From positions 82,141 to 146,140 of the IMG/VR virus record IMGVR_UViG_3300033146_003848: a DNA stretch of 64,000 bases. One strand, given 5' to 3'. This document shows positions 1-64,000 of the stretch, in pieces; the stretch's first letter is position 1, and every line of letters begins with the position of its first letter. The notes below the pieces were generated by a model. It was not told the DNA's origin. It saw only the letters and a program-made list of their open reading frames with translations, and made no database searches. Made by a program: the position numbers and the translations under genes. This DNA comes from a virus.

Positions 1-1
1 A

Positions 2-691
2 TCGAAACGCTCTATGATATTCCAACATTTCAAGGTCAGTCCTATTTTGGAGCAATCAACTGAGGATGGAAATGATGAGAATTCAAGTTCATCATATTGG
101 CTAGAAATAAAAGATTTCGATTCTAGTGCGAATGAAGTTGGTATTTATTCTATCATGGATTTCCCAACATATTCTTTTGATATTGATTTTAGTAATCCAA
201 AACTTAGTGTGAATTCAATGATTCAATTAGTTGAAGAAATTATTGAGCCTAATTCACCAGTCGGGAAACAATTTGATATTGAGAATAATGTAGGTGAAGG
301 GATTGTTTGCACTTTTATGTGGGAAAACATTCTATATCGATTTAAAGTGAAAGGTGAAAAGCATTCTGCAACAAAAGTGAAGACTCTGACTCCTGTTGAT
401 GAAGAAAAGGAGCGAGTTAAAATCGAGTTTGCAAATCTAGTATGTAGTGCTTCACGATTAGAACAAGCCTGGGACGAATGTTTTCATGTGGGCCAAAGTG
501 AAGAAATAGAGAATAAGAATAGAAAACATACTGGTTCATTTATTCGTCTAGTTATGAATGATATTCTTGCTGAAGAAGTTGATATAATGATGGAGCGAAA
601 ACTTGAAGTGTCAGATATTAAAGAAAGTGTTGGAAACATTTCAAGGAAATGGTTTTTTGAACAAATCGATGCTAATGTTGGACTAATATAA
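2..691 (+). CDS. RNA ligase (Rnl2-like), 5'-truncated by window edge
   Basis: Nucleotidyltransferase motifs GEGIV and FKVKGEKHS; frame open to the window start. Confidence 0.65.
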   Translation, partial: SKRSMIFQHFKVSPILEQSTEDGNDENSSSSYWLEIKDFDSSANEVGIYSIMDFPTYSFDIDFSNPKLSVNSMIQLVEEIIEPNSPVGKQFDIENNVGEGIVCTFMWENILYRFKVKGEKHSATKVKTLTPVDEEKERVKIEFANLVCSASRLEQAWDECFHVGQSEEIENKNRKHTGSFIRLVMNDILAEEVDIMMERKLEVSDIKESVGNISRKWFFEQIDANVGLI

Positions 692-692
692 T

Positions 693-721
693 TTGACTTA
701 GAGTGATATTTATGTTATATT
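693..721 (+). promoter_or_regulatory. sigma70-like promoter
   Basis: TTGACT-17-TATATT with TG extension. Confidence 0.6.
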
Positions 722-760
722 ATTATTGTGAAAACAATAACTTTTATAGAGGAAATCAAA

Positions 761-1909
761 ATGGCAAGAATTGAATTAACATTGTCCCCAGATTACGTTA
801 GTACGTGGGGAATTTCGGAAGCGTTGAGAGAATTGGAACAGAACATTATCGATAGAGCAAATGAGGATTATTACGCCAAAAAGATACATATATTTGAGCC
901 TGAAAATGAGAGACTGATTGTTGGTAATCAAAACACAACGATTCCAAAAAAGACATTGCTACTGGGACAAACAACAAAACGAAATGATAGCAATAGTATT
1001 GGTACTTTCGGTGAAGGATATAAATTAGCGTTGTTGATTTTAAATAGATTGGGATTAAAAACTAAGATATATAATGGTTCTGAATTGTGGGAGCCAAAAA
1101 TTATCGAATCGAGGAAATTTGGTGGTAAATTATTAGTGATCGACACTTCTTTGCCAAATTATGTGGATACTCCAAAAGACCTAATTTTTTACATTGAAGG
1201 TGTTACCAAAGAAATGTACGCGGACTTTAAAAATAAATGTCTATTTCATCAAGAGGTTGGATCAGTTATTGATGTTGCAGGAACAGGACAAATACTTCTA
1301 AATCCTAAATTTGGTGGTAAATTGTTCGTTGAAGGCTTATTCATTTGTGATTCTAAAACAAAGTATGGATATAATTTCAAGTCTCATAAAATTCAATTGA
1401 ATAGAGATAGAAGTCAAGTGGGAGATTTTGATCTTTCATATGAATCCTCTAGATTGTGGATGCATCATAACGTAACTGCTGAAGATGAACTTAATAAAAT
1501 TGATACTTTAGTTGTAGATATGATGAAGAGTGATAGTTTAGACATTCGATTTATTTCTTCATTTGGAGGTTCTAATTTTAGACGAGTCTGTGAGTTAAAA
1601 ATGAAAAAATTCAATGCCGATTTTAATCCAAATAGTGTTCCTGTGAAGACATCAGAAGAGGCCAAACATTTAAGAGAAATTTATGATAATGTTGATCCAA
1701 TAATCGTTACTAGTAGCGATTATGAATACTATTCTTGTACTCCAACATATAAAGAGAGATTGAAATCTTTGGGAGCCGATAATATGAAATTGGATAGTCC
1801 TCAATCGATATTAAAGACATTTAAATATAAATATCAAAATAATTTAGGATATAATGAACTTCAAGCATTAGATGAAATTATTGGTCAAGCATATTATTGG
1901 TCAAATTAA
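761..1909 (+). CDS. GHKL/HATPase_c-family ATP-binding protein
   Basis: EALRELEQNIID N-box and IGTFGEGYKLA G2-box; GAGG RBS before ATG 761. Confidence 0.75.
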   Translation: MARIELTLSPDYVSTWGISEALRELEQNIIDRANEDYYAKKIHIFEPENERLIVGNQNTTIPKKTLLLGQTTKRNDSNSIGTFGEGYKLALLILNRLGLKTKIYNGSELWEPKIIESRKFGGKLLVIDTSLPNYVDTPKDLIFYIEGVTKEMYADFKNKCLFHQEVGSVIDVAGTGQILLNPKFGGKLFVEGLFICDSKTKYGYNFKSHKIQLNRDRSQVGDFDLSYESSRLWMHHNVTAEDELNKIDTLVVDMMKSDSLDIRFISSFGGSNFRRVCELKMKKFNADFNPNSVPVKTSEEAKHLREIYDNVDPIIVTSSDYEYYSCTPTYKERLKSLGADNMKLDSPQSILKTFKYKYQNNLGYNELQALDEIIGQAYYWSN

Positions 1910-2067
1910 ATATTTTAAAATGTCGATTGCATGCTCAAGTGAGCCTAGATTATCTCGAACGTTTGATGTGAGATTGAAAGAAAATTCGATTCCCGTCAAA
2001 ACAATGAAGCAAATAAACGAGTTCTGTCCGTTTTTAGGACAGAACGCAAACAAATAGAGGAGACAAA

Positions 2068-2541
2068 ATGGAGATAAAAGTTTTAAGAGTCAATGATAAT
2101 AGTGACTCAACTATCGGTCTATTTTATATAGATGATGTATTTCAATGTTTTACTATTGAAGATGAGGGTAGAACTGAGAAAGTGAGCGGTCAGACTAGAA
2201 TCTGGTCAGGTACATATGAAATAGGACTTCGAAGAGTTGGTGGGTTTCATGAGCGATACTTGAAAAAATTCCCTGATATGCACGAGGGAATGTTGGAAGT
2301 TTTAGATGTTGAGGGCTTTGAATATATTTTGATACATATAGGCAACGAAGAAGATGATACAGATGGTTGTTTATTAGTAGGAACAAGTTGCACGTCTAAT
2401 TTAGATAATAGAGGATTTATAGGTCATTCAACTAATGCATATAAACAGATTTATCCTCAAATACTTCAAGCATTAAAGAATGATGAAGAGGTAACAATCA
2501 CATATATTAATCCCAATTTCATAGAGAATATCAATGAGTGA
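2068..2541 (+). CDS. DUF5675 family protein
   Basis: STIG..FQCFTIED..GTY..ILIHIGN..DTDGCLLVG signature. Confidence 0.75.
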   Translation: MEIKVLRVNDNSDSTIGLFYIDDVFQCFTIEDEGRTEKVSGQTRIWSGTYEIGLRRVGGFHERYLKKFPDMHEGMLEVLDVEGFEYILIHIGNEEDDTDGCLLVGTSCTSNLDNRGFIGHSTNAYKQIYPQILQALKNDEEVTITYINPNFIENINE

Positions 2542-3091
2542 TATATCAAAAGACATATCATTTCAAGGGAGATTCACTTTTGAATATGGTCTTATAGAAG
2601 TTAAAGATAATCGAACGTTATTACTGGTGTCTAATAATATTGAACCCTTCAAATATTTATTTTCGAGAAAGGAGTTGGCAGGTAAATTATATCAAAATGT
2701 TGGATTTATTCCAGGATCAACATTACATTTTGATGCAGATAAAATCATTTGGATGTTGTTATCGAAAGACGATAATATTGAGTTCAATATTAACGATAAA
2801 GATACCTTTAATTCGTTACATGCAATAGAGAAGCAATTGATACAATCAGGAGACACTGATGAGTTTCAACTGCGAACGTTTGTTCCACAAGTCAAGGGAA
2901 TATTTTCATCTAAAGACAAGAATGAGCCTGAGAAGAGTTTATTGGAACCTACTAAAAAGGAAGTGTTTCTGATGAGTAGTTTGTCCGTAAGAAGTGAAAA
3001 GTATATTACTGGTTCACATATGATAGAAATATTGGATGATGAATTTATGACAACATATTCATCATTTCCAAAGGAAATGATTTTAATTTAA
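2534..3091 (+). CDS. hypothetical protein
   Basis: 185-aa ORF overlapping the upstream stop. Confidence 0.7.
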   Translation: MSDISKDISFQGRFTFEYGLIEVKDNRTLLLVSNNIEPFKYLFSRKELAGKLYQNVGFIPGSTLHFDADKIIWMLLSKDDNIEFNINDKDTFNSLHAIEKQLIQSGDTDEFQLRTFVPQVKGIFSSKDKNEPEKSLLEPTKKEVFLMSSLSVRSEKYITGSHMIEILDDEFMTTYSSFPKEMILI

Positions 3092-3101
3092 GGAGGAAGA
3101 T

Positions 3102-3521
3102 ATGAAATGTAAAGTTTGCGGTATTGAAAATGGAACTAGAAGTGTTTGTGAGAGTTGTGGAGCCAAATTGGAAGAGTTTGTGCTTGAGGATGGAATTCGA
3201 AAGAATCATCTTCGTAAATTGGTTAGAGATAAGATGCCATTGGTATATAAACATCAGTTGAAGAAGTTTGATGGACATAAAGTTGAAGATCCTAAACAAT
3301 TGCGAATGTTAATAATGGAGAACATTCAAGAAGAGATAGATAAACTCAAAAAGGGAGAATCTGAAGTATTTGCTATGGTAGAGATTATTGACTTAGTGTT
3401 AGCGTTAGGAGGAACTTCTAAGTTAGCCTTTGAGGATATTTTCCAAAAGAGGAAGGAGACAATCGACAAGTATGGTTCGTTTGCTAATTCTTGTTATATT
3501 AAGTGGGTAGAAGAAAAGTAA
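3102..3521 (+). CDS. MazG-like NTP pyrophosphohydrolase with N-terminal zinc ribbon
   Basis: CxxC..CxxC then KLVRDKMP, EEI..EIID, KR....YGSF. Confidence 0.65.
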   Translation: MKCKVCGIENGTRSVCESCGAKLEEFVLEDGIRKNHLRKLVRDKMPLVYKHQLKKFDGHKVEDPKQLRMLIMENIQEEIDKLKKGESEVFAMVEIIDLVLALGGTSKLAFEDIFQKRKETIDKYGSFANSCYIKWVEEK

Positions 3522-3527
3522 TTTAAG

Positions 3528-3556
3528 TTGACTTGGTTGATAAATTATGATATAGT
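3528..3556 (+). promoter_or_regulatory. sigma70-like promoter
   Basis: TTGACTTGG..TGATATAGT, 17-bp spacer. Confidence 0.7.
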
Positions 3557-3589
3557 GTATTGAAAGTTATTAATTATTTGAGAGATATT

Positions 3590-4120
3590 ATGAATATTCA
3601 AGTTTGGTCGAGAGCAAAAATGAATTTCTTGATTGATAGGAAAATTGCATTGCCATTTCATAAGAATGAACCATATGTGATTGTTTCAATATGTGGAGTT
3701 TATGATGCAGTATATGGATTAGATTCGTTGTCTGCAACAGGGATTCTAGAATTAAAATTTGCCGATATGACTCGTGAGTATTGGGAAAAACATCAATCAA
3801 CATTACATCCAGATAGCATGTTTAATGAAACTCATGCTATTAAATTGTTAGACTTTATTTATAAAAATAAAGATGTGGAAAATTGGATAATACATTGTGA
3901 TGCTGGACTTAGTCGTTCGGGAGCAGTTGCTAGTTGGATAGCCAATCATTTTGGAATATCATTCCAAGAGTTGCAAGATCAACAGGATCATAAAATTTAT
4001 CCGAATTCGATCGTCTTAGATGTTATGAATGAAGTTTCAGGTAAAACTAAAGATGCTCAAAAATTATATGATGATTTATTTAATAATTCCCAGAGCAGAA
4101 GAGGTATAAAATATGACTAA
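3590..4120 (+). CDS. protein tyrosine/dual-specificity phosphatase-like
   Basis: CX5R loop IHCDAGLSRSGA. Confidence 0.8.
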   Translation: MNIQVWSRAKMNFLIDRKIALPFHKNEPYVIVSICGVYDAVYGLDSLSATGILELKFADMTREYWEKHQSTLHPDSMFNETHAIKLLDFIYKNKDVENWIIHCDAGLSRSGAVASWIANHFGISFQELQDQQDHKIYPNSIVLDVMNEVSGKTKDAQKLYDDLFNNSQSRRGIKYD

Positions 4121-4697
4121 TATTAATAATTTAATTGAACAACAACGACACCAAGAATTAGAAAAATTTGAGGAAGAATATGTGTGGTTAAAGGAGGAAT
4201 ATAGTAGAGTTAGGGCTACTATGAATAATATGATAACTATTTCGATGAACAATTTAATTAATTCTACTATCCCATTTATTTTAGTGGGAGTATTATTAAT
4301 TGTTGCCATTTTTGCGATAGATTTTTCAAGCATAGTGTCTCATTCAAATCAAATCATTAAATGGAGTATGATTGGGGGATTAGGAGCCTTCATTATAGTA
4401 TTCTTAACTTCGGCTCACATTATTTATTTGAAATGGTCACTTATAGAAAAGACACTTGAGAGTATGTATTTATTAGATAATATATCTCTTCAAGAGGTTA
4501 TAGATAAAACTGAATTGTCAATTATAGAATCCCGAGGAGTTCTGTTAGAAACTTACAGGAATTGGCTTCAACATTGGGAACAAATTGGGAAGATTATCAT
4601 TATGACTCCAGTTTCAGATTCAGTTTTTGAACTTACATTTAAATTTGGATGGGTTAAAATATTATTATTAATGATTCAGCGAGAAAAAGTCAAATGA
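4113..4697 (+). CDS. membrane protein
   Basis: two hydrophobic segments. Confidence 0.65.
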   Translation: MTNINNLIEQQRHQELEKFEEEYVWLKEEYSRVRATMNNMITISMNNLINSTIPFILVGVLLIVAIFAIDFSSIVSHSNQIIKWSMIGGLGAFIIVFLTSAHIIYLKWSLIEKTLESMYLLDNISLQEVIDKTELSIIESRGVLLETYRNWLQHWEQIGKIIIMTPVSDSVFELTFKFGWVKILLLMIQREKVK

Positions 4698-5212
4698 AAG
4701 TAATTAGTCAAGAAACTTCATATGTGTGTCCGGTATTTTTGGTAGAACAACTCAAATATGATACTGGGCAAACAATGATGGTTCAAAAATGTCCATCTGT
4801 TGTACATATTGCTCCATATATTAAAGATAGTGACCGATATATATTAATCGAGGAATTTCGAGCAGGAGCAGAAGAGGTGTTATTAACATTTCCTGCCGGA
4901 AAAATAGATGCTGGAGAATCATCTTTAATTGCCGCATATCGAGAATGCATTGAGGAAACAGGATATGTCCCACTTGCATTAGAGTTAATACATGAGGGAT
5001 ATACTAATCCTGGAATTAGTGATGAGTACGCATTTTTCTATAAAGCCTCAGTTCGACCTGCTACAAACGCTGAGATGGAAACTCATTCGGCAGATGAGCA
5101 TGAGAATATTCAAATTCGCACCATGACAACAGTTGAATTGAGGAAAAAATTAGGAGATATCAAATCAATAAAAAGTTTCTTGCTTGCGAATTTGGTTTTG
5201 CAAAATAATTAA
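4694..5212 (+). CDS. NUDIX hydrolase (ADP-ribose pyrophosphatase-like)
   Basis: Nudix box GKIDAGESSLIAAYRECIEETGY; downstream NPG and EHE.I. Confidence 0.9.
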   Translation: MKVISQETSYVCPVFLVEQLKYDTGQTMMVQKCPSVVHIAPYIKDSDRYILIEEFRAGAEEVLLTFPAGKIDAGESSLIAAYRECIEETGYVPLALELIHEGYTNPGISDEYAFFYKASVRPATNAEMETHSADEHENIQIRTMTTVELRKKLGDIKSIKSFLLANLVLQNN

Positions 5213-5279
5213 TTATATGCTATACTATTAATAGAGAGTGTGAGAAAACAATTTATTAATTTTTTTAGGGAGACTAAAT

Positions 5280-5558
5280 ATGAGTGATTTTTTATTATCA
5301 TTTTGGTCAGAAAAAGACTACACATTAGAGCAGGAGTTAAGAATTTTACAGAAAGTGATTGAATTTTATTTAGGTCAATTGCCAAACATGACAATTGAAT
5401 TTTTGAAAAAAAGAAGAACTAGAGAAGTGATAAAAGTTTTTCAAGTGAGATATAATCATTTGGGATTAGGAGCAGAGAATTTTGCTATATTGCAGGATAT
5501 ATATAAACTGGAGAAATTAAGAACGAGGTCGTTTAATATTAATTTATTTGTTGAATAG
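5280..5558 (+). CDS. hypothetical protein
   Basis: GGAG RBS, 92 aa. Confidence 0.65.
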   Translation: MSDFLLSFWSEKDYTLEQELRILQKVIEFYLGQLPNMTIEFLKKRRTREVIKVFQVRYNHLGLGAENFAILQDIYKLEKLRTRSFNINLFVE

Positions 5559-5567
5559 GAGAAAGTT

Positions 5568-5720
5568 ATGCCAATGTATGATTATGTTTGTAAGAATTGT
5601 AAAGAGAAGTTTTCAAAGAATGTGCCAATGAAAGATTATAAAAAGCCACAGAAGTGTCCGAGTTGTAAATCGTTATGCGAAAAAAAGGTTTCCTGTGCGG
5701 CATTAAAGGATGTGCATTAG
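5568..5720 (+). CDS. FmdB-family zinc-ribbon protein (not in ORF track)
   Basis: MPMYDYVCKNC..F..........CPSC; AGGAG RBS. Confidence 0.8.
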   Translation: MPMYDYVCKNCKEKFSKNVPMKDYKKPQKCPSCKSLCEKKVSCAALKDVH

Positions 5721-5729
5721 GAGTGAAAC

Positions 5730-6479
5730 ATGAAATATGAAGTTTTAATAAGTAAGCCTAAAGATTTAATAACCACTGGACTTCTATTAGATTTAGACAA
5801 ATCTTTGGTTTTAGTTTTGAATGATAACAATGTGACAATACTCCATTCAGACATAAGTCATAAAGAGTCAATGATAGTATGGAATTTCACACCTGAAGTC
5901 AATGATATAGATGATAAAAAAATCACGAATGCGATTAAAGAGTATATGGATTCTGTATATCATTGTTCATTTGATGTGAAATTGTTTGAAATAATAAAGC
6001 CGACATTTATTTCAATATCTCAATCGTCATTTGAGCAAGAATGTAAAGCCGAGGCTCAACGATTTTTTAAAAGTCTTAGAGAGAATACCTCTAAAGAGAG
6101 TATAAAAAGTTTTTGTAGAAAGGCTAAGTTTATTGATTCTATTCAAGAACAAATGGATCCCAAACAAAAGATTATCTTAGAGATAGTGGATGGAGAAATC
6201 ATTTGGAATTTTAGAGATTTTACCAAGAATTTCATGAATAGAGTGTATATTATTGTGAAAAATATTGCCACAGAAACTTTCATTTCTGTACCACAATATG
6301 CAAAATTTTTAGATGCTCTGTATTTCTTAAAATCATCTGAAGAACATTATGACCTTGCCATGTTAGATAAATACTCTCAGAATTCAGAAGGGGAGCGAGA
6401 TTCCATTAAGTCAGGTGATATATGTTTCGCTGAAGGATGGAATCTGTTGAGAGAGTCTGATGATATATCCATCACATGA
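5730..6479 (+). CDS. hypothetical protein
   Basis: AGGAG RBS, 249 aa. Confidence 0.75.
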   Translation: MKYEVLISKPKDLITTGLLLDLDKSLVLVLNDNNVTILHSDISHKESMIVWNFTPEVNDIDDKKITNAIKEYMDSVYHCSFDVKLFEIIKPTFISISQSSFEQECKAEAQRFFKSLRENTSKESIKSFCRKAKFIDSIQEQMDPKQKIILEIVDGEIIWNFRDFTKNFMNRVYIIVKNIATETFISVPQYAKFLDALYFLKSSEEHYDLAMLDKYSQNSEGERDSIKSGDICFAEGWNLLRESDDISIT

Positions 6480-6492
6480 CTAGGAGAATTAA

Positions 6493-7110
6493 ATGTCAAC
6501 TGTAATAGAACTAGAGCGAAAATATCTTATGAGTGAAATTCCTATGGGAATAGTGAATTTTGGAATTCAACCTCCAAAAATCATTGAACAATTTTATGTG
6601 AAAAATGAGCAAGAAAGGTATAGACATGTTGAGTTTCAAGGGGAACATACTTTTTTTAAGCAATCAAAACGTTCATTGCCGATTGGATGTATTGAGAACT
6701 CCAATGTAATCAGCAAAGTTCGATATTGGTACAATAGAGTTTTTCACAAACAAGGGAATTTAATCCGAAAAGTTCGATATGAATTGCCAAGTGATATGTA
6801 TGATGAGATAATAATTGATTCCCAGTTTGTGAATAATATCATTATAGATAAATTTAAATTGACTGAAAATCGAAAGTTTTTTGTTATGGAAATAGAATTT
6901 GCTAATACTGAGGGATATCTAAATGGACAACATTTAACCGCAGAATTTGATGATTTAATGATTGATGTTACTGGCGATACACGGTTTTATAATCGAAGTA
7001 TATCTAAACCGAATAGTTTTATTGAATTATATCCTCTTCTAGATTCTCTTTATCGAAAAATTGACGTTAAAAGGATAACTCATATGAAGGAGAAAAAACG
7101 TGAAAAATAA
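6493..7110 (+). CDS. CYTH-domain (triphosphate tunnel) protein
   Basis: N-terminal ELERKYL, K.RY, EIEF, DVT....Y.N. Confidence 0.8.
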   Translation: MSTVIELERKYLMSEIPMGIVNFGIQPPKIIEQFYVKNEQERYRHVEFQGEHTFFKQSKRSLPIGCIENSNVISKVRYWYNRVFHKQGNLIRKVRYELPSDMYDEIIIDSQFVNNIIIDKFKLTENRKFFVMEIEFANTEGYLNGQHLTAEFDDLMIDVTGDTRFYNRSISKPNSFIELYPLLDSLYRKIDVKRITHMKEKKREK

Positions 7111-7429
7111 AATATTATTATTATTCATAGGTCTGTTGTTCATATCATGTGCTCATGTTCCGATAGAGATTAATATCCCTGACTGTTCCCGAATCATAAA
7201 ATTTCAACGGAATATTCAAGAACGAGATATTTTAATAATCATGAATATACATAAGGAAATCATAGACTTACAATTAAATATTTTCGATAATGACATTTTG
7301 GTGTGTAATGAATTTAAATTAGAAGTGTCAAAGATAAAAGAATATTTACCATCATCAGAGAGTATTGTTAAGTTGGGTGTTGAGAATTGTAATCGGATAA
7401 ACTTGGATTCAAAAGAACCTTCAAAATGA
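7100..7429 (+). CDS. putative lipoprotein
   Basis: MKNK + hydrophobic core + FISC lipobox. Confidence 0.6.
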   Translation: MKNKILLLFIGLLFISCAHVPIEINIPDCSRIIKFQRNIQERDILIIMNIHKEIIDLQLNIFDNDILVCNEFKLEVSKIKEYLPSSESIVKLGVENCNRINLDSKEPSK

Positions 7430-7447
7430 TAAGAGTAATATAATCAA

Positions 7448-8197
7448 ATGAATTTTTTAAATGAAACACGACGGTATTTAATATATGCGTTTATGGATCC
7501 CAAAGATCGTCCATATTACATTTACTATAGTGACTTGTCTTATGGTGAGATATGTCGAAAAGAAGGGCATAAATTGACTGTTACTGGATATTTTGATCCT
7601 GAATATATCAAGGCTAAGGAATTTCAAAATCAAGGGTTTCCATTCGTGATTAGTGTCCTTGAGGATGGAATAGTTGAAGAAAATGATGCTATCAAAAAAG
7701 TATTTTCTTGGATAAAACATTATCAGCGAAAGAATTTAATGTTAATGAATCGGTTTTATGATGCAGAAGGCAATGAAAGAGATGATTCTCCACATAAAAT
7801 ATATTTAGCATACGAAAAACATAAGAAGAAACTAAAAGATGATGCATTTAGTTGGCAACAATATTATGAAGATATCGAGAGATATTATTCACCTAAAGAT
7901 AAAAGTAAATTTAAAGGAGCAAAGAGTTATAGAGCAAAGATTTGGACATTTATAAGTCCAAGCGGAAAAAAATATGAGATATTTGGAGAGTTAAAGGAGT
8001 TTTGTAAGAAGCGAGGATTAAGATATAATTCAGTAAAGAATTATGTTCAAGGTAAATGGAAACATCCCACATATAAAGGATGGATCATTACTAAAAGAGA
8101 TCCTACAGATGAAGAAAGAAAAAAGTTGAAAATCATTGACACGGCTGATGTAATAGAGTATACTATAAGAGTAAAGACTTTAAATAATGAAGATTAA
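7448..8197 (+). CDS. degenerate GIY-YIG-like endonuclease with NUMOD-like C-terminus
   Basis: YLIYAFMDP..PYYI N-terminus; SPSGKKYEI..KEFCK..GL..YKGW tail. Confidence 0.45.
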   Translation: MNFLNETRRYLIYAFMDPKDRPYYIYYSDLSYGEICRKEGHKLTVTGYFDPEYIKAKEFQNQGFPFVISVLEDGIVEENDAIKKVFSWIKHYQRKNLMLMNRFYDAEGNERDDSPHKIYLAYEKHKKKLKDDAFSWQQYYEDIERYYSPKDKSKFKGAKSYRAKIWTFISPSGKKYEIFGELKEFCKKRGLRYNSVKNYVQGKWKHPTYKGWIITKRDPTDEERKKLKIIDTADVIEYTIRVKTLNNED

Positions 8198-8216
8198 TAA
8201 TTTTAGGAGATTTAGT

Positions 8217-8672
8217 ATGAGTAAATCAAAACAAAAAACATTAATGAAGTTAGAACAAAAATATTCTAATCTCAAGCACCAACGAGAAAAGGTTATTATG
8301 AAACTACAAAGCATTAATGAGCAGTTAAAAAAAAGTCGCGGTGAAGTAAGAGCATTTAAAGCAAAATGGTACAAAAGTAATGAGAGGAGTAATATTAATA
8401 TTACTGTTCATGCGGTGTTAAGATATGTGGAGAGAGTGTTGAATATTAATGTTGACCAATATCGCAATCAAGAGCCAAATGATAATAAATTGTTGCCATT
8501 ATTACTGCAACAAGAGAGTTTGGTTTTAACTGAATTATATGATGAGATGCTTCCCGAAGCATTAGCAAAAGCAATTCCACTTTGTGGAGATAATAGATAC
8601 AAAGTGAAGACTGAACGAGGAGAATTTGATTTAAAAGTAGCCAACGATACAATAATAACAGTACTAACGTAA
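8217..8672 (+). CDS. hypothetical protein (coiled coil + T.HA..RY.ER domain)
   Basis: AGGAG RBS before 8217; ITVHAVLRYVERV. Confidence 0.6.
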   Translation: MSKSKQKTLMKLEQKYSNLKHQREKVIMKLQSINEQLKKSRGEVRAFKAKWYKSNERSNINITVHAVLRYVERVLNINVDQYRNQEPNDNKLLPLLLQQESLVLTELYDEMLPEALAKAIPLCGDNRYKVKTERGEFDLKVANDTIITVLT

Positions 8673-8682
8673 GGAGTAAAAA

Positions 8683-8898
8683 ATGAAAAATTTCATAAAA
8701 TTAAAAACTATTCGAGAGGATATGAATAAAAAATATTCATCTCAATCAGCATGGTTAGATGCTGATGTTTTAGATTTAGGGCGAATGATACGAGGAGTGT
8801 CCAAAGAAGATGATGATATTATCGTTGCAAATGTGATTCGTTGGGTTTATAAATGGGAAATAATATCTAAACGATATTTAGATTTAAGAAGAGGTTAA
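8683..8898 (+). CDS. hypothetical protein
   Basis: AAGGAG RBS. Confidence 0.65.
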   Translation: MKNFIKLKTIREDMNKKYSSQSAWLDADVLDLGRMIRGVSKEDDDIIVANVIRWVYKWEIISKRYLDLRRG

Positions 8899-8901
8899 AA
8901 T

Positions 8902-9330
8902 ATGGAAATTGTTAAATATGAGAAATTAATAGATGTATTAATGGTTAATGAAGCATTGGTTTTTTTAAATGTGGATGAACCAGCAGAATGGGAAACAGCG
9001 ATAGTAAGTCACATGATAGAATATGATATTGTGCCGGTAGATTTTCAATTTCAAAATGCGTTTATTACAAAGAGAGATGCTGATCATTGGGATTTAGTCT
9101 TCATGTTGCCTGAAAATAAGGATAATTTAGATTTATTGAAACTCAAGAAGTGGAAAGATTTAGTTAGTCCCGAAAATGAATTATCCGATGAGTATGTTGA
9201 TGCTATAATGTCAGGTGATGATGATTATCATGTGGAGAGTAATGATTTAAATCGTATCGAATGGCTTTCAGATTACGTTGAAAAATATGCTCAGGATCAT
9301 AATCAATTAATAATGTCTAGTGAGGCATAA
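8902..9330 (+). CDS. acidic hypothetical protein
   Basis: GAGG RBS; D/E-rich. Confidence 0.7.
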   Translation: MEIVKYEKLIDVLMVNEALVFLNVDEPAEWETAIVSHMIEYDIVPVDFQFQNAFITKRDADHWDLVFMLPENKDNLDLLKLKKWKDLVSPENELSDEYVDAIMSGDDDYHVESNDLNRIEWLSDYVEKYAQDHNQLIMSSEA

Positions 9331-9399
9331 ATTAATTTAAAGTTTTTGTTTCTTTTGATATATTATATTGTATTTATAACCAATATTAGGAGAAATTAA

Positions 9400-9594
9400 A
9401 TGAACGCTTTTGATGTATTAGATGGTAAAGAAGAATTTATCATGATTGATGAGAAAGCCTTGACGAAAACGAAATGTGTTTTCATAGAATGGTCACATAA
9501 TAATAAACGAGCAATTGTGAAAAACTTGGACTTAAATAAAAATATGTCCATTGATGGTGAAGAATTTTTAGAGTTTATTGGTTGGCAGCAATAA
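9400..9594 (+). CDS. hypothetical protein
   Basis: AGGAG RBS. Confidence 0.65.
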   Translation: MNAFDVLDGKEEFIMIDEKALTKTKCVFIEWSHNNKRAIVKNLDLNKNMSIDGEEFLEFIGWQQ

Positions 9595-9608
9595 ATTTTA
9601 GATTATTA

Positions 9609-9637
9609 TTGACAGGGCTCAAAATTAATGATATAAT
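9609..9637 (+). promoter_or_regulatory. early sigma70 promoter
   Basis: TTGACA-17-TATAAT with TG. Confidence 0.85.
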
Positions 9638-9698
9638 ATGATTATAAACAATTGAAAATGTCAATTGTAGTTTTTATTATTCATTGATGGAGAGACTT

Positions 9699-10205
9699 AT
9701 GAAATTTGTACTAATTCAAAACACAAACAACGAATTGTATTGCATCGAATCGGACAAACTCAATGACGTTGAATATCCATTCAACGTCATTGTTCCTGAG
9801 TTTGAGGGCGAACTCAGTACTAGAACCACATCACATGCGGCAGAAGACTTCAGTGTAAATGTAAATGATACTATTTATTGCGATTCATTAGGTAAACACA
9901 TTCAAGTTACCAAAATAGATTCCACCAAAGTAAATTTTGATAATATGTATCAAAATTATTTTTTAATTGAAGAAAATGAAAAAATTGATGAGGATGAAAA
10001 ATCAGAAGCGGATCAAATGATAGTTCCTAGTTCATATATGATAGCGACATATCAGACAGTTAAGGATGTGTTCGTGGGAGTTCGTATTCCAACCTCAGAA
10101 TATAAATGCATTAAAGAAACTAGGGTTTCGGTGAACGATATTGTTTATTGTGGAGCCAATAGAAGTTGGATCAAAGTAATAGCAGTGTATTCTATAGGAG
10201 AGTAA
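9699..10205 (+). CDS. hypothetical protein with internal repeat
   Basis: VNDTIYC / VNDIVYC duplicated; GGAG RBS. Confidence 0.7.
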   Translation: MKFVLIQNTNNELYCIESDKLNDVEYPFNVIVPEFEGELSTRTTSHAAEDFSVNVNDTIYCDSLGKHIQVTKIDSTKVNFDNMYQNYFLIEENEKIDEDEKSEADQMIVPSSYMIATYQTVKDVFVGVRIPTSEYKCIKETRVSVNDIVYCGANRSWIKVIAVYSIGE

Positions 10206-10206
10206 T

Positions 10207-10641
10207 GTGAAATATACAGACGAACAAATAATTTTATTGGCGATTTCTCAAAAGAAATATCCTGAAATTTCAAGTTCCAATGCCATTCAATCTACTATAT
10301 CAGGGCTTTCTCGAATATATATTTACCAAGATGACATTCAAATGCTTACTTTGGCTTGCGATATAGGTATAGAAATTATAATTCGAGAATACTCTAATCG
10401 TCCTGATATATTAGTTAGTAAAATGAAGGATATCATGAGACAAAAGTTATCGTTAATGCCCGATGCTCATAGTTTTATATCGAAGAAGTTTAAAAGGACG
10501 CATCATGTGAAGATATTGGATGTTATATATAAACATTTATCCGATATTCCGTTTTCTGTTGGAGAAAGTAATATTTTATCGATCATTAAACAAGAGGCTG
10601 ATGATACTTTAAAAAATCAGATAATTAATGTTTTTAATTGA
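10207..10641 (+). CDS. hypothetical protein
   Basis: AGGAG RBS, GTG start. Confidence 0.65.
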   Translation: MKYTDEQIILLAISQKKYPEISSSNAIQSTISGLSRIYIYQDDIQMLTLACDIGIEIIIREYSNRPDILVSKMKDIMRQKLSLMPDAHSFISKKFKRTHHVKILDVIYKHLSDIPFSVGESNILSIIKQEADDTLKNQIINVFN

Positions 10642-10732
10642 CACGGATAAAAAATAATGCTATAATATTTATATGAAACAATCGTTTTTGTTTCATGAGT
10701 TTTAAAAATTTAAATGATGGAGATTCATTATG
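10636..10732 (+). promoter_or_regulatory. promoter + stem-loop + RBS cassette, copy 1 (PeSL-like)
   Basis: TTGACACGG..TGCTATAAT, hairpin ATGAAACAA/TTGTTTCAT, GGAG; near-identical to 12654-12750. Confidence 0.85.
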
Positions 10733-11566
10733 ACATTTGGTAATGCAGAACTTAAAGACATTTTATTTGATGTGAAAGAGATGCCAGTACTTTATCCAAA
10801 CCCTGAAGAGTATGATAGTGCAAGTGGAGAATTCGAAAGTATTTCTCAATTTTCTCATAGGAAAGTCCTTTTGAGAGCCGACAATAATCGAGAATTAGGT
10901 ATTGTTGGGAGTGACTGGCAACCCATTCTCAATCAAACTGCTTTGGACAGATTTGATGAAATTTGTAAAGAAAGTAAAATCAAGTATGAACTCGGAGAAG
11001 TTCTTATGAAAGATGGAGGAGCAAAAACTTCTGTGGAAATTAAATTCCCAGAGAAAACTATTCAAACTGGAAAAGGTGATGTCATAGAACTAAGAGGATA
11101 TCTTCATAATGGATTTAATGGAAGTACATCAGTAGGCTTAGAATTAGGGTTCTTCAGATACTGGTGTTCCAATGGAGCAATAATTGGAAGCAAAGAGCAC
11201 CAATTAAAATTTAAACATACATTAAGTGCTGAAGATAAAATGGCGAATGCATTTAAAATGTATATCGAAACACGATTTAATGAGACGGAGCAATTTATTC
11301 AGAAATTGACAGCCACAAATATAACTGATGCACAAATCAAAACCGAATTCGAGGAGCAAGAAATTATTGCTAAAAAATACGAAAGTAATTATTTTGAATC
11401 ATTGAATAAAGAGAGTGCTGATATGAACGGAGCACAAACACTTTGGTTAATGTATAATATTTATACTAGAGTGATAACTCATGGACTTGAAGTGAATAAC
11501 TATCGAAAACTTCAATTGTTGGCTCAAGTATCGAATAGAGCAAAGAATGTGTGGTTAGCAAAGTAA
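10730..11566 (+). CDS. DUF932/DUF945 family protein
   Basis: LGIVGSDWQPILN, NGFNGS, FRYWCSNG, FKHT motifs. Confidence 0.75.
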   Translation: MTFGNAELKDILFDVKEMPVLYPNPEEYDSASGEFESISQFSHRKVLLRADNNRELGIVGSDWQPILNQTALDRFDEICKESKIKYELGEVLMKDGGAKTSVEIKFPEKTIQTGKGDVIELRGYLHNGFNGSTSVGLELGFFRYWCSNGAIIGSKEHQLKFKHTLSAEDKMANAFKMYIETRFNETEQFIQKLTATNITDAQIKTEFEEQEIIAKKYESNYFESLNKESADMNGAQTLWLMYNIYTRVITHGLEVNNYRKLQLLAQVSNRAKNVWLAK

Positions 11567-11578
11567 ATATTATATCAA

Positions 11579-11603
11579 GAGGAGATAGTCGAACTATCTC
11601 CTC
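11579..11603 (+). terminator. stem-loop / terminator
   Basis: GAGGAGATAGT-CGA-ACTATCTCCTC. Confidence 0.65.
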
Positions 11604-11622
11604 ATTATTATAGGAGAATAAA

Positions 11623-11976
11623 ATGAAAATTGATTTTAATTTTGAACGAGTTGATATATATAAGACGGCAGAAATTGATATGCGACCAATATATTCGATG
11701 AGAGTTGGAGATTATATGTTCATCCTCGTTAATAAATATTACTATTGGAAAAAGGTCGAGAAACGAGTTTCTCATGAAAGATCCGCAACAATTTATGTTA
11801 TAGATAATAATAATCGAGGACTTTATGTGACTGGAACTCATGATTCGGGGATGAATGCATTCATTGATTTGATTGAACGTTATCCTAAAAAACATTTCCC
11901 AAAGAAGTTCGATGAAGCATTTAATGAGGAGGCACAACTCTCTAAAATTAAGGCGAGAGATAATGAAATAAAATGA
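11623..11976 (+). CDS. hypothetical protein
   Basis: AGGAG RBS. Confidence 0.7.
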   Translation: MKIDFNFERVDIYKTAEIDMRPIYSMRVGDYMFILVNKYYYWKKVEKRVSHERSATIYVIDNNNRGLYVTGTHDSGMNAFIDLIERYPKKHFPKKFDEAFNEEAQLSKIKARDNEIK

Positions 11977-12272
11977 GTATTCTAGGTAGATTAGTGAGAC
12001 GAGCCATTTATGATGAGTTAGATAATAACCAGATTCGGAATTATAAAATAACCTCTCAACATGGAAAAAGTTTTGTTTATCATATTTATAATGTCCACGA
12101 TCACGATAGTCATATATGTACCATTACAATTAATGACTCATTAGATGTTATAGTCAAGGATACTATTAGTTGTAAAGATATTGAAAGACTACAGATTTTT
12201 AACACGTTGGATAAGATGTATGATAATACCATATACAAAGTTAAATATCATCCTCGAAATTTTTGGAGATAG
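11973..12272 (+). CDS. hypothetical protein
   Basis: ATGA overlap with upstream ORF. Confidence 0.6.
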   Translation: MSILGRLVRRAIYDELDNNQIRNYKITSQHGKSFVYHIYNVHDHDSHICTITINDSLDVIVKDTISCKDIERLQIFNTLDKMYDNTIYKVKYHPRNFWR

Positions 12273-12281
12273 GAGAAAAAA

Positions 12282-12509
12282 ATGAAAAAAATAAAGATTT
12301 ATGATGTAGAATATTGGGAAGATGATAATTATAATAGATGGTCTAATTGCACTAAACAACAGGCTCAAGATATGTCCGACTCTTTATTGAATTGTTATAA
12401 TTGCGAAAATTGTCAAATATGTACCAATTGTTCTTCTTGTGTATTTTGTTATAATTGTTTAAACTGCAATAACGCAATAAATGAAGTGAATGGCAGAGAT
12501 ATTGGATAA
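12282..12509 (+). CDS. Cys-repeat protein, paralog 1
   Basis: YWEDDNYNRWSNCT + CxxCxxC run. Confidence 0.75.
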   Translation: MKKIKIYDVEYWEDDNYNRWSNCTKQQAQDMSDSLLNCYNCENCQICTNCSSCVFCYNCLNCNNAINEVNGRDIG

Positions 12510-12653
12510 CACACTAAATAAAATAAAAAAACTTGCAGATTTAATATCCAAGAATAAGTTTCAATCATTCAAATCATATAGGTTGCCATTTATCAAAACA
12601 CCTAATAGTTCATGTGTGATTTATAACATGAAAGAATATAAACAATTGATATT

Positions 12654-12750
12654 AATTGACACGGATAAAAAATAATGCTATAATACTTATATGAAACAAT
12701 CGTTTTTGTTTCATGAGTTTTAAAAATTTAAATGATGGAGATTTATTATG
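12654..12750 (+). promoter_or_regulatory. promoter + stem-loop + RBS cassette, copy 2 (PeSL-like)
   Basis: about 97-bp copy of 10636-10732 with 2 differences. Confidence 0.85.
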
Positions 12751-13371
12751 AAGAAATTCACACAAAAATTACTAGATAATTTTGATAGTTCAAAGGAGAA
12801 CTATCACCAACAAATTTTAGATGTTGCATATGATGCTTGGACAACAGATATGGAGTGGACATATGCCGACATGATAGATAATACTATTGAGCAATTTGGT
12901 CAACTTACTGCTCTATTAGTGTTAGTTGGCAAATTTAATCAACAAGTTACAAATGGGGGTCATATTCAATATATAATGAATGATTTTGCATCAAGAGGAT
13001 CTAAGTATGATTTAGATATTCATAATAAAATGATATCATTGATGAGTAGCACTTATTTGAAGCCTTGTGACAACTATGATATGATATTAAAAATTATGCG
13101 GTCATTAGATGTGGTTTATTATCCATCTGAGTATGAAACTGAAACTTGTTCTTCGTGTGGTGGAAGTGGAATGAGTGATTATGGAGAAGAGGATGAGGAG
13201 TGCGATGATTGTTGTGGGACAGGAGAAATAGAATTTCTTAATGATGAGGAGTTCGTACATAACGGAGAACATTTAGATGAACAATATTATGAGGTGTATG
13301 AAGATTGGCTTCAATCAATCGAAAAGTTATTGCATCATATGCCTGAATTAAATGGAGAGAATCATGAGTGA
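12748..13371 (+). CDS. acidic DMP19/DUF4375-like protein with DnaJ-type zinc finger
   Basis: FNQQVTNGGHIQY; CSSCGGSG..CDDCCGTG; LDEQYY. Confidence 0.5.
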   Translation: MKKFTQKLLDNFDSSKENYHQQILDVAYDAWTTDMEWTYADMIDNTIEQFGQLTALLVLVGKFNQQVTNGGHIQYIMNDFASRGSKYDLDIHNKMISLMSSTYLKPCDNYDMILKIMRSLDVVYYPSEYETETCSSCGGSGMSDYGEEDEECDDCCGTGEIEFLNDEEFVHNGEHLDEQYYEVYEDWLQSIEKLLHHMPELNGENHE

Positions 13372-13801
13372 TATATCCGTGTATCAAATGGCAATTAATA
13401 ATGCCTCAAATTATATCGTAGCCTTAAATAACCGAATGAGTGCTGATGATCCAAGACGAGATGCTGAAATTGGAATTTTTGATATTACATCGGTTTTAGA
13501 AATCATCTTTTGTAAGGCAAAAGAAGAGATTGCATCCGATATTATTAAAACTGTGAATGATATTAGTCCTCAATCGACAATAGAAACTAGAAGTCCTAAG
13601 CAAGAGGTACGAATATTATTCCATAACATTGAGATTGATTGGGAAAAAGGGAATTATGAGGTGTATGATATTGGAGAAGATGATAAAAAACAAATAATAG
13701 ATAAAATGATTGATGGTGAGTGTGCGGGAATCATACGAATTGCCGAAAATGATTCCAGTGAAGTTTTAATTGGACATTGGACTATTAAAGGAGATAAATG
13801 A
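13364..13801 (+). CDS. hypothetical protein (paralog of 13985-14419)
   Basis: shared AI...N.I and ILFHNIEIDWE blocks. Confidence 0.7.
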   Translation: MSDISVYQMAINNASNYIVALNNRMSADDPRRDAEIGIFDITSVLEIIFCKAKEEIASDIIKTVNDISPQSTIETRSPKQEVRILFHNIEIDWEKGNYEVYDIGEDDKKQIIDKMIDGECAGIIRIAENDSSEVLIGHWTIKGDK

Positions 13802-13995
13802 TGAATCAAATTGATAGAGACCTTCATATGAAAGTATACCGTTTAATTGAGAAAAATTATACTCCTCTAGATACTGCTCATATGGTTTGGGAAAAAATAA
13901 AGAGTCACTTCACTGAGGATAGAGAGACTCGAATTATAATGACTAGTCGGATCGGAAGATGGATTGAATGGGAGGAATGTAATTATGATGAATGA
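13798..13995 (+). CDS. hypothetical protein
   Basis: AAGGAG RBS. Confidence 0.6.
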   Translation: MMNQIDRDLHMKVYRLIEKNYTPLDTAHMVWEKIKSHFTEDRETRIIMTSRIGRWIEWEECNYDE

Positions 13996-14419
13996 AATTT
14001 CAACAAAGGATTATATTAATGCGATTACAGCCATAGCGAATCACATTATGAGTCCTGAGTTTGTACATGAAAATAAAGAGAATCGACTTGATGTGGAGAA
14101 TGTTACCGAAGTATTGTCAATTATATATCATAAATCGAAAATGCATATATCCAATGATATTGTAAAAAAGATATCAGAATTTTGTTTATTGGACAAGGAA
14201 TCAAGTGAATTTACTCAGGTCATTGAAGTATTATTTCATGATATTGAGATCTGTTGGGAAGGTCATGTGACTTCAGTAGACCTTCATCCGTTAGATTATA
14301 AACTTATTGAAACTCTCATTATAAAGGCTTCTAATAAAGGACCCATCACAGTTCCTTATATTGATATTCAGGGCGAACAACGCTATTATGTTGGAGAATG
14401 GAGAATCAGAAAATGTTAA
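13985..14419 (+). CDS. hypothetical protein (paralog of 13364-13801)
   Basis: VLFHDIEICWE block; GGAGG RBS. Confidence 0.7.
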   Translation: MMNEISTKDYINAITAIANHIMSPEFVHENKENRLDVENVTEVLSIIYHKSKMHISNDIVKKISEFCLLDKESSEFTQVIEVLFHDIEICWEGHVTSVDLHPLDYKLIETLIIKASNKGPITVPYIDIQGEQRYYVGEWRIRKC

Positions 14420-14604
14420 TTTGTCCTATATGTAAATCTAGTGTTGAAATGAAACGATCCGATGAAAATGATTTTTTATTTACTTGTACCAATCAATGCT
14501 TTAAAAATATTTCTATTTTCGCACATTCGGATTTAGAAGCAAAAGGCTTTTGGTTAGGGAGAAGTGCTGAAATAGTTTCTAGTGAGTTGAGAAACAATCA
14601 ATAG
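14413..14604 (+). CDS. small zinc-finger protein
   Basis: CPIC..CTNQC..EA..FW. Confidence 0.55.
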   Translation: MLICPICKSSVEMKRSDENDFLFTCTNQCFKNISIFAHSDLEAKGFWLGRSAEIVSSELRNNQ

Positions 14605-14787
14605 TAACATATCACTTTTGTTGTTTTTGTTGTTATACGAGTAACCTAGAGTATGAGAATTGAGCCTAATTAATCAATAAAATATATTATATTCATTATT
14701 TCAATATTATTTGATTTGAGTGATTATTTATGTTATAATTAATGAATGAAAAAGTTTTTCATTATTATTAATTTATTTGAGGGAAAA

Positions 14788-15105
14788 ATGAATATAAAAT
14801 CTATTATTCAATCGGGAAAAATTATTCGAACAAATGAAGGATTGTATACAACTGATGAGGAGTTATGGTTAGAATGTGAAATAGAAATTTTAATAGAGAC
14901 TCCAATTCAAGAGACAGACTTGGAGTCTATATTTGATACCTCTCCTGAAATATTTTATAAATTCATAGAGTTTGATGTTTATGATAAGGTTCAAGTCGAA
15001 TTGCATTCTAATCATATAGAAATTCTTATTATTTTTGAAGCATATGAACCTTTTCAAACTGATCCTGAATATGATTCGTTAGAATTGGATTATTGGAAAC
15101 ATTAA
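14788..15105 (+). CDS. highly acidic hypothetical protein
   Basis: E/D-rich; upstream promoter-like TTGATT..TGTTATAAT. Confidence 0.65.
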   Translation: MNIKSIIQSGKIIRTNEGLYTTDEELWLECEIEILIETPIQETDLESIFDTSPEIFYKFIEFDVYDKVQVELHSNHIEILIIFEAYEPFQTDPEYDSLELDYWKH

Positions 15106-15107
15106 AT

Positions 15108-15136
15108 TTGACTTGGTGTTAAAATTGTGATATACT
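15108..15136 (+). promoter_or_regulatory. early sigma70 promoter
   Basis: TTGACTTGG..TGATATACT. Confidence 0.8.
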
Positions 15137-15173
15137 ATATATGTAATTATGATTAATTATTATTATGGAGTAA

Positions 15174-15611
15174 ATGATGAAAAAAGAAGACATTGTTATT
15201 GATTTAGAATCCTCAAGAACATTTAAAGTGGAATGTATTTGGGAAGAAAATGAATTCGTTTGTGTGGTCGGATACGAAGACCGAGAAAACTTTTGGCGAG
15301 TAGGATATATATTGTTGCCTTCGAGTAACACTTTCTATGAGAGAGATTATGATGACGACCGAGTTAAAAATTTGGAAGTGTATGGAGGAATAACATATGC
15401 GAATCATTTAAGTAAATCTATATTTAAAGACCTCATATCAGTCAAAGATGATCTTTGGCTACTAGGGTTTGATGCAGGACACGGAGAAGATGGGTTATCC
15501 TTAGAGTTCATGAAAGATGAAATGAAATCTTTAGCGAGTCAAATATTTACCAAAGAATCTGAACACGCCTTCGATGTGTTAAATGACATAATATTTTCAA
15601 AAAAGAATTGA
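15174..15611 (+). CDS. conserved phage hypothetical protein
   Basis: GYILLP..VYGGITY..WLLGFDAGH motif. Confidence 0.7.
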   Translation: MMKKEDIVIDLESSRTFKVECIWEENEFVCVVGYEDRENFWRVGYILLPSSNTFYERDYDDDRVKNLEVYGGITYANHLSKSIFKDLISVKDDLWLLGFDAGHGEDGLSLEFMKDEMKSLASQIFTKESEHAFDVLNDIIFSKKN

Positions 15612-15636
15612 CTCGGTTGACTTTATATGTTATACT
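15608..15636 (+). promoter_or_regulatory. early sigma70 promoter
   Basis: TTGACTCGG..TGTTATACT. Confidence 0.8.
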
Positions 15637-15687
15637 ATTAATATAAACACTTGATAAAGTATTGAGTGTAACTTAATGGAGAATATC

Positions 15688-15960
15688 ATGATTTTAAGTA
15701 CCGAAATGCAAGATACTATCGAAGAGTTAACTGGAGTTTCTGTGCAAGCCTTACATTATAATGATGAGGAGATTTCGTTTAAACAAAATGGAATCTGGCG
15801 AGACATGGAAATGAAAACCTTTTCTGACATCAATCGTCGGTTTAAAATATCAAAACAACCTGACAAAAAACAGAACTTTTATTATATAAGTCGGGGATCT
15901 GAAGCGTTTGACCTGATGATTTTGATTAATGATTTTAGCAATGCGATAATTGAGATTTAA
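15688..15960 (+). CDS. hypothetical protein
   Basis: GGAG RBS after promoter hairpin. Confidence 0.65.
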   Translation: MILSTEMQDTIEELTGVSVQALHYNDEEISFKQNGIWRDMEMKTFSDINRRFKISKQPDKKQNFYYISRGSEAFDLMILINDFSNAIIEI

Positions 15961-16118
15961 CATGGTGAGTTCATGTAATATGTTTAAGTTCTCAACAGTC
16001 CATCAACAACATAACACTTCGGGCTGTGAGTATTCTATCACTGAAAATCATGTGACACCATCTATAGAATGGGCAAAATATAACGATTATAAAAAATTTA
16101 AAAAAAGTGAATTAAAGT

Positions 16119-16228
16119 TTGACACGGATTAAATAATATGTTATACTATTATTATAAACAATTGATTTTGTTTGTATGTTTATTAATTTTTTGAGTCAGA
16201 CAAGACGTTAAAATCGGAGAGTATTATG
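16119..16228 (+). promoter_or_regulatory. early promoter + two-hairpin leader
   Basis: TTGACACGG..TGTTATACT; AAACAA hairpin, AGTCAG..AGAC hairpin, CGGAG. Confidence 0.8.
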
Positions 16229-16522
16229 GGATTTATAGTTAAACTTATCGATAAAGACAATTCGATTCGAGAGGATGAATTTGCGACTGCGATTAAAGAA
16301 CTGAAGCCTGAATTTAATAGTGATATTAAAGAAAAATCAGGAGTGTTCATTCATTTGGACTCAAATGAAATTGAACTCAAGAATGGAGTAGTTAAAATAT
16401 TTGGGTCATTTACTACTATGGGAGATGAGATTGAAGGACTAATTTTAAATTTACTTTTAAATTTACAAAAGTTCGGATATAAAATAGAAGTTATTTGCCC
16501 AGAATTAGGGTATGAGAGTTAG
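16226..16522 (+). CDS. hypothetical protein
   Basis: RBS and leader. Confidence 0.7.
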   Translation: MGFIVKLIDKDNSIREDEFATAIKELKPEFNSDIKEKSGVFIHLDSNEIELKNGVVKIFGSFTTMGDEIEGLILNLLLNLQKFGYKIEVICPELGYES

Positions 16523-16532
16523 ATTATTAAAC

Positions 16533-16558
16533 TGAGGACTTCAATAATGAAGTCCTCA
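16533..16558 (+). terminator. stem-loop
   Basis: TGAGGACTTCA-ATAA-TGAAGTCCTCA. Confidence 0.6.
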
Positions 16559-16577
16559 ACAACGTAAGGAGATTATT

Positions 16578-17204
16578 ATGAGTATGAGTGACACAAAACA
16601 AAAATTAAATTTTTTATTAGACAATTTAGAGTTGGCAGATTATTTTGGTTCAAGAGATGTGGATAGAGTGTATGGTGCGGTATATAAAAAACTAATTCAA
16701 AATGGAGTATTAGTTAATAATTTAAGATTTACTCAAGGGAAAAATGTTTTACCTTTTGAAATTGATAAAACTGAAAGTATAAAGGACAATATTACTAGAA
16801 TTAAAACATATCTTCTTAGTAAGGTTGATAATTCAGAAAGGAGACTACGAGAGTGGACAGCATTCCATACAATCTATAGTTGGAGATACATTAAAGTGTC
16901 CAATCTTTCTCGTCTCAAAAATGGAAAAGTGAAAATCAAAGGTAACTTTGATGCGGCAAATGATTTAATTGAGATTTTAGGCTATATCCAAAGTGATGAG
17001 ATACCAAAAGACTTAGGGTTTTCATATGGTGTATTAGACTATGCTAGAAAGCAAAATGTCCCTTTAGATACTCATGCGGTAGATGTTATTCATTTTACAG
17101 TATCATATAAAAGAGGCTCATTTGAAATAACAGGAATGGATGATGCTCAAGTTCAACAATTAAAGGATATTCTTTCTAATAATGAGATACAAATGATGAG
17201 GTAA
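16578..17204 (+). CDS. hypothetical protein
   Basis: AAGGAG RBS, 208 aa. Confidence 0.75.
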   Translation: MSMSDTKQKLNFLLDNLELADYFGSRDVDRVYGAVYKKLIQNGVLVNNLRFTQGKNVLPFEIDKTESIKDNITRIKTYLLSKVDNSERRLREWTAFHTIYSWRYIKVSNLSRLKNGKVKIKGNFDAANDLIEILGYIQSDEIPKDLGFSYGVLDYARKQNVPLDTHAVDVIHFTVSYKRGSFEITGMDDAQVQQLKDILSNNEIQMMR

Positions 17205-17209
17205 TTATC

Positions 17210-17449
17210 ATGAAAGAGTATTATGAATTGGTTGACAATCAAACTATTTCTTCGAATAAGAGGTTTATTAAATGTATTTGTTCTGAATGGCATCCAATCG
17301 TTCGGAATAATATGAGACGACTTACAGTCACTTGCCCGTTCTTTGGAATAATTGGAACGGGCAAAACAAATGGAGATTTAAAACGATCTTGGAGAAAAAA
17401 TAGTGAGTTGTGGATAAAAAATGAACTTTTAGTTGAGGAGGGATTGTGA
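17210..17449 (+). CDS. hypothetical protein
   Basis: GAGGT RBS. Confidence 0.6.
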   Translation: MKEYYELVDNQTISSNKRFIKCICSEWHPIVRNNMRRLTVTCPFFGIIGTGKTNGDLKRSWRKNSELWIKNELLVEEGL

Positions 17450-17451
17450 TT

Positions 17452-17736
17452 ATGAAAAAACAATGTTTAATGAATAAAGAAGAGGTTGTTCATTTTGAAA
17501 GTGAAGGACGAGATCATATTTATTTCAATTTGGAATCTTGGGAAGTTTTAAGTCAATTGACAAAGTATCATTGGCAACATAAGATGTTAGAAGAACCATT
17601 AAGAGAATTTTGTAAACAATTGTTCCCACATTTGGAAATATTTCAAGTAAAGGTTCAAGAAACATATTTTGTTAAAATGAATCAATTAGGGCGAGGTACA
17701 TTATTTATAACAATAAATCCACAAGATGAGGATTAA
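17452..17736 (+). CDS. hypothetical protein
   Basis: GGAGG RBS. Confidence 0.6.
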   Translation: MKKQCLMNKEEVVHFESEGRDHIYFNLESWEVLSQLTKYHWQHKMLEEPLREFCKQLFPHLEIFQVKVQETYFVKMNQLGRGTLFITINPQDED

Positions 17737-18037
17737 TACATTGAGATATACAACAAATGAAATTATTGGTAATTGTAGAATTTTAATACCTAATAAAATT
17801 AATAGTCCTTGTACGTTGCAATTTATTTTAAATTGGATCGGAAAGACTGCCTGTTCAGAAGATGTATCTTTGATTAATTTGAATCAACAATCTAATGGTT
17901 ATCAAATTGAGGTTTTAAATAGAAATACAAGTGAAATAACTATTTTAGGTCAAATTATAACAAAAACTCAAATTTCTGAAAATGATTTTATTTCAGAAAT
18001 AGGATGTAAAATATCAATTAACAAATGCGGAGAATAA
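17726..18037 (+). CDS. hypothetical protein
   Basis: tightly packed in operon. Confidence 0.55.
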   Translation: MRINTLRYTTNEIIGNCRILIPNKINSPCTLQFILNWIGKTACSEDVSLINLNQQSNGYQIEVLNRNTSEITILGQIITKTQISENDFISEIGCKISINKCGE

Positions 18038-18038
18038 T

Positions 18039-18308
18039 ATGAAAAGTTTAAAGAGTCTGGAAAAATGCAAACCTTATACTAGAAATAGACCACTAAAAGA
18101 TATAGGAATGAAAGTTAATGTGAAAGGACAAATTGTTCAGTTCTTACAAGAAGATGATGGACTCGATTTAAGTCCCATTCTCGCCAAATATAACGATTGT
18201 ATTGTATATAGTGGTCGTAATGAAATCGAGGATCTATTGAATATGGAAGATTATGTGCCTGTGTTTTTTGAAACTGAGGCGTATAGTTCATTCAACTTCA
18301 TGAATTAG
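18039..18308 (+). CDS. hypothetical protein
   Basis: GGAG RBS. Confidence 0.65.
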   Translation: MKSLKSLEKCKPYTRNRPLKDIGMKVNVKGQIVQFLQEDDGLDLSPILAKYNDCIVYSGRNEIEDLLNMEDYVPVFFETEAYSSFNFMN

Positions 18309-18317
18309 GAGAAGATT

Positions 18318-18602
18318 ATGAAAAATTTAGAGCAAGAGTACTATCTAACTTTTGAGGACACGATTAGAGAACGAGTTGTTATTCTGGTTGTAGATAAAAA
18401 TTCATTAAGCGGGAGTTATATGTTTGCCTTTAGTGAGAATGCTAATTCGAATAGTGATTTATGGAGACATTGTAATTATGCCACGAAAAGTGCAATAAAA
18501 CAAAAAATTAAGAATATTAAAAATGATAAGTCCTTAATTATCATTTCTGAAGAATTCCCCACAAACAATAAAGTTATGGAAATACTTGACGTGGTATCAT
18601 AA
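18318..18602 (+). CDS. hypothetical protein
   Basis: AGGAG RBS. Confidence 0.65.
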   Translation: MKNLEQEYYLTFEDTIRERVVILVVDKNSLSGSYMFAFSENANSNSDLWRHCNYATKSAIKQKIKNIKNDKSLIIISEEFPTNNKVMEILDVVS

Positions 18603-18614
18603 ATGTATTATACT
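18586..18614 (+). promoter_or_regulatory. early sigma70 promoter
   Basis: TTGACGTGG..TATACT; related to 19504. Confidence 0.7.
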
Positions 18615-18667
18615 ATATAAGACATTGAAAAAAATATCATTGATTAATTATAAAAAAGGAGAATACT

Positions 18668-19087
18668 ATGGGCTACACACATTATTGGGAACTAAAGCGT
18701 AAGTTGTCGGATGAAAAATGGAATGAAATTGTATCGGATTGTAAGACATTATCTGAATTATTACCTAAACATTCAACATCTAGTGGTGGATTGTTTAAAG
18801 ATGAGCCGTTGCAATTAGATGATAATTCATATTTTGGTAAATTTATTCAATTCAATGGGATTGAAAACTTAGGACATGAAGATTTCTTTTTTACTAATAC
18901 TCCAACTGCTGGGTTTTGTAAGACTAATCGAAAACCATATGATTTAATGGTTCAAATTTGCATTTTAACTTTTGTTCATCATTTAGGTGATGATTTGATA
19001 AAAACATCTAGTGATGGAGAAAGCGATGATTGGGAAGAATCTCGTAAAATAGTAACGAATTATTTTAAGAAAAAGGAGAGTCAGTAA
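18668..19087 (+). CDS. conserved phage hypothetical protein
   Basis: MGYTHYW..FCKT.RKPYD..SSDG..DW family signature. Confidence 0.75.
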   Translation: MGYTHYWELKRKLSDEKWNEIVSDCKTLSELLPKHSTSSGGLFKDEPLQLDDNSYFGKFIQFNGIENLGHEDFFFTNTPTAGFCKTNRKPYDLMVQICILTFVHHLGDDLIKTSSDGESDDWEESRKIVTNYFKKKESQ

Positions 19088-19088
19088 A

Positions 19089-19496
19089 ATGAAAGTAACT
19101 CGAACCAACGATTTATGGATATATATGAACGATGAGGATCAAGAGGTCGCAACAGTAAGTTTACATGAAGGTGATCAAAATGATGTGCAATATCTGCATC
19201 CATGCACTGAAAGGATTATTGATTTTTTATCAGAGAATCCTCCACCATGTTCTGCGGGGTCACAAGCAATTGTGAGCAGAGAAATAGTAGCAACTCACCA
19301 TCATCACTTGACTCCAAAGTATCACGCTAAGTCAGGTCACATCACGCAAGTTAAAATGGAGACAAAGGTTGCCATTAAAAATCGGAATCGTGATAGATAT
19401 GTTCCCTATTTTTATCCTATTTTTCTTTGTGAATTTGACGATTCTAATTTAGATGCACTTTGGTTACCCTTAGAAATGATTGCATTATTAGATTAA
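19089..19496 (+). CDS. hypothetical protein (His-rich patch)
   Basis: AAGGAG RBS. Confidence 0.65.
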   Translation: MKVTRTNDLWIYMNDEDQEVATVSLHEGDQNDVQYLHPCTERIIDFLSENPPPCSAGSQAIVSREIVATHHHHLTPKYHAKSGHITQVKMETKVAIKNRNRDRYVPYFYPIFLCEFDDSNLDALWLPLEMIALLD

Positions 19497-19503
19497 AAAA
19501 TAT

Positions 19504-19532
19504 TTGACGTGGTGTCATAAATGTGTTATACT
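19504..19532 (+). promoter_or_regulatory. early sigma70 promoter
   Basis: TTGACGTGG..TGTTATACT. Confidence 0.8.
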
Positions 19533-19588
19533 ATACTTATGAAACATGAAAAATGTTATTATTAATTAATTGACTTTAGGAGGTCATT

Positions 19589-19792
19589 ATGTTAAAATTT
19601 ATCAAAAAAATATTATCTGAGGGTTCAGATGATGAGAAGCAAGTGGTTCTTTTTCTATTAAGTAAAATGGAGTATACATCAAAGGTTAAATTCCATGCGA
19701 AAAAATACATGACGATAATGAACGAAGCGGGAATTACGATTCCACGAGGGTTTAATCCAACTTTAGATGATGAGGATAATAATGAAAAATAG
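19589..19792 (+). CDS. hypothetical protein
   Basis: AGGAGG RBS. Confidence 0.65.
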   Translation: MLKFIKKILSEGSDDEKQVVLFLLSKMEYTSKVKFHAKKYMTIMNEAGITIPRGFNPTLDDEDNNEK

Positions 19793-20288
19793 ATATCAAG
19801 TGGAGATTATAGAAACCTTGGGACGAATTCTGTATGTGAATGCTTTAGATGAGGAGACAGCATATCAAGAAGTATTTCGGCAGCATAAAGATGGAGAGAT
19901 AGTATTAGATTCAAATGACTACCGAGATGTTTACATTGAGGTTGTGGAAATTGATAGTGCAACCTGTATTTTATGTAAATTTTCTGCGGACTGTGATGAT
20001 GAGTTTGATATAACAGGGCAAAAAATATTCTCGCAATCAGAATGGTTGGAATTTCAACGTCAAAGTAAGGTGTACTTTGAAAAATATGGTAATTTAGAGA
20101 TACACTTTGGTTCAAATCAAAGTTTATACTTTAAAAATATAAGCGAGTTGTTCGAGTGTTTTTTCACCATGCAAATATCTGAAGATGCATATAACGAACT
20201 CTCCAAAGTATATCACAAAAATAAATTTGGCTTGTTTATCGATTGGGATGATATTTTTCAACGAAAGAGTGAAGAAGAGGAGATATAA
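19782..20288 (+). CDS. DpnD/PcfM-like domain protein
   Basis: YQVEIIETL.R...V.A.DEETA...V.....GEIVLDSNDY. Confidence 0.6.
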   Translation: MKNRYQVEIIETLGRILYVNALDEETAYQEVFRQHKDGEIVLDSNDYRDVYIEVVEIDSATCILCKFSADCDDEFDITGQKIFSQSEWLEFQRQSKVYFEKYGNLEIHFGSNQSLYFKNISELFECFFTMQISEDAYNELSKVYHKNKFGLFIDWDDIFQRKSEEEEI

Positions 20289-20291
20289 ATT

Positions 20292-20645
20292 ATGACTATT
20301 GATTATTGGCAAAAAAATAAAGATGTGAAATTTATTGAAAGTGAGTCTGGAGACATTGAAACCATTAATCTTCTATATAATTATAGAGGAGTTAATATCA
20401 CGGAAGTTGTAATTTCTCCACGTCATTGGGGAAAACAGACTTGGTCTTATGCAGTTGTTGCCTTAGATTTAGAAAAAACGAAATCTAAGGCATTATGTGA
20501 AAAATATCCAATGAGATTGGAAACCTATTATTCCGAAAAAACTCATGGATATCCAACGTTTCGCCAATACGATGATGAGGAGTATTGTTATGAAGAGGAT
20601 GTTATAAAATTAATAGATGAATGTTTAGCCAACAATTTAAACTAA
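20292..20645 (+). CDS. hypothetical protein
   Basis: GAGGAG RBS. Confidence 0.7.
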   Translation: MTIDYWQKNKDVKFIESESGDIETINLLYNYRGVNITEVVISPRHWGKQTWSYAVVALDLEKTKSKALCEKYPMRLETYYSEKTHGYPTFRQYDDEEYCYEEDVIKLIDECLANNLN

Positions 20646-20745
20646 TATTTCAGTGAGCCTTTTGCTCGTCACTCAACGAAAATAAAAAATTAATACTTTA
20701 CTATTTAGAAGTAAAAAAACTATTTAAAATTAATTAAAATTATCA

Positions 20746-20774
20746 TTGACTTGGTTAAAATTATATGTTATACT
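20746..20774 (+). promoter_or_regulatory. early sigma70 promoter
   Basis: TTGACTTGG..TGTTATACT; near copy at 20957. Confidence 0.8.
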
Positions 20775-20824
20775 TATATTATAAATGATTGAAAACTTTT
20801 CAATTATAATTGATGGAGATAATC

Positions 20825-20953
20825 ATGTTTGATGATATTGCGATATTTATACCATACAACGATGAAGTTAAAATATCAGAAGGATATTATTCATTGCGAG
20901 AGTATAAGAATTCACCTGAAGCAATTCAATATATTGCAGATATGTTAGAATAA
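20825..20953 (+). CDS. 42-aa acidic peptide (not in ORF track)
   Basis: own promoter, GGAG RBS, MFDDIAIF..IQYIADMLE. Confidence 0.65.
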   Translation: MFDDIAIFIPYNDEVKISEGYYSLREYKNSPEAIQYIADMLE

Positions 20954-20956
20954 ATG

Positions 20957-20985
20957 TTGACTTGGTTAAAATTAAATGTTATACT
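20957..20985 (+). promoter_or_regulatory. early sigma70 promoter
   Basis: TTGACTTGG..TGTTATACT. Confidence 0.8.
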
Positions 20986-21040
20986 ATTATTATAAAACAC
21001 TTAGATGTTAAGTGTTACAAACAATTTATGGAGAGTTATT

Positions 21041-21283
21041 ATGTGGGTAAACAGAAAAGATTGTAGAAAAGAAGGACTTAAACAACGATTTGAAGCGTAT
21101 GATTTATTAGATGGTGTAAGATATCTTAAGCCCGATTCAGATAAAGACTTCTTGGGATCAGTAAGTGCAATAGACACAACTAGAGGTCTTATTGAATTAA
21201 CATCAGTGGAGAATAATGAGAAACTCAATGTCCCTGCTGAATTGTGTAGAATTTTATTAATAAGAGGAGAGATTCCTGTTTAA
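21041..21283 (+). CDS. hypothetical protein
   Basis: GGAG RBS. Confidence 0.65.
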   Translation: MWVNRKDCRKEGLKQRFEAYDLLDGVRYLKPDSDKDFLGSVSAIDTTRGLIELTSVENNEKLNVPAELCRILLIRGEIPV

Positions 21284-21297
21284 ATGAAAGTGTAAAT

Positions 21298-21360
21298 TTG
21301 ACACGGCTCAATTTATATGTTATAATATACTTATAAACAATGTTAATAGTAACATTGTAG
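21298..21360 (+). promoter_or_regulatory. early promoter + ATAG-loop hairpin
   Basis: TTGACACGG..TGTTATAAT; ACAATGTTA-ATAG-TAACATTGT. Confidence 0.8.
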
Positions 21361-21388
21361 AATGAATATTAATTTAATTGCGGAGATT

Positions 21389-21703
21389 ATGATGGAAATA
21401 AAAACACACTTTAGCCCTCAAGAAGTATTGAATAACCCAGAACTTACTCAAGATGCAATGAATCATTGTGGAGAATTGACTTATGAGATGACAGACGGAG
21501 AAATTGATTGGGTCAATTTCATTAAAGGTAAATATAGCATTGCTGATTATATTTTAAAGAGAATGGTAGATAATGTTGTTACAATTGACATGGACTTCTC
21601 TAAGAGTCTTGATGATGATTGTGAAGGAGCAGGAAAGGCAGTTATGCTAAGTGATGATAGTGCCCTTCAATCGATTTTCTTTTATAATTATATGGAGAGT
21701 TAA
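21389..21703 (+). CDS. acidic hypothetical protein
   Basis: CGGAG RBS. Confidence 0.7.
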   Translation: MMEIKTHFSPQEVLNNPELTQDAMNHCGELTYEMTDGEIDWVNFIKGKYSIADYILKRMVDNVVTIDMDFSKSLDDDCEGAGKAVMLSDDSALQSIFFYNYMES

Positions 21704-21886
21704 ATGAGTAGCATTAAAATAAAAGATTTGGTCATCTCTCAAGAAGGTCAAGAAAAAATACTTCGTCGTCATTATGAAAAGATGACCAAATCGCAAGTTA
21801 TAGATGCTCTTATTATGGAGTTATTTGTAAATAATAAAGATAGTGTTCCCAGACGAATTGAAAATATTAGTTATGGAGAAAATTAA
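21704..21886 (+). CDS. hypothetical protein
   Basis: GGAG RBS. Confidence 0.55.
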   Translation: MSSIKIKDLVISQEGQEKILRRHYEKMTKSQVIDALIMELFVNNKDSVPRRIENISYGEN

Positions 21887-22134
21887 TGATGAATAGGTTT
21901 GATTTTGGTATGACTGGAATTATTAAAAAATTTATTGAAGGATTAAAAATTGAATTTGATGAAAAAGGACAATATTGGCTTGTTGACTGTTGGGATAATT
22001 GTCAGTATATTGCCAAATATAATAAACAGAGCAAGGTTTTTGCCATGTATGATGAATTAGAATGGTGTAAAACTCTAACAGAAGGTCAAAAGATAGTGAA
22101 AAACCATTTCCCTCACTTGAAAATTAAGGTTTGA
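21886..22134 (+). CDS. hypothetical protein
   Basis: TAATG overlap, GGAG. Confidence 0.6.
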   Translation: MMNRFDFGMTGIIKKFIEGLKIEFDEKGQYWLVDCWDNCQYIAKYNKQSKVFAMYDELEWCKTLTEGQKIVKNHFPHLKIKV

Positions 22135-22159
22135 TATAAATTTTTAGATGGAGAAAATT

Positions 22160-22426
22160 ATGAGTGATGTAGCAAAAATAAGAGCGGATATTAATAAGAG
22201 AGGACTCAAGACAGTCATGAAAGAACACTTGAATATTCCCGATGAAGACTTTGATTCCCATTGTTCGGATTTATATGTTATTTGTACTTCGGAGCGACAA
22301 GAGTGGCTAAAGAAGAATTATGAATTTTATACTAATATTGTCCTCTCATATTCAAATGTTGATGGTCAATCTTGGTTGGGAAAATCATTCTTCGATATCC
22401 CATTTGCACACATTGAATATTATTAA
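22160..22426 (+). CDS. hypothetical protein
   Basis: GGAG RBS. Confidence 0.65.
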   Translation: MSDVAKIRADINKRGLKTVMKEHLNIPDEDFDSHCSDLYVICTSERQEWLKKNYEFYTNIVLSYSNVDGQSWLGKSFFDIPFAHIEYY

Positions 22427-22521
22427 AAGAGAGGTATAATTATGAGTAGTGTTAACCACTATGAAGTTGATACTGAATATACATAAAACATTAAAAAAAG
22501 TGTAATTAATAGTATAATGAT

Positions 22522-22550
22522 TTGACACGGTCAATATTATATGTTAGAAT
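22522..22550 (+). promoter_or_regulatory. early sigma70 promoter
   Basis: TTGACACGG..TGTTAGAAT. Confidence 0.75.
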
Positions 22551-22616
22551 ATACTTATGAAACAATTTAAAAAAGTTAGTTTCTAAGTGTTATTAATGAA
22601 TTTTGAGGAGAGTAAA

Positions 22617-22820
22617 ATGAAAAAAACAGAAGCGACTGCGAGATTCGGCAAGAAAATTGTCGAACGAGTGAAGTATCGTAAATATGGCGGAGACGATTGT
22701 TATTCTTGGGCAATCTTCATCGATAGACGATTGTACAAAGGAGGTTACTCCAGATCAGAAGTTATGTATGAAGTAGGGTTAATTTATAAACATTTATCTG
22801 ATGAAAGTAGAGGAGAGTAA
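22617..22820 (+). CDS. hypothetical protein
   Basis: GAGGAGAGTAAAATG, the same 15-mer precedes the next gene. Confidence 0.65.
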   Translation: MKKTEATARFGKKIVERVKYRKYGGDDCYSWAIFIDRRLYKGGYSRSEVMYEVGLIYKHLSDESRGE

Positions 22821-22821
22821 A

Positions 22822-23442
22822 ATGGAAACTATACAAAAAATAAATTATAAGGATCATACGATTGAAATTTCATATGATGATTATTTTGAAAGTCCAAGAT
22901 GTTGGGATCAAAACTCAACAATGTTAATATTTCATCGAGAATATGATTTTGGTGATAAAAATGAATTGGGTATTGATAAAAATGATTTTAATGATTGGGA
23001 TGAAATGGAAGAATTCCTACAAAAGGAGATGAATATAGTAGTAATTTTACCAATTTACATGATGGAACATAGTGGGATAAGTATTCAAACAACTCCATTT
23101 AGTTGCTCATGGGATTCAGGAAGAGTGGGATTTATATATATTACTCGGGATCAGATGAAGGATGCATATGGGTATAAACTATTAAATGCCAGACGAGAAA
23201 AAGAAATCATAAGATACTTAACCAACGAAGTCAAATTAATGAATAACTATGTCACAGGAGATGTTTATGCATATTGTATTCGCAATGAGGACGACGAAGT
23301 ACTCGATTCATGTTCAGGGTTTTATGGTGATGATTGTATTCCCGAAATAATAGATGAATGTAAACGAATCATTGATACTTATCCTTCTTCTCAACAAATG
23401 ACTATTGCTGATTTTATACAGGAGAAAAAAGATGACCAATAA
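22822..23442 (+). CDS. conserved acidic phage protein
   Basis: PR.WD..HSGI..WDSG.VG.IY..DSCSGFYG family motifs. Confidence 0.7.
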   Translation: METIQKINYKDHTIEISYDDYFESPRCWDQNSTMLIFHREYDFGDKNELGIDKNDFNDWDEMEEFLQKEMNIVVILPIYMMEHSGISIQTTPFSCSWDSGRVGFIYITRDQMKDAYGYKLLNARREKEIIRYLTNEVKLMNNYVTGDVYAYCIRNEDDEVLDSCSGFYGDDCIPEIIDECKRIIDTYPSSQQMTIADFIQEKKDDQ

Positions 23443-24094
23443 AGAACTGATGGAACTGATGGGAGTCTCAAGAGAGACCGTTAGATTCTGGATCACAAAG
23501 GGAATTCCACATGTGGGAGAAACTCCCACAACAATGACTTTCCCCGAAAAAGAATGTCAACAATGGTTTATTGACAATAAAATAATAGGATACTTAAATG
23601 TGAAGGAGATAAAAGAAAAATATAACCTCTCACAAAAACAATTAACAGTTTGGCGAAATAATGGATTGCCCGAAGAGTGGAGTCCAATTCGTAAAAAGAA
23701 GGCAATATATAACATTGTAAAATTAGAAACTTGGGTTGAAGAAACAAATGCCCTTTCTATGTTTGATGAAGATCCTCGAATGAGCACTGCGGATATTTGT
23801 GAAATGTATAATGTAACTAGAGCGACAGTTTCTCTTTGGGTAAAAAATGGACTTCGAGGAGAAGATACTATTCATGGGTTTAGATTTGAACATAGTGAGG
23901 TTAGACGTTGGATAGAAAGTCACAAAAAATCCCAGAATAAATTAATTCTCATACAAGGTCAAGTATTCATTAGTAAACATAAAGATGTCGACCTTGTTGA
24001 ACGATATTACTCCATAAGTGAATTGGGAAAAATACTATCTGAAAATAAAAATGATCCTAAAACCATTCAACATATTTCTAATATGTTAATTTGA
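23432..24094 (+). CDS. triple MerR/excisionase-like winged-HTH DNA-binding protein, paralog 1
   Basis: three copies of the pattern EL....VSRETV..W...G.P ... W. Confidence 0.7.
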   Translation: MTNKELMELMGVSRETVRFWITKGIPHVGETPTTMTFPEKECQQWFIDNKIIGYLNVKEIKEKYNLSQKQLTVWRNNGLPEEWSPIRKKKAIYNIVKLETWVEETNALSMFDEDPRMSTADICEMYNVTRATVSLWVKNGLRGEDTIHGFRFEHSEVRRWIESHKKSQNKLILIQGQVFISKHKDVDLVERYYSISELGKILSENKNDPKTIQHISNMLI

Positions 24095-24202
24095 CTTGGT
24101 CATTTTTATGTGTTATACTATATATATAAACAATTAATTTTGATTGTTTGTTTTTAATAATTTTTTGAGTCAGAAAAGACTATAACATCGGAGACTATTA
24201 TG
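24091..24202 (+). promoter_or_regulatory. early promoter + two-hairpin leader
   Basis: near-identical leader to 28156-28269. Confidence 0.85.
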
Positions 24203-24445
24203 AATTTACAAGTGAATGGTGAATTACATTTGAGAATTTCCAACATGGAAGGTGTAGAAATTCAAAAAGATGAAGAAAAAATGGTTAGGTCGAAATTAAA
24301 GAGTGGAGATTATTTACTTAGCCTCAATAATAAATTTATTGTTGAATTAAAGAATTTTCAAACTCCAATATATACTTTTGATTTCGATGTCGATTCAATT
24401 ACCGAATATGATTTCATTGAAGATGCGGAGGAAAATGATGAGTGA
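24200..24445 (+). CDS. hypothetical protein
   Basis: leader and RBS. Confidence 0.7.
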   Translation: MNLQVNGELHLRISNMEGVEIQKDEEKMVRSKLKSGDYLLSLNNKFIVELKNFQTPIYTFDFDVDSITEYDFIEDAEENDE

Positions 24446-24707
24446 TAAAAATACAAAAAAAGCCCTGTTGAAAGAACAATTGGACAAATTAATGAGCCAA
24501 TTCTCAGATACAATTGATGAGAAGGTCAATCATGTGTTCGCATCGGGAACACTAGACGTGGACAATTTAGATGTCAGTGATGATAATTATACATTGGCTA
24601 AATTCTTCATGTGTGCATTAGGGAAAGAAATGTCGCACCAATATAAACATCCCAATTCTTCACGAAAACAAACCAAAACAATTGAGAGTATATATGGAGC
24701 AATGTGA
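24435..24707 (+). CDS. hypothetical protein
   Basis: GGAGG RBS. Confidence 0.65.
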   Translation: MMSDKNTKKALLKEQLDKLMSQFSDTIDEKVNHVFASGTLDVDNLDVSDDNYTLAKFFMCALGKEMSHQYKHPNSSRKQTKTIESIYGAM

Positions 24708-24782
24708 TGAAATATTTTGTAGCAATGTATTATGGCGAACGATATTTGACCACCATTAAGACTATTAATGAGGAGAATTAAA

Positions 24783-25085
24783 ATGAATATATTGCCAAAA
24801 ACAATGTCGAGTAGTAACGAAGCCACAATGAGAATTAAAAAATTCCATCATCCCTTTATTCACGTCCAATTACATGAGGTAAAGGATAACAAAACAAATA
24901 AAAAGTATTCAATATTACAGTGGCAATATTGGACACATGGTGATAATATTAATGTGACTAGAGTCGCAATTAAGGATATCACTAGTGACGAGGCCATTTT
25001 ACTTTGCGATGAATTGCCTGTTTTGACCGAGACCCTTCATGATGAAATTGCGGAGAAATTTACAATATTAAGTGTTCAATCATAG
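24783..25085 (+). CDS. hypothetical protein
   Basis: AGGAGAATTAAAATG. Confidence 0.65.
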   Translation: MNILPKTMSSSNEATMRIKKFHHPFIHVQLHEVKDNKTNKKYSILQWQYWTHGDNINVTRVAIKDITSDEAILLCDELPVLTETLHDEIAEKFTILSVQS

Positions 25086-25095
25086 GAGAATTAAA

Positions 25096-25422
25096 ATGAG
25101 AAAAATAGTAACATGGGTTGACGATAATGGAAATTCTTGGTCAGACTGTACTGAGAGAGAGGCAATCAAGAAGTCTAAGACCCTTAGAAATTGCACTAAT
25201 TGCAAAGATTGCACCTATTGTGTGAATTGCACAAATTGCACTAATTGTACTGAATGTGGGAATTTAGACGGTTGTGAACATTGTCACCAATGTGTGAATT
25301 GTAATAATTGTTTTCACTGTGATTATTGCACTGATTGCACCGACTGCAAAAATTGCACTAAATGTTTAGAGATTCGTGTTTCTAATGGTTCTAATTACGT
25401 TAACGTGAAACGAGGAGAATAA
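25096..25422 (+). CDS. Cys-repeat protein, paralog 2
   Basis: WVDDNGNSWSDCT..EA..KS + long CxxC run. Confidence 0.75.
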   Translation: MRKIVTWVDDNGNSWSDCTEREAIKKSKTLRNCTNCKDCTYCVNCTNCTNCTECGNLDGCEHCHQCVNCNNCFHCDYCTDCTDCKNCTKCLEIRVSNGSNYVNVKRGE

Positions 25423-25423
25423 A

Positions 25424-25702
25424 ATGATAGAAAAGAAAATTGCCCAATTTAGAGAAGAATTGAAATTCGACACTAAAGGGTTAAAAATGTTTAATGATAT
25501 CATCGAACACTCAAAGACCGATTCCAAATGTAATGCCTTATTTGAATTATACTTGACTTCACCTGTTCATAAGACTTTAACCCTCTTTAAAATCCTCAGA
25601 CTGACATTTCCAAATGAGGCAAAAGAAGACTCCTTGGAATTTACAAATAAATGGACATCAATAGACTCCGCATCAAATGAAATTTCCATCAGAAATAATT
25701 GA
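25424..25702 (+). CDS. hypothetical protein
   Basis: GAGGAG RBS. Confidence 0.65.
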   Translation: MIEKKIAQFREELKFDTKGLKMFNDIIEHSKTDSKCNALFELYLTSPVHKTLTLFKILRLTFPNEAKEDSLEFTNKWTSIDSASNEISIRNN

Positions 25703-25762
25703 CATGGTCTAAAATAAATGTTATACTAGTATTATGATAGTATCAATAGTGACACTATCAAT
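25699..25762 (+). promoter_or_regulatory. early promoter + ATAG-loop hairpin
   Basis: TTGACATGG..TGTTATACT; TGATAGTATCA-ATAG-TGACACTATCA. Confidence 0.8.
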
Positions 25763-25793
25763 TGATTATTAATTTAACACTATGGAGATCAAG

Positions 25794-26483
25794 ATGAATG
25801 GAAAGGAATTAATGCGAGGATATCATTGCACAAAGGCAACAGTCTTGATGTGGGTCTCACACGGTCTTCCACACGAAGGAGAAATATTCTCTAAAATGTC
25901 ATTCGATGCCAATGAAGTAGAAAAATGGTTAATAGAGAATAAAGTCATGAATCATTGGACAACCCAGGAATTAAAACAAAATTATAACCTCAAAAAAAGA
26001 CAGTACGACGTTTGGAGAAGTCACGGACTCCCTGAACAAAAAAGTCCCCTGTTCCCAAAAAGTATGAGAGTATATAATATCCTCGAAGTAGAACAATGGG
26101 TGTTAGAGAATGATGCCCTAAATTTCCACGAATCAAAGTCGACAACCAACGATATATGTGCCCGATATAATATCACTAGAGCCGCAGTCTCACTATTCAT
26201 CAAACAAGGACTCCCAAATGAAAAGACAATATATGGCCTCCGTTACGATATGAATGAAGTACACAAATGGATGATTAAGAATAATAAAGTCAACGGGAAA
26301 AAGAATCGCAAAAAGAAAAGGCAATCAGAAACAAAAGAAGACCTCATCATCACACTAAAAGGCCTCAATAAGTGGAAAAGTGATTGGCAAAAAAGAGGTG
26401 TTGATGACTCCAATAAAATTCAATCGTTGAATAATTTAATTGAAGGTGTGAAAAAAGACTTAGAAAAATTCGATAAATGTTGA
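25794..26483 (+). CDS. triple winged-HTH DNA-binding protein, paralog 2
   Basis: co-linear with 23432-24094 (DIC..YN.TRA.VS...K.GL). Confidence 0.7.
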   Translation: MNGKELMRGYHCTKATVLMWVSHGLPHEGEIFSKMSFDANEVEKWLIENKVMNHWTTQELKQNYNLKKRQYDVWRSHGLPEQKSPLFPKSMRVYNILEVEQWVLENDALNFHESKSTTNDICARYNITRAAVSLFIKQGLPNEKTIYGLRYDMNEVHKWMIKNNKVNGKKNRKKKRQSETKEDLIITLKGLNKWKSDWQKRGVDDSNKIQSLNNLIEGVKKDLEKFDKC

Positions 26484-26540
26484 CTCGGTTGATATTATAT
26501 GTTATAGTACTATTATAAAGTAAAAGTCAATAGTGACTTG
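26480..26540 (+). promoter_or_regulatory. early promoter + ATAG-loop hairpin
   Basis: TTGACTCGG..TGTTATAGT; AAGTCA-ATAG-TGACTT. Confidence 0.75.
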
Positions 26541-26575
26541 TTAGAGTGATTAATTCATACAAAGGAGAGACAACA

Positions 26576-26929
26576 ATGCAAAAAATTGTAACACAAAAAA
26601 TGATATACTGGCAAGACGACAACGACAACAAGTGGTCAGACTGCACTGAAGAAGAAGCCATTGAGAAGTCTAAGACCCTCAAAAATTGTACTAATTGTAC
26701 CGACTGCGAACGATGTGAAGACTGCCATGATTGTGAGAATTGCACAGACTGCAGATGGTGTGTAGATAGTGCCAATGCGTCCTTTTGCGAAGACTGCACC
26801 GATTGCAACCATTGTTCAGGATGCGAATCTTGTATAAAGTGTAACAATTGCGAAGACTGCATTGGTTGCGATGAATGTGAACAAAGTGAAGGTCTTGCGA
26901 ATGAATATCAAAGTGTCGGAAAAGAATAA
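26576..26929 (+). CDS. Cys-repeat protein, paralog 3
   Basis: YWQDDNDNKWSDCTEEEAIEKS + CxxC run. Confidence 0.75.
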   Translation: MQKIVTQKMIYWQDDNDNKWSDCTEEEAIEKSKTLKNCTNCTDCERCEDCHDCENCTDCRWCVDSANASFCEDCTDCNHCSGCESCIKCNNCEDCIGCDECEQSEGLANEYQSVGKE

Positions 26930-27116
26930 TGAAGAAACCAAAACAACGATGTCGAATGTTGAGTAGACAAAACCAAATAAATCCATATGCAACCCTTCAA
27001 CGAAATGAAAGTGTGAGTAGTAAGTCACTCCCCCTCTATTATATCGTCAGCCCTCAAATGAAACCAATTAGTCGACGAAAACCCAACACCCCCGGTGTTA
27101 AACAAAGGAGAATATT

Positions 27117-27539
27117 ATGAACGCCCAAATAACCAATATAAAATTCTTCATACAAGGGAATGCAATATTTACAGTATCAAACCCACAAAATGAACACTAC
27201 ACCTTTAAAGTGTCAAAAAAACCCAATGATGAAGACTCCCCACTATTCGTAGGATTATTAACAGGACCCAATAATGAATATAATTACCAGTATATAGGAA
27301 TACTAGACAAGTACCAATTAAAATTAACAAAAAAGTCCAATATAACACCATCATCAAAAGTCCTTAAAGTGTTCAATTGGACTTTAAAACAAGTGTACTT
27401 CAATAAAAGGCCTCCAAAAGGATACTCAATACAACATGTAGGTAAGTGTTGTAAGTGTGGAAGAACCCTAACAACACCAGAATCAATCGCCCTAGGAATA
27501 GGCCCTTCATGTAGAAAACAATCAAAGTCCTGGTCATAA
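27117..27539 (+). CDS. DUF6011-domain protein
   Basis: C-terminal CCKCGRTLTTPESIALGIGPSC. Confidence 0.75.
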   Translation: MNAQITNIKFFIQGNAIFTVSNPQNEHYTFKVSKKPNDEDSPLFVGLLTGPNNEYNYQYIGILDKYQLKLTKKSNITPSSKVLKVFNWTLKQVYFNKRPPKGYSIQHVGKCCKCGRTLTTPESIALGIGPSCRKQSKSWS

Positions 27540-27682
27540 AATTTACTGCATCCTATTCCCTCTTCATATTAGTCCATCCAAATAACCGCAACCCATCCAA
27601 TGAAAATCACCATTTTTTGTCCGTCCAATGTCGAACCAATACGTGTGTTGTTGCGTGTAGACAAATTAAACCGTCCGACCAT

Positions 27683-27736
27683 TACCAACCAATACCAACC
27701 AACCAATACCAACCAACCAATACCAACCAATACCAA
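27683..27736. repeat. TA(CCAA)n microsatellite
   Basis: taccaaccaa taccaaccaaccaa taccaaccaaccaa taccaaccaa taccaa. Confidence 0.9.
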
Positions 27737-27918
27737 ATTATCCATTGTCGACTTATAAAATATAGGGATCCTCAATTAATCATTTTCAATACTATTAATT
27801 GGTCCTCATTTTTTACCATAAGGACCTCCAATTTCTTATAATTTATAGGCGACTTTTGTTTGTTTTTTTGGTCTTCATCCTTTTTCCTTATATAAGGCGA
27901 ATTACTTATATGGAATAT

Positions 27919-27947
27919 TTGACAGGGTCATTTAATTATGATATACT
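27919..27947 (+). promoter_or_regulatory. early sigma70 promoter with no downstream RBS/ORF
   Basis: TTGACAGGG..TGATATACT. Confidence 0.75.
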
Positions 27948-27952
27948 ATTAA

Positions 27953-28110
27953 AGTGAGTGAGACTTTTTGTTTTTTCAACACTCACCCTGGTTTCCCTTA
28001 ACCGATAAAATTAAGGGACCCTGCGTACTTGTGATGATGGATCCTATTAGTGATTGCCTTGGGCGTGACGCGTTGAAGGTGACTTCGACTTTTAGGATCC
28101 TCACTTTAAT
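27953..28110 (+). ncRNA. candidate structured small RNA
   Basis: promoter-driven, no SD; stems GTGAGTG/CACTCAC, TCCCTTAA/TTAAGGGA, GGATCCTA/TAGGATCC, AGTGAG/CTCACT. Confidence 0.45.
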
Positions 28111-28155
28111 GACAATTGTAAGGGCCAGTGCGAATAAAAATAAAAGTCATTTTAT

Positions 28156-28269
28156 TTGACTTGGTTGTTTTATTGTGTTATAATATGTATATAAACAATT
28201 GAAATTGATTGTTTGTGTTTTTAATACTTTTTTGAGTCAGAAAAGACTATAACATCGGAGACTATTATG
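28156..28269 (+). promoter_or_regulatory. early promoter + two-hairpin leader
   Basis: TTGACTTGG..TGTTATAAT; AAACAATTG/TGATTGTTT; AGTCAGAAAAGACT; CGGAG. Confidence 0.85.
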
Positions 28270-28917
28270 AGTGAAGTAAAAAAAGAAATCGTTAATGGCA
28301 ATGAGGCTCCAATTGTACACGGCATTGATTCATTAGAGGCTGAAATGAATGCGATGAACGGTATTCCTGTTGAGGTGTCTAAGAAGTCTATCAAATTAAA
28401 AGGGACTGCAAGGGTCGAGAGGCCTGTTCCTAGAGAGCCGAAGAAGAAATTGAAGATGGCTGCACATGCAAAATTTTTTAAGGCGAATGGTGGAAAGAAG
28501 AATGCGGATCAATTGAAAGTGAATTACAAAATGGTTGCAGAGTGGGTTCGTAGTATCATTGAAATTTACAACGTGAAGGATCACTTTGAAGTACATTGTA
28601 AGAGGAGTAAAAAGGACGTAAAGAACGTGGACTTCAATAAGGACGTTGCAGTGAGTAAAGAGAACCCTCGTACAGTGAAGAAAGAAGTGTATGCGGTTGT
28701 TTTTAATCGTAAAGAGGGTGATGAAGTGATTGAAGTACGCAAGGATCAATACAAGTCAGAAGAAATGTTGGTTAGGTCTCTCGCAAATATGGTGTACTTT
28801 GCGACTGCGAAAGTAAAAGAGTACGCGGCTGACCATAAAATTGAGCCACAATACGAGAAAAAAGTGGCTACTGAGGCTAAAACAGTGAAAGAGACTGTGT
28901 CCAACGAAAAGAAGTAA
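28267..28917 (+). CDS. Lys/Val/Glu-rich hypothetical protein
   Basis: 216 aa, monocistronic with own promoter and terminator. Confidence 0.8.
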   Translation: MSEVKKEIVNGNEAPIVHGIDSLEAEMNAMNGIPVEVSKKSIKLKGTARVERPVPREPKKKLKMAAHAKFFKANGGKKNADQLKVNYKMVAEWVRSIIEIYNVKDHFEVHCKRSKKDVKNVDFNKDVAVSKENPRTVKKEVYAVVFNRKEGDEVIEVRKDQYKSEEMLVRSLANMVYFATAKVKEYAADHKIEPQYEKKVATEAKTVKETVSNEKK

Positions 28918-28934
28918 TCATTAGGACTATTATG

Positions 28935-28971
28935 AAGTGAGGACTTATTCAGTCCTCACTTTGGCTTTTTT
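28935..28971 (+). terminator. intrinsic terminator
   Basis: AAGTGAGGACT-TATTC-AGTCCTCACTT then T-rich tail. Confidence 0.7.
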
Positions 28972-29639
28972 CGTATTGATTCCCTATTAGGACGGACTCC
29001 ACTTAGGGAGGTAGGGTGTGGGACGAAGGCTCTCAATTAATATAGTGGAAATAGTGTATGCCCTTTTCATTAATGGGTATTAGTGGTTGACTTGTATGCA
29101 ACGATAAAAAATTCTTAATAGTAAAGTGCAAGTGAAGTAATTTTTGTTCTTAAAGTCACACTATCATATATTGTTGGTCATTATATTGATTCGCCGGTTC
29201 GTCTGTGTCGCGAAAGGGCACGTACTTAGTAGTATAGTATTGATGAATCCTGTGTTTTTATGGGAACGAGTGCCGGTTTCCCTTAACCATCGAGGATCCT
29301 GGACTTATGGTCAATGGATATGCGTGTTTGCGAGGATTGGATCCATTTAGGACGGACTCCACTTAGGACGGTCGAATTCGGGATAAAATTGGAAACCGGC
29401 ACGGTTGAAATCATTAGAGAAAATCGTCACTAGGACTTGTTTATATTGGACTGATAGGATTTGAGTGGACTTTTTCGTTTTCGCCTCGAGGTGATCCTAT
29501 TTCTTGGGTTGGATGGTTGAATGGTTATGAGTACTTAGTGGTAACCGACTTTTTATTGATTTGAGTCGGATTTGTATGGTGTTGCCGGTTGAAATCATTG
29601 ACGGATTTCGTCACTACACAATTGGTTGGAATTTTCACT

Positions 29640-29921
29640 TTATTTGATGATTCCCATTCGTTCGAATTCGAAGTCTACGGCTTCGTTGAAGGATGACTTG
29701 TACAATTCATCAATTTGTTCTTGTAATATTGTCATTCTCAAGTGGGACCTTCCGATATCACGGAGTTGCATGGTTCGTTCTTCATAGAACAATTCTTTTG
29801 TTTCGAAGTCTTCGGGTTGCATAATCCTTACTACTTCTGTGAGTACTTTTGCGGCCCTTTGGTTTCCGAAGTACTCTCTTTGGAGGTCTTCCATTTTTGT
29901 TTTGTCGTGGTGATTCATCAT
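29640..29921 (-). CDS. hypothetical protein
   Basis: GAGGG RBS; promoter at 30018. Confidence 0.7.
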   Translation of the reverse strand: MMNHHDKTKMEDLQREYFGNQRAAKVLTEVVRIMQPEDFETKELFYEERTMQLRDIGRSHLRMTILQEQIDELYKSSFNEAVDFEFERMGIIK

Positions 29922-29989
29922 TTTACTTCCCTCATCATACTAAATTAATAATCAATTGAAAGTAACACTATTGATACTTTCATAATAAT

Positions 29990-30080
29990 AGTATAACATA
30001 TAATATCAACCGAGTCAACGTTATAATGAATTATTTTAAATTATTATTTTATTGACACGGTTGATATTATATGTTATTAT
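29990..30080. promoter_or_regulatory. back-to-back divergent early promoters
   Basis: 26-bp inverted repeat 29993-30018 / 30052-30077 (1 mismatch), each arm a TTGAC..TGTTAT promoter. Confidence 0.8.
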
Positions 30081-30137
30081 TGACTCGTATTATTAATATT
30101 GATATTACAAACGATAACAACAAAAAGGAGACTTATT

Positions 30138-30362
30138 ATGACTAATGCAGAAATTAAACAAGTACTTAATGAAAAAATGGAATTGATGGAACGCCACTAC
30201 AAGAACAGACTTATTACCGAGGAAGTGTGGAAAGAAGTACTAATCATGGACAATTACTATAAGAAAATTGTAAAGAATTACGCCTTCGCACTTCGTCAAC
30301 GCCAAAAACAAATTGAAGAAACGTATGATCCTAGAAGTCGTAAGAAAAGTAATGAAATATAG
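30138..30362 (+). CDS. hypothetical protein (inverted cassette)
   Basis: AAGGAG RBS; only + strand gene in the - strand block. Confidence 0.7.
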   Translation: MTNAEIKQVLNEKMELMERHYKNRLITEEVWKEVLIMDNYYKKIVKNYAFALRQRQKQIEETYDPRSRKKSNEI

Positions 30363-30366
30363 TAAA

Positions 30367-30564
30367 TTATATAACGATTAATTCTAAAAGTCCACACTTA
30401 ATTATCCCAGAAGTCAACGTCATATTTGGTATATTCATTTGACTATTAATTGTTTGATCGATGGCTTCACTTAAGTCCTTTGTGTTTATGTTAATTGTTT
30501 TGTTTGATACCATCACTTTATCATTGACTTGGAAAGTCCTTTTGACTAATAGGCTAAATTGCAT
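30367..30564 (-). CDS. hypothetical protein
   Basis: GGGAG RBS. Confidence 0.55.
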   Translation of the reverse strand: MQFSLLVKRTFQVNDKVMVSNKTININTKDLSEAIDQTINSQMNIPNMTLTSGIIKCGLLELIVI

Positions 30565-30739
30565 CCTTGATTCTCCCTGTTTCCTTGAATTGTAAGTACT
30601 TTTTAATATCATTGATGGTGATATGGTCAAGTATACCATAGGCATTCTTTGTATTCATTGTTCCGGACCCTTCAATTAACGTTGTTGTTGCCAACATTAT
30701 TTGATTTAATTGGGTATCATTCATTTTATTTTGTTGCAT
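30554..30739 (-). CDS. hypothetical protein
   Basis: AGGAGG RBS. Confidence 0.6.
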   Translation of the reverse strand: MQQNKMNDTQLNQIMLATTTLIEGSGTMNTKNAYGILDHITINDIKKYLQFKETGRIKDAI

Positions 30740-30752
30740 AATTTCCTCCTTT

Positions 30753-31004
30753 TTAATATATTAAGTGACCATTTTTAAGGCGATGAATAAATTCTTTCAT
30801 TGCATTAGTGATGGTTTTTACTTCAATTTTTTCTGTCTCAGTCCATTCATCAGTAATATCCTTGATTAACAAGTCTACGTTTCCCTCTTCATCACTCAAT
30901 TGGTGATAATATGCAAACAAGAATGACTTGGCATCATATGAGAATTTTGTGTCCCTTAATTTCTTCAAGAAAGTCCTTTTAGTCGTTGTTGTTTTAAATA
31001 ACAT
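30753..31004 (-). CDS. hypothetical protein
   Basis: GGAGG RBS. Confidence 0.65.
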   Translation of the reverse strand: MLFKTTTTKRTFLKKLRDTKFSYDAKSFLFAYYHQLSDEEGNVDLLIKDITDEWTETEKIEVKTITNAMKEFIHRLKNGHLIY

Positions 31005-31017
31005 AATGACCTCCATT

Positions 31018-31263
31018 TTAAATTGTTCCCTTCACGTACTCAGTGAAGGAGAATGCAAATATTTCTGATTCATTGGCATCATCCAATGAATATACTTCTA
31101 GGCTTTCCAAGAAGTCAATCACTTCTTCTTCCCCATACTTTTCACCATACACTTCACAAATGGAATCGGCAATACTTTCCAATTCATAAACCTCATTGAC
31201 TTCCACACAGTGACAGTAATGTCCATTCCTTTCCTCAAGTACTTCTTCGAAAATCATATTCAT
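31018..31263 (-). CDS. very acidic small protein
   Basis: AAGGAG RBS; Glu-rich. Confidence 0.7.
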   Translation of the reverse strand: MNMIFEEVLEERNGHYCHCVEVNEVYELESIADSICEVYGEKYGEEEVIDFLESLEVYSLDDANESEIFAFSFTEYVKGTI

Positions 31264-31342
31264 TTTATTCTCCTTCAAATTGTTATTCTCATCATAATGC
31301 AAGGATCATTCCACTATTGAAATGACCCTTCGTTGTTGTACC

Positions 31343-31501
31343 CTAATTATACTTTCTGACCATTTCTTCGATGATCATTTTAATCGTCCTTGTTTCCTCT
31401 TCAGACTCCTTTGTCTTGGTGATGATTGCAAAGTGGCTTAATTTATCATACTCGTCTAATGAGTATGCGACTTTGTGGTTTTGAATCGTTGTTGTTAACA
31501 T
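31343..31501 (-). CDS. 52-aa hypothetical protein (not in ORF track)
   Basis: GGAGG RBS directly after the promoter-hairpin cassette. Confidence 0.6.
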   Translation of the reverse strand: MLTTTIQNHKVAYSLDEYDKLSHFAIITKTKESEEETRTIKMIIEEMVRKYN

Positions 31502-31596
31502 GATAGCCTCCGTTTTAAGTAATCAATAATCAATTGATAGTAACACTATTGTTACTATCATAATACTAGTATAACATATAATATCAACCAAGTCAA
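31499..31596 (-). promoter_or_regulatory. early promoter + ATAG-loop hairpin + RBS
   Basis: TTGACTTGG..TGTTATACT; TGATAGTAACA-ATAG-TGTTACTATCA. Confidence 0.85.
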
Positions 31597-31829
31597 TTAC
31601 TTTTGTTGATATACTCTAAAAAATTAATTGACACTTGCCCATATTGAATGTCGCAGACTCCGTCTCCTATTAACGCCTCTCTGTGATACTTGTCGACTAC
31701 TTCACCATCATGCCTCACTATTTGGTTAATAAATTCATTTTCTGCGGCATCCCTATCGTGAAAGTCAAACACGAATTGGTCATTCACTTGATTTTTATAC
31801 GTTACGGTTACAACAATTACTTTCATCAT
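31593..31829 (-). CDS. hypothetical protein
   Basis: AAGGAG RBS in cassette. Confidence 0.7.
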   Translation of the reverse strand: MMKVIVVTVTYKNQVNDQFVFDFHDRDAAENEFINQIVRHDGEVVDKYHREALIGDGVCDIQYGQVSINFLEYINKSN

Positions 31830-31922
31830 AAGTCTCCTTTCTTCTAAATTAATAATCAATTGAAAGTAACACTATTGATACTTTCATAATACTAGTATAA
31901 CATATAATATTAGCCAAGTCAA
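31824..31922 (-). promoter_or_regulatory. promoter-hairpin-RBS cassette, identical to 32257-32355
   Basis: about 99-bp direct repeat. Confidence 0.85.
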
Positions 31923-32031
31923 TTAATTTATGTTTGAAGTAAAAAAATTCAAATAAGTGTTACTTTTCTTTGATTGTTTTTGATTGTCTGGGACTTGATT
32001 TTTGAGTAATATTGAAGTACTTTACTTTATG

Positions 32032-32262
32032 TTATTGATACTTTTCGAAAATAGGAAGTGAGACTTCATTACCGTGTATTACACTATCATCATAATTCAA
32101 GGAGTCCGAATACACTTTGTTATTAATAAGGGCCATTCTTCGTCGTCGGTTCTTTTCCATATTAATGATGAAATTATTTCCCCTCACTTTCCATTCATCA
32201 TTGGTTAACCTCATTTGATTCACCAATATCATCAAGTCTTTTCTTTTAGGCATTACCATCAT
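32032..32262 (-). CDS. hypothetical protein
   Basis: AAGGAG RBS in cassette. Confidence 0.65.
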   Translation of the reverse strand: MMVMPKRKDLMILVNQMRLTNDEWKVRGNNFIINMEKNRRRRMALINNKVYSDSLNYDDSVIHGNEVSLPIFEKYQ

Positions 32263-32355
32263 AAGTCTCCTTTCTTCTAAATTAATAATCAATTGAAAGT
32301 AACACTATTGATACTTTCATAATACTAGTATAACATATAATATTAGCCAAGTCAA
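32257..32355 (-). promoter_or_regulatory. promoter-hairpin-RBS cassette
   Basis: copy of 31824-31922. Confidence 0.85.
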
Positions 32356-32439
32356 CGTTATATGAAAGTATTTTTTGATGATCGGTTAGGTACCTAACCA
32401 ATGGAGAGGGCCCAAGTAGGACGGTTGAAAGTCACCTCA

Positions 32440-32471
32440 GAAACCGGCACTCTGTGACGAGTGCCGGTTTC
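32440..32471 (-). terminator. GC-rich stem-loop
   Basis: GAAACCGGCACTC-TGTGAC-GAGTGCCGGTTTC. Confidence 0.65.
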
Positions 32472-32472
32472 C

Positions 32473-32754
32473 CTATCCCGTTATATACTCAATTCCATGG
32501 CTCTCACAATGACACTTTTGACTAGAGTCGTTCGCCTCATATATGTCATCACCACTCACTTCTACTGAGTCAGTGGACTTATAATAGTATATGTAATTAG
32601 CCTTCATTGTCGCACTCTCCCAATTCCACTTATTAATAATGGTCAGGAAGTCTTCTACTTTAAAACACCACACTTTTTGTTCTAACCCTCGATTATAGTA
32701 AGTGAATTCCCTATAATTACATAAGTACATTGCATCTGCCTTTGATATTAACAT
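32473..32754 (-). CDS. hypothetical protein
   Basis: GGGAG RBS. Confidence 0.65.
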   Translation of the reverse strand: MLISKADAMYLCNYREFTYYNRGLEQKVWCFKVEDFLTIINKWNWESATMKANYIYYYKSTDSVEVSGDDIYEANDSSQKCHCESHGIEYITG

Positions 32755-33146
32755 TAGTGTCTCCCATGTCGTCTGTTATCAAGCCTCATTTGTTCCGTTT
32801 TTAATATTACTTTATTCATTAACCATACAGGAATTGTTAGTATTCCACCCAATATCACGTTGAAGGTTGACGTAAACAAAAACAAATTGAACCAAGGAAT
32901 TTCAAAGAAAGGAGTATGATAGTGTGTTCCAACAATTAAAACGCCAAAGTATGCCGCAGAAAACGTTCCTGAAATAATATAGGGCAATGGTCCTGCAATA
33001 AGTATTATTATCATTGCCCAAAGTCCCATATATATATTCCAATCGTCTAATGGAATACCACTAAATGCACCTGTTGATAAGTACACGTATGGTCCCAAAA
33101 TTATTAATATTGCAATTAGTCGCCATTTGATAAAGTCCCACATCAC
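32754..33146 (-). CDS. multi-pass membrane protein
   Basis: about four hydrophobic helices. Confidence 0.7.
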   Translation of the reverse strand: MMWDFIKWRLIAILIILGPYVYLSTGAFSGIPLDDWNIYMGLWAMIIILIAGPLPYIISGTFSAAYFGVLIVGTHYHTPFFEIPWFNLFLFTSTFNVILGGILTIPVWLMNKVILKTEQMRLDNRRHGRH

Positions 33147-33216
33147 TTTCTCCGTTTTCTAATTGGAGGTCGTTTTTTGAATAAGTCTAGTAAAGTCTTT
33201 TTGCGTGGCCTATTTC

Positions 33217-33447
33217 TCATAATATTCTCCTTTTATGTAAGTCGTCCTTATTGAATTTAATAATTCTACCTCCGACTTTCTGATGTCGGTAGTGAATTTC
33301 TTCATTAAGGAGAACCAAGTCTTCCATAGTGTGATTTTTTGCCTGTAATACTTTTTCGATTGCCTCGTGCAAGTCGTCTGTATTGACTTGCACTATTTCA
33401 CAGGTTTCCAATAAGTCGTATTGTTTTTTAATTTCCAATTCAATCAT
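33217..33447 (-). CDS. hypothetical protein
   Basis: overlaps upstream stop. Confidence 0.6.
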   Translation of the reverse strand: MIELEIKKQYDLLETCEIVQVNTDDLHEAIEKVLQAKNHTMEDLVLLNEEIHYRHQKVGGRIIKFNKDDLHKRRIL

Positions 33448-33644
33448 AATATTCCCATGCCTTTTAATTCACACTTGATTTTCGCAGGTACTTCAGAGAG
33501 TGATACTTTGGTTTCCATCACTTTCCAATAAGTGCAACGACCATACTCATACATTTCTCTCATAGTCTCGTCTGCCTCTTCTTGATTGTTGTAATAGCCG
33601 ATTCCAATGATTCCAATTAAGGCGATAAGTAATACTTTCTTCAT
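33444..33644 (-). CDS. small signal-anchored protein
   Basis: MKKVLLIALIGIIGIGYY. Confidence 0.65.
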   Translation of the reverse strand: MKKVLLIALIGIIGIGYYNNQEEADETMREMYEYGRCTYWKVMETKVSLSEVPAKIKCELKGMGIL

Positions 33645-33751
33645 AATAGTCTCCGATTTTAAAGTCTTCTCTGACTTAAAAATTAATAAAACAAACAATC
33701 AATATCGATTGTTTATATATATAGTATAACATATAAAAGTAGCCAAGTCAA
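33642..33751 (-). promoter_or_regulatory. early promoter + two-hairpin leader
   Basis: same leader family as 24091, 28156, 34316. Confidence 0.85.
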
Positions 33752-34101
33752 TTAATTATTGAGAATTGTGATGATGGTGTCGCATTATCAATACCATTCT
33801 CATTCAAACAATTTGAACAATCAGAACACTCTTGGCAATTATCACAATTTAAACACCATTGACAATACGAAAGGCTCGTGCAATCGGTACAGTCATATGA
33901 ATATGATACATTTTTACAATTGATGAGCCTTGTCGAGTAATAACAATGGTGACTTCTTGTGCAGTCAGTGCAATTGGTGCAATCAGTACAATTGTCTAAT
34001 GAAGAAGACTTCTTAATTGCCTCTTCTTCAGTGCAGTCTGACCATTTGTTGTTGTTCTCGTCTTGCCAATATTCCACGTGGTTCAATATTACTTTTTTCA
34101 T
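33748..34101 (-). CDS. Cys-repeat protein, paralog 4
   Basis: YWQDENNNKWSDCTEEEAIKKS + Cys run; AAGGAG RBS. Confidence 0.75.
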   Translation of the reverse strand: MKKVILNHVEYWQDENNNKWSDCTEEEAIKKSSSLDNCTDCTNCTDCTRSHHCYYSTRLINCKNVSYSYDCTDCTSLSYCQWCLNCDNCQECSDCSNCLNENGIDNATPSSQFSIIN

Positions 34102-34102
34102 T

Positions 34103-34318
34103 TTATTCTCCTTTTGTTGTTCGTACTTCATACTTCCCATTTGATGAGAAGTGATTGGCAATACTTTCCACCACTTCGTCTTCTGTGTTACCAATTGCCC
34201 AAGAGTCTAAGTCCTTCACGTATGCCCAATATTCACCGTCTCTAAAAACAGTATCGACACTGAATCTTTCAAACACATACTTCGCATTTTTCACAAGGAC
34301 TTCAAAATTAATTCTCAT
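34103..34318 (-). CDS. hypothetical protein
   Basis: CGGAG RBS in leader. Confidence 0.65.
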   Translation of the reverse strand: MRINFEVLVKNAKYVFERFSVDTVFRDGEYWAYVKDLDSWAIGNTEDEVVESIANHFSSNGKYEVRTTKGE

Positions 34319-34425
34319 AATAGTCTCCGATTTTAAAGTCTTTACTGACTTAACAATTAATAAAACAAACAATCAATATCGATTGTTTATAATACTACTA
34401 TAACATTTAAATGAAACCATGTCAA
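34316..34425 (-). promoter_or_regulatory. early promoter + two-hairpin leader
   Basis: TTGACATGG..TGTTATAGT. Confidence 0.85.
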
Positions 34426-34947
34426 GACTTTTTAATATCATTTTATCATTATTTTACCCTCATTGAAACCATTGCAATTTCATTTCAAGTCAATATGGAA
34501 CCTTGTATCAATAAACAAGTGAGGACTTCAGTAATAATGAAATGAATTGAACCGGTGTTGATTCTGAGTCAAAATGATATCACTAATACTTTACTATTCA
34601 AAAATTGTTTTCGTTGCAAATATCATAAAAGGATCACTTGAAAATGAAATAGGATGAAATGAATTGAAAGTGAAACAAAATGAAGTAGGGTTAATTAAAG
34701 TGAGACTGAAGTGGAGGGAATTTGTATTTGATACTGATTGACTTCGGTTGGTAATATTTCAATTGCAACCTCGTTAGGGTTTAACCGTCCCGATTGATAT
34801 GATACCTCAATATTGAATTTAATTAGGTGGAATCCAAGTATGAACCCTAAATGAGGATGGTTACCAAAAAGGACGGTACAGTGTAAATTGAAAATAAACC
34901 CTTAATTTTTTTAAGTGTCCATCGTTGATATTATTATTACTACTTCC

Positions 34948-35220
34948 TTAAATTGTTTCTAAGTCAAATTTAAGTGAAGTAGTGTTTTTTATATATTCAT
35001 AAAATTTATACGACCCTGTTGATAGTAGAGACGATATTAATGATGATGATATTTCAATATTACTTGTATCAATTAAAAACATGAATAATTGATACTCTTC
35101 TGTCTCGGTCAAATCAGTATCAGACTGAGCCAAAATCATGAGGGTTTGGGTAAGTGTGGAATTGATAAAAAGTGATCTGAAGTCTTTTTCTGATACTTTA
35201 CAATCGTTTATAATAATCAT
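34948..35220 (-). CDS. cassette protein, paralog of 37044-37445
   Basis: shared LA.S.T.L.E..EY.LF..LID and SYKFYEY.K....LKFD..TI. Confidence 0.75.
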   Translation of the reverse strand: MIIINDCKVSEKDFRSLFINSTLTQTLMILAQSDTDLTETEEYQLFMFLIDTSNIEISSSLISSLLSTGSYKFYEYIKNTTSLKFDLETI

Positions 35221-35331
35221 TTTCTTTTCCTGTTTTTAAAGTCTCTACTGACTAAAAAATTAATAAGAACACAAACAATTAATATCAATTGTTTATAATA
35301 CTAGTATAACACTTAAATGAGACCTTGTCAA
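35218..35331 (-). promoter_or_regulatory. early promoter + two-hairpin leader
   Basis: TTGACAAGG..TGTTATACT; AGTCAGTAGAGACT; AGGAAA RBS. Confidence 0.8.
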
Positions 35332-35548
35332 TTCCATTTCAAATTAATTTTATAAAAAAAAAGAAATATACTTACTTCAAATAGTCTCATATTCAATCGA
35401 GATCAAACGATATGGAAAAATGAATAGTAAAGTATATACTTGAAATAAAAAATGATTATTATCAAAACACAATAGGTCTCAATGTTATTTTATTCAATCA
35501 ATACCTTCCCTAATTTATATCGTCCATTTAGGACGGTTCCCAACCATA

Positions 35549-35714
35549 ATAGGTCGTCACTAAAGTAAAATTGAACCTCGATGAGAATTAATGATTCCCA
35601 AATAGGACGGTACAGAGACATTGACCTCGATAGGTCGTCACTAAAGTAAAATTGAACCTCGATGAGAATTAATGATTCCCAAATAGGACGGTACAGAGAC
35701 GATTCGACCTCGAT
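35549..35714. repeat. 2 x 81-bp tandem repeat (TAGGACGG island)
   Basis: units start at 35549 and 35630. Confidence 0.9.
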
Positions 35715-35731
35715 AGGGAATAGTATTATAT

Positions 35732-35765
35732 AAAAAAAAGTAGTTGCTATTCGCAACTACTTTTT
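35732..35765. terminator. bidirectional terminator, repeated 4 times
   Basis: AAAAGTAGTTGC-TATTC-GCAACTACTTTT; also at ~36993, ~38198, ~39292. Confidence 0.85.
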
Positions 35766-35774
35766 ATCAAATAT

Positions 35775-36233
35775 CTAACGCTTCACAAGTTCTGCAATAT
35801 TTTCTAGTTTTGAAAAATGTGACATCTCATCAAAATGTATATTCAATAGTGAGTTTGTGATTAATAAAGCAATCTCTAAAGCATTTTGTTCCAGATCATC
35901 AAAATGATTTAGAATAAAATTTAAATCATCAAAACTTTCATATTCCAATGCTAGTTTTAATTCTTGAATTCGAAATTTAAAATCTCTTTTTCCCAGTTCC
36001 TCTGCTTCGTCGGCAATTCCCGCAACATCAATTATATGAAAAAGAAATATTGCTTTTTCTTCAATTGAATATTCATGTTTTCTTGAGTCAATAAAAGCAA
36101 GCGTAAAATCAAAATCTTTTGTATACTCATCTATAGCATACAGTCTCTCTAATTCAGTATCAAATTGTTTTTCAAAAGCAATGTGAAACAATTCATGATC
36201 AATTTCTTTTCCGAACACATTAATTTTTTTCAT
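35775..36233 (-). CDS. acidic cassette protein, paralog of 39343-39813
   Basis: LFH..F.K..D, LFH..D..GI, LA.EY, DL..I shared. Confidence 0.75.
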   Translation of the reverse strand: MKKINVFGKEIDHELFHIAFEKQFDTELERLYAIDEYTKDFDFTLAFIDSRKHEYSIEEKAIFLFHIIDVAGIADEAEELGKRDFKFRIQELKLALEYESFDDLNFILNHFDDLEQNALEIALLITNSLLNIHFDEMSHFSKLENIAELVKR

Positions 36234-36342
36234 GATAATTTTCCTGTTTTTAAAGTCTGTACTGACTAAAAAGTTTAAAAACACAAACAAGCAATATCGA
36301 TTGTTTATAAGTAACTATAACATAAAATAATTCCCGTGTCAA
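36231..36342 (-). promoter_or_regulatory. early promoter + two-hairpin leader
   Basis: TTGACACGGGAA..TGTTATAGT. Confidence 0.85.
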
Positions 36343-36820
36343 TTCTATTTCAAATTATTTTAAATTAAAATTATTTTAAAGTAAAAATATTTTAAAAATA
36401 ATAAAATGATATAATAATAAACAAAATAAACTTACTTCAAATAGTTCCATATTCAATCGAGATCAAACGATATGGAAAAATGAATAGTAAACTATATACT
36501 TAAAAAAAATCAATTATCATAACGAAAAAATAAAATAAAATTTGTCAATTTTATTCATTAAAATTAAAAAAAATAATTATAAATAATTATAAAATCACAA
36601 TAGGCTTCTATATTATTTTATTAGATCGATACCTTCCCTAAATTTATAATTGAATTAAAAAAATGATTCATTTTGTTTCAATAATTATTTAAATCAATTC
36701 ACTAAAGGGAATTTCCATCTTGCATTCGACCGTCCTATTCGGGAATTATATGTTCATATAGGTTTAAATCCATTTAGGACGGTTCCCAACCACGATAGGT
36801 CGTCATTTAAGTAAAATTGA

Positions 36821-36975
36821 ACCTCGATGAGAATTAATGATTCCCAAATAGGACGGTACAGAGACATTGACCTCGATGAGAAATAATGATTCCCAAATAG
36901 GACGGTACAGAGACATTGACCTCGATGAGAAATAATGATTCCCAAATAGGACGGTACAGAGACATTGACCTCGAT
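36821..36975. repeat. 3 x 49-bp tandem repeat (TAGGACGG island)
   Basis: units at 36821, 36870, 36919. Confidence 0.9.
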
Positions 36976-36992
36976 AGGGAATAATATTATAT

Positions 36993-37025
36993 AAAAAAAA
37001 GTAGTTGCTATTCGCAACTACTTTT
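36993..37025. terminator. bidirectional terminator copy
   Basis: same sequence as 35732. Confidence 0.85.
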
Positions 37026-37043
37026 ATCAAATATCTTTCAAAT

Positions 37044-37445
37044 TTATGAAAATTGCAAGATTTCTTCTTTTGTTAAATCACTATTATTTAACATTTCAAC
37101 TAAAATATTTTTATTTAATGTTTTTTTATCAAAATGAATTTGAATAGTTTTTTTATCAAATTTCAAACAACTAATTTTTTTCATATACTCATAAAATTTA
37201 TATGAAGTTTGTAGTAAATTCGCTAGAAGTTCCATTGCAATTTTTTTATTTTCAATATCAATATTAGTATCATTATTAAGTTCCTCAAACGCTCTTTTAT
37301 GCATATCAATTAATGATTTAAATAAATCATACTCTTGATCTTCATTTAATCTAGTTTTTGATTTTGCTAAAAAAAGTACACTATCACTTAAAGTTGCATC
37401 AAAAATTTGTTCAAATTCATACGATGTTAATTTAATTTTTTTCAT
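37044..37445 (-). CDS. cassette protein, paralog of 34948-35220
   Basis: 133 aa; no Gly, Pro or Trp. Confidence 0.75.
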   Translation of the reverse strand: MKKIKLTSYEFEQIFDATLSDSVLFLAKSKTRLNEDQEYDLFKSLIDMHKRAFEELNNDTNIDIENKKIAMELLANLLQTSYKFYEYMKKISCLKFDKKTIQIHFDKKTLNKNILVEMLNNSDLTKEEILQFS

Positions 37446-37553
37446 GATAATTTTCCTGTTTTTAAAGTCTGTACTGACAAAATTAATAAAAAAACAAACA
37501 ATCAATATCGATTGTTTATAAGTAACTATAACACATAAATTTTCCCGTGTCAA
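37443..37553 (-). promoter_or_regulatory. early promoter + two-hairpin leader
   Basis: near-identical to 38583-38695. Confidence 0.85.
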
Positions 37554-38005
37554 TTCTATTTTAAATTAATTTAAATTAAAACTATTTTAATTCTATTCTA
37601 TTATATTATATTATATTCTATTTTAAAACAATTAAAATGGAAATTGTTTTACTTTCATTTTAATGATACTTCAAATAGTTCCATATTCAATCGAGATCAA
37701 ACGATATTCAAAAACTAATAGTAAAGGAAAGACTTGAAAAAATCAATTGACATAACGAAAAAATAAAATAAAATTTGTCAATTTTATTCCTTAAAATTAA
37801 AAAAAAATAACTATAAAATAATTTTAAAATCACAATAGGCTTCTATATTATTTTATTAGATCGATACCTTCCCTAATTTAAACTCACTTAAAAAATGATT
37901 CATCTTGTTTCAATAAGTATCAACATAAATCAGTCGAGGGAATTTCCATCTTGCATTCGACCGTCCTATTCGGGAATTATATGTTCATATAGGTTTGACT
38001 CCATC

Positions 38006-38160
38006 TAGGACGGCTCCCAACCACGATAGGTCGTCACTAAAGTAAAATCAAACCGTGATGATAAATATAATTCCCAAATAGGACGGTTCCCAACCACGAT
38101 AGGTCGTCACTAAAGTAAAATCAAACCATGATGATAAATATAATTCCCAAATAGGACGGT
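38006..38160. repeat. 2 x 73-bp tandem repeat (TAGGACGG island)
   Basis: TAGGACGG at 38006, 38079, 38152. Confidence 0.9.
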
Positions 38161-38197
38161 ACAGAGACATTGACCTCGATAGGGAATAGTATTATAT

Positions 38198-38231
38198 AAA
38201 AAAAAGTAGTTGCTATTCGCAACTACTTTTT
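38198..38231. terminator. bidirectional terminator copy
   Basis: same sequence as 35732. Confidence 0.85.
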
Positions 38232-38246
38232 GTCAAAATCTTGAAA

Positions 38247-38585
38247 TTAAAAATCAAAATTCTCTTTGATTATAAGTTTAAATTCGTCAATGTTTCTATC
38301 ATCATCATATGAAAATTGAAACTTTACTTTTGTAAGATCAAAATCATCATCATTAACTATTATTTCATATGATTCTACTTTCAAAGAATCTAAAGTTATC
38401 ATATGAAAATTTTTGAGACACTGAAAATAAATAAAATTTCTGATAATTTCTGAATTTAGATCAATTTCAGAAATTATCATTTCCTCAATATCATTTTTAT
38501 GATAATCTCTGCAAGCGTTATTTTCTGATAACGCGAATTGGGAAATGAAATTGAAATACATTGTAACAGTTGTTGATTTTTTCAT
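38247..38585 (-). CDS. acidic cassette protein
   Basis: 112 aa; no Gly, Pro or Trp. Confidence 0.75.
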   Translation of the reverse strand: MKKSTTVTMYFNFISQFALSENNACRDYHKNDIEEMIISEIDLNSEIIRNFIYFQCLKNFHMITLDSLKVESYEIIVNDDDFDLTKVKFQFSYDDDRNIDEFKLIIKENFDF

Positions 38586-38695
38586 GATAATTTTCCTGTT
38601 TTTAAAGTCTCTACTGACTAAAAAGTTTAAAAAAAACAAACAATCAATATCGATTGTTTATAAGTAACTATAACACATAAATTTTCCCGTGTCAA
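38583..38695 (-). promoter_or_regulatory. early promoter + two-hairpin leader
   Basis: TTGACACGGGAA..TGTTATAGT. Confidence 0.85.
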
Positions 38696-39291
38696 TTCTA
38701 TTTTAAATTAATTTAAATTAAAACTGTTTTAATTCTATTTTATTTTATTCCATTTTAAAACAATTAAAATGGAAACTGTTTTACTTTCATTTTAATGATA
38801 CTTAAATAGTTCCATATTCAATCGAGATCAAACGATATAGAAAAATGAATAGTAAACTATATACTTAAAAAAATCAATTATCATAACAAAAAAATAAAAA
38901 TAAAATTGTCAATTTTATTTTAATATTTGATATTTAAAATCAAAAAAATCTATTATATATACTATCGGGAATATATATATATTCAAAAAAAAAATCAAAA
39001 ATTAAGTGAGATAAAATCAAAAAAAATCAAAACAAAAATACTTCTAAGTTTTCAAAAACAATGTAGACATATCGGGAATTTCTTTGCGAAATGATACCCG
39101 CCCTCATTTCAATTAATGAAAATCAACCCTATCCTATTTCAAAAAAATATGAAACAAAATCGGGAAGGTACCTGCCCTATAATATCTAAATACTCCCGAA
39201 TAGGACGGTACAAAGTGAAAGTGAAAGAGAAAGCCAGATTTTCATTTTGAAGTCAATTCCGTTGTCAAAAAATTGACACTAGGAATACGAT

Positions 39292-39322
39292 AAAAAGTAG
39301 TTGCTATTCGCAACTACTTTTT
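39292..39322. terminator. bidirectional terminator copy
   Basis: same sequence as 35732. Confidence 0.85.
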
Positions 39323-39342
39323 GTCAAAATCTTGGAATTATA

Positions 39343-39813
<471 letters not shown>

Positions 39814-39899
39814 GATAATTTTCCTGTTTTTAAAGTCTATACTGACTATTAGTTTTAAAAAGAAACTGTTTTAAACTATTTTAAAACAGTTTAAAAAAC

Positions 39900-39929
39900 A
39901 ACTTGCAAGACTTTGAAGTCTTGCAAGTT
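39900..39929 (-). terminator. stem-loop
   Basis: AACTTGCAAGACTT-TG-AAGTCTTGCAAGTT. Confidence 0.65.
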
Positions 39930-39939
39930 TCAAGTAATT

Positions 39940-40659
39940 CTATAGTTGCACTATAGAATTACTTCGATTAAGCAAGATCATTATGTCGTTTACTCTTGAT
40001 GTTGCATTTTTTCCTTTTCTTATCTTAGTGTATAAGACATTTTTAAGAGTTCGGAACGCAAAAGAATTTGCATTATTTTTCTGATTTTTAGCAAAGTTAT
40101 GAATTATAACAATACTATTTTTCGATAAATTTGCAACTGAAAAAATTCCAGATTCAGAAAGTGTAAATTTCAGATTCATATTGTTTGTTTTTATAATGTC
40201 TTGACTTTCTGCTAAAATTTCACTTTTCATAACTGAAGCAATAAGTATAGTACTTGCATAAACATAATTTAAGCACTTTTCTTTATAATTCAATAAATTT
40301 GCAGTTTTTTCGACTTTAAACTTTTTTCCATTTTGCATCGTGATAACTAATTTTCCAGTGATAAAATCTGAATTATTTTTTATATCATGTTTTGTGCAAA
40401 ATTTTTCCGACATAAAGTACTTTTCAAAATTCTTTACTGCATACAGTGACTTGAAACTTAAATTTTCTAAAAGTTTATATCGTTTTGTAGAATTCAAATT
40501 ATCAAAAAATTGAGAAACTTTTTTCTTTTCAAGTTCAACTTCTTTGATTTTTTCGTCATTTTTTTTTTCAGTTTCTAAATTTGCAAGATAACTTGTTCTT
40601 TCTTTATCTGACAAATTAAGATTAAAATTGTTGTTTGATTTTTCTGTTAAATTTTTCAT
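39940..40659 (-). CDS. basic Lys/Asn-rich hypothetical protein, first gene of the - strand block
   Basis: 239 aa, AGGAAA RBS, two-hairpin leader; no Pro or Trp. Confidence 0.75.
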   Translation of the reverse strand: MKNLTEKSNNNFNLNLSDKERTSYLANLETEKKNDEKIKEVELEKKKVSQFFDNLNSTKRYKLLENLSFKSLYAVKNFEKYFMSEKFCTKHDIKNNSDFITGKLVITMQNGKKFKVEKTANLLNYKEKCLNYVYASTILIASVMKSEILAESQDIIKTNNMNLKFTLSESGIFSVANLSKNSIVIIHNFAKNQKNNANSFAFRTLKNVLYTKIRKGKNATSRVNDIMILLNRSNSIVQL

Positions 40660-40767
40660 AAAATTTTCCTAATTTTTAAGTCTTATTTTGACTAAAATGT
40701 TTAAAAAAAACTGTATAACGATATTGTTATACAGTCAAGTAATTAAAAGAGCGTTGTTTCTTATAAA

Positions 40768-40796
40768 ATAATAGCATATAATTTCCATTTAGTCAA
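40768..40796 (-). promoter_or_regulatory. sigma70-like promoter
   Basis: TTGACT-17-TATTAT with TG. Confidence 0.65.
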
Positions 40797-41337
40797 TTAT
40801 TTTTTGCAATTTTTTTAAACTGTTTTGTAAGTAATTAAAATTACTACAAAATAAAATCACTTTTATTTTTAATAAAATCAATTAAAAATAAATAAAAATG
40901 TCTTTTTTTAAAAAAAAACTAAATTTTAAATTTTAAAATAGAGAAAAAAATACTCTTTTTATTTTTCTCACGACTAGAACTTGCAATATGAAACTATTGC
41001 TATTCGCAAGTATTCTGAAAAATTAAAAAATCTATTTCTGAAAAAAATCAATAAATAAATTTTTCTGTAAAATTGCAACGCAAGCAAGTCAAATTTTAAT
41101 TTTCTGAAAAAAGTAATATAAAACTATTAAAAAATGAAAAAGTTTCTTAAAATCAAATTTTGTTCGTTTTTGGAAAAGACAAAAAAAGACAAAAAAATTC
41201 ATTTTTTCAAAAATTAAAACATCTTGTTTTTTTTCAAATTTCTTGAATTGTTTCAAAATTGATACAAAACTGTATTTTTTCGCTTTTTATATATAGACGA
41301 ACTATTGACTTAATTTTTTTGAACGGTTACCAGGCGA

Positions 41338-41522
41338 CTGATGGATCTCATCCAGGATCCAGGGAATATTTTGGCTGATGGATCTCATCCAGGATCCAGG
41401 GAATATTTTGGCTGATGGATCTCATCCAGGATCCAGGGAATATTTTAACTGATGGATCTCATCCAGGATCCAGGGAATATTTTAACTGATGGATCTCATC
41501 CAGGATCCAGGGAATATTTTGG
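41338..41522. repeat. 5 x 37-bp tandem array
   Basis: CTGATGGATCTCATCCAGGATCCAGGGAATATTTTRR at 41338, 41375, 41412, 41449, 41486. Confidence 0.95.
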
Positions 41523-41793
41523 CTCAGGATGTCGGAATATTTCGGAGGTGTTCGGAACGTGATGGAACTTCGTGGATTTTAATGGGAACCTGGGAAATTT
41601 TTTTAGGAAGGAGACTTTTTATTGAAATAATAATTGACTTTTGAATAATTAAGTGTTATATTGATTTTGTAAGCGAGATAAAAATTAAACGAGAGAAGTG
41701 AAATGATGAGATTAAATGAAACTGGAGGAGTTGTATTAGACACGTCTGGCATGAAAATCTCAATCAGCGAAGATGGTCGAGGATATACTATTA

Positions 41794-42216
41794 ATGCTTG
41801 AGTTATTATTATGGAAAAAATTAAAGGACATTGCTTCTGATTTTCTACAAGTTAGGGTGAAGGTTGGAGAGTTACAACGGAGAATTGAGCAATTGGAGCA
41901 GAATATTGAGGTTGAATCATTAGGGTCGGATGTTCAGTTGGACACATCTGGGATGAAAGAAATTGGAGTTGAGAAGTTTTATGGTTCTTGTTTAAGGATC
42001 ATAATTGAGAATGGTAAATGTGAGTCTGTGGACTGCAAAGATTGTCCATTTTCTTATAAGAATTCAGTACTAAATATTGGTTGCTCTGAGAGTAAATTAA
42101 GTGGAGTAAGTGATAAAGCAAGTGAGGATGGAGTTTTATTACAGAATGCGAAAAAATTCATTATCACATATGATTCTAAGTTTTCTGATCAGAAAGAATT
42201 ATCATATCGGACTTAG
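41794..42216 (+). CDS. coiled coil + Cys-rich domain protein
   Basis: FY..C..I..NG.C....C..CPFS..N. Confidence 0.7.
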   Translation: MLELLLWKKLKDIASDFLQVRVKVGELQRRIEQLEQNIEVESLGSDVQLDTSGMKEIGVEKFYGSCLRIIIENGKCESVDCKDCPFSYKNSVLNIGCSESKLSGVSDKASEDGVLLQNAKKFIITYDSKFSDQKELSYRT

Positions 42217-42374
42217 GAGATTGCAAGATGATTAATTGTGTTAGGTATTCTTTCTCTAGTATGAATTCTAAAACTCACACTTCGGGTCTAAAATTTGGGA
42301 AGTGGAGGATCAAAGTCACAATCAACTATATTGAATTATGCTAAGAAGTTTAAGGAAAGGATGGAGAAATTATC

Positions 42375-43034
42375 ATGATAGAATTATTATTTTTAAGGAA
42401 GTTGAAACGGGCTACTTCAGAATTGGCTCAAATGAAACAGAAGGTTCAACAATTGGAGTTTGAAAAGGAGACATGGGAGAAGAATAAATATTCATCGACG
42501 GACATTTCTCATAACTGGAAGGTTGACTTTAATGTGGATTTTTATGAGACATGTGTTATATTAATTAACGAGAATGGTATTTGTGTAAAGGCTGATTGTT
42601 CAAAGTGTCCATTTTCCAAATCTAATCATAAGAAATATATTTATTGTTATGATGGATTGAAATGTGATAATGAAGTTGAGGATTGTTCAATTACTATTCA
42701 ACGGGAGGCTATGAAATATTTAAATCGTCATAGTCAGCAATATCATAAATTGAAAGGTGATAGAGAAGTTGATGGGACTCAACCGAATGTTTTTTCCGAT
42801 ATGATTGATACTGAGAAGAAAGAATTTCATGAAACGTGTTTGGAAATTACGAAAAACAATGGTCGATGTGATGGTATCAAATGCGATATGTGTCCGTTCT
42901 CTAGTGGAAATTCTAAAGTATCTTGTATTTGCGAAGATAGTTCATATAGCAATAATTTTGAACCAGATGAAGTCGATTTAAAGTTATATCAGTCAGCACA
43001 CACATTCTTATATTGGAATTGGAGATCAAAATGA
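42375..43034 (+). CDS. coiled coil + two Cys-rich domains (paralog of 41794)
   Basis: two copies of the same C..CPFS domain; same M.ELL...KLK start. Confidence 0.75.
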   Translation: MIELLFLRKLKRATSELAQMKQKVQQLEFEKETWEKNKYSSTDISHNWKVDFNVDFYETCVILINENGICVKADCSKCPFSKSNHKKYIYCYDGLKCDNEVEDCSITIQREAMKYLNRHSQQYHKLKGDREVDGTQPNVFSDMIDTEKKEFHETCLEITKNNGRCDGIKCDMCPFSSGNSKVSCICEDSSYSNNFEPDEVDLKLYQSAHTFLYWNWRSK

Positions 43035-43116
43035 TAGAATTATTATTATGGAAACATAATTGCGAATAACGCCAAATTATTTTTAAAATTAATGAAACAA
43101 CAAATGGAGAAAAATT

Positions 43117-43542
43117 ATGATTAAAGAATTTATTACATTATGGGACAAAAGGAAGGATGAGTTGGAACGAGTTTTCCGAGAAACTGACATTAAAGAGTTT
43201 TATAATTATGAGGACATAGTTCGAACTATATTTGAGGTTTGCTTTAATGAAGAAGCGATAGATCAATATATTCATTATGATTGTGAGTTTGAAAGTTTCG
43301 ATATCACTAAAATGACGAAAATTGATGATGGACATTATCAAGGAACAATTATATTCATTATTCCTAGAGATACTTATCAACCAGAAACAAGTGATTATGT
43401 TATGACATCAGTTGACTATGGCTCTTGTTCGGCTTGCGACACATTAGAAAGAATATTGCTTGAAGATTTGGTGGAAGTTCGAGTGAATGATTTGCTAACA
43501 CTTTCTCTTCATATCGTTCAACGACTTAAATACTTAGATTAG
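43117..43542 (+). CDS. conserved phage hypothetical protein
   Basis: DDGHYQGT..YGSCSACD. Confidence 0.7.
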   Translation: MIKEFITLWDKRKDELERVFRETDIKEFYNYEDIVRTIFEVCFNEEAIDQYIHYDCEFESFDITKMTKIDDGHYQGTIIFIIPRDTYQPETSDYVMTSVDYGSCSACDTLERILLEDLVEVRVNDLLTLSLHIVQRLKYLD

Positions 43543-44095
43543 AATCGGTAAAGTATGTTTTAGGGATGATATTTCCCTTTTCATCATAAAATTCTAGATA
43601 TTTTATATTATATTGTCCTATAAAAGAGTCAATTGATGATCTATAGAATTTTCCTTCATTTAAAATTATTCGTCTTCCTGCAACAATTACGATACCTAAT
43701 GATTGAAATTTAATCACTTCACCTAATGCGTTAATATGAACCACATGAATAATTCGATGTAATTTTATTCCCATCACCACTTCCAATAACTCACTAATAT
43801 TCTTAGCGAAATCTAACGAATTCCCTTTAAAACCTAAACAAATCATATTTTTTAGGGATGGAGTCCAATTTGGATAACCCATTTCTTTTTCAAAAATAAA
43901 TTTATTTTGGATATATTGTCTTAAATTTTCATATAATTTTATTCGACTAAGAATGCCAAATTGTAAATGGTATCTTTCTTGTAAATGCTTATGCTTCCAA
44001 ATATAAAAATTACTTAATGTGTTTCCGACTTTAGAAATGAATGGCAAATAATATCGAATATATAATTTAACTGACCACTTTCGAGGTAAAAACAT
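43526..44095 (-). CDS. hypothetical protein
   Basis: AGGAG RBS, 189 aa. Confidence 0.7.
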   Translation of the reverse strand: MFLPRKWSVKLYIRYYLPFISKVGNTLSNFYIWKHKHLQERYHLQFGILSRIKLYENLRQYIQNKFIFEKEMGYPNWTPSLKNMICLGFKGNSLDFAKNISELLEVVMGIKLHRIIHVVHINALGEVIKFQSLGIVIVAGRRIILNEGKFYRSSIDSFIGQYNIKYLEFYDEKGNIIPKTYFTDSNLSI

Positions 44096-44153
44096 TTTAT
44101 AAACTCCTAATTAACAGTTAGTCATCAGGAGTTATTTATTGATTTTGAATTGA

Positions 44154-44930
44154 TTATTTGAGACTAAGTACATTATCAATGATATGACAATTGGAAGTGA
44201 CATTTTTCTCTGTAAACTCATACAATTGATTAAATTCATAGTTATATGTTGAGAAGGGTTCTTTAGTAGATAATGCTACTAGAGATTCCACATTACATTT
44301 ATATATAAAATCTTTCGATAAAACAGTTTTAAATGCCATATTCATGTTAGAATATTCATCAATGAATATTTTCAATTTCGTTTTTGGATTAATTTGACCA
44401 CGCAATGATTCGATAGAGGTGAAAAATATCATTTTTCGATTTGGCATATTTGAACGGATATGTTTCATTTTTTTTGATAATTGTTTTATATTATATCTAC
44501 TAGTAAAGTATAATACTGTGATATCATCATTCACATCTTTTCTTGTAACTTCTCTTATTGCTAATGCGAATTGAATTGTGGATTTACCAAATTGTCTAGG
44601 TAAATTTCCTAATTTAATTTTAAAGGTTGATCGAAGGATTTCATTTAAAATACGGGTTTGATTGTCATTAAATGAGTTGCATTCTAACACATTAAATGGA
44701 TATTCACGTAAATTAATTGAAGGTAACGGATGAAGTAGATCATCATAAGTTCTTCCATTTAAGTTTGGAATATGACAACTCTCATCTATAACTTCATTTA
44801 AATATAATTTTTTTGATTGAGACTTAATTTCCTCTTTTAAATTTAAAATCTCTCGGTGTAATTCATAATTCTCCTTTCGCAATGATTTATTTTTCATAAT
44901 TAACGCCAATTCAAACACTTTTTTCTCCAT
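44154..44930 (-). CDS. terminase-large-subunit-like ATPase fragment
   Basis: LPRQFGKST Walker A, SLRG, IFIDE Walker B; no nuclease domain. Confidence 0.6.
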   Translation of the reverse strand: MEKKVFELALIMKNKSLRKENYELHREILNLKEEIKSQSKKLYLNEVIDESCHIPNLNGRTYDDLLHPLPSINLREYPFNVLECNSFNDNQTRILNEILRSTFKIKLGNLPRQFGKSTIQFALAIREVTRKDVNDDITVLYFTSRYNIKQLSKKMKHIRSNMPNRKMIFFTSIESLRGQINPKTKLKIFIDEYSNMNMAFKTVLSKDFIYKCNVESLVALSTKEPFSTYNYEFNQLYEFTEKNVTSNCHIIDNVLSLK

Positions 44931-45221
44931 TTATATAATTAATTTCGGACTAGTTATTTTCTTTTCATACTCAATATTTATGAATGATTGAAAACCACAT
45001 TTTGGACAAATATGAGTAAATGATTCATACTCATATTCACAAATAATGATATTCTTACAATTAGGACATCTTGCTAAATTATTATCTTTAAATTCTTCAG
45101 TATCATTCTTATTAAAACAGGTTTTACAAATAGTTTCATCATTAAAGTAAGAAATAAATTTCTCATTACACTCTAAACAATTATTATATTCTATTCGAAT
45201 TTCCTTTATTACTTTTTTCAT
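44931..45221 (-). CDS. double zinc-ribbon protein
   Basis: four CxxC pairs. Confidence 0.65.
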   Translation of the reverse strand: MKKVIKEIRIEYNNCLECNEKFISYFNDETICKTCFNKNDTEEFKDNNLARCPNCKNIIICEYEYESFTHICPKCGFQSFINIEYEKKITSPKLII

Positions 45222-45378
45222 AAATTTCTCAATAAAACATTATTATTAATATAATTTATCAAAAATCATTAAATTTAAAATATTTTATTTCTCCATATAA
45301 TATGCGAAATAAAAAATTAAAAAAATATGAGTTTCTTGATATATTATAATATCTTATTAATATATATCGGAGAATATT

Positions 45379-45555
45379 ATGTTTAAATGTCGATTTTGTT
45401 CAATAGAATTTGAACGACCTACTTATATGAAATTAAATGAACATGAGACTATTATGGTCTGTCCATCATGTGAAAGAAGTACTATTTATAAAGTTGAAGA
45501 GAATACTAAGAAACTTCAACAAGGTGATTGGAAAATGATTAATGAATCCAAGTAA
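45379..45555 (+). CDS. small zinc-ribbon protein (not in ORF track)
   Basis: MFKCRFC..VCPSC; CGGAG RBS. Confidence 0.65.
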   Translation: MFKCRFCSIEFERPTYMKLNEHETIMVCPSCERSTIYKVEENTKKLQQGDWKMINESK

Positions 45556-45614
45556 TTGTATACTTGGATTCAGTAACGTGTGATTTACACAACTATTAGT
45601 ATTAGGAGAGAATT

Positions 45615-45959
45615 ATGGAAAAAATGTATTCACGAATTAAGTTAATTTTAGAAGAAGATTTTAAAGAAACTTACGATGCACAAAATGCTAATCTAGAATT
45701 TAAACAACCAGATGAAGAGAATGAACAATTAATGATTATAAATTATCATCAATTATCAGTTTGGCTTTTTTTTAATGAATCTCAGCGAGAATGTAGAATG
45801 AAAATTATTTCTAGTATCAATGTATCAGAATCTTTAAATGGGAAGAATAAATTGGAAGAGTATAAAAATGAAATAAAATTTATATCACAAGACGTTGATC
45901 TTATAAATGGAATATTTTCTGATGATATTACTGATAGATGGACACTTCATATTATATAA
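45615..45959 (+). CDS. hypothetical protein
   Basis: AGGAG RBS. Confidence 0.7.
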   Translation: MEKMYSRIKLILEEDFKETYDAQNANLEFKQPDEENEQLMIINYHQLSVWLFFNESQRECRMKIISSINVSESLNGKNKLEEYKNEIKFISQDVDLINGIFSDDITDRWTLHII

Positions 45960-45995
45960 TTCATAAATAAGATAGAACTTATTGTGGAGAAATAA

Positions 45996-48362
45996 ATGAA
46001 TAATCAGCAGATGAATCTATCAAACTTGGAGCAAGTATACTCTAGTATTCGTCAAACAGAATCAGAAGTAGTAAAGACTCTATCATCATTCTATAGTCAC
46101 ATTAATGATATGACTAAAACTATGAATGCAGATGTTCAACATAATATGAAAATGATTTCTAACTCTTCATCAACAAAAAATAAGAGTGAATCAAAAACTG
46201 GTCAAAAAGAAGTTTCTAAAGAAGATGGTAATGGAGTATTTATTGAGGCTGAGAAAAAGGATTTATTTAAAACATTATCTGGAATTCATGCCTCTAATAA
46301 AAAATTTATAACAACATCTAACGAAAATGGTAAAAAATTAAGAACTACTATAAGTGATGGTTGGATGAAAATGAAAGATGCTAGTTCTACAATGTGGGAT
46401 ATTGCGAAGTGGGGAGCAATATTGACTGGAGCAATTGCATTATATCCTACAATGAAAAAGGTTTGGGAGAACGTTGCTCAACCAGTTTTAAGTGAAGCCT
46501 GGAAAAAAATGGAACCAATATTAATGACGTTTTGGAAAGATCATTTACAACCAGGACTTAATACTTTTTGGAAAGATCATTTGAAACCTGGACTTGAAGA
46601 ATTAGGTAATATGCTTATTGGAGTTATAACTAGTCCAACAACTTGGAAAATAATTGGATTAGCCATTGCTGGAGTAGCAGCCGTTATGATGGCAAAATCT
46701 GCGGCAAAATATCTTGGTAAAAAAATGATAGATATTGCTCTTAATTCATTGGTTGGACTTTCTGGTCCAATGTTGTTGAAATTAGGAGGAGTTGGTCTCG
46801 CTTTAGGAGCATTAACATTTGCCACATATAAGGCTGTAGATGCTTACAATAAAAATAAAGATTTCAAAGAAGAGAAAACTAACAAAAAAAATAAAGAATA
46901 TTTACAGGCTCAAGATGAAGTTTTAATTCTTCAATTAAAGAAAAATAAAAGTGAAGATGATTTAAACCAATTAGCAAATCTTAAAGAAAGGGCTAAATTA
47001 TTAAAAAAAGAGCGAGATATTTTAAAATACGGAGAAGGCTTTTTCGGAGGAATGTTTAATTCCTTAGTTGGAGATGAAGAAATTTATGCTAAAAAGAGAT
47101 CTGCTATTGAAGATAAATTAAATCAAGATGATTTAAAACGAAGAATGGCGGATAAACAATCATTGGGAAAAGATAAGTATGATGAATTTAAATTGATTTT
47201 TCGACAATTGGCTCATGATAAGAAACTAGAAGGTCAAGCCAGTGCTAGATTTGTTCAACAGATGTTTGACTTATCTATTCGACAAGGTAAAAGTATAGAT
47301 GAAATTAAACAATATGCCAATAATAATTCATTTAAATTTGGAGGAGCAAGTCGTTCACAATTAGAAGATACACATGCTGATGGTCCCAGTAGTTCTTCGA
47401 GTTCAGGTTCAGCATCAGTATCATCAATGGATACTGATAGTAGTTTAATGAGTTCTAATATGGAAGATATGATGAGGTTTATTATTAAACAACGACAAGA
47501 GAATGAATCATATTCGGATTATACTAATGTTGATAATTTACAAACAAAAGCCGCAAAATTAAAAACTCAAGGTGAATTAAATTCATATTTGAATAGGTTA
47601 GATGCAATAAAAACTGGAGCACATCAAGTGGTCGGAAGATCATTAGGATTATCATCAGATGAATCGAGGATGAGTTCTGGATTTGGAGATAGATTTTTAG
47701 AGAGAAATGGTAAAAAAGTTACTAGACATAAAGGATATGATTTTTTAACTCCAAATAACACTCAATTAAATGCTCCATTTGATTTAGAATTATTGCGGTC
47801 TAATTCAAATAAAGGTTCAATGTATTTACGATCTATGCAGAATAATCAAATACTTGCTTTACATCATTTAAATCAAGTGTTACCTAATAAAAAAGGACTC
47901 AAATTGAAGGCAGGCGATGAGATGGGAAAAACAGGAGACACTAATACAAACGCCGCACCACATTTACATATGGAACTTCAAACTGCTAGAGGAAAAGCCT
48001 TTAATTATATGGAAGATGGAGCATCAAATTGGAGGTCTATGGTTGGGAATCCAGATTCTCCATTAGTATCTAGTATTATGCCTGAGAAAACATCTTCTCC
48101 TAAACTTGAAAAAAAGAAAAGTCCAGTGAAAGAAAAAGATCCATTGAAAGCATTGATCGACAAATATACTGGGATGTTTGCTTCATTTGAATCATTGACA
48201 ACTGGATTTGATATGATGAAGTCTTTAGGATTAGGAAAAACTATTACAAATATCATGAATGATGCTCCTGCTGACGGATCTCAATCTAATAATTCAATGA
48301 GTAATGAATATTTGGAGCAAGTTGCTAGAAACACAAGACCGAAAACTGAAAGTTTTATTTAA
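45996..48362 (+). CDS. tape-measure-like virion protein with C-terminal M23 peptidase
   Basis: W-periodic amphipathic and TM segments; RHKGYDF and PHLHME zinc motifs; CATAAATA upstream. Confidence 0.7.
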   Translation: MNNQQMNLSNLEQVYSSIRQTESEVVKTLSSFYSHINDMTKTMNADVQHNMKMISNSSSTKNKSESKTGQKEVSKEDGNGVFIEAEKKDLFKTLSGIHASNKKFITTSNENGKKLRTTISDGWMKMKDASSTMWDIAKWGAILTGAIALYPTMKKVWENVAQPVLSEAWKKMEPILMTFWKDHLQPGLNTFWKDHLKPGLEELGNMLIGVITSPTTWKIIGLAIAGVAAVMMAKSAAKYLGKKMIDIALNSLVGLSGPMLLKLGGVGLALGALTFATYKAVDAYNKNKDFKEEKTNKKNKEYLQAQDEVLILQLKKNKSEDDLNQLANLKERAKLLKKERDILKYGEGFFGGMFNSLVGDEEIYAKKRSAIEDKLNQDDLKRRMADKQSLGKDKYDEFKLIFRQLAHDKKLEGQASARFVQQMFDLSIRQGKSIDEIKQYANNNSFKFGGASRSQLEDTHADGPSSSSSSGSASVSSMDTDSSLMSSNMEDMMRFIIKQRQENESYSDYTNVDNLQTKAAKLKTQGELNSYLNRLDAIKTGAHQVVGRSLGLSSDESRMSSGFGDRFLERNGKKVTRHKGYDFLTPNNTQLNAPFDLELLRSNSNKGSMYLRSMQNNQILALHHLNQVLPNKKGLKLKAGDEMGKTGDTNTNAAPHLHMELQTARGKAFNYMEDGASNWRSMVGNPDSPLVSSIMPEKTSSPKLEKKKSPVKEKDPLKALIDKYTGMFASFESLTTGFDMMKSLGLGKTITNIMNDAPADGSQSNNSMSNEYLEQVARNTRPKTESFI

Positions 48363-48378
48363 CAATATAAAGGAGAGA

Positions 48379-48720
48379 ATGATGGATGTTATTGAAATGC
48401 TATTAAAACCTGAATTTTTAATATTAGCCTTAATATTAAATTTCGTAATTGCATATTTTAGAAATTTAACAGAGAAATTTTTTGATTTAAAGAAAGTCCC
48501 AATGATTAGACAACTATTCCAGGGTTTGTTATTTTTTACATCATTTGGCATAACTGTTTTAGCGATCGTCACTGGTCAATTACCATTATTAATTGCTAAT
48601 AGTATTTGGATCACTGCAAGTTGGATAGCCATTGTATCTATGATTATTTATGACATTGGGATTAAAGATATTATGCGTGGAATTCGAGCCGCTATTATTA
48701 AGAAGTTGAGGGTGAAATAA
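48379..48720 (+). CDS. putative holin (3 TM)
   Basis: three TM helices, basic C-terminus. Confidence 0.45.
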   Translation: MMDVIEMLLKPEFLILALILNFVIAYFRNLTEKFFDLKKVPMIRQLFQGLLFFTSFGITVLAIVTGQLPLLIANSIWITASWIAIVSMIIYDIGIKDIMRGIRAAIIKKLRVK

Positions 48721-49067
48721 TGATAAAACAAATTAAATCATTAGGTATCACATTATATAAATTGCTTTTAGGAGTTATTGCATTTATAGTTTCATTATTT
48801 GGAATATTCGCATTATTCAAAATATTCAAAAAGAATGAAAAGTTTATTGTTCCTACAAATGATAATTCAGAACCGATTAAAAATGATGTCATTGAAGATA
48901 TTCAAGATGAAGCGATTAAAATTGCTAATGAAGTTGTAACTGATAGTGTAACAAATTCTATTCAAGATGAAGCGAATAATATAGCAGAGTCGAAGAATTC
49001 TGACGATGAAAAAGATATAGATAAAGTATTAAATAAATTAGATAAGGAGTTAGATGATGCTTGGTAA
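48720..49067 (+). CDS. membrane-anchored protein (spanin-like)
   Basis: N-terminal TM + acidic helical tail. Confidence 0.4.
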   Translation: MIKQIKSLGITLYKLLLGVIAFIVSLFGIFALFKIFKKNEKFIVPTNDNSEPIKNDVIEDIQDEAIKIANEVVTDSVTNSIQDEANNIAESKNSDDEKDIDKVLNKLDKELDDAW

Positions 49068-49620
49068 ATTATTAAAGGGAATATATATAGTATTAATTGC
49101 GATTAGACGAAAACTTTCGCCCATAATATATTACATGTTACGATATACATTATATCTTAATATGAAAATGCCAAATGTTTGGGAATTAACTCGTGAAATG
49201 CCTATTGAAGAATTCGAAACAGTTATTAATAGTTATAATTATCGTCCAGATATGCTTTTTGGAGCAATAGATAGTGATTTTCAAGAGCCTGATTTTTTCT
49301 TCGCTAAACGGAAATATTTTAGAGATTGTGGAGATTTCGCTAAACTTTGGATGGAATGGGCAACACATAATCACATAAATGCATGGGAATTTGTAATTAT
49401 GGATGGAATACAGTTTTGGAAAGGACATATGTTTACTATATTGCAAGATCCGAAAACTGAAAAGTTCATACTTTGTAATTATAAAGTAGAAGGTCATTAT
49501 GACTCATTAGAAGAGGCTTGTGAACAATTTAAACATAAAGAATTGGTAAGTTTTGGGAAATATAAATTCCCATTAGTCATGGAATATAAAAGCAATTTTA
49601 AATCATCGGAGAACACATGA
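49054..49620 (+). CDS. transglutaminase-like cysteine peptidase
   Basis: RDCGDFA ... GHMF. Confidence 0.5.
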   Translation: MMLGKLLKGIYIVLIAIRRKLSPIIYYMLRYTLYLNMKMPNVWELTREMPIEEFETVINSYNYRPDMLFGAIDSDFQEPDFFFAKRKYFRDCGDFAKLWMEWATHNHINAWEFVIMDGIQFWKGHMFTILQDPKTEKFILCNYKVEGHYDSLEEACEQFKHKELVSFGKYKFPLVMEYKSNFKSSENT

Positions 49621-50024
49621 AAGTGATAATATTATTAATTCTAATTAGTGTGATAGGATGTGTTCCTAAATATAAAGAAACCTTAGCGACTCAAAATTTA
49701 AAAGTTGACTATCCAATAATAGAAAAACCTAATAGTACCAGAATAAGTAATACTGAATGTTCTATCGTTCCTAAAGAAACATTGCTCACTTGTTTTTCTC
49801 CTAGCAATTATCATAAAATCATTCAAAAATTAAAATTAAATCAATTAAAAGATAAGCAAATTATTGAGTTATTAACGCAATATAACTTGACGGTGAATGA
49901 AGCCAATGTAATTATCAATGATTATAATCGACGAGAGAATGAAAATGTTAATCTCATCAATCTATCAATATCATCAGTTTCACTAAATATAGTTCTTATA
50001 TTATTTCTAGTAATCGCTTTATAA
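49617..50024 (+). CDS. lipoprotein with C-terminal TM (u-spanin-like)
   Basis: VIGC lipobox, coiled coil, C-terminal hydrophobic helix. Confidence 0.5.
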   Translation: MKVIILLILISVIGCVPKYKETLATQNLKVDYPIIEKPNSTRISNTECSIVPKETLLTCFSPSNYHKIIQKLKLNQLKDKQIIELLTQYNLTVNEANVIINDYNRRENENVNLINLSISSVSLNIVLILFLVIAL

Positions 50025-50122
50025 TAAATAACATATATCCTTCAAAATAATAAATAATCTAAGATTATAGTCATATGGTAAAAAGTATTTTTTTATTATA
50101 AAACATCATTTAGGAGGAAAAT

Positions 50123-53100
50123 ATGGCAAGCGTAAAACAATCTCCAGGGATTTTTGTCAGAGAAATCGATAATACCATCTCAATTCAACGACCAGGTGCT
50201 GGTGGAATTGGGATTAGTGTTCGATTAAACAAAGGACCTATTGGAAAGCCAATTTATGTTAATAGTGAGAGAGAATTACTTGACAAAGGTGGGAGACCTA
50301 TACCAGGATTCAATTTAGTTTCTTGGCATTCAGTTGATAATATTCTTCTATATACTGGCAACGTAATGATGTCTCGTGTAGAGCATCTTGAAAGTGAATC
50401 AAGTCATACTAATTCAAACAGAATTTTTACTGTGAAAGTAAATAATGCTCAAATAGGACTTTGTTTGTCTGGTGATTCAGTAAAATTTAACTACAAAAAC
50501 GAATCTAGAGGTATGATTAACAATCGTACAGATTTTGCATCAGTAAATTCAACTAATGCGAATGATATTATTGGAGATGAAGAACTTGATTTCTCAACTC
50601 TTGATAATTCAATGTTTGTTGATAATGATGATACTGTAGATATGCTTACAGAAGATTCAGCATTCAATCTAAAGGCAAGAAATTTGAAAATTATCGAAAC
50701 TTTAAGTCCAAAACAGGTAGAATACTCAACGCTCGCAAATATAACCTCTGCTCCAAAATTAGAAAGAGGAGATGTTTACAATAGTCATGGAAAAATCAAT
50801 GCGATTGGTCATGATATATATGATGACTTTGTGATGATTGACTTTGCTCATGATGATGATAGAGATTTTTCAGCATTAAGTGGATTTGTTGTAAATCCTG
50901 TTGTGAATCCATATTTAGTTACTGTTACTTCTGCTGACTTTGGAGCAAACGGAACTATTTTAGAGTCTGGAAATGTTGTAAAAATCGTTCAAGATGATGC
51001 AGGAACAATAACAACTTTCTTTAGAGAAATTGAATATGCTTCAGGTAATACTTTCGTTGTTACTGAACCATTCCTCGAAGAATTTGTTGGTACTATAGTT
51101 ATGACTTTTGTGAAAAATGCTCTCACTCAACCTCTTGCTGATGCAACAATCTTAACAGGATCATATGATTTAACGTTTAGAGATTTCTCTCCTGCTCAAT
51201 TGTCTATAGGAACAAAACTATTCGTTGGGAATCATTCACCATTAACTGTAACTGCAATTAACGGAAACACTTCTGTAACTGTAGATATTGCTCCAACTGC
51301 TGATCTCACTCAAGTTGAATTTGCTTATTCTTTTGGTGAAATTGAATATGCTTCAGTTGCTGAAGGTGATATTCTTTATACTCCAGATGGAACAGTTGAA
51401 GTGATTTCTAAACATGCTGATACTACTCATACATCTAAACAAAGATTAATCGTGAAAGATATCGATGCTAGAGTGTCTGGTGGAGATCTTATTGCTCCTA
51501 TTCCAGTGAGTGATTGGAAAAATTTTAAATCAAGAATCGTAACATCCAATACTATAAATAAATCCAACAATGAATATTTCGTCAAAGTGAATGCGTTTGA
51601 TGGTATTATGAACGAAGAACGATTAATAAGTGGTAAAGCGATAGTTTCGAATGGTCAAATTGTTGTTCCATCAAATGCAATTTCTTCTGCATTAGTTGTA
51701 GGAGATACAATTTGTTTAGTTCAAGATGAAACACAATACTATAGAGAAGTTTTACTAGCAACTGATGATGGGACTAATGTAACTATTGACCTTATTGCTA
51801 ATGGTGAAATTGTTGGCAATACTACTAACGAGTTTCTACTTTATAAAACTAAAAATGCGGCTACTCCTATCGAAATAGATATTGTAAATGTTGCAACTGA
51901 TGGACTAAGTGCGACGTTCGTTGATACCGGTGCTGTTGAAAGTCTAATTACTGGGGGAAGTCGAGTATTAGTTAGAATTGTTGGAGCAACAGATGTAAAC
52001 ATCAGAGAAGTAGTATCTTACAATGCACCAGTTCTATTTTTTAATAAGCCTCTATCTAATGATATTATTTCTTCAGATTTTTCTACTATTCCGATAACAA
52101 TGTCATATTTTGCAACAGAAGAAACTCCATCTCAAGATTTAGTATTAGGTTCTCTAATTACTATGAGAGGATATACATTTGAGGATAGTCCTCAAGCCAT
52201 CGGAACAGCAAATCTCGAGTCATTCACTTGGGCAGGTGAAGCGAAAGTTTTATTCAAAGGTCTTTATAATAATGAAAGATATCTCCTTATTGAATTAACT
52301 GAGAATACTTGTGAAAGTATTGATACAAGTATATTATGTGTTGGTGAAGATAGTGCAGGTGAGAATTTTGGTGATTTTAAATCGAAATTAGGAACAAGTA
52401 ATTGGGCAAATCCTGCAGGACAAATATCTGAAATAATTAATTATGAAGATGTTCTTGTTTATGAATTCAATACTCTTATTAATTATGAAACTATTCTTAT
52501 TGTTAACGAAGATGTTAGTGAACTTAGAAAAGGAATAGAATTTAGATATACATATATCCCATCAACTTATGAGGATTACTCTAAAGTTAATGATGTGACT
52601 GGTCAACTTCATCTTTCTTCTGAATTCCTTAGAGTTGTTGCTGTAACTCCTGGAGCATGGTTTAACACTGATGGATATAAAATTGCAGTTTGTGATATGA
52701 GTCACTTAGATGATGAACTTGGTATCCCAAGCAACACAACTTCATTTAGAGATATGTTCGATTATATTGATGAGTCTGATAAATCACAATTAGCAATCGT
52801 TATTTTAGATAAAGATAATTATGTCGCTGAAAAATATATTGTATCTATTCATCCCGAATCTCAAGATGACGATGGTCTTTCTGCTTATTTACCAGAAGTT
52901 ATTAATAAAAAATCAACATTGGTTAGAATGTTTATTAATACTGCTACTTTCGAGACTGAAGGTCCTACCGCTTATGATATGAACTTTAATACTATTCAAC
53001 TTGTAGATATCGATGGTGGATACTCTTCTCTTAAATATGAAATCCCTAGATATGCATATAATAAAGAAAGAGGATCTAATTTCACTATTGTAACAACCAA

Positions 53101-54007
53101 TAATTATATAACCGATGAAGATGTTATTGTAGCCTATGATATATTTAGAGAAAAAGATGATATCGATCTCACATATCTTGTAGATGGCGAATGGGCTGGT
53201 AATAAATCAATTCAACATAGAATGATTGATATTTGTTATACTAGACATGATTCTATTGCAATATTAGGTCCTAATAAGAATGATGTTATTGGATATAGAA
53301 ATAAAGAAAGTGTGGAAAATAACCTAGTTGAATATGCGATGACTAATAATCCACTAACTACTGCCAACCAAGCATCTCAGTTTGGTGCATTCTTTGGTAA
53401 CTATAAACAAATCAAAGATCCATTTAATAACGTAGATGTGTGGATTCCTATATCAATCGATGTAGTCGGTCTAAATGCTTACGTAGATAACTATTATGAC
53501 CCATGGCATTCTACCGCAGGACTCAAAAGAGGAGTTCTAAAAAATGTGGTAAAATTGGCTTGGAATCCTAATGAGGGTAATAGAGATGGTATATATAAAG
53601 CCAAGATTAATCCTGTTGTAAACTTCAAGGGAGAAGGCAACTTGATTTGGGGTGTTCGTAGTTGCTATGCTCTTAAATCTGATTTGGGTGATATTTACAA
53701 TAGAAAGACTCTAAATTATATCGAAAAGAATCTTCAAGCGATGTTGAGAGTTGCTCTATTTGAAATGAATGATGCTGTAACAAGAAATCAGGTTGTTGCT
53801 ATTATAGAACCATTTTTGAAATCGATTCAAGCAAGAAGAGGACTTATTGATTACAAAATAGTTTGTGATACTTCAAATAATCCACCAAGTGTTGTTGAAG
53901 AAAACACATTAGTCGCTGACATTTTCTTAAAGATGGCACATGTTGTTGAATATATTGAATTAAATTTCATTATGACAAAAGCAAGTGCTGAATTCACTGA
54001 ATCTTAA
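50123..54007 (+). CDS. tail sheath protein (T4 gp18-like) with large insertion
   Basis: SPGIFVREID N-terminus; PWHSTAG..RG, INPV, WG, FEMND..TR, CDTSNN C-terminus. Confidence 0.95.
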   Translation: MASVKQSPGIFVREIDNTISIQRPGAGGIGISVRLNKGPIGKPIYVNSERELLDKGGRPIPGFNLVSWHSVDNILLYTGNVMMSRVEHLESESSHTNSNRIFTVKVNNAQIGLCLSGDSVKFNYKNESRGMINNRTDFASVNSTNANDIIGDEELDFSTLDNSMFVDNDDTVDMLTEDSAFNLKARNLKIIETLSPKQVEYSTLANITSAPKLERGDVYNSHGKINAIGHDIYDDFVMIDFAHDDDRDFSALSGFVVNPVVNPYLVTVTSADFGANGTILESGNVVKIVQDDAGTITTFFREIEYASGNTFVVTEPFLEEFVGTIVMTFVKNALTQPLADATILTGSYDLTFRDFSPAQLSIGTKLFVGNHSPLTVTAINGNTSVTVDIAPTADLTQVEFAYSFGEIEYASVAEGDILYTPDGTVEVISKHADTTHTSKQRLIVKDIDARVSGGDLIAPIPVSDWKNFKSRIVTSNTINKSNNEYFVKVNAFDGIMNEERLISGKAIVSNGQIVVPSNAISSALVVGDTICLVQDETQYYREVLLATDDGTNVTIDLIANGEIVGNTTNEFLLYKTKNAATPIEIDIVNVATDGLSATFVDTGAVESLITGGSRVLVRIVGATDVNIREVVSYNAPVLFFNKPLSNDIISSDFSTIPITMSYFATEETPSQDLVLGSLITMRGYTFEDSPQAIGTANLESFTWAGEAKVLFKGLYNNERYLLIELTENTCESIDTSILCVGEDSAGENFGDFKSKLGTSNWANPAGQISEIINYEDVLVYEFNTLINYETILIVNEDVSELRKGIEFRYTYIPSTYEDYSKVNDVTGQLHLSSEFLRVVAVTPGAWFNTDGYKIAVCDMSHLDDELGIPSNTTSFRDMFDYIDESDKSQLAIVILDKDNYVAEKYIVSIHPESQDDDGLSAYLPEVINKKSTLVRMFINTATFETEGPTAYDMNFNTIQLVDIDGGYSSLKYEIPRYAYNKERGSNFTIVTTNNYITDEDVIVAYDIFREKDDIDLTYLVDGEWAGNKSIQHRMIDICYTRHDSIAILGPNKNDVIGYRNKESVENNLVEYAMTNNPLTTANQASQFGAFFGNYKQIKDPFNNVDVWIPISIDVVGLNAYVDNYYDPWHSTAGLKRGVLKNVVKLAWNPNEGNRDGIYKAKINPVVNFKGEGNLIWGVRSCYALKSDLGDIYNRKTLNYIEKNLQAMLRVALFEMNDAVTRNQVVAIIEPFLKSIQARRGLIDYKIVCDTSNNPPSVVEENTLVADIFLKMAHVVEYIELNFIMTKASAEFTES

Positions 54008-54021
54008 TCCAACATTCTAAT

Positions 54022-54050
54022 AAAAGAGGTCGAATTAACGACCTCTTTTT
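54022..54050 (+). terminator. intrinsic terminator
   Basis: AAAAGAGGTCG-AATTAA-CGACCTCTTTTT. Confidence 0.85.
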
Positions 54051-54069
54051 TATATTAATTTCTTTTTTT

Positions 54070-55704
54070 ATGATATATTATAAAATGAACAAGAAAGAAT
54101 TGCAAAAATACGTTAAAAATAAACGAGGATTTGGACAGACACAATGGAAGAAGTTCCTAAGTAAGTCTGAATATGATAAAATCATAAAACATACTTCTTT
54201 TTTACCAAAAAATACTGATTGGACAACAATATTATTTTATTTTCAAGAAAATCTTAAATTAGAATTAAGATGTGATATTTGCAATAATGTTCTTGAAATA
54301 CGCAATCGAAATAAACCGGCTCCTATTTATTGTTCTATTGCTTGTAAAAATTCAAAAAAAGCAAAGGCAATAGAGAGTGAGAAAATTAAAAAAACAAAAT
54401 TGAAACGATATGGGTCCTCCACATATACTAATCCAGAAAAAGCAAAACAAACTAATTTAGAAAGATATGGAGTTGAAAACGTGGCTCAATCTGAAATAAT
54501 TAAAGCCCGAATGAAACAAACTAATTTAGAAAGGTATGGAGTTGAAAATCCTTGGCAATCCGAAGAGGTCAAGATGAAAATTAAGCAGACTAACATTGAA
54601 CTATATAATAAATCTTGTTATTTACATTCTCAAGACTATTTGAATAAAATGAAGAATATATATAACGAACAATATGGAGTTGATTGGTATAGTAGTAGTG
54701 ACGACTTTAAAAATAAATATCACAAAACTATACAAACAAAGTATGACTGTTCTCATTATTTTCAAAGTAATGAATTTTTAATTAAACAGAGAACTAATAA
54801 ATGGGAATCATTTCTTCAAGGATTAATTAGTGTGAATTTAATTCCATTATTCACAGAAGATGAATATTTAGAAATCAAATCTGAATATCAATATCAATGC
54901 ATATTGTGTAATGAAATTATAACAAGTGCTTCGGTAAATAAATATAAAATAAAATGTCCAAATCATAATAGAACTAGAACTCAATCAAAATATGAAACTG
55001 AAATAGAATTTTGGCTCACATCTCTGGGAATTTCATCAATAATGAACGAGCGATTTACATTTAATAAGAAAAATCTAGAATTAGATGTTTGGATTCCAGA
55101 TTTTCGAATCGGAATAGAATTTCATGGTCTATATTGGCACTCTAACACATATAAACATTCAAATTATCATTTAAATAAATATGAACATTTTAAAAATCTA
55201 GATATAAATGTTATTCAAATTTTTGAAAGTGATTGGATTCATAATAGAAACTGGGTCAAATCGTTCATTAGAGGACTATTAAATTTAAATGAAAATGTAT
55301 TAGGGACCTCTATCGAAAAAATTAGTTTTAACGTCGCTCAAGATTTCATTAATGATAATTATCAACATATGTTGGCTGATAATAATTATACTGGTATTTT
55401 TTTAAATACCGAATTAGTGTCAATTCATCATTTAAATGAAAATATTGTGGATTTATCCATAGATAAGTTAAATGTTCATGTTACAAATAGTTATAAATTA
55501 ATTTGTCAAGAATCGAACTGTTTTTTAAAAATAGACAATCGATTTGTAGATAAACAACAGTTAGAACCACTCACTGAGATATTAGATGTAAATCCAGTTC
55601 CATATTTAATCGATATGAAAGAAAAAACAATCACTAAGAGCGAAACATTAACTGACGATGATATGTTTATTTTCGATGCAGGACACAAAATATATAAAAT
55701 TTGA
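54070..55704 (+). CDS. Hef-like homing endonuclease, paralog 1
   Basis: KQTNLERYGVEN repeats; ELDVWIP..GIEFHGLYWHS; IQIFESDW. Confidence 0.8.
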   Translation: MIYYKMNKKELQKYVKNKRGFGQTQWKKFLSKSEYDKIIKHTSFLPKNTDWTTILFYFQENLKLELRCDICNNVLEIRNRNKPAPIYCSIACKNSKKAKAIESEKIKKTKLKRYGSSTYTNPEKAKQTNLERYGVENVAQSEIIKARMKQTNLERYGVENPWQSEEVKMKIKQTNIELYNKSCYLHSQDYLNKMKNIYNEQYGVDWYSSSDDFKNKYHKTIQTKYDCSHYFQSNEFLIKQRTNKWESFLQGLISVNLIPLFTEDEYLEIKSEYQYQCILCNEIITSASVNKYKIKCPNHNRTRTQSKYETEIEFWLTSLGISSIMNERFTFNKKNLELDVWIPDFRIGIEFHGLYWHSNTYKHSNYHLNKYEHFKNLDINVIQIFESDWIHNRNWVKSFIRGLLNLNENVLGTSIEKISFNVAQDFINDNYQHMLADNNYTGIFLNTELVSIHHLNENIVDLSIDKLNVHVTNSYKLICQESNCFLKIDNRFVDKQQLEPLTEILDVNPVPYLIDMKEKTITKSETLTDDDMFIFDAGHKIYKI

Positions 55705-55730
55705 CATTTATTGAAAAATATGATATACTA
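55702..55730 (+). promoter_or_regulatory. sigma70-like promoter
   Basis: TTGACA-17-TATACT with TG. Confidence 0.7.
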
Positions 55731-55763
55731 TATTTGTGAGACATTTAATAATGGAGATGAGTT

Positions 55764-56294
55764 ATGGCAAATTTTAATATACATTTAATTTCAGGTGTAA
55801 TTGTGGGATCAGTAGTTGGAATGTTTCATGGTTTCCCAATATTCATACCGTTAATCGTAATAGGGAGTATATTGCCTGACATAGACTTGAAAACTTCAAT
55901 TCCGTCTAAACTATTCCAAGTCTCGTTAATTGGAGGAATGATTTTCGGTTGCTTTCATTATTGGACTAATTGGCAATATCAAGCATTGATTATAGGACTA
56001 GGACTAATTTCCATATTCATTCAATATGTACTATTAACTCATCGAGGAATTTTCCATAGTATACCTATGACTATACTATTAGGATTACTATTAGATCATA
56101 TCACTGGAAATTACTGGATGGGAATTTATTTATCATTAGGATATTTAACTCATTTGATAATAGATGAGAGTTGGGCTTTTGGGAAAACATCATTCGGCTC
56201 AGCAATGTCTGTATTTAAAAGACGATATTGGATTGAAAGTATTATTACTTACATTTTCATTATAGGATTAATATATGTGCGACTTCAAAGATAG
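55764..56294 (+). CDS. YdjM-like membrane metal-dependent hydrolase
   Basis: H..G, GS.LPDID, HRG.FHS, GY..HL..D. Confidence 0.8.
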   Translation: MANFNIHLISGVIVGSVVGMFHGFPIFIPLIVIGSILPDIDLKTSIPSKLFQVSLIGGMIFGCFHYWTNWQYQALIIGLGLISIFIQYVLLTHRGIFHSIPMTILLGLLLDHITGNYWMGIYLSLGYLTHLIIDESWAFGKTSFGSAMSVFKRRYWIESIITYIFIIGLIYVRLQR

Positions 56295-57660
56295 AATAAA
56301 AAAATGTAGACGAGAAAATTATCTAACTGCGAATGAACGAACTCAATTATGGGAAGCAACTTCTTTTTTACCATCGAGTGCGAATTTTTTAGATCGCAAG
56401 TATCATATTATTAATGATTTTACCGATATTCAAACTAAATGTGCGGTTTGTCAATCGTGGATATCACTAGTGACTATTTCTCGAATTCCAACATTCTGTT
56501 CATCTCAATGTGAAACATCTAGTCTCGGACAAAATATAGCATTGAGTAAACGTAAGAAAACTAATATGAAACTATTTAATGCTGATTTTGCTCAACAAAC
56601 AATTGAAATTAAAGAAAAACAAAAGCAATCTTGTATCGAAAAGTATGGAGTTGCTCATCCATTACAAAACTCCGAAATTTTAGAAAAAATGAAACGCACT
56701 AATATACAACGATACGGGAAAGAAAATGTTTTTCAACTAGATAGTGTTAAAGAAAGTATAGTTAAAACTAACATCGAACGATTAGGAGTAAAACATTATA
56801 AACTTCACGATATCAAAAAGAAAGAATCTATAGAAAAGAAGCGTGTTAATTATTGGCAAACATTTCAAATTAACTTAAAAAAGAAAAAAATAATTCCAAC
56901 TTTCACAAAAAATGAGTATATCAAATATCAACATAATGATAATCTTGCAAAATCATTTAAATGTTTAATATGCAATCAAATCTTCCATACATACGCTCTA
57001 AATATTTACAACATTCATTGTCCTAGACATACAAATAAATCATCATACGAAAGAGAAATTCAAGAATGGATTATCAATGAATTAAAAATGTATCCTGAAA
57101 TGAATAAACGATTTGTTTTTAATGGAGTTAGACGAGAATTAGATTTTTATTTCCCACAACATTCATTTGGAATAGAATTTAATGGGATATATTGGCATTC
57201 TGAAAAATTTAAAGAAGAAGAATATCATTTAGAAAAATATTTATTGTTTAAAACGCAAAATATTAATATTATTCAAATTTTCGAAAGTGATTGGATTCAT
57301 AATTCCGAAAAAATGAAACTCATCATTGCATCATATTTAAATTTCAAAGTACTCAAAAATAATATAAAATTCATTCACTTAAATAATCATCATTGGAAAT
57401 TGTTATATTCTCCTCCATATAATAATTCCGATATTATATTATTTTTCATGCATCAATATTTACCGAAAAGTATTGAATGTGATATTAATTTACAATTTCC
57501 AATAGAACAATTATTATCCTTTTCTCCAATAAATATTATTTCTCCAAAAGCATTTTATTTTAATTATCGAGATGTGACATTAAATGAATGTCCAATTGAC
57601 GGTCAAGATTTAAAAGTGTATAATGTGGGATATCAAAAATGGAAATGGATTAGCCCATAA
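56275..57660 (+). CDS. Hef-like homing endonuclease, paralog 2
   Basis: ELDFYFP..GIEFNGIYWHS. Confidence 0.8.
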   Translation: MCDFKDRIKKCRRENYLTANERTQLWEATSFLPSSANFLDRKYHIINDFTDIQTKCAVCQSWISLVTISRIPTFCSSQCETSSLGQNIALSKRKKTNMKLFNADFAQQTIEIKEKQKQSCIEKYGVAHPLQNSEILEKMKRTNIQRYGKENVFQLDSVKESIVKTNIERLGVKHYKLHDIKKKESIEKKRVNYWQTFQINLKKKKIIPTFTKNEYIKYQHNDNLAKSFKCLICNQIFHTYALNIYNIHCPRHTNKSSYEREIQEWIINELKMYPEMNKRFVFNGVRRELDFYFPQHSFGIEFNGIYWHSEKFKEEEYHLEKYLLFKTQNINIIQIFESDWIHNSEKMKLIIASYLNFKVLKNNIKFIHLNNHHWKLLYSPPYNNSDIILFFMHQYLPKSIECDINLQFPIEQLLSFSPINIISPKAFYFNYRDVTLNECPIDGQDLKVYNVGYQKWKWISP

Positions 57661-58396
57661 AAAATTTAACTGGCTTTGACCATTTAGTTAAAAGATCTTC
57701 TTCTAGTTTTTCTTTCTCTTGTATTGCTTCTTCGTAAATGGATTTACCGCTCAATTGAATTCCACCTGGCAAAGTCACATTATCGAATTTTTTCAAATTA
57801 TATCCCCATTGAAGTTTAATTAATGTGAATGTATAGTCTCTTAGCCAAATATCGTCCCATAAATCTGGAGTTACTTCAGGGTCAATAGCAATATGTCCAA
57901 CTACACCAATTACTCTATCTTTTTCGGGCATATTGTTGAGAGTCAATGTATGAGATAGTTGATTAAATGAAAACGAAATCTTTTCTCCAATTTGCATATT
58001 TAGTTGCTTTAAATACTGATATGCTAATTGAATTGTAACAATATCGAATTGCGATAATCGCATTCCGATGGACTGTTTCATTTGGTAATCCATTGAAAAC
58101 ATACTAGTATGATCATCAATTTCAAGGTAATATGTGACTCCTAGAACTTCTGGAGGAAGAACATATTCAGTTTGACCCTGTTTGGTATCCACTCTAATTA
58201 CCATTTCTTTATAGCCGAACATGTGTATTTGTCTAAATTCTTTGAGGGCTTCAGTAACACGATCTATACATTGAATCGGAGTAATATCAATTTCGATCAT
58301 TCCTCCTACTGGAGGTTGAAATATGTTATCTCCTCCTAATTTTCGTAATGACCAATCGATCAATTCAAACATATTTTCAGGTCTATGTAGTGACAT
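57650..58396 (-). CDS. neck protein (T4 gp13-like)
   Basis: LRKLG..IEIDIT; W.D.WLRDY...LIK.QWG.NLKKF..V.LPGGI.L.G..IY.EA. Confidence 0.9.
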   Translation of the reverse strand: MSLHRPENMFELIDWSLRKLGGDNIFQPPVGGMIEIDITPIQCIDRVTEALKEFRQIHMFGYKEMVIRVDTKQGQTEYVLPPEVLGVTYYLEIDDHTSMFSMDYQMKQSIGMRLSQFDIVTIQLAYQYLKQLNMQIGEKISFSFNQLSHTLTLNNMPEKDRVIGVVGHIAIDPEVTPDLWDDIWLRDYTFTLIKLQWGYNLKKFDNVTLPGGIQLSGKSIYEEAIQEKEKLEEDLLTKWSKPVKFFMG

Positions 58397-58442
58397 TTTT
58401 TTCTCCAAATATTAATTAATATTACATGTGATTATTTAGAGG

Positions 58443-60002
58443 TTATTGTGAGTTTGTCCATCCTAGAACTTTATTGCCCGAATCATATATTCGGAGATAA
58501 TTATTATTCAACATATTTTGATATTCACTTAAGTCAGCATCGAAAATTTCTAATTTATCTTTTAATTTATGTTTTTGATATTTATTTCTGGATTCTAAGA
58601 ACAGGGTTCCAGTTTTGAAATAGAAATAATTAGGATCACTAACTCTCAATTCTACAAATCCATTCTTTATATATCCACTACCATCAAAGTATCGTAAGTC
58701 TACAAAACTAATGATATTTTTAGGATTCCAATTTCGTTTAAAATATTTTAATAATTTAGAGAATCCTCCTGTAACATGATGTCCTATTTTCGTACATGAT
58801 CTAATGTTCTCCCACTCAAAGGATTTATTAAATCTTGACATCCCAAAACTCATGAGTTGAACTAACATATCTTCGTAATACAATCCAAGTTTAACTTTTG
58901 CTCCACAAGAACCTTGCATGTGATTAACATCTAAGAATTTTCGATACTCATCATTCGGTATTTCTTTGATCACACACTTCCTTGCATATATGGATTTATT
59001 AAATCCCAATTTCGCAGTAATAATACTTTTTACAATATCAGGAGTATTAATCCACTCATTCTCAAACACTTGAATTAATGTTATTCCCAATTCTGTAAAA
59101 TGTCTCCATTTATCCATATGATACTTTTTTGGTTTCTTTTCATTATTATGCCAATATAAACCATGAAATTCTATTCCAATATTCTTAGATGGAATATATA
59201 CATCGAGTTCTAATGACTTACCATTATGAGAGAATCGATTATTCATTTCGATATCTAAATTAGAGTCTAATGTGAGAAGCCAATCTCTTATCTCCAATTC
59301 ATATTTCGATTTTACAATTTGACAAGAACAATTTATTAAATCGATGGAGATCCCTCGTTCTTCTTTTATTTTTAATGATACTTCATTATTACATTCTAGA
59401 CAATGGAAATTAATAATATCATTTGAATTATATTTAACATAATCTTCTTTTCTGAATTTTGGAATCAATGATTTTTCCGATAGTCTAGTCACAAATGATT
59501 CCCAATTATTCTCTCTAGAGGTTATTTTATTCTGTGAGGGATTATTATACGTTTCAGATTCATATTTCATTAAACATGTTTGTTTGGCTTTTTCAGAATT
59601 CCTATAATGGGGATCAGCATACTTCTTCTGCTTACTTTCTGATATTAAATCCGCGTGATCATTTTTCATTTCTTGTGTCTTTGCATTCCAAGATTTTAAC
59701 TGTTGCTCTCGTTGATATTGTTTACCAATACTTGATTGAAAACATTTAGTGGAGCAAAATACTGAAACCGCATTATTGCGATTTTTAATTTTTATTTCAT
59801 TATTACAATTTAAACATATAATTGGCTCTGAAATGTTTTTTTGAAAATATCCCACTCGTTGAGCAAATGATACATCATCATCTAAAAATTTAGTGAATGA
59901 TAATACTATTTCATACTCTTCATCACTAAGAACTTTGCTCCAACCAAATTGATTTTTTACTTTGAGATCTTTAATAATTGTTTGTAAATTTGATATACTC
60001 AT
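58443..60002 (-). CDS. Hef-like homing endonuclease, paralog 3 (most complete)
   Basis: ELDVYIP..GIEFHGLYWH; IYARKC, NHMQG, GGFSKL, IYDSG. Confidence 0.85.
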   Translation of the reverse strand: MSISNLQTIIKDLKVKNQFGWSKVLSDEEYEIVLSFTKFLDDDVSFAQRVGYFQKNISEPIICLNCNNEIKIKNRNNAVSVFCSTKCFQSSIGKQYQREQQLKSWNAKTQEMKNDHADLISESKQKKYADPHYRNSEKAKQTCLMKYESETYNNPSQNKITSRENNWESFVTRLSEKSLIPKFRKEDYVKYNSNDIINFHCLECNNEVSLKIKEERGISIDLINCSCQIVKSKYELEIRDWLLTLDSNLDIEMNNRFSHNGKSLELDVYIPSKNIGIEFHGLYWHNNEKKPKKYHMDKWRHFTELGITLIQVFENEWINTPDIVKSIITAKLGFNKSIYARKCVIKEIPNDEYRKFLDVNHMQGSCGAKVKLGLYYEDMLVQLMSFGMSRFNKSFEWENIRSCTKIGHHVTGGFSKLLKYFKRNWNPKNIISFVDLRYFDGSGYIKNGFVELRVSDPNYFYFKTGTLFLESRNKYQKHKLKDKLEIFDADLSEYQNMLNNNYLRIYDSGNKVLGWTNSQ

Positions 60003-60074
60003 TATATTTTCCATTAAAAAATATTATTCAATATAATATATCACGAAAATGGAATTTTTAAATTGTTTTTATCC

Positions 60075-60647
60075 TTATTCAGGAATTACAGAGTCTGGGA
60101 GACCGGCAATATCTAAGGGTGCCATATCGAGTCTTGACCAGGCATCCATTGCAAAAGTAACATCATATGTGACAACAGTATCATCATTGGCTTGATCGAG
60201 AGCAATGTCTGTCAATTCAAATGGAAACACATTAATTAATTTATAAATTCCTATTGGAACATCAACTCCAGGAGCCAACATGAAAATCTCCAAATCCTTA
60301 TTAATAGCCGGAGTAATCATACCGAAACCAGTGAGATTGTCCGCAAGAACTCCCATCCAGGCTTCAATAGCAGTTCTAGTTGAATATGTGATATCTTCTT
60401 GCATGGTTACTTTCCAATCGTCAAATTTTGGTATAGTTCCATTATAATATAACTCTCTCCCACGAAATTTAATCGGAATCTTACTTACTTTTTTCCCTGG
60501 TATACTAGAGGTCTTACAATTAACCATCTTTACATTTGGAATTCCTGTGATCCAGAAGTTATATGCAAGTAGTGGATGCACGAACTGAGCCTTAACGTTG
60601 GCTATTCCCATACGATATGGATTGGCAGTATTTGGATTAAAAGCCAT
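60075..60647 (-). CDS. tail tube protein (T4 gp19-like)
   Basis: CKTSSIPG..FRGR...G...FDDW.VT..ED..R...EAW..FP..YDVTF. Confidence 0.9.
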   Translation of the reverse strand: MAFNPNTANPYRMGIANVKAQFVHPLLAYNFWITGIPNVKMVNCKTSSIPGKKVSKIPIKFRGRELYYNGTIPKFDDWKVTMQEDITYSTRTAIEAWMGVLADNLTGFGMITPAINKDLEIFMLAPGVDVPIGIYKLINVFPFELTDIALDQANDDTVVTYDVTFAMDAWSRLDMAPLDIAGLPDSVIPE

Positions 60648-60691
60648 AATATTTTCTCCTTGTCTCAAAAATTAAAAAGGTTATACAGTAT

Positions 60692-60713
60692 TATTTATAA
60701 TTTTATATAAATA
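60692..60713. promoter_or_regulatory. divergent T4-type late promoters
   Basis: TATAAATA on - (60692-60699, tail tube) and + (60706-60713, Hef). Confidence 0.6.
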
Positions 60714-60728
60714 TGATTAGGAGGAACA

Positions 60729-62255
60729 ATGAAGAATAAACTAAAACGAATTACATACAAGCGAGAGTTATCAAAAAAAGAAATGTTGATACTAGATGAA
60801 TATAGTAAATTTTTAGGACAATGCACATTCATCGAACAGAAATATTGTTATTTACATGATATTCATGAGAGAGAATTGTGTCCAATATGTGGGAATAAAT
60901 TACGAATTAAGGATGTTAATAAAGGATTTCAGACATTTTGTTCAAGGGACTGCATGCGTGATCCAAAGGCTAAAATAATATTAAATATCAAAACGAAAAT
61001 TACTTGTCGAGAAAAGTATGGAGTGGATTATCCACAACAGAGTGTTGATATCAAAAATAAAAGTCAACAAAGTTGCATTGAAAAATACGGAGTGGATAAT
61101 TTTGCAAAATCGAAAGAATTCAAAAGTGAAATGAGAAATTGGTGGTCCACATTAAGTGAGACTGATAGACGTAATATTCAACAATCGAAAGAACAAACTT
61201 GGCAGACTACTAGAGGAGTTAATCATGTTTGGCAAAAAGAATCAAAAAGTCGAGAAAAAGGACTTCAAACAATCAAAGAGAACTACGATGACGGAGAAAT
61301 ATCAAATCGAACTCAAATTACAAACAGAACTAATTTTTGGGACAAATATCTTTTATTATTGCGAGAGAAATTAATAGAGCCTAAATTCACAAAAGAGGAG
61401 TACGTATTAAATACTCACACTAATGAGTATATTTGTTTAAAGTGCAACAGAACATTTATAAGTGAGAAGATTCATCCTCAGGGCATCACTTGTTCATATT
61501 GTAAGAAGTCTGTTTCTAATTATGAAATTGAAATTAGAGACTGGCTTTCCGAATTGGGAATATCAAATGTCAAATATAATTATCGACGTAAATATGAATT
61601 AGACTTTTACTTAGAAGGATATAATTTGGGAATCGAATTTCATGGTCTATATTGGCATTCTGAATTACATAAAGATAAATTTTATCATCAAAAGAAATGG
61701 GCATACTTTAATGAAATGGGAATAGAAGTCATTCAAATATTTGAAAATGAATGGGTTCATATGTCTCATATCATCAAGTCTATCATAAAGAAAAAATTGA
61801 ATATTACAAATTATGTGTCTAATTTTATCATCAAAGAGGTTGATTCGAGTGAATACTTAAAATTTGCAAAATCCAATTCTTTATATTTTGTTGAGGCTGG
61901 ATCAATTACTTTAGGAATATATGCATCTGATGGATTGATGGAAATCATATCAATGAATCCAAAAGAGGATGAATGCTGGGAAGTGATTTCTCATATAAGT
62001 AGAGTGAACTATCACGTGAATGATTCGATGTCTCATTTGATTAAATTTATTAAAAGTGAATATTCATGTGTAGGGATTCAAATGAAAGTGGATCTTCGGT
62101 TTGGAGATGATAATATGAATTTATCTGAGATAGAATTATTGGATCCAAATTGTTATTGGTGGGAAAAGAACTCAACTCAATTAACTAGAAAGTGCAATAA
62201 TGATTTTTTTAAAATATATGATGCTGGTGAGAAATTATTAACTGAACTATTTTAA
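60729..62255 (+). CDS. Hef-like homing endonuclease, paralog 4
   Basis: ELDFYL..GIEFHGLYWHS; IYDAG. Confidence 0.8.
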   Translation: MKNKLKRITYKRELSKKEMLILDEYSKFLGQCTFIEQKYCYLHDIHERELCPICGNKLRIKDVNKGFQTFCSRDCMRDPKAKIILNIKTKITCREKYGVDYPQQSVDIKNKSQQSCIEKYGVDNFAKSKEFKSEMRNWWSTLSETDRRNIQQSKEQTWQTTRGVNHVWQKESKSREKGLQTIKENYDDGEISNRTQITNRTNFWDKYLLLLREKLIEPKFTKEEYVLNTHTNEYICLKCNRTFISEKIHPQGITCSYCKKSVSNYEIEIRDWLSELGISNVKYNYRRKYELDFYLEGYNLGIEFHGLYWHSELHKDKFYHQKKWAYFNEMGIEVIQIFENEWVHMSHIIKSIIKKKLNITNYVSNFIIKEVDSSEYLKFAKSNSLYFVEAGSITLGIYASDGLMEIISMNPKEDECWEVISHISRVNYHVNDSMSHLIKFIKSEYSCVGIQMKVDLRFGDDNMNLSEIELLDPNCYWWEKNSTQLTRKCNNDFFKIYDAGEKLLTELF

Positions 62256-64000
62256 TGATTATTAGAACTATTAAGTTTTTTTTGAACTTTATTTATTAAA
62301 TCGTCATCCTTAGTTTGTTTGATGTGAATAAGTGTCAGTTCATTCCAACTTTTCATTTTATCAAGAACGGTATTACTTAATTTTGAATTTTTAAGTGGAG
62401 AAATCATCATTAATGTATTATTGTCGCAAGTTTCCATTTTATCTAGAACTTTGCTTATTAATGATGAACTCTTAGATTTCTTAATAGAATGTATGATTTC
62501 ATTATCAACAGTTTCAATTTTATCTAGAACTTTAAAAATTAAATCATCATCATGATTCTCTATAATATCTTCTAATGCGTATTGATCAATTGACTCAATC
62601 TTCTCAACTTGATCTAGAACTTTATTGATGATTTTTGGACTTTTAGAACTTGAAATAGCATCTATCGTTTCGCTATCTATATTACTCATTTTATCTATAA
62701 CTGTATCAACTAATTCGAAATCATCAATTGAAGAAATAGCATATAATAAGTTATTATCCCAGGTTTCTATTTTATCTATAACTTTTTTAATTAAATCGGA
62801 GTCATAAGAACGAACAATCGCAGATAATGTTTTTTCATCCCAAGTCTCTATTTTATCTATAACTTTTTCAATCAAATTCGAATTGTGAGATTCAACAATT
62901 GTATCTATTGAATCTTCATCCCAAGTTTCTATTTTATCTATAGTCATATTAAGTATTCGGTTGTCATCATAATGAACGATAGAATGAAGGATATCATTAG
63001 ATATAGTGTCAAGTTTATTGAGAACTTTATAAACCAAATCTACATTATTCGATGATGTTATATAACGTAATGTTTCATCATTCCATGTCTCGATTTTATC
63101 AAGAACTTTATTAATCAAATTCTCATTCTTAATTCTTGTGATATAATATAATGTGTCATTATCGTATTTCTCGATTTTATCAAGAACTTTATTAATCAAA
63201 TCTACATTATTAGTTTTTATGATATAATTCAATGTGCCATTATTCCAGGTATCTACTTTCTCAAAAACTTTATTAATTAATTCTGAATTAGTCTCTGAAG
63301 TGATATTGTTTAATGATTTAGTCGAGAACGTTGCATTTAATTTTTCAGCCACATTAAATATCTCCAGATCATTATGTCGAAGAGCGTATCCAAATAACGA
63401 ATATTTATCTGATTTTTTATATTCAGATAAGTCTAAATTATTTTGGACTGCAATTTTCAACCATGGTTTTAATTTTTCAGGACTAATATTTTTTCTAATA
63501 GAAGCGATTAACGCTTCGATAGATGGATTTAATTTAAATCGGTTAAACATTTTTTCGAGTGCATAATTAGAATCATTCTGTTGCTTATTCATTTCGGCAT
63601 GGATTTGATCGAATACTGGTTTCAGGACTGAATTTTCACTTTGAAATGAATTTAATTTATTCATTTCATTTTGGTTTTGGAAAGTGGAGAACTCCTCTTC
63701 CATAGGAGCGTAGTAGTGAGACTTTTTATAATCCTCTAAATTCAAAAAGAATATTAAGTCTCCTTTAGATAGGTATGACTCGAAATAACTTGACGTTTCT
63801 CTTGATGAGGTACACCAGGGCCCGCCTTTACAAATTTCTCTACCATAAACAACGGATGCCTTATGAGTAAATATATATGACACTAACCATTCTTCATTTT
63901 GAAATAATATTTCATGATCTATTCCAGTCCGCAATTTGTCCAATTCCTTGATACCACTTGTAGTCTTGTCCTTGGCATTCTTAATATTAAATGAATTAAT
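62252..64000 (-). CDS. large helical-repeat protein, 5'-truncated by window edge
   Basis: many ~26-aa repeats (LINKVLDKIETWD..TL..I); N-terminal AS..YG..WCTS motif; frame open to the edge. Confidence 0.75.
   Translation of the reverse strand: MNSFNIKNAKDKTTSGIKELDKLRTGIDHEILFQNEEWLVSYIFTHKASVVYGREICKGGPWCTSSRETSSYFESYLSKGDLIFFLNLEDYKKSHYYAPMEEEFSTFQNQNEMNKLNSFQSENSVLKPVFDQIHAEMNKQQNDSNYALEKMFNRFKLNPSIEALIASIRKNISPEKLKPWLKIAVQNNLDLSEYKKSDKYSLFGYALRHNDLEIFNVAEKLNATFSTKSLNNITSETNSELINKVFEKVDTWNNGTLNYIIKTNNVDLINKVLDKIEKYDNDTLYYITRIKNENLINKVLDKIETWNDETLRYITSSNNVDLVYKVLNKLDTISNDILHSIVHYDDNRILNMTIDKIETWDEDSIDTIVESHNSNLIEKVIDKIETWDEKTLSAIVRSYDSDLIKKVIDKIETWDNNLLYAISSIDDFELVDTVIDKMSNIDSETIDAISSSKSPKIINKVLDQVEKIESIDQYALEDIIENHDDDLIFKVLDKIETVDNEIIHSIKKSKSSSLISKVLDKMETCDNNTLMMISPLKNSKLSNTVLDKMKSWNELTLIHIKQTKDDDLINKVQKKLNSSNNH

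Follow-up and report, generated by a model that had tools for sequence, protein, structure and literature searches.

One-mismatch neighbours of AGCT are purged from an 11-kb module of an uncultured T4-like phage

A contiguous block of about 11 kb in an uncultured T4-like sediment phage is almost free of eight 4-mers, all of them one-mismatch variants of AGCT. The phage is represented by a 146-kb contig, IMG/VR record IMGVR_UViG_3300033146_003848; the window is the 64,000-nucleotide stretch of it that was analysed, and coordinates are window positions. In the core of the block, 24725-35741 (zone A), about 390 occurrences of the eight words are expected at rest-of-genome density. Avoidance of near-cognate (star) sites is the best description of this purge, as an earlier note on the same DNA had proposed: the purged set is the Hamming-1 neighbourhood of AGCT minus two pairs. 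That part of the proposal stands, and no gene for an AGCT-type nuclease was identified in the phage. The purge acts on DNA words irrespective of coding, and its upkeep is current or ended only very recently.

Word content of zone A

Against rest-of-genome density, zone A contains 0 of 70 expected AGCA/TGCT, 0 of 19 AGCG/CGCT, 1 of 144 AACT/AGTT and 12 of 159 AGAT/ATCT. The purge is graded: it is complete for AGCD/HGCT and AACT/AGTT (the strict classes, with 0-1 site against ~230 expected), leaky for AGAT/ATCT, and leaves AGCC/GGCT and AGGT/ACCT untouched at 1.23x and 1.12x. The earlier note had reported this for 24725-35170, and a recount agrees: AGCA/TGCT, AGCG/CGCT and AACT are absent, AGTT occurs at 29764, AGAT/ATCT lies at 25206, 25370, 25786, 25792, 26753, 26764, 26827, 28454, 32734 and 34264, and the two pairs containing GG/CC remain common. 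The few hundred sites it had expected there are likewise borne out (57-67 AGCA/TGCT, 15-35 AGCG/CGCT, 125 AACT/AGTT and 122 AGAT/ATCT, from outside density or base composition). The block is real, with limits that needed revision: the strict words, bar the AGTT, are missing as far as 35741, and a leaky shoulder begins at about 23.85 kb.

Specificity for AGCT neighbours was one of two points on which the note had staked its claim, and both the full count and a blind scan pick out these pairs. A count by Hamming distance gives four of the pairs at distance 1 from AGCT a density of 0-0.08x in the zone; no distance-2 word is depleted in that count, and the two-mismatch words taking up the changes show enrichment. 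When all words of two to four letters are scanned blindly for their longest gap in the 146-kb genome, AACT/AGTT, AGCA/TGCT and AGAT/ATCT take ranks 1-3 (scores 49-65) and AGCG/CGCT rank 5 (score 13). Among 134 word pairs, the four most strongly purged would all belong to the six neighbours by chance with a probability of ~1e-6 (C(6,4)/C(134,4)).

The second point, that the depletion might vanish under a codon null, was also settled in the note's favour, and the purge persists under both synonymous-codon nulls. With synonymous permutation using the zone's own codon usage, the observed counts are 1 against 31±5 for AGCA/TGCT, 0 against 13±3 for AGCG/CGCT, 2 against 64±6 for AACT/AGTT and 10 against 64±6.5 for AGAT/ATCT. 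Non-coding DNA of the zone (3.8 kb) is purged just as completely, with 0, 0 and 2 words where 11, 41 and 38 are expected, and the purge is strand-symmetric in both transcription halves. All 22 genes of the zone carry 0-7.8 purged words per kb, compared with 34.7±10 elsewhere. The avoidance is confined to this zone, as had been claimed; the remaining genome shows no depletion of the neighbour words at all, and the rest of the contig holds no second such island.

Among the 13 residual words, 12 are AGAT/ATCT (P ~1e-6 under neutral decay), which indicates weaker selection on that class rather than decay; flanking of the residual words by GG/CC is not significant. A random substitution creates 0.10 strict words, and since a single strict word is present in 11 kb, less than about 0.4% neutral divergence is allowed.

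Architecture of the module and its surroundings

Zone A (GC 0.35, GC3 0.362-0.365) contains 22 small genes, encoded on the + strand to about 28.9 kb and mostly on the - strand from 29.6 kb. The principal features in and around it are as follows.

12282-12509: member of a Cys-rich paralogue family, outside the zone
23828..24724: left shoulder, with AACT at 24361 and AGCA at 24698 and 24721; strict words rare, AGAT/ATCT not yet purged
24725..35741: core purged module (state A), with no AGCA/TGCT or AGCG/CGCT, one AGTT and 12 AGAT/ATCT
25072-25422 and 33748-34194 (-): further Cys-rich family members inside the zone
25782..26483, +: paralogue (42% identity) of a multi-HTH protein, 23405-24094, encoded just outside the zone
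26546..26929, +: Cys-rich family member (21 Cys) with GAT-to-GAC recoding
27117..27539, +: gene for a DUF6011 protein, with homologues at 53-58% identity
28133..28277, +: promoter-leader of a 216-aa orphan gene, with TTGACT-N17-TATAAT, a hairpin in the leader and GGAG as ribosome-binding site
28267..28917, +: the 216-aa orphan gene, with a near-consensus promoter before it and a strong terminator (28933-28963) after it
28988..39208: all 17 TAGGACGG octamers of the 146-kb contig, 15 in + orientation
29764..29767, +: AGTT, the only strict-class survivor, in the context GGAGTTG
34948..35220, -: cassette gene of B-type ancestry, paralogous to 37044-37553 (38% amino acid identity)
35221..35560, -: B-type cassette frame within the zone, aligned to three out-of-zone copies
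35742..41300: array of "state B" cassettes, with AGCT neighbours at normal density
41355-41503: 37-bp GGATCC repeats

Homologous sequences from inside and outside the zone show the difference. The Cys-rich paralogue outside the zone has GAA-GAT-GAT where the one at 26546..26929 has CAA-GAC-GAC, a recoding that the earlier note had described correctly. The frame at 35221..35560 reads GAGACT and TATACTAGTA where the three out-of-zone copies have GGAACT and TATAGTTAC; a conserved TGATCTCG block retains its ATCT in all four copies. Among cassette frames and promoter-leaders, only the copies inside the zone are without AACT/AGTT, and the promoter-leader at 28133..28277 is one of the in-zone copies with no purged word of any kind. 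The cassette gene at 34948..35220 (low GC3, 0.25) obeys the state-A rule, with one ATCT, and carries GG/CC outside GGAA. The protein of 25782..26483 gives only weak Pfam and PHROGs matches, and the homologues of the DUF6011 protein lie on other phage contigs of normal word content.

The promoters of the zone are of near-consensus extended -10 type (TTGACA/T-N17-TATANT with TG), followed by leader hairpins, and the terminators are identical. With a gp18-type sheath encoded in the contig, the module has the make-up of the PeSL cassettes of T4-type phages (PMC2839356), in which repeated strong sigma-70 promoters and stem-loops frame single small ORFans in a hyperplastic early region; those cassettes account for modular architecture and possible gene flux, not for a word purge.

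The adjoining state-B array follows another rule. Its gene bodies keep GG/CC only as GGAA/TTCC, contain no AGCC/GGCT or AGGT/ACCT, and have lost GG/CC although this costs them Trp, Pro and Gly; the TAGGACGG repeat islands between them are GG-rich.

The purging agent and the rival explanations

The near-cognate purge of zone A is set in a genome that also avoids palindromes. AGCT is absent from all 146 kb (191 expected) and so is GCGC (33 expected), far below Markov expectation genome-wide, as in restriction avoidance of cognate palindromes; both are of course at zero in the zone. In the rest of the genome GGCC occurs 9 times against 45 expected and CGCG 9 times against 33, while the zone contains 11 GGCC and has GTAC and CCGG about fourfold denser than the rest. 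For four of the six pairs, depletion restricted to the Hamming-1 neighbours of an avoided palindrome is what star-site avoidance would leave.

The reading that we prefer, tentatively, is that zone A is an early module that must stay intact while a relaxed AGCT-type cutter acts. Two parts of this reading are our inference, the nuclease nature of the agent and the reason for the zone-limited purge. Selection at the DNA level, with zero tolerance, would have been directed against near-cognate sites of a cleaving activity of relaxed AGCT specificity; cognate AGCT would have been cleared from the whole genome, and near-cognates only from DNA that needs integrity and transcription while the cutter is unrestrained, here small orphan genes behind near-consensus sigma-70 promoters. 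This need would arise if the zone entered first, like the first-step-transfer (FST) DNA of T5, or if its products were what then restrains the cutter. The cutter may come from the host, its activity being induced by infection, or from the phage, which would use it to shred host DNA. The purge is strand-symmetric and indifferent to coding, its near-zero tolerance is as expected of a lethal event such as cleavage at near-cognate sites, and the extended -10 promoters fit immediate transcription by host RNA polymerase. Several observations count against this reading. GGCC, GTAC and CCGG are relaxed in the zone, though the leading, most exposed DNA ought to be purged of them no less strictly than the rest; GC3 exceeds what the purge alone predicts, so that the module differs in background composition; the neighbours are undepleted in the rest of the genome, which makes the difference binary rather than graded; a complete 4-mer purge is missing from T5 FST DNA; and a host enzyme of such specificity would require protection of the host's own genome. 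The earlier note's suggestion that the phage be searched for an AGCT-type nuclease or methyltransferase yielded no nuclease gene, and the sole methylase is a Dam-like D12 enzyme; in Pfam and PHROG searches the zone proteins proved to be orphans, and no PvuII-type family turned up.

The main rival, itself rather unlikely, is that the 11 kb were acquired very recently through recombination at cassette frames shared with the donor, a related phage lineage in which the early region, or the entire genome, had evolved under a host or phage enzyme that cuts near-AGCT words as well, and that the pattern was inherited and not selected at this position. The composition of zone A differs beyond the effect of the purge, as in a compositional island: GC3 is 0.362 in the zone and 0.228 outside, where a constrained null predicts 0.257 from the purge alone, His is encoded by CAC at 0.53 against 0.15, and Tyr by TAC at 0.40 against 0.13. 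The restriction-avoidance profile differs as well, with GGCC, GTAC and CCGG relaxed. Repeated promoter/terminator frames mark both borders. In T4-type phages, recombination is known to use PeSL-type frames as substrates (PMC2839356), and contigs from sediment runs part from the window at such frames. Import nevertheless requires that neutral divergence after the transfer has stayed below about 0.4%, would demand for the state-B genes a second and equally fresh import from another exotic regime, and must accommodate a cassette of B-type ancestry that obeys the zone rule. Relatives were not found, and no donor or orthologous block was matched in phages, IMG/VR or JGI metagenomes; in a protein collection, two of three zone proteins searched had no match and the third (DUF6011) only distant homologues. 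Donor-like sequence is thus absent from every collection searched, and the purging agent is merely shifted to the donor.

Returning to a cutter acting on this phage itself, an unlikely extension is an early region zoned such that each module is invisible to a different frequent cutter, A to a relaxed AGCT-type and B to a GG/CC-reading activity, the cutters being phage-borne or infection-induced shredders of all other DNA. The note's further idea, that an overlapping GG/CC, modified or not, neutralises a near-AGCT site, finds hints in the avoidance of GGCC in the remaining genome set against its 11 occurrences in the zone, and in the purge of GG/CC from the adjoining zone. Against it, the contig has no C5 methyltransferase, PF01555-type N4/N6 methyltransferase or TGT/DpdA gene beside the Dam-like D12 methylase, and the residual words have no significant GG/CC flanks. 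The G1/C2/G3/C4 variants may be spared for no other reason than the agent's own specificity.

It is distinctly improbable that the words are targets of a DNA-modifying or DNA-coating activity of relaxed AGCT specificity, from phage or host, that blocks early transcription or marks DNA for a modification-dependent nuclease, in which case the early module would have to be kept free of marks. Such an activity would suit a purge limited to a module transcribed by host RNA polymerase, beside a zone purged of another short word class despite the cost in Trp, Pro and Gly. However, the best site, AGCT, is missing genome-wide, which would be strange for a target of self-modification, zero tolerance suits an irreversible lethal event better than binding, and the contig offers only the Dam-like methylase. 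Coincidence or another cause (several independent short-motif systems, context-specific mutation, or selection at the translation or RNA level) is very improbable: codon usage in the zone is shifted overall, but the four purged pairs all fall among the six neighbours, the purge is the same in non-coding DNA, on both strands and in both transcription directions, the absorbing distance-2 words are enriched, and mutational bias is unable to keep eight words at zero while related words rise. Equally improbable is an assembly chimera, in which repeats common to two co-occurring phages would have led to their being joined. The record is a linear fragment assembled from a metagenome (CheckV 65%), with zone borders at repeats, yet two switches back to the same flank type would be required and the shared frames are only 80-89% identical. 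A weaker point against it is that short contigs in two independent sediment runs match parts of the zone, flank and state B identically at similar low depth, none of those listed bridging a border.

Known systems and significance

With classical palindrome avoidance, zone A shares selection on DNA words independent of coding, in a genome devoid of AGCT and GCGC; it differs in that the words are non-palindromic near-cognates and are confined to 11 kb. No paper on avoidance of star sites was found in the literature. The CviJI* set is RGCN/NGCY, and the zone departs from it by sparing AGCC/GGCT and hitting AACT/AGAT. Type II star activity (EcoRI*/LraI) cuts single-substitution site variants with a hierarchy (PMC5896346), and the purge shows a similar hierarchy of tolerated and untolerated substitutions; star activity is known in vitro, whereas here it would be read from genome words, with no matched enzyme.

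EcoRI sites of T5 are cleaved only in FST DNA, and Davison has suggested that sites of a phage nuclease are missing from it (bioRxiv 10.1101/866236). Like the FST DNA of T5 and BF23, zone A is a roughly 10-kb block of small genes, most of them orphans, behind strong host-type promoters, with a restriction exposure unlike that of the rest of the genome; the logic, that a block free of sites would survive a frequent cutter, is shared. For a repeat-rich injection-stop region at the border, as in T5, the sequences looked at were the polar TAGGACGG octamers and the GGATCC repeats at 41355-41503. Zone A differs in belonging to a fragment of a T4-like myovirus, and in having genes that converge rather than diverge; no PHROG or Pfam family annotated as A1, A2 or dmp was matched among the zone ORFs, and the lowest word in T5 FST DNA is AGAG/CTCT at 0.24x. 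In murciaviruses (Autographiviridae), the outcome of Type I restriction by Mme2I depends on motifs in the leading region (PMC12455610), and only motifs in that first-exposed, anti-defence-rich region matter; that case concerns one bipartite Type I motif with few sites and a known entry order, and this one eight 4-mers.

Restriction avoidance has so far been read as a whole-genome property of cognate sites, and here the signal is the one-mismatch shell, at zero over 11 kb only. If selection by a cutter is the true cause, the pattern would be a sequence-level read-out of the enzyme's specificity hierarchy in vivo, would mean that near-cognate cleavage can kill in nature, and would show which part of the phage DNA faces active defences, or an active host-shredding nuclease of the phage itself, a question that is still open for T5. 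Were the early region indeed zoned by different cutters, it would realise in nature the unproven idea that pre-early DNA of T5 outlasts the destruction of host DNA through having no nuclease sites, and would be the first genomic evidence of in-vivo star cleavage strong enough to shape a genome. Zone A and the adjoining GG/CC-free cassettes together suggest a general, undescribed design rule for early or anti-defence modules of phages, and the 22 orphan genes of the module are prime candidates for anti-defence or host-takeover functions.

Depletion of words one mismatch from AGCT

The tetranucleotide AGCT is missing from the entire 146 kb of the record (0 against a Markov expectation of 191), as is GCGC (0 against 33). 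The earlier note described a zone, window 24725-35170, that is also purged of four of the six word pairs differing from AGCT at one position, and a full count bears out all of its numbers and positions: AGCA/TGCT 0, AGCG/CGCT 0, AACT 0 with AGTT 1 (at 29764), and AGAT/ATCT 10, against expected totals of 57-67, 15-35, 125 and 122, respectively. The two GG/CC-bearing pairs occur at their outside density (AGCC/GGCT 30, AGGT/ACCT 34). The right end had been understated; the strict words (AGCA/TGCT, AGCG/CGCT and AACT/AGTT) stay absent to 35741, where the terminator of the next cassette carries AGTT, TGCT and AACT within 15 bases. On the left, strict words become sparser from about 23.85 kb and none follows 24721. 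The zone is taken here as window 24725-35741.

The depletion is specific to AGCT neighbours, as the earlier note had proposed. Of the pairs at Hamming distance 1 from AGCT, four occur at 0-0.08x rest-of-genome density and the two GG/CC-bearing ones at 1.12x and 1.23x; 0 of 30 distance-2 classes are depleted. Many distance-2 words are instead enriched (AGTC 2.7x, AGAC 2.3x, AAGT 2.0x) because they absorb the replacements. A blind longest-gap scan of all 2-, 3- and 4-mers over the whole genome returned AACT/AGTT, AGCA/TGCT and AGAT/ATCT as its top three (scores 49-65), with AGCG/CGCT fifth, limited by its rarity; by our own arithmetic, a random choice of the four most purged classes out of 134 would place all of them among the six neighbours with a probability of about 1e-6. 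No second stretch free of the purged words exists elsewhere in the contig, and the rest of the genome is not depleted in them (observed/expected 0.99-1.39).

Codon usage does not account for the purge. When synonymous codons were permuted among the zone's own genes, retaining their skewed usage, expectations were 31±5, 13±3, 64±6 and 64±6.5 for AGCA/TGCT, AGCG/CGCT, AACT/AGTT and AGAT/ATCT, against 1, 0, 2 and 10 observed; with codons drawn anew from outside usage, the expectations rose further. Each of the 22 zone genes carries 0-7.8 purged words per kb, compared to 34.7±10 in 201 other genes. In the 3.8 kb of zone non-coding DNA the purged words number 0, 0 and 2 (11, 41 and 38 expected), and the spared pairs match expectation. 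Words are missing together with their reverse complements, in the plus-strand and minus-strand halves alike, and the constraint therefore acts on duplex DNA, or on both single strands equally. A cause at the level of RNA or translation is rejected, since the purge is strand-symmetric and equally strong in non-coding DNA.

Recoded copies and maintenance of the purge

Paralogues and repeated promoter-leader frames of the early region provide internal controls. The features compared are:
25072-25422, member of a Cys-rich paralogue family, in the zone
26546-26929, member of the same family, in the zone
33748-34194, minus strand, member of the same family, in the zone
12282-12509, member of the same family, outside the zone
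35221-35560, B-type cassette frame (the type of the array adjoining the zone on the right) inside the zone

Recoding of the Cys-rich family was noted earlier and holds: Trp-Glu-Asp-Asp is written TGG GAA GAT GAT outside, and GAC follows an A-ending codon in the zone. Its members (PHROG 15341, function unknown) are small and have 16-21 cysteines, arranged in N-C-x-x-C repeats. Promoter-leader copies in the zone have no purged words at all, whereas those at 16156, 36306, 37517 and 38659 have 1-3 each, for example TATAGTTAC and AAACTT. The B-type frame inside the zone has GAGACT and TATACTAGTA at the positions where the three homologues outside it carry GGAACT and TATAGTTAC. All four copies of this frame retain the ATCT of a perfectly conserved TGATCTCG block.

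Exhaustive single substitution of the zone creates on average 0.14 purged words per change, of which 0.10 are strict words. Since the 11 kb contain a single strict word, the zone can have taken up fewer than about 45 neutral substitutions (under 0.4%) in the absence of selection. AGAT/ATCT makes up 12 of the 13 residual words, where neutral decay predicts 74% outside this pair (P about 1e-6), an excess that indicates weaker selection on this pair; the residual words have no significant GG/CC or GATC context. The purge is thus graded: AGCT (lost everywhere) > AGCD and AACT/AGTT > AGAT/ATCT > AGCC and AGGT (untouched). Repeats and paralogues within the zone have diverged from one another by 15-60% without gaining purged words, and the regime is therefore old. 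Variant contigs from related strains list 31 substitutions, which yielded 1 purged word versus 3.5-4.3 expected; this sample is too small to carry weight and lies partly near contig ends.

The module, its surroundings and its source

The record is linear, 146,140 bp long with a GC content of 30% and a CheckV completeness estimate of 65%; the window is its bases 82141-146140. Two genes bear on the type of phage and on DNA modification:
window 50123-54007, tail sheath of 1294 aa, matching gp18-type sheaths of T4-like phages
G000:C1:37820-38575 (coordinates of the whole record), minus strand, Dam-like D12-class adenine methyltransferase (PF02086, E 1e-34)

The best sheath match, Campylobacter phage CP81, reaches 33% identity across the C-terminal third; likeness to gp18-type sheaths is limited to the last ~470 residues, and the N-terminal extension is very long. 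Downstream lie four large HNH homing-endonuclease paralogues (PHROG 3339) within 8 kb (window 54070-62255). One sediment and one marine-sediment metagenome, the only two runs with parts of the window, contain short low-depth contigs that match such parts identically. Both runs are stored as contigs and yielded no terminal repeat or genome end; none of the contigs listed for them bridges a zone border.

The zone genes are small orphans behind near-consensus extended -10 promoters, and they converge toward non-coding DNA at 28.9-29.6 kb. Two long non-coding stretches (window 27540-28260 and 28920-29640) have consensus promoters of their own (e.g., 27919-27947), share motifs GGTTTCCCTTAACC and TTAGGACGGACTCCACTTAGG, contain five GGATCC sites and may be small RNA genes; no Rfam family was found in 22-43 kb. 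The motif TAGGACGG occurs 17 times, 15 on the plus strand, all within 28988-39208 and nowhere else in the 146 kb, mostly in 49-81-bp repeat blocks downstream of cassette terminators, and may form a polar protein-binding array. Five 37-bp repeats at window 41355-41503, with one GGATCC each, adjoin an AT-rich tract of ~500 bp at a point of transcription divergence, and could serve as an origin or as a binding array.

Zone composition is distinct beyond the effect of the purge. A constrained null, with codons redrawn from outside usage and purged words forbidden, accounts for the Asp, Val, Ala, Ser and Thr codon shifts but fails for His CAC (0.15 to 0.53), Tyr TAC, Phe TTC, Arg AGG and Lys AAG; GC3 is 0.362 in the zone, 0.257 under this null and 0.228 outside. 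GGCC occurs 11 times in the zone and 9 times elsewhere (45 expected), and in the zone GTAC and CCGG reach about four times their outside density. Outside it, avoidance is strong for GGCC and also for CGCG (9 times, 33 expected); among 6-mers, CTTAAG (3 times) and TACGTA (5 times) are rare (49 expected for each), and there is neither CGTACG nor GACGTC.

The adjacent array of single-gene cassettes (35742-41300, GC 0.22) follows another rule. AGCT-neighbour content is normal in its gene bodies, which contain GG/CC only as GGAA/TTCC, with AGCC/GGCT and AGGT/ACCT at 0; GGT, GGC, GGAC, GGAG and GGAT are also all 0 against 8-46 expected. Trp is absent from the encoded proteins, and Pro and Gly nearly so. 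GG is abundant in the repeat islands that separate the genes.

Proposed near-cognate cleavage, and possible selection by position or import

The earlier note attributed the purge to avoidance of near-cognate (star) sites of an AGCT-recognizing enzyme or binding protein, with such sites neutralized by an overlapping, perhaps modified, GG/CC. The exact one-mismatch shell, the absence of AGCT itself from the whole genome, strand symmetry and near-zero tolerance all fit cleavage by an activity that is specific for AGCT and cuts its near-cognate sites too. A search for PvuII-type nucleases gave no match, but is uninformative because the control genomes gave none either; the only methylase or modification gene found in the contig is the Dam-like one. 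Uneven star hierarchies can account for the sparing of the G1/C2/G3/C4 variants without any modification; the GG/CC idea is kept alive by the relaxed GGCC of the zone and by the GG/CC purge of the adjoining array.

The collections searched yielded no relative, donor, host or nuclease. Megablast of the zone and one flank against 50,697 phage records gave no match. IMG/VR was searched with three proteins of the zone, the C-terminus of the sheath and two conserved motifs of the frames, and JGI metagenomes with these two motifs, again with no match; among 5.8 billion proteins, two zone proteins matched only themselves, and an atlas search with a 216-aa orphan gave no usable match. The DUF6011 protein of the zone has homologues at 53-58% identity, and the two homologue contigs read (L010 and L011) have normal word content.

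Selection dependent on position or function is favored, by analogy, over a very recent import of the module through PeSL-like frames, a route described for such frames (PMC2839356), because the purge is fresh, the B-type cassette inside the zone conforms to the zone's rule, and the adjacent array is equally pristine with a different purge. The distinct GC3 and the relaxed GGCC, GTAC and CCGG run contrary to such selection and speak for import. Assembly chimerism is unlikely, although the contig is a metagenomic fragment.

The logic of such selection has been shown for EcoRI and T5 pre-early DNA and proposed for the T5 A1 nuclease (10.1101/866236), and it has also been shown for murciavirus leading regions (PMC12455610). 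The T5 terminal repeat, or FST DNA (1-10219), shows a moderate and incomplete depletion of AGAG/CTCT (0.24x the density of the next 40 kb) and GAAC/GTTC (0.38x). Unlike the zone, it has no complete 4-mer purge, and the zone is therefore not simply "a T5-like block". Under position- or function-dependent selection, the purge would mark DNA that is required to work while the cutter's activity is unrestrained.
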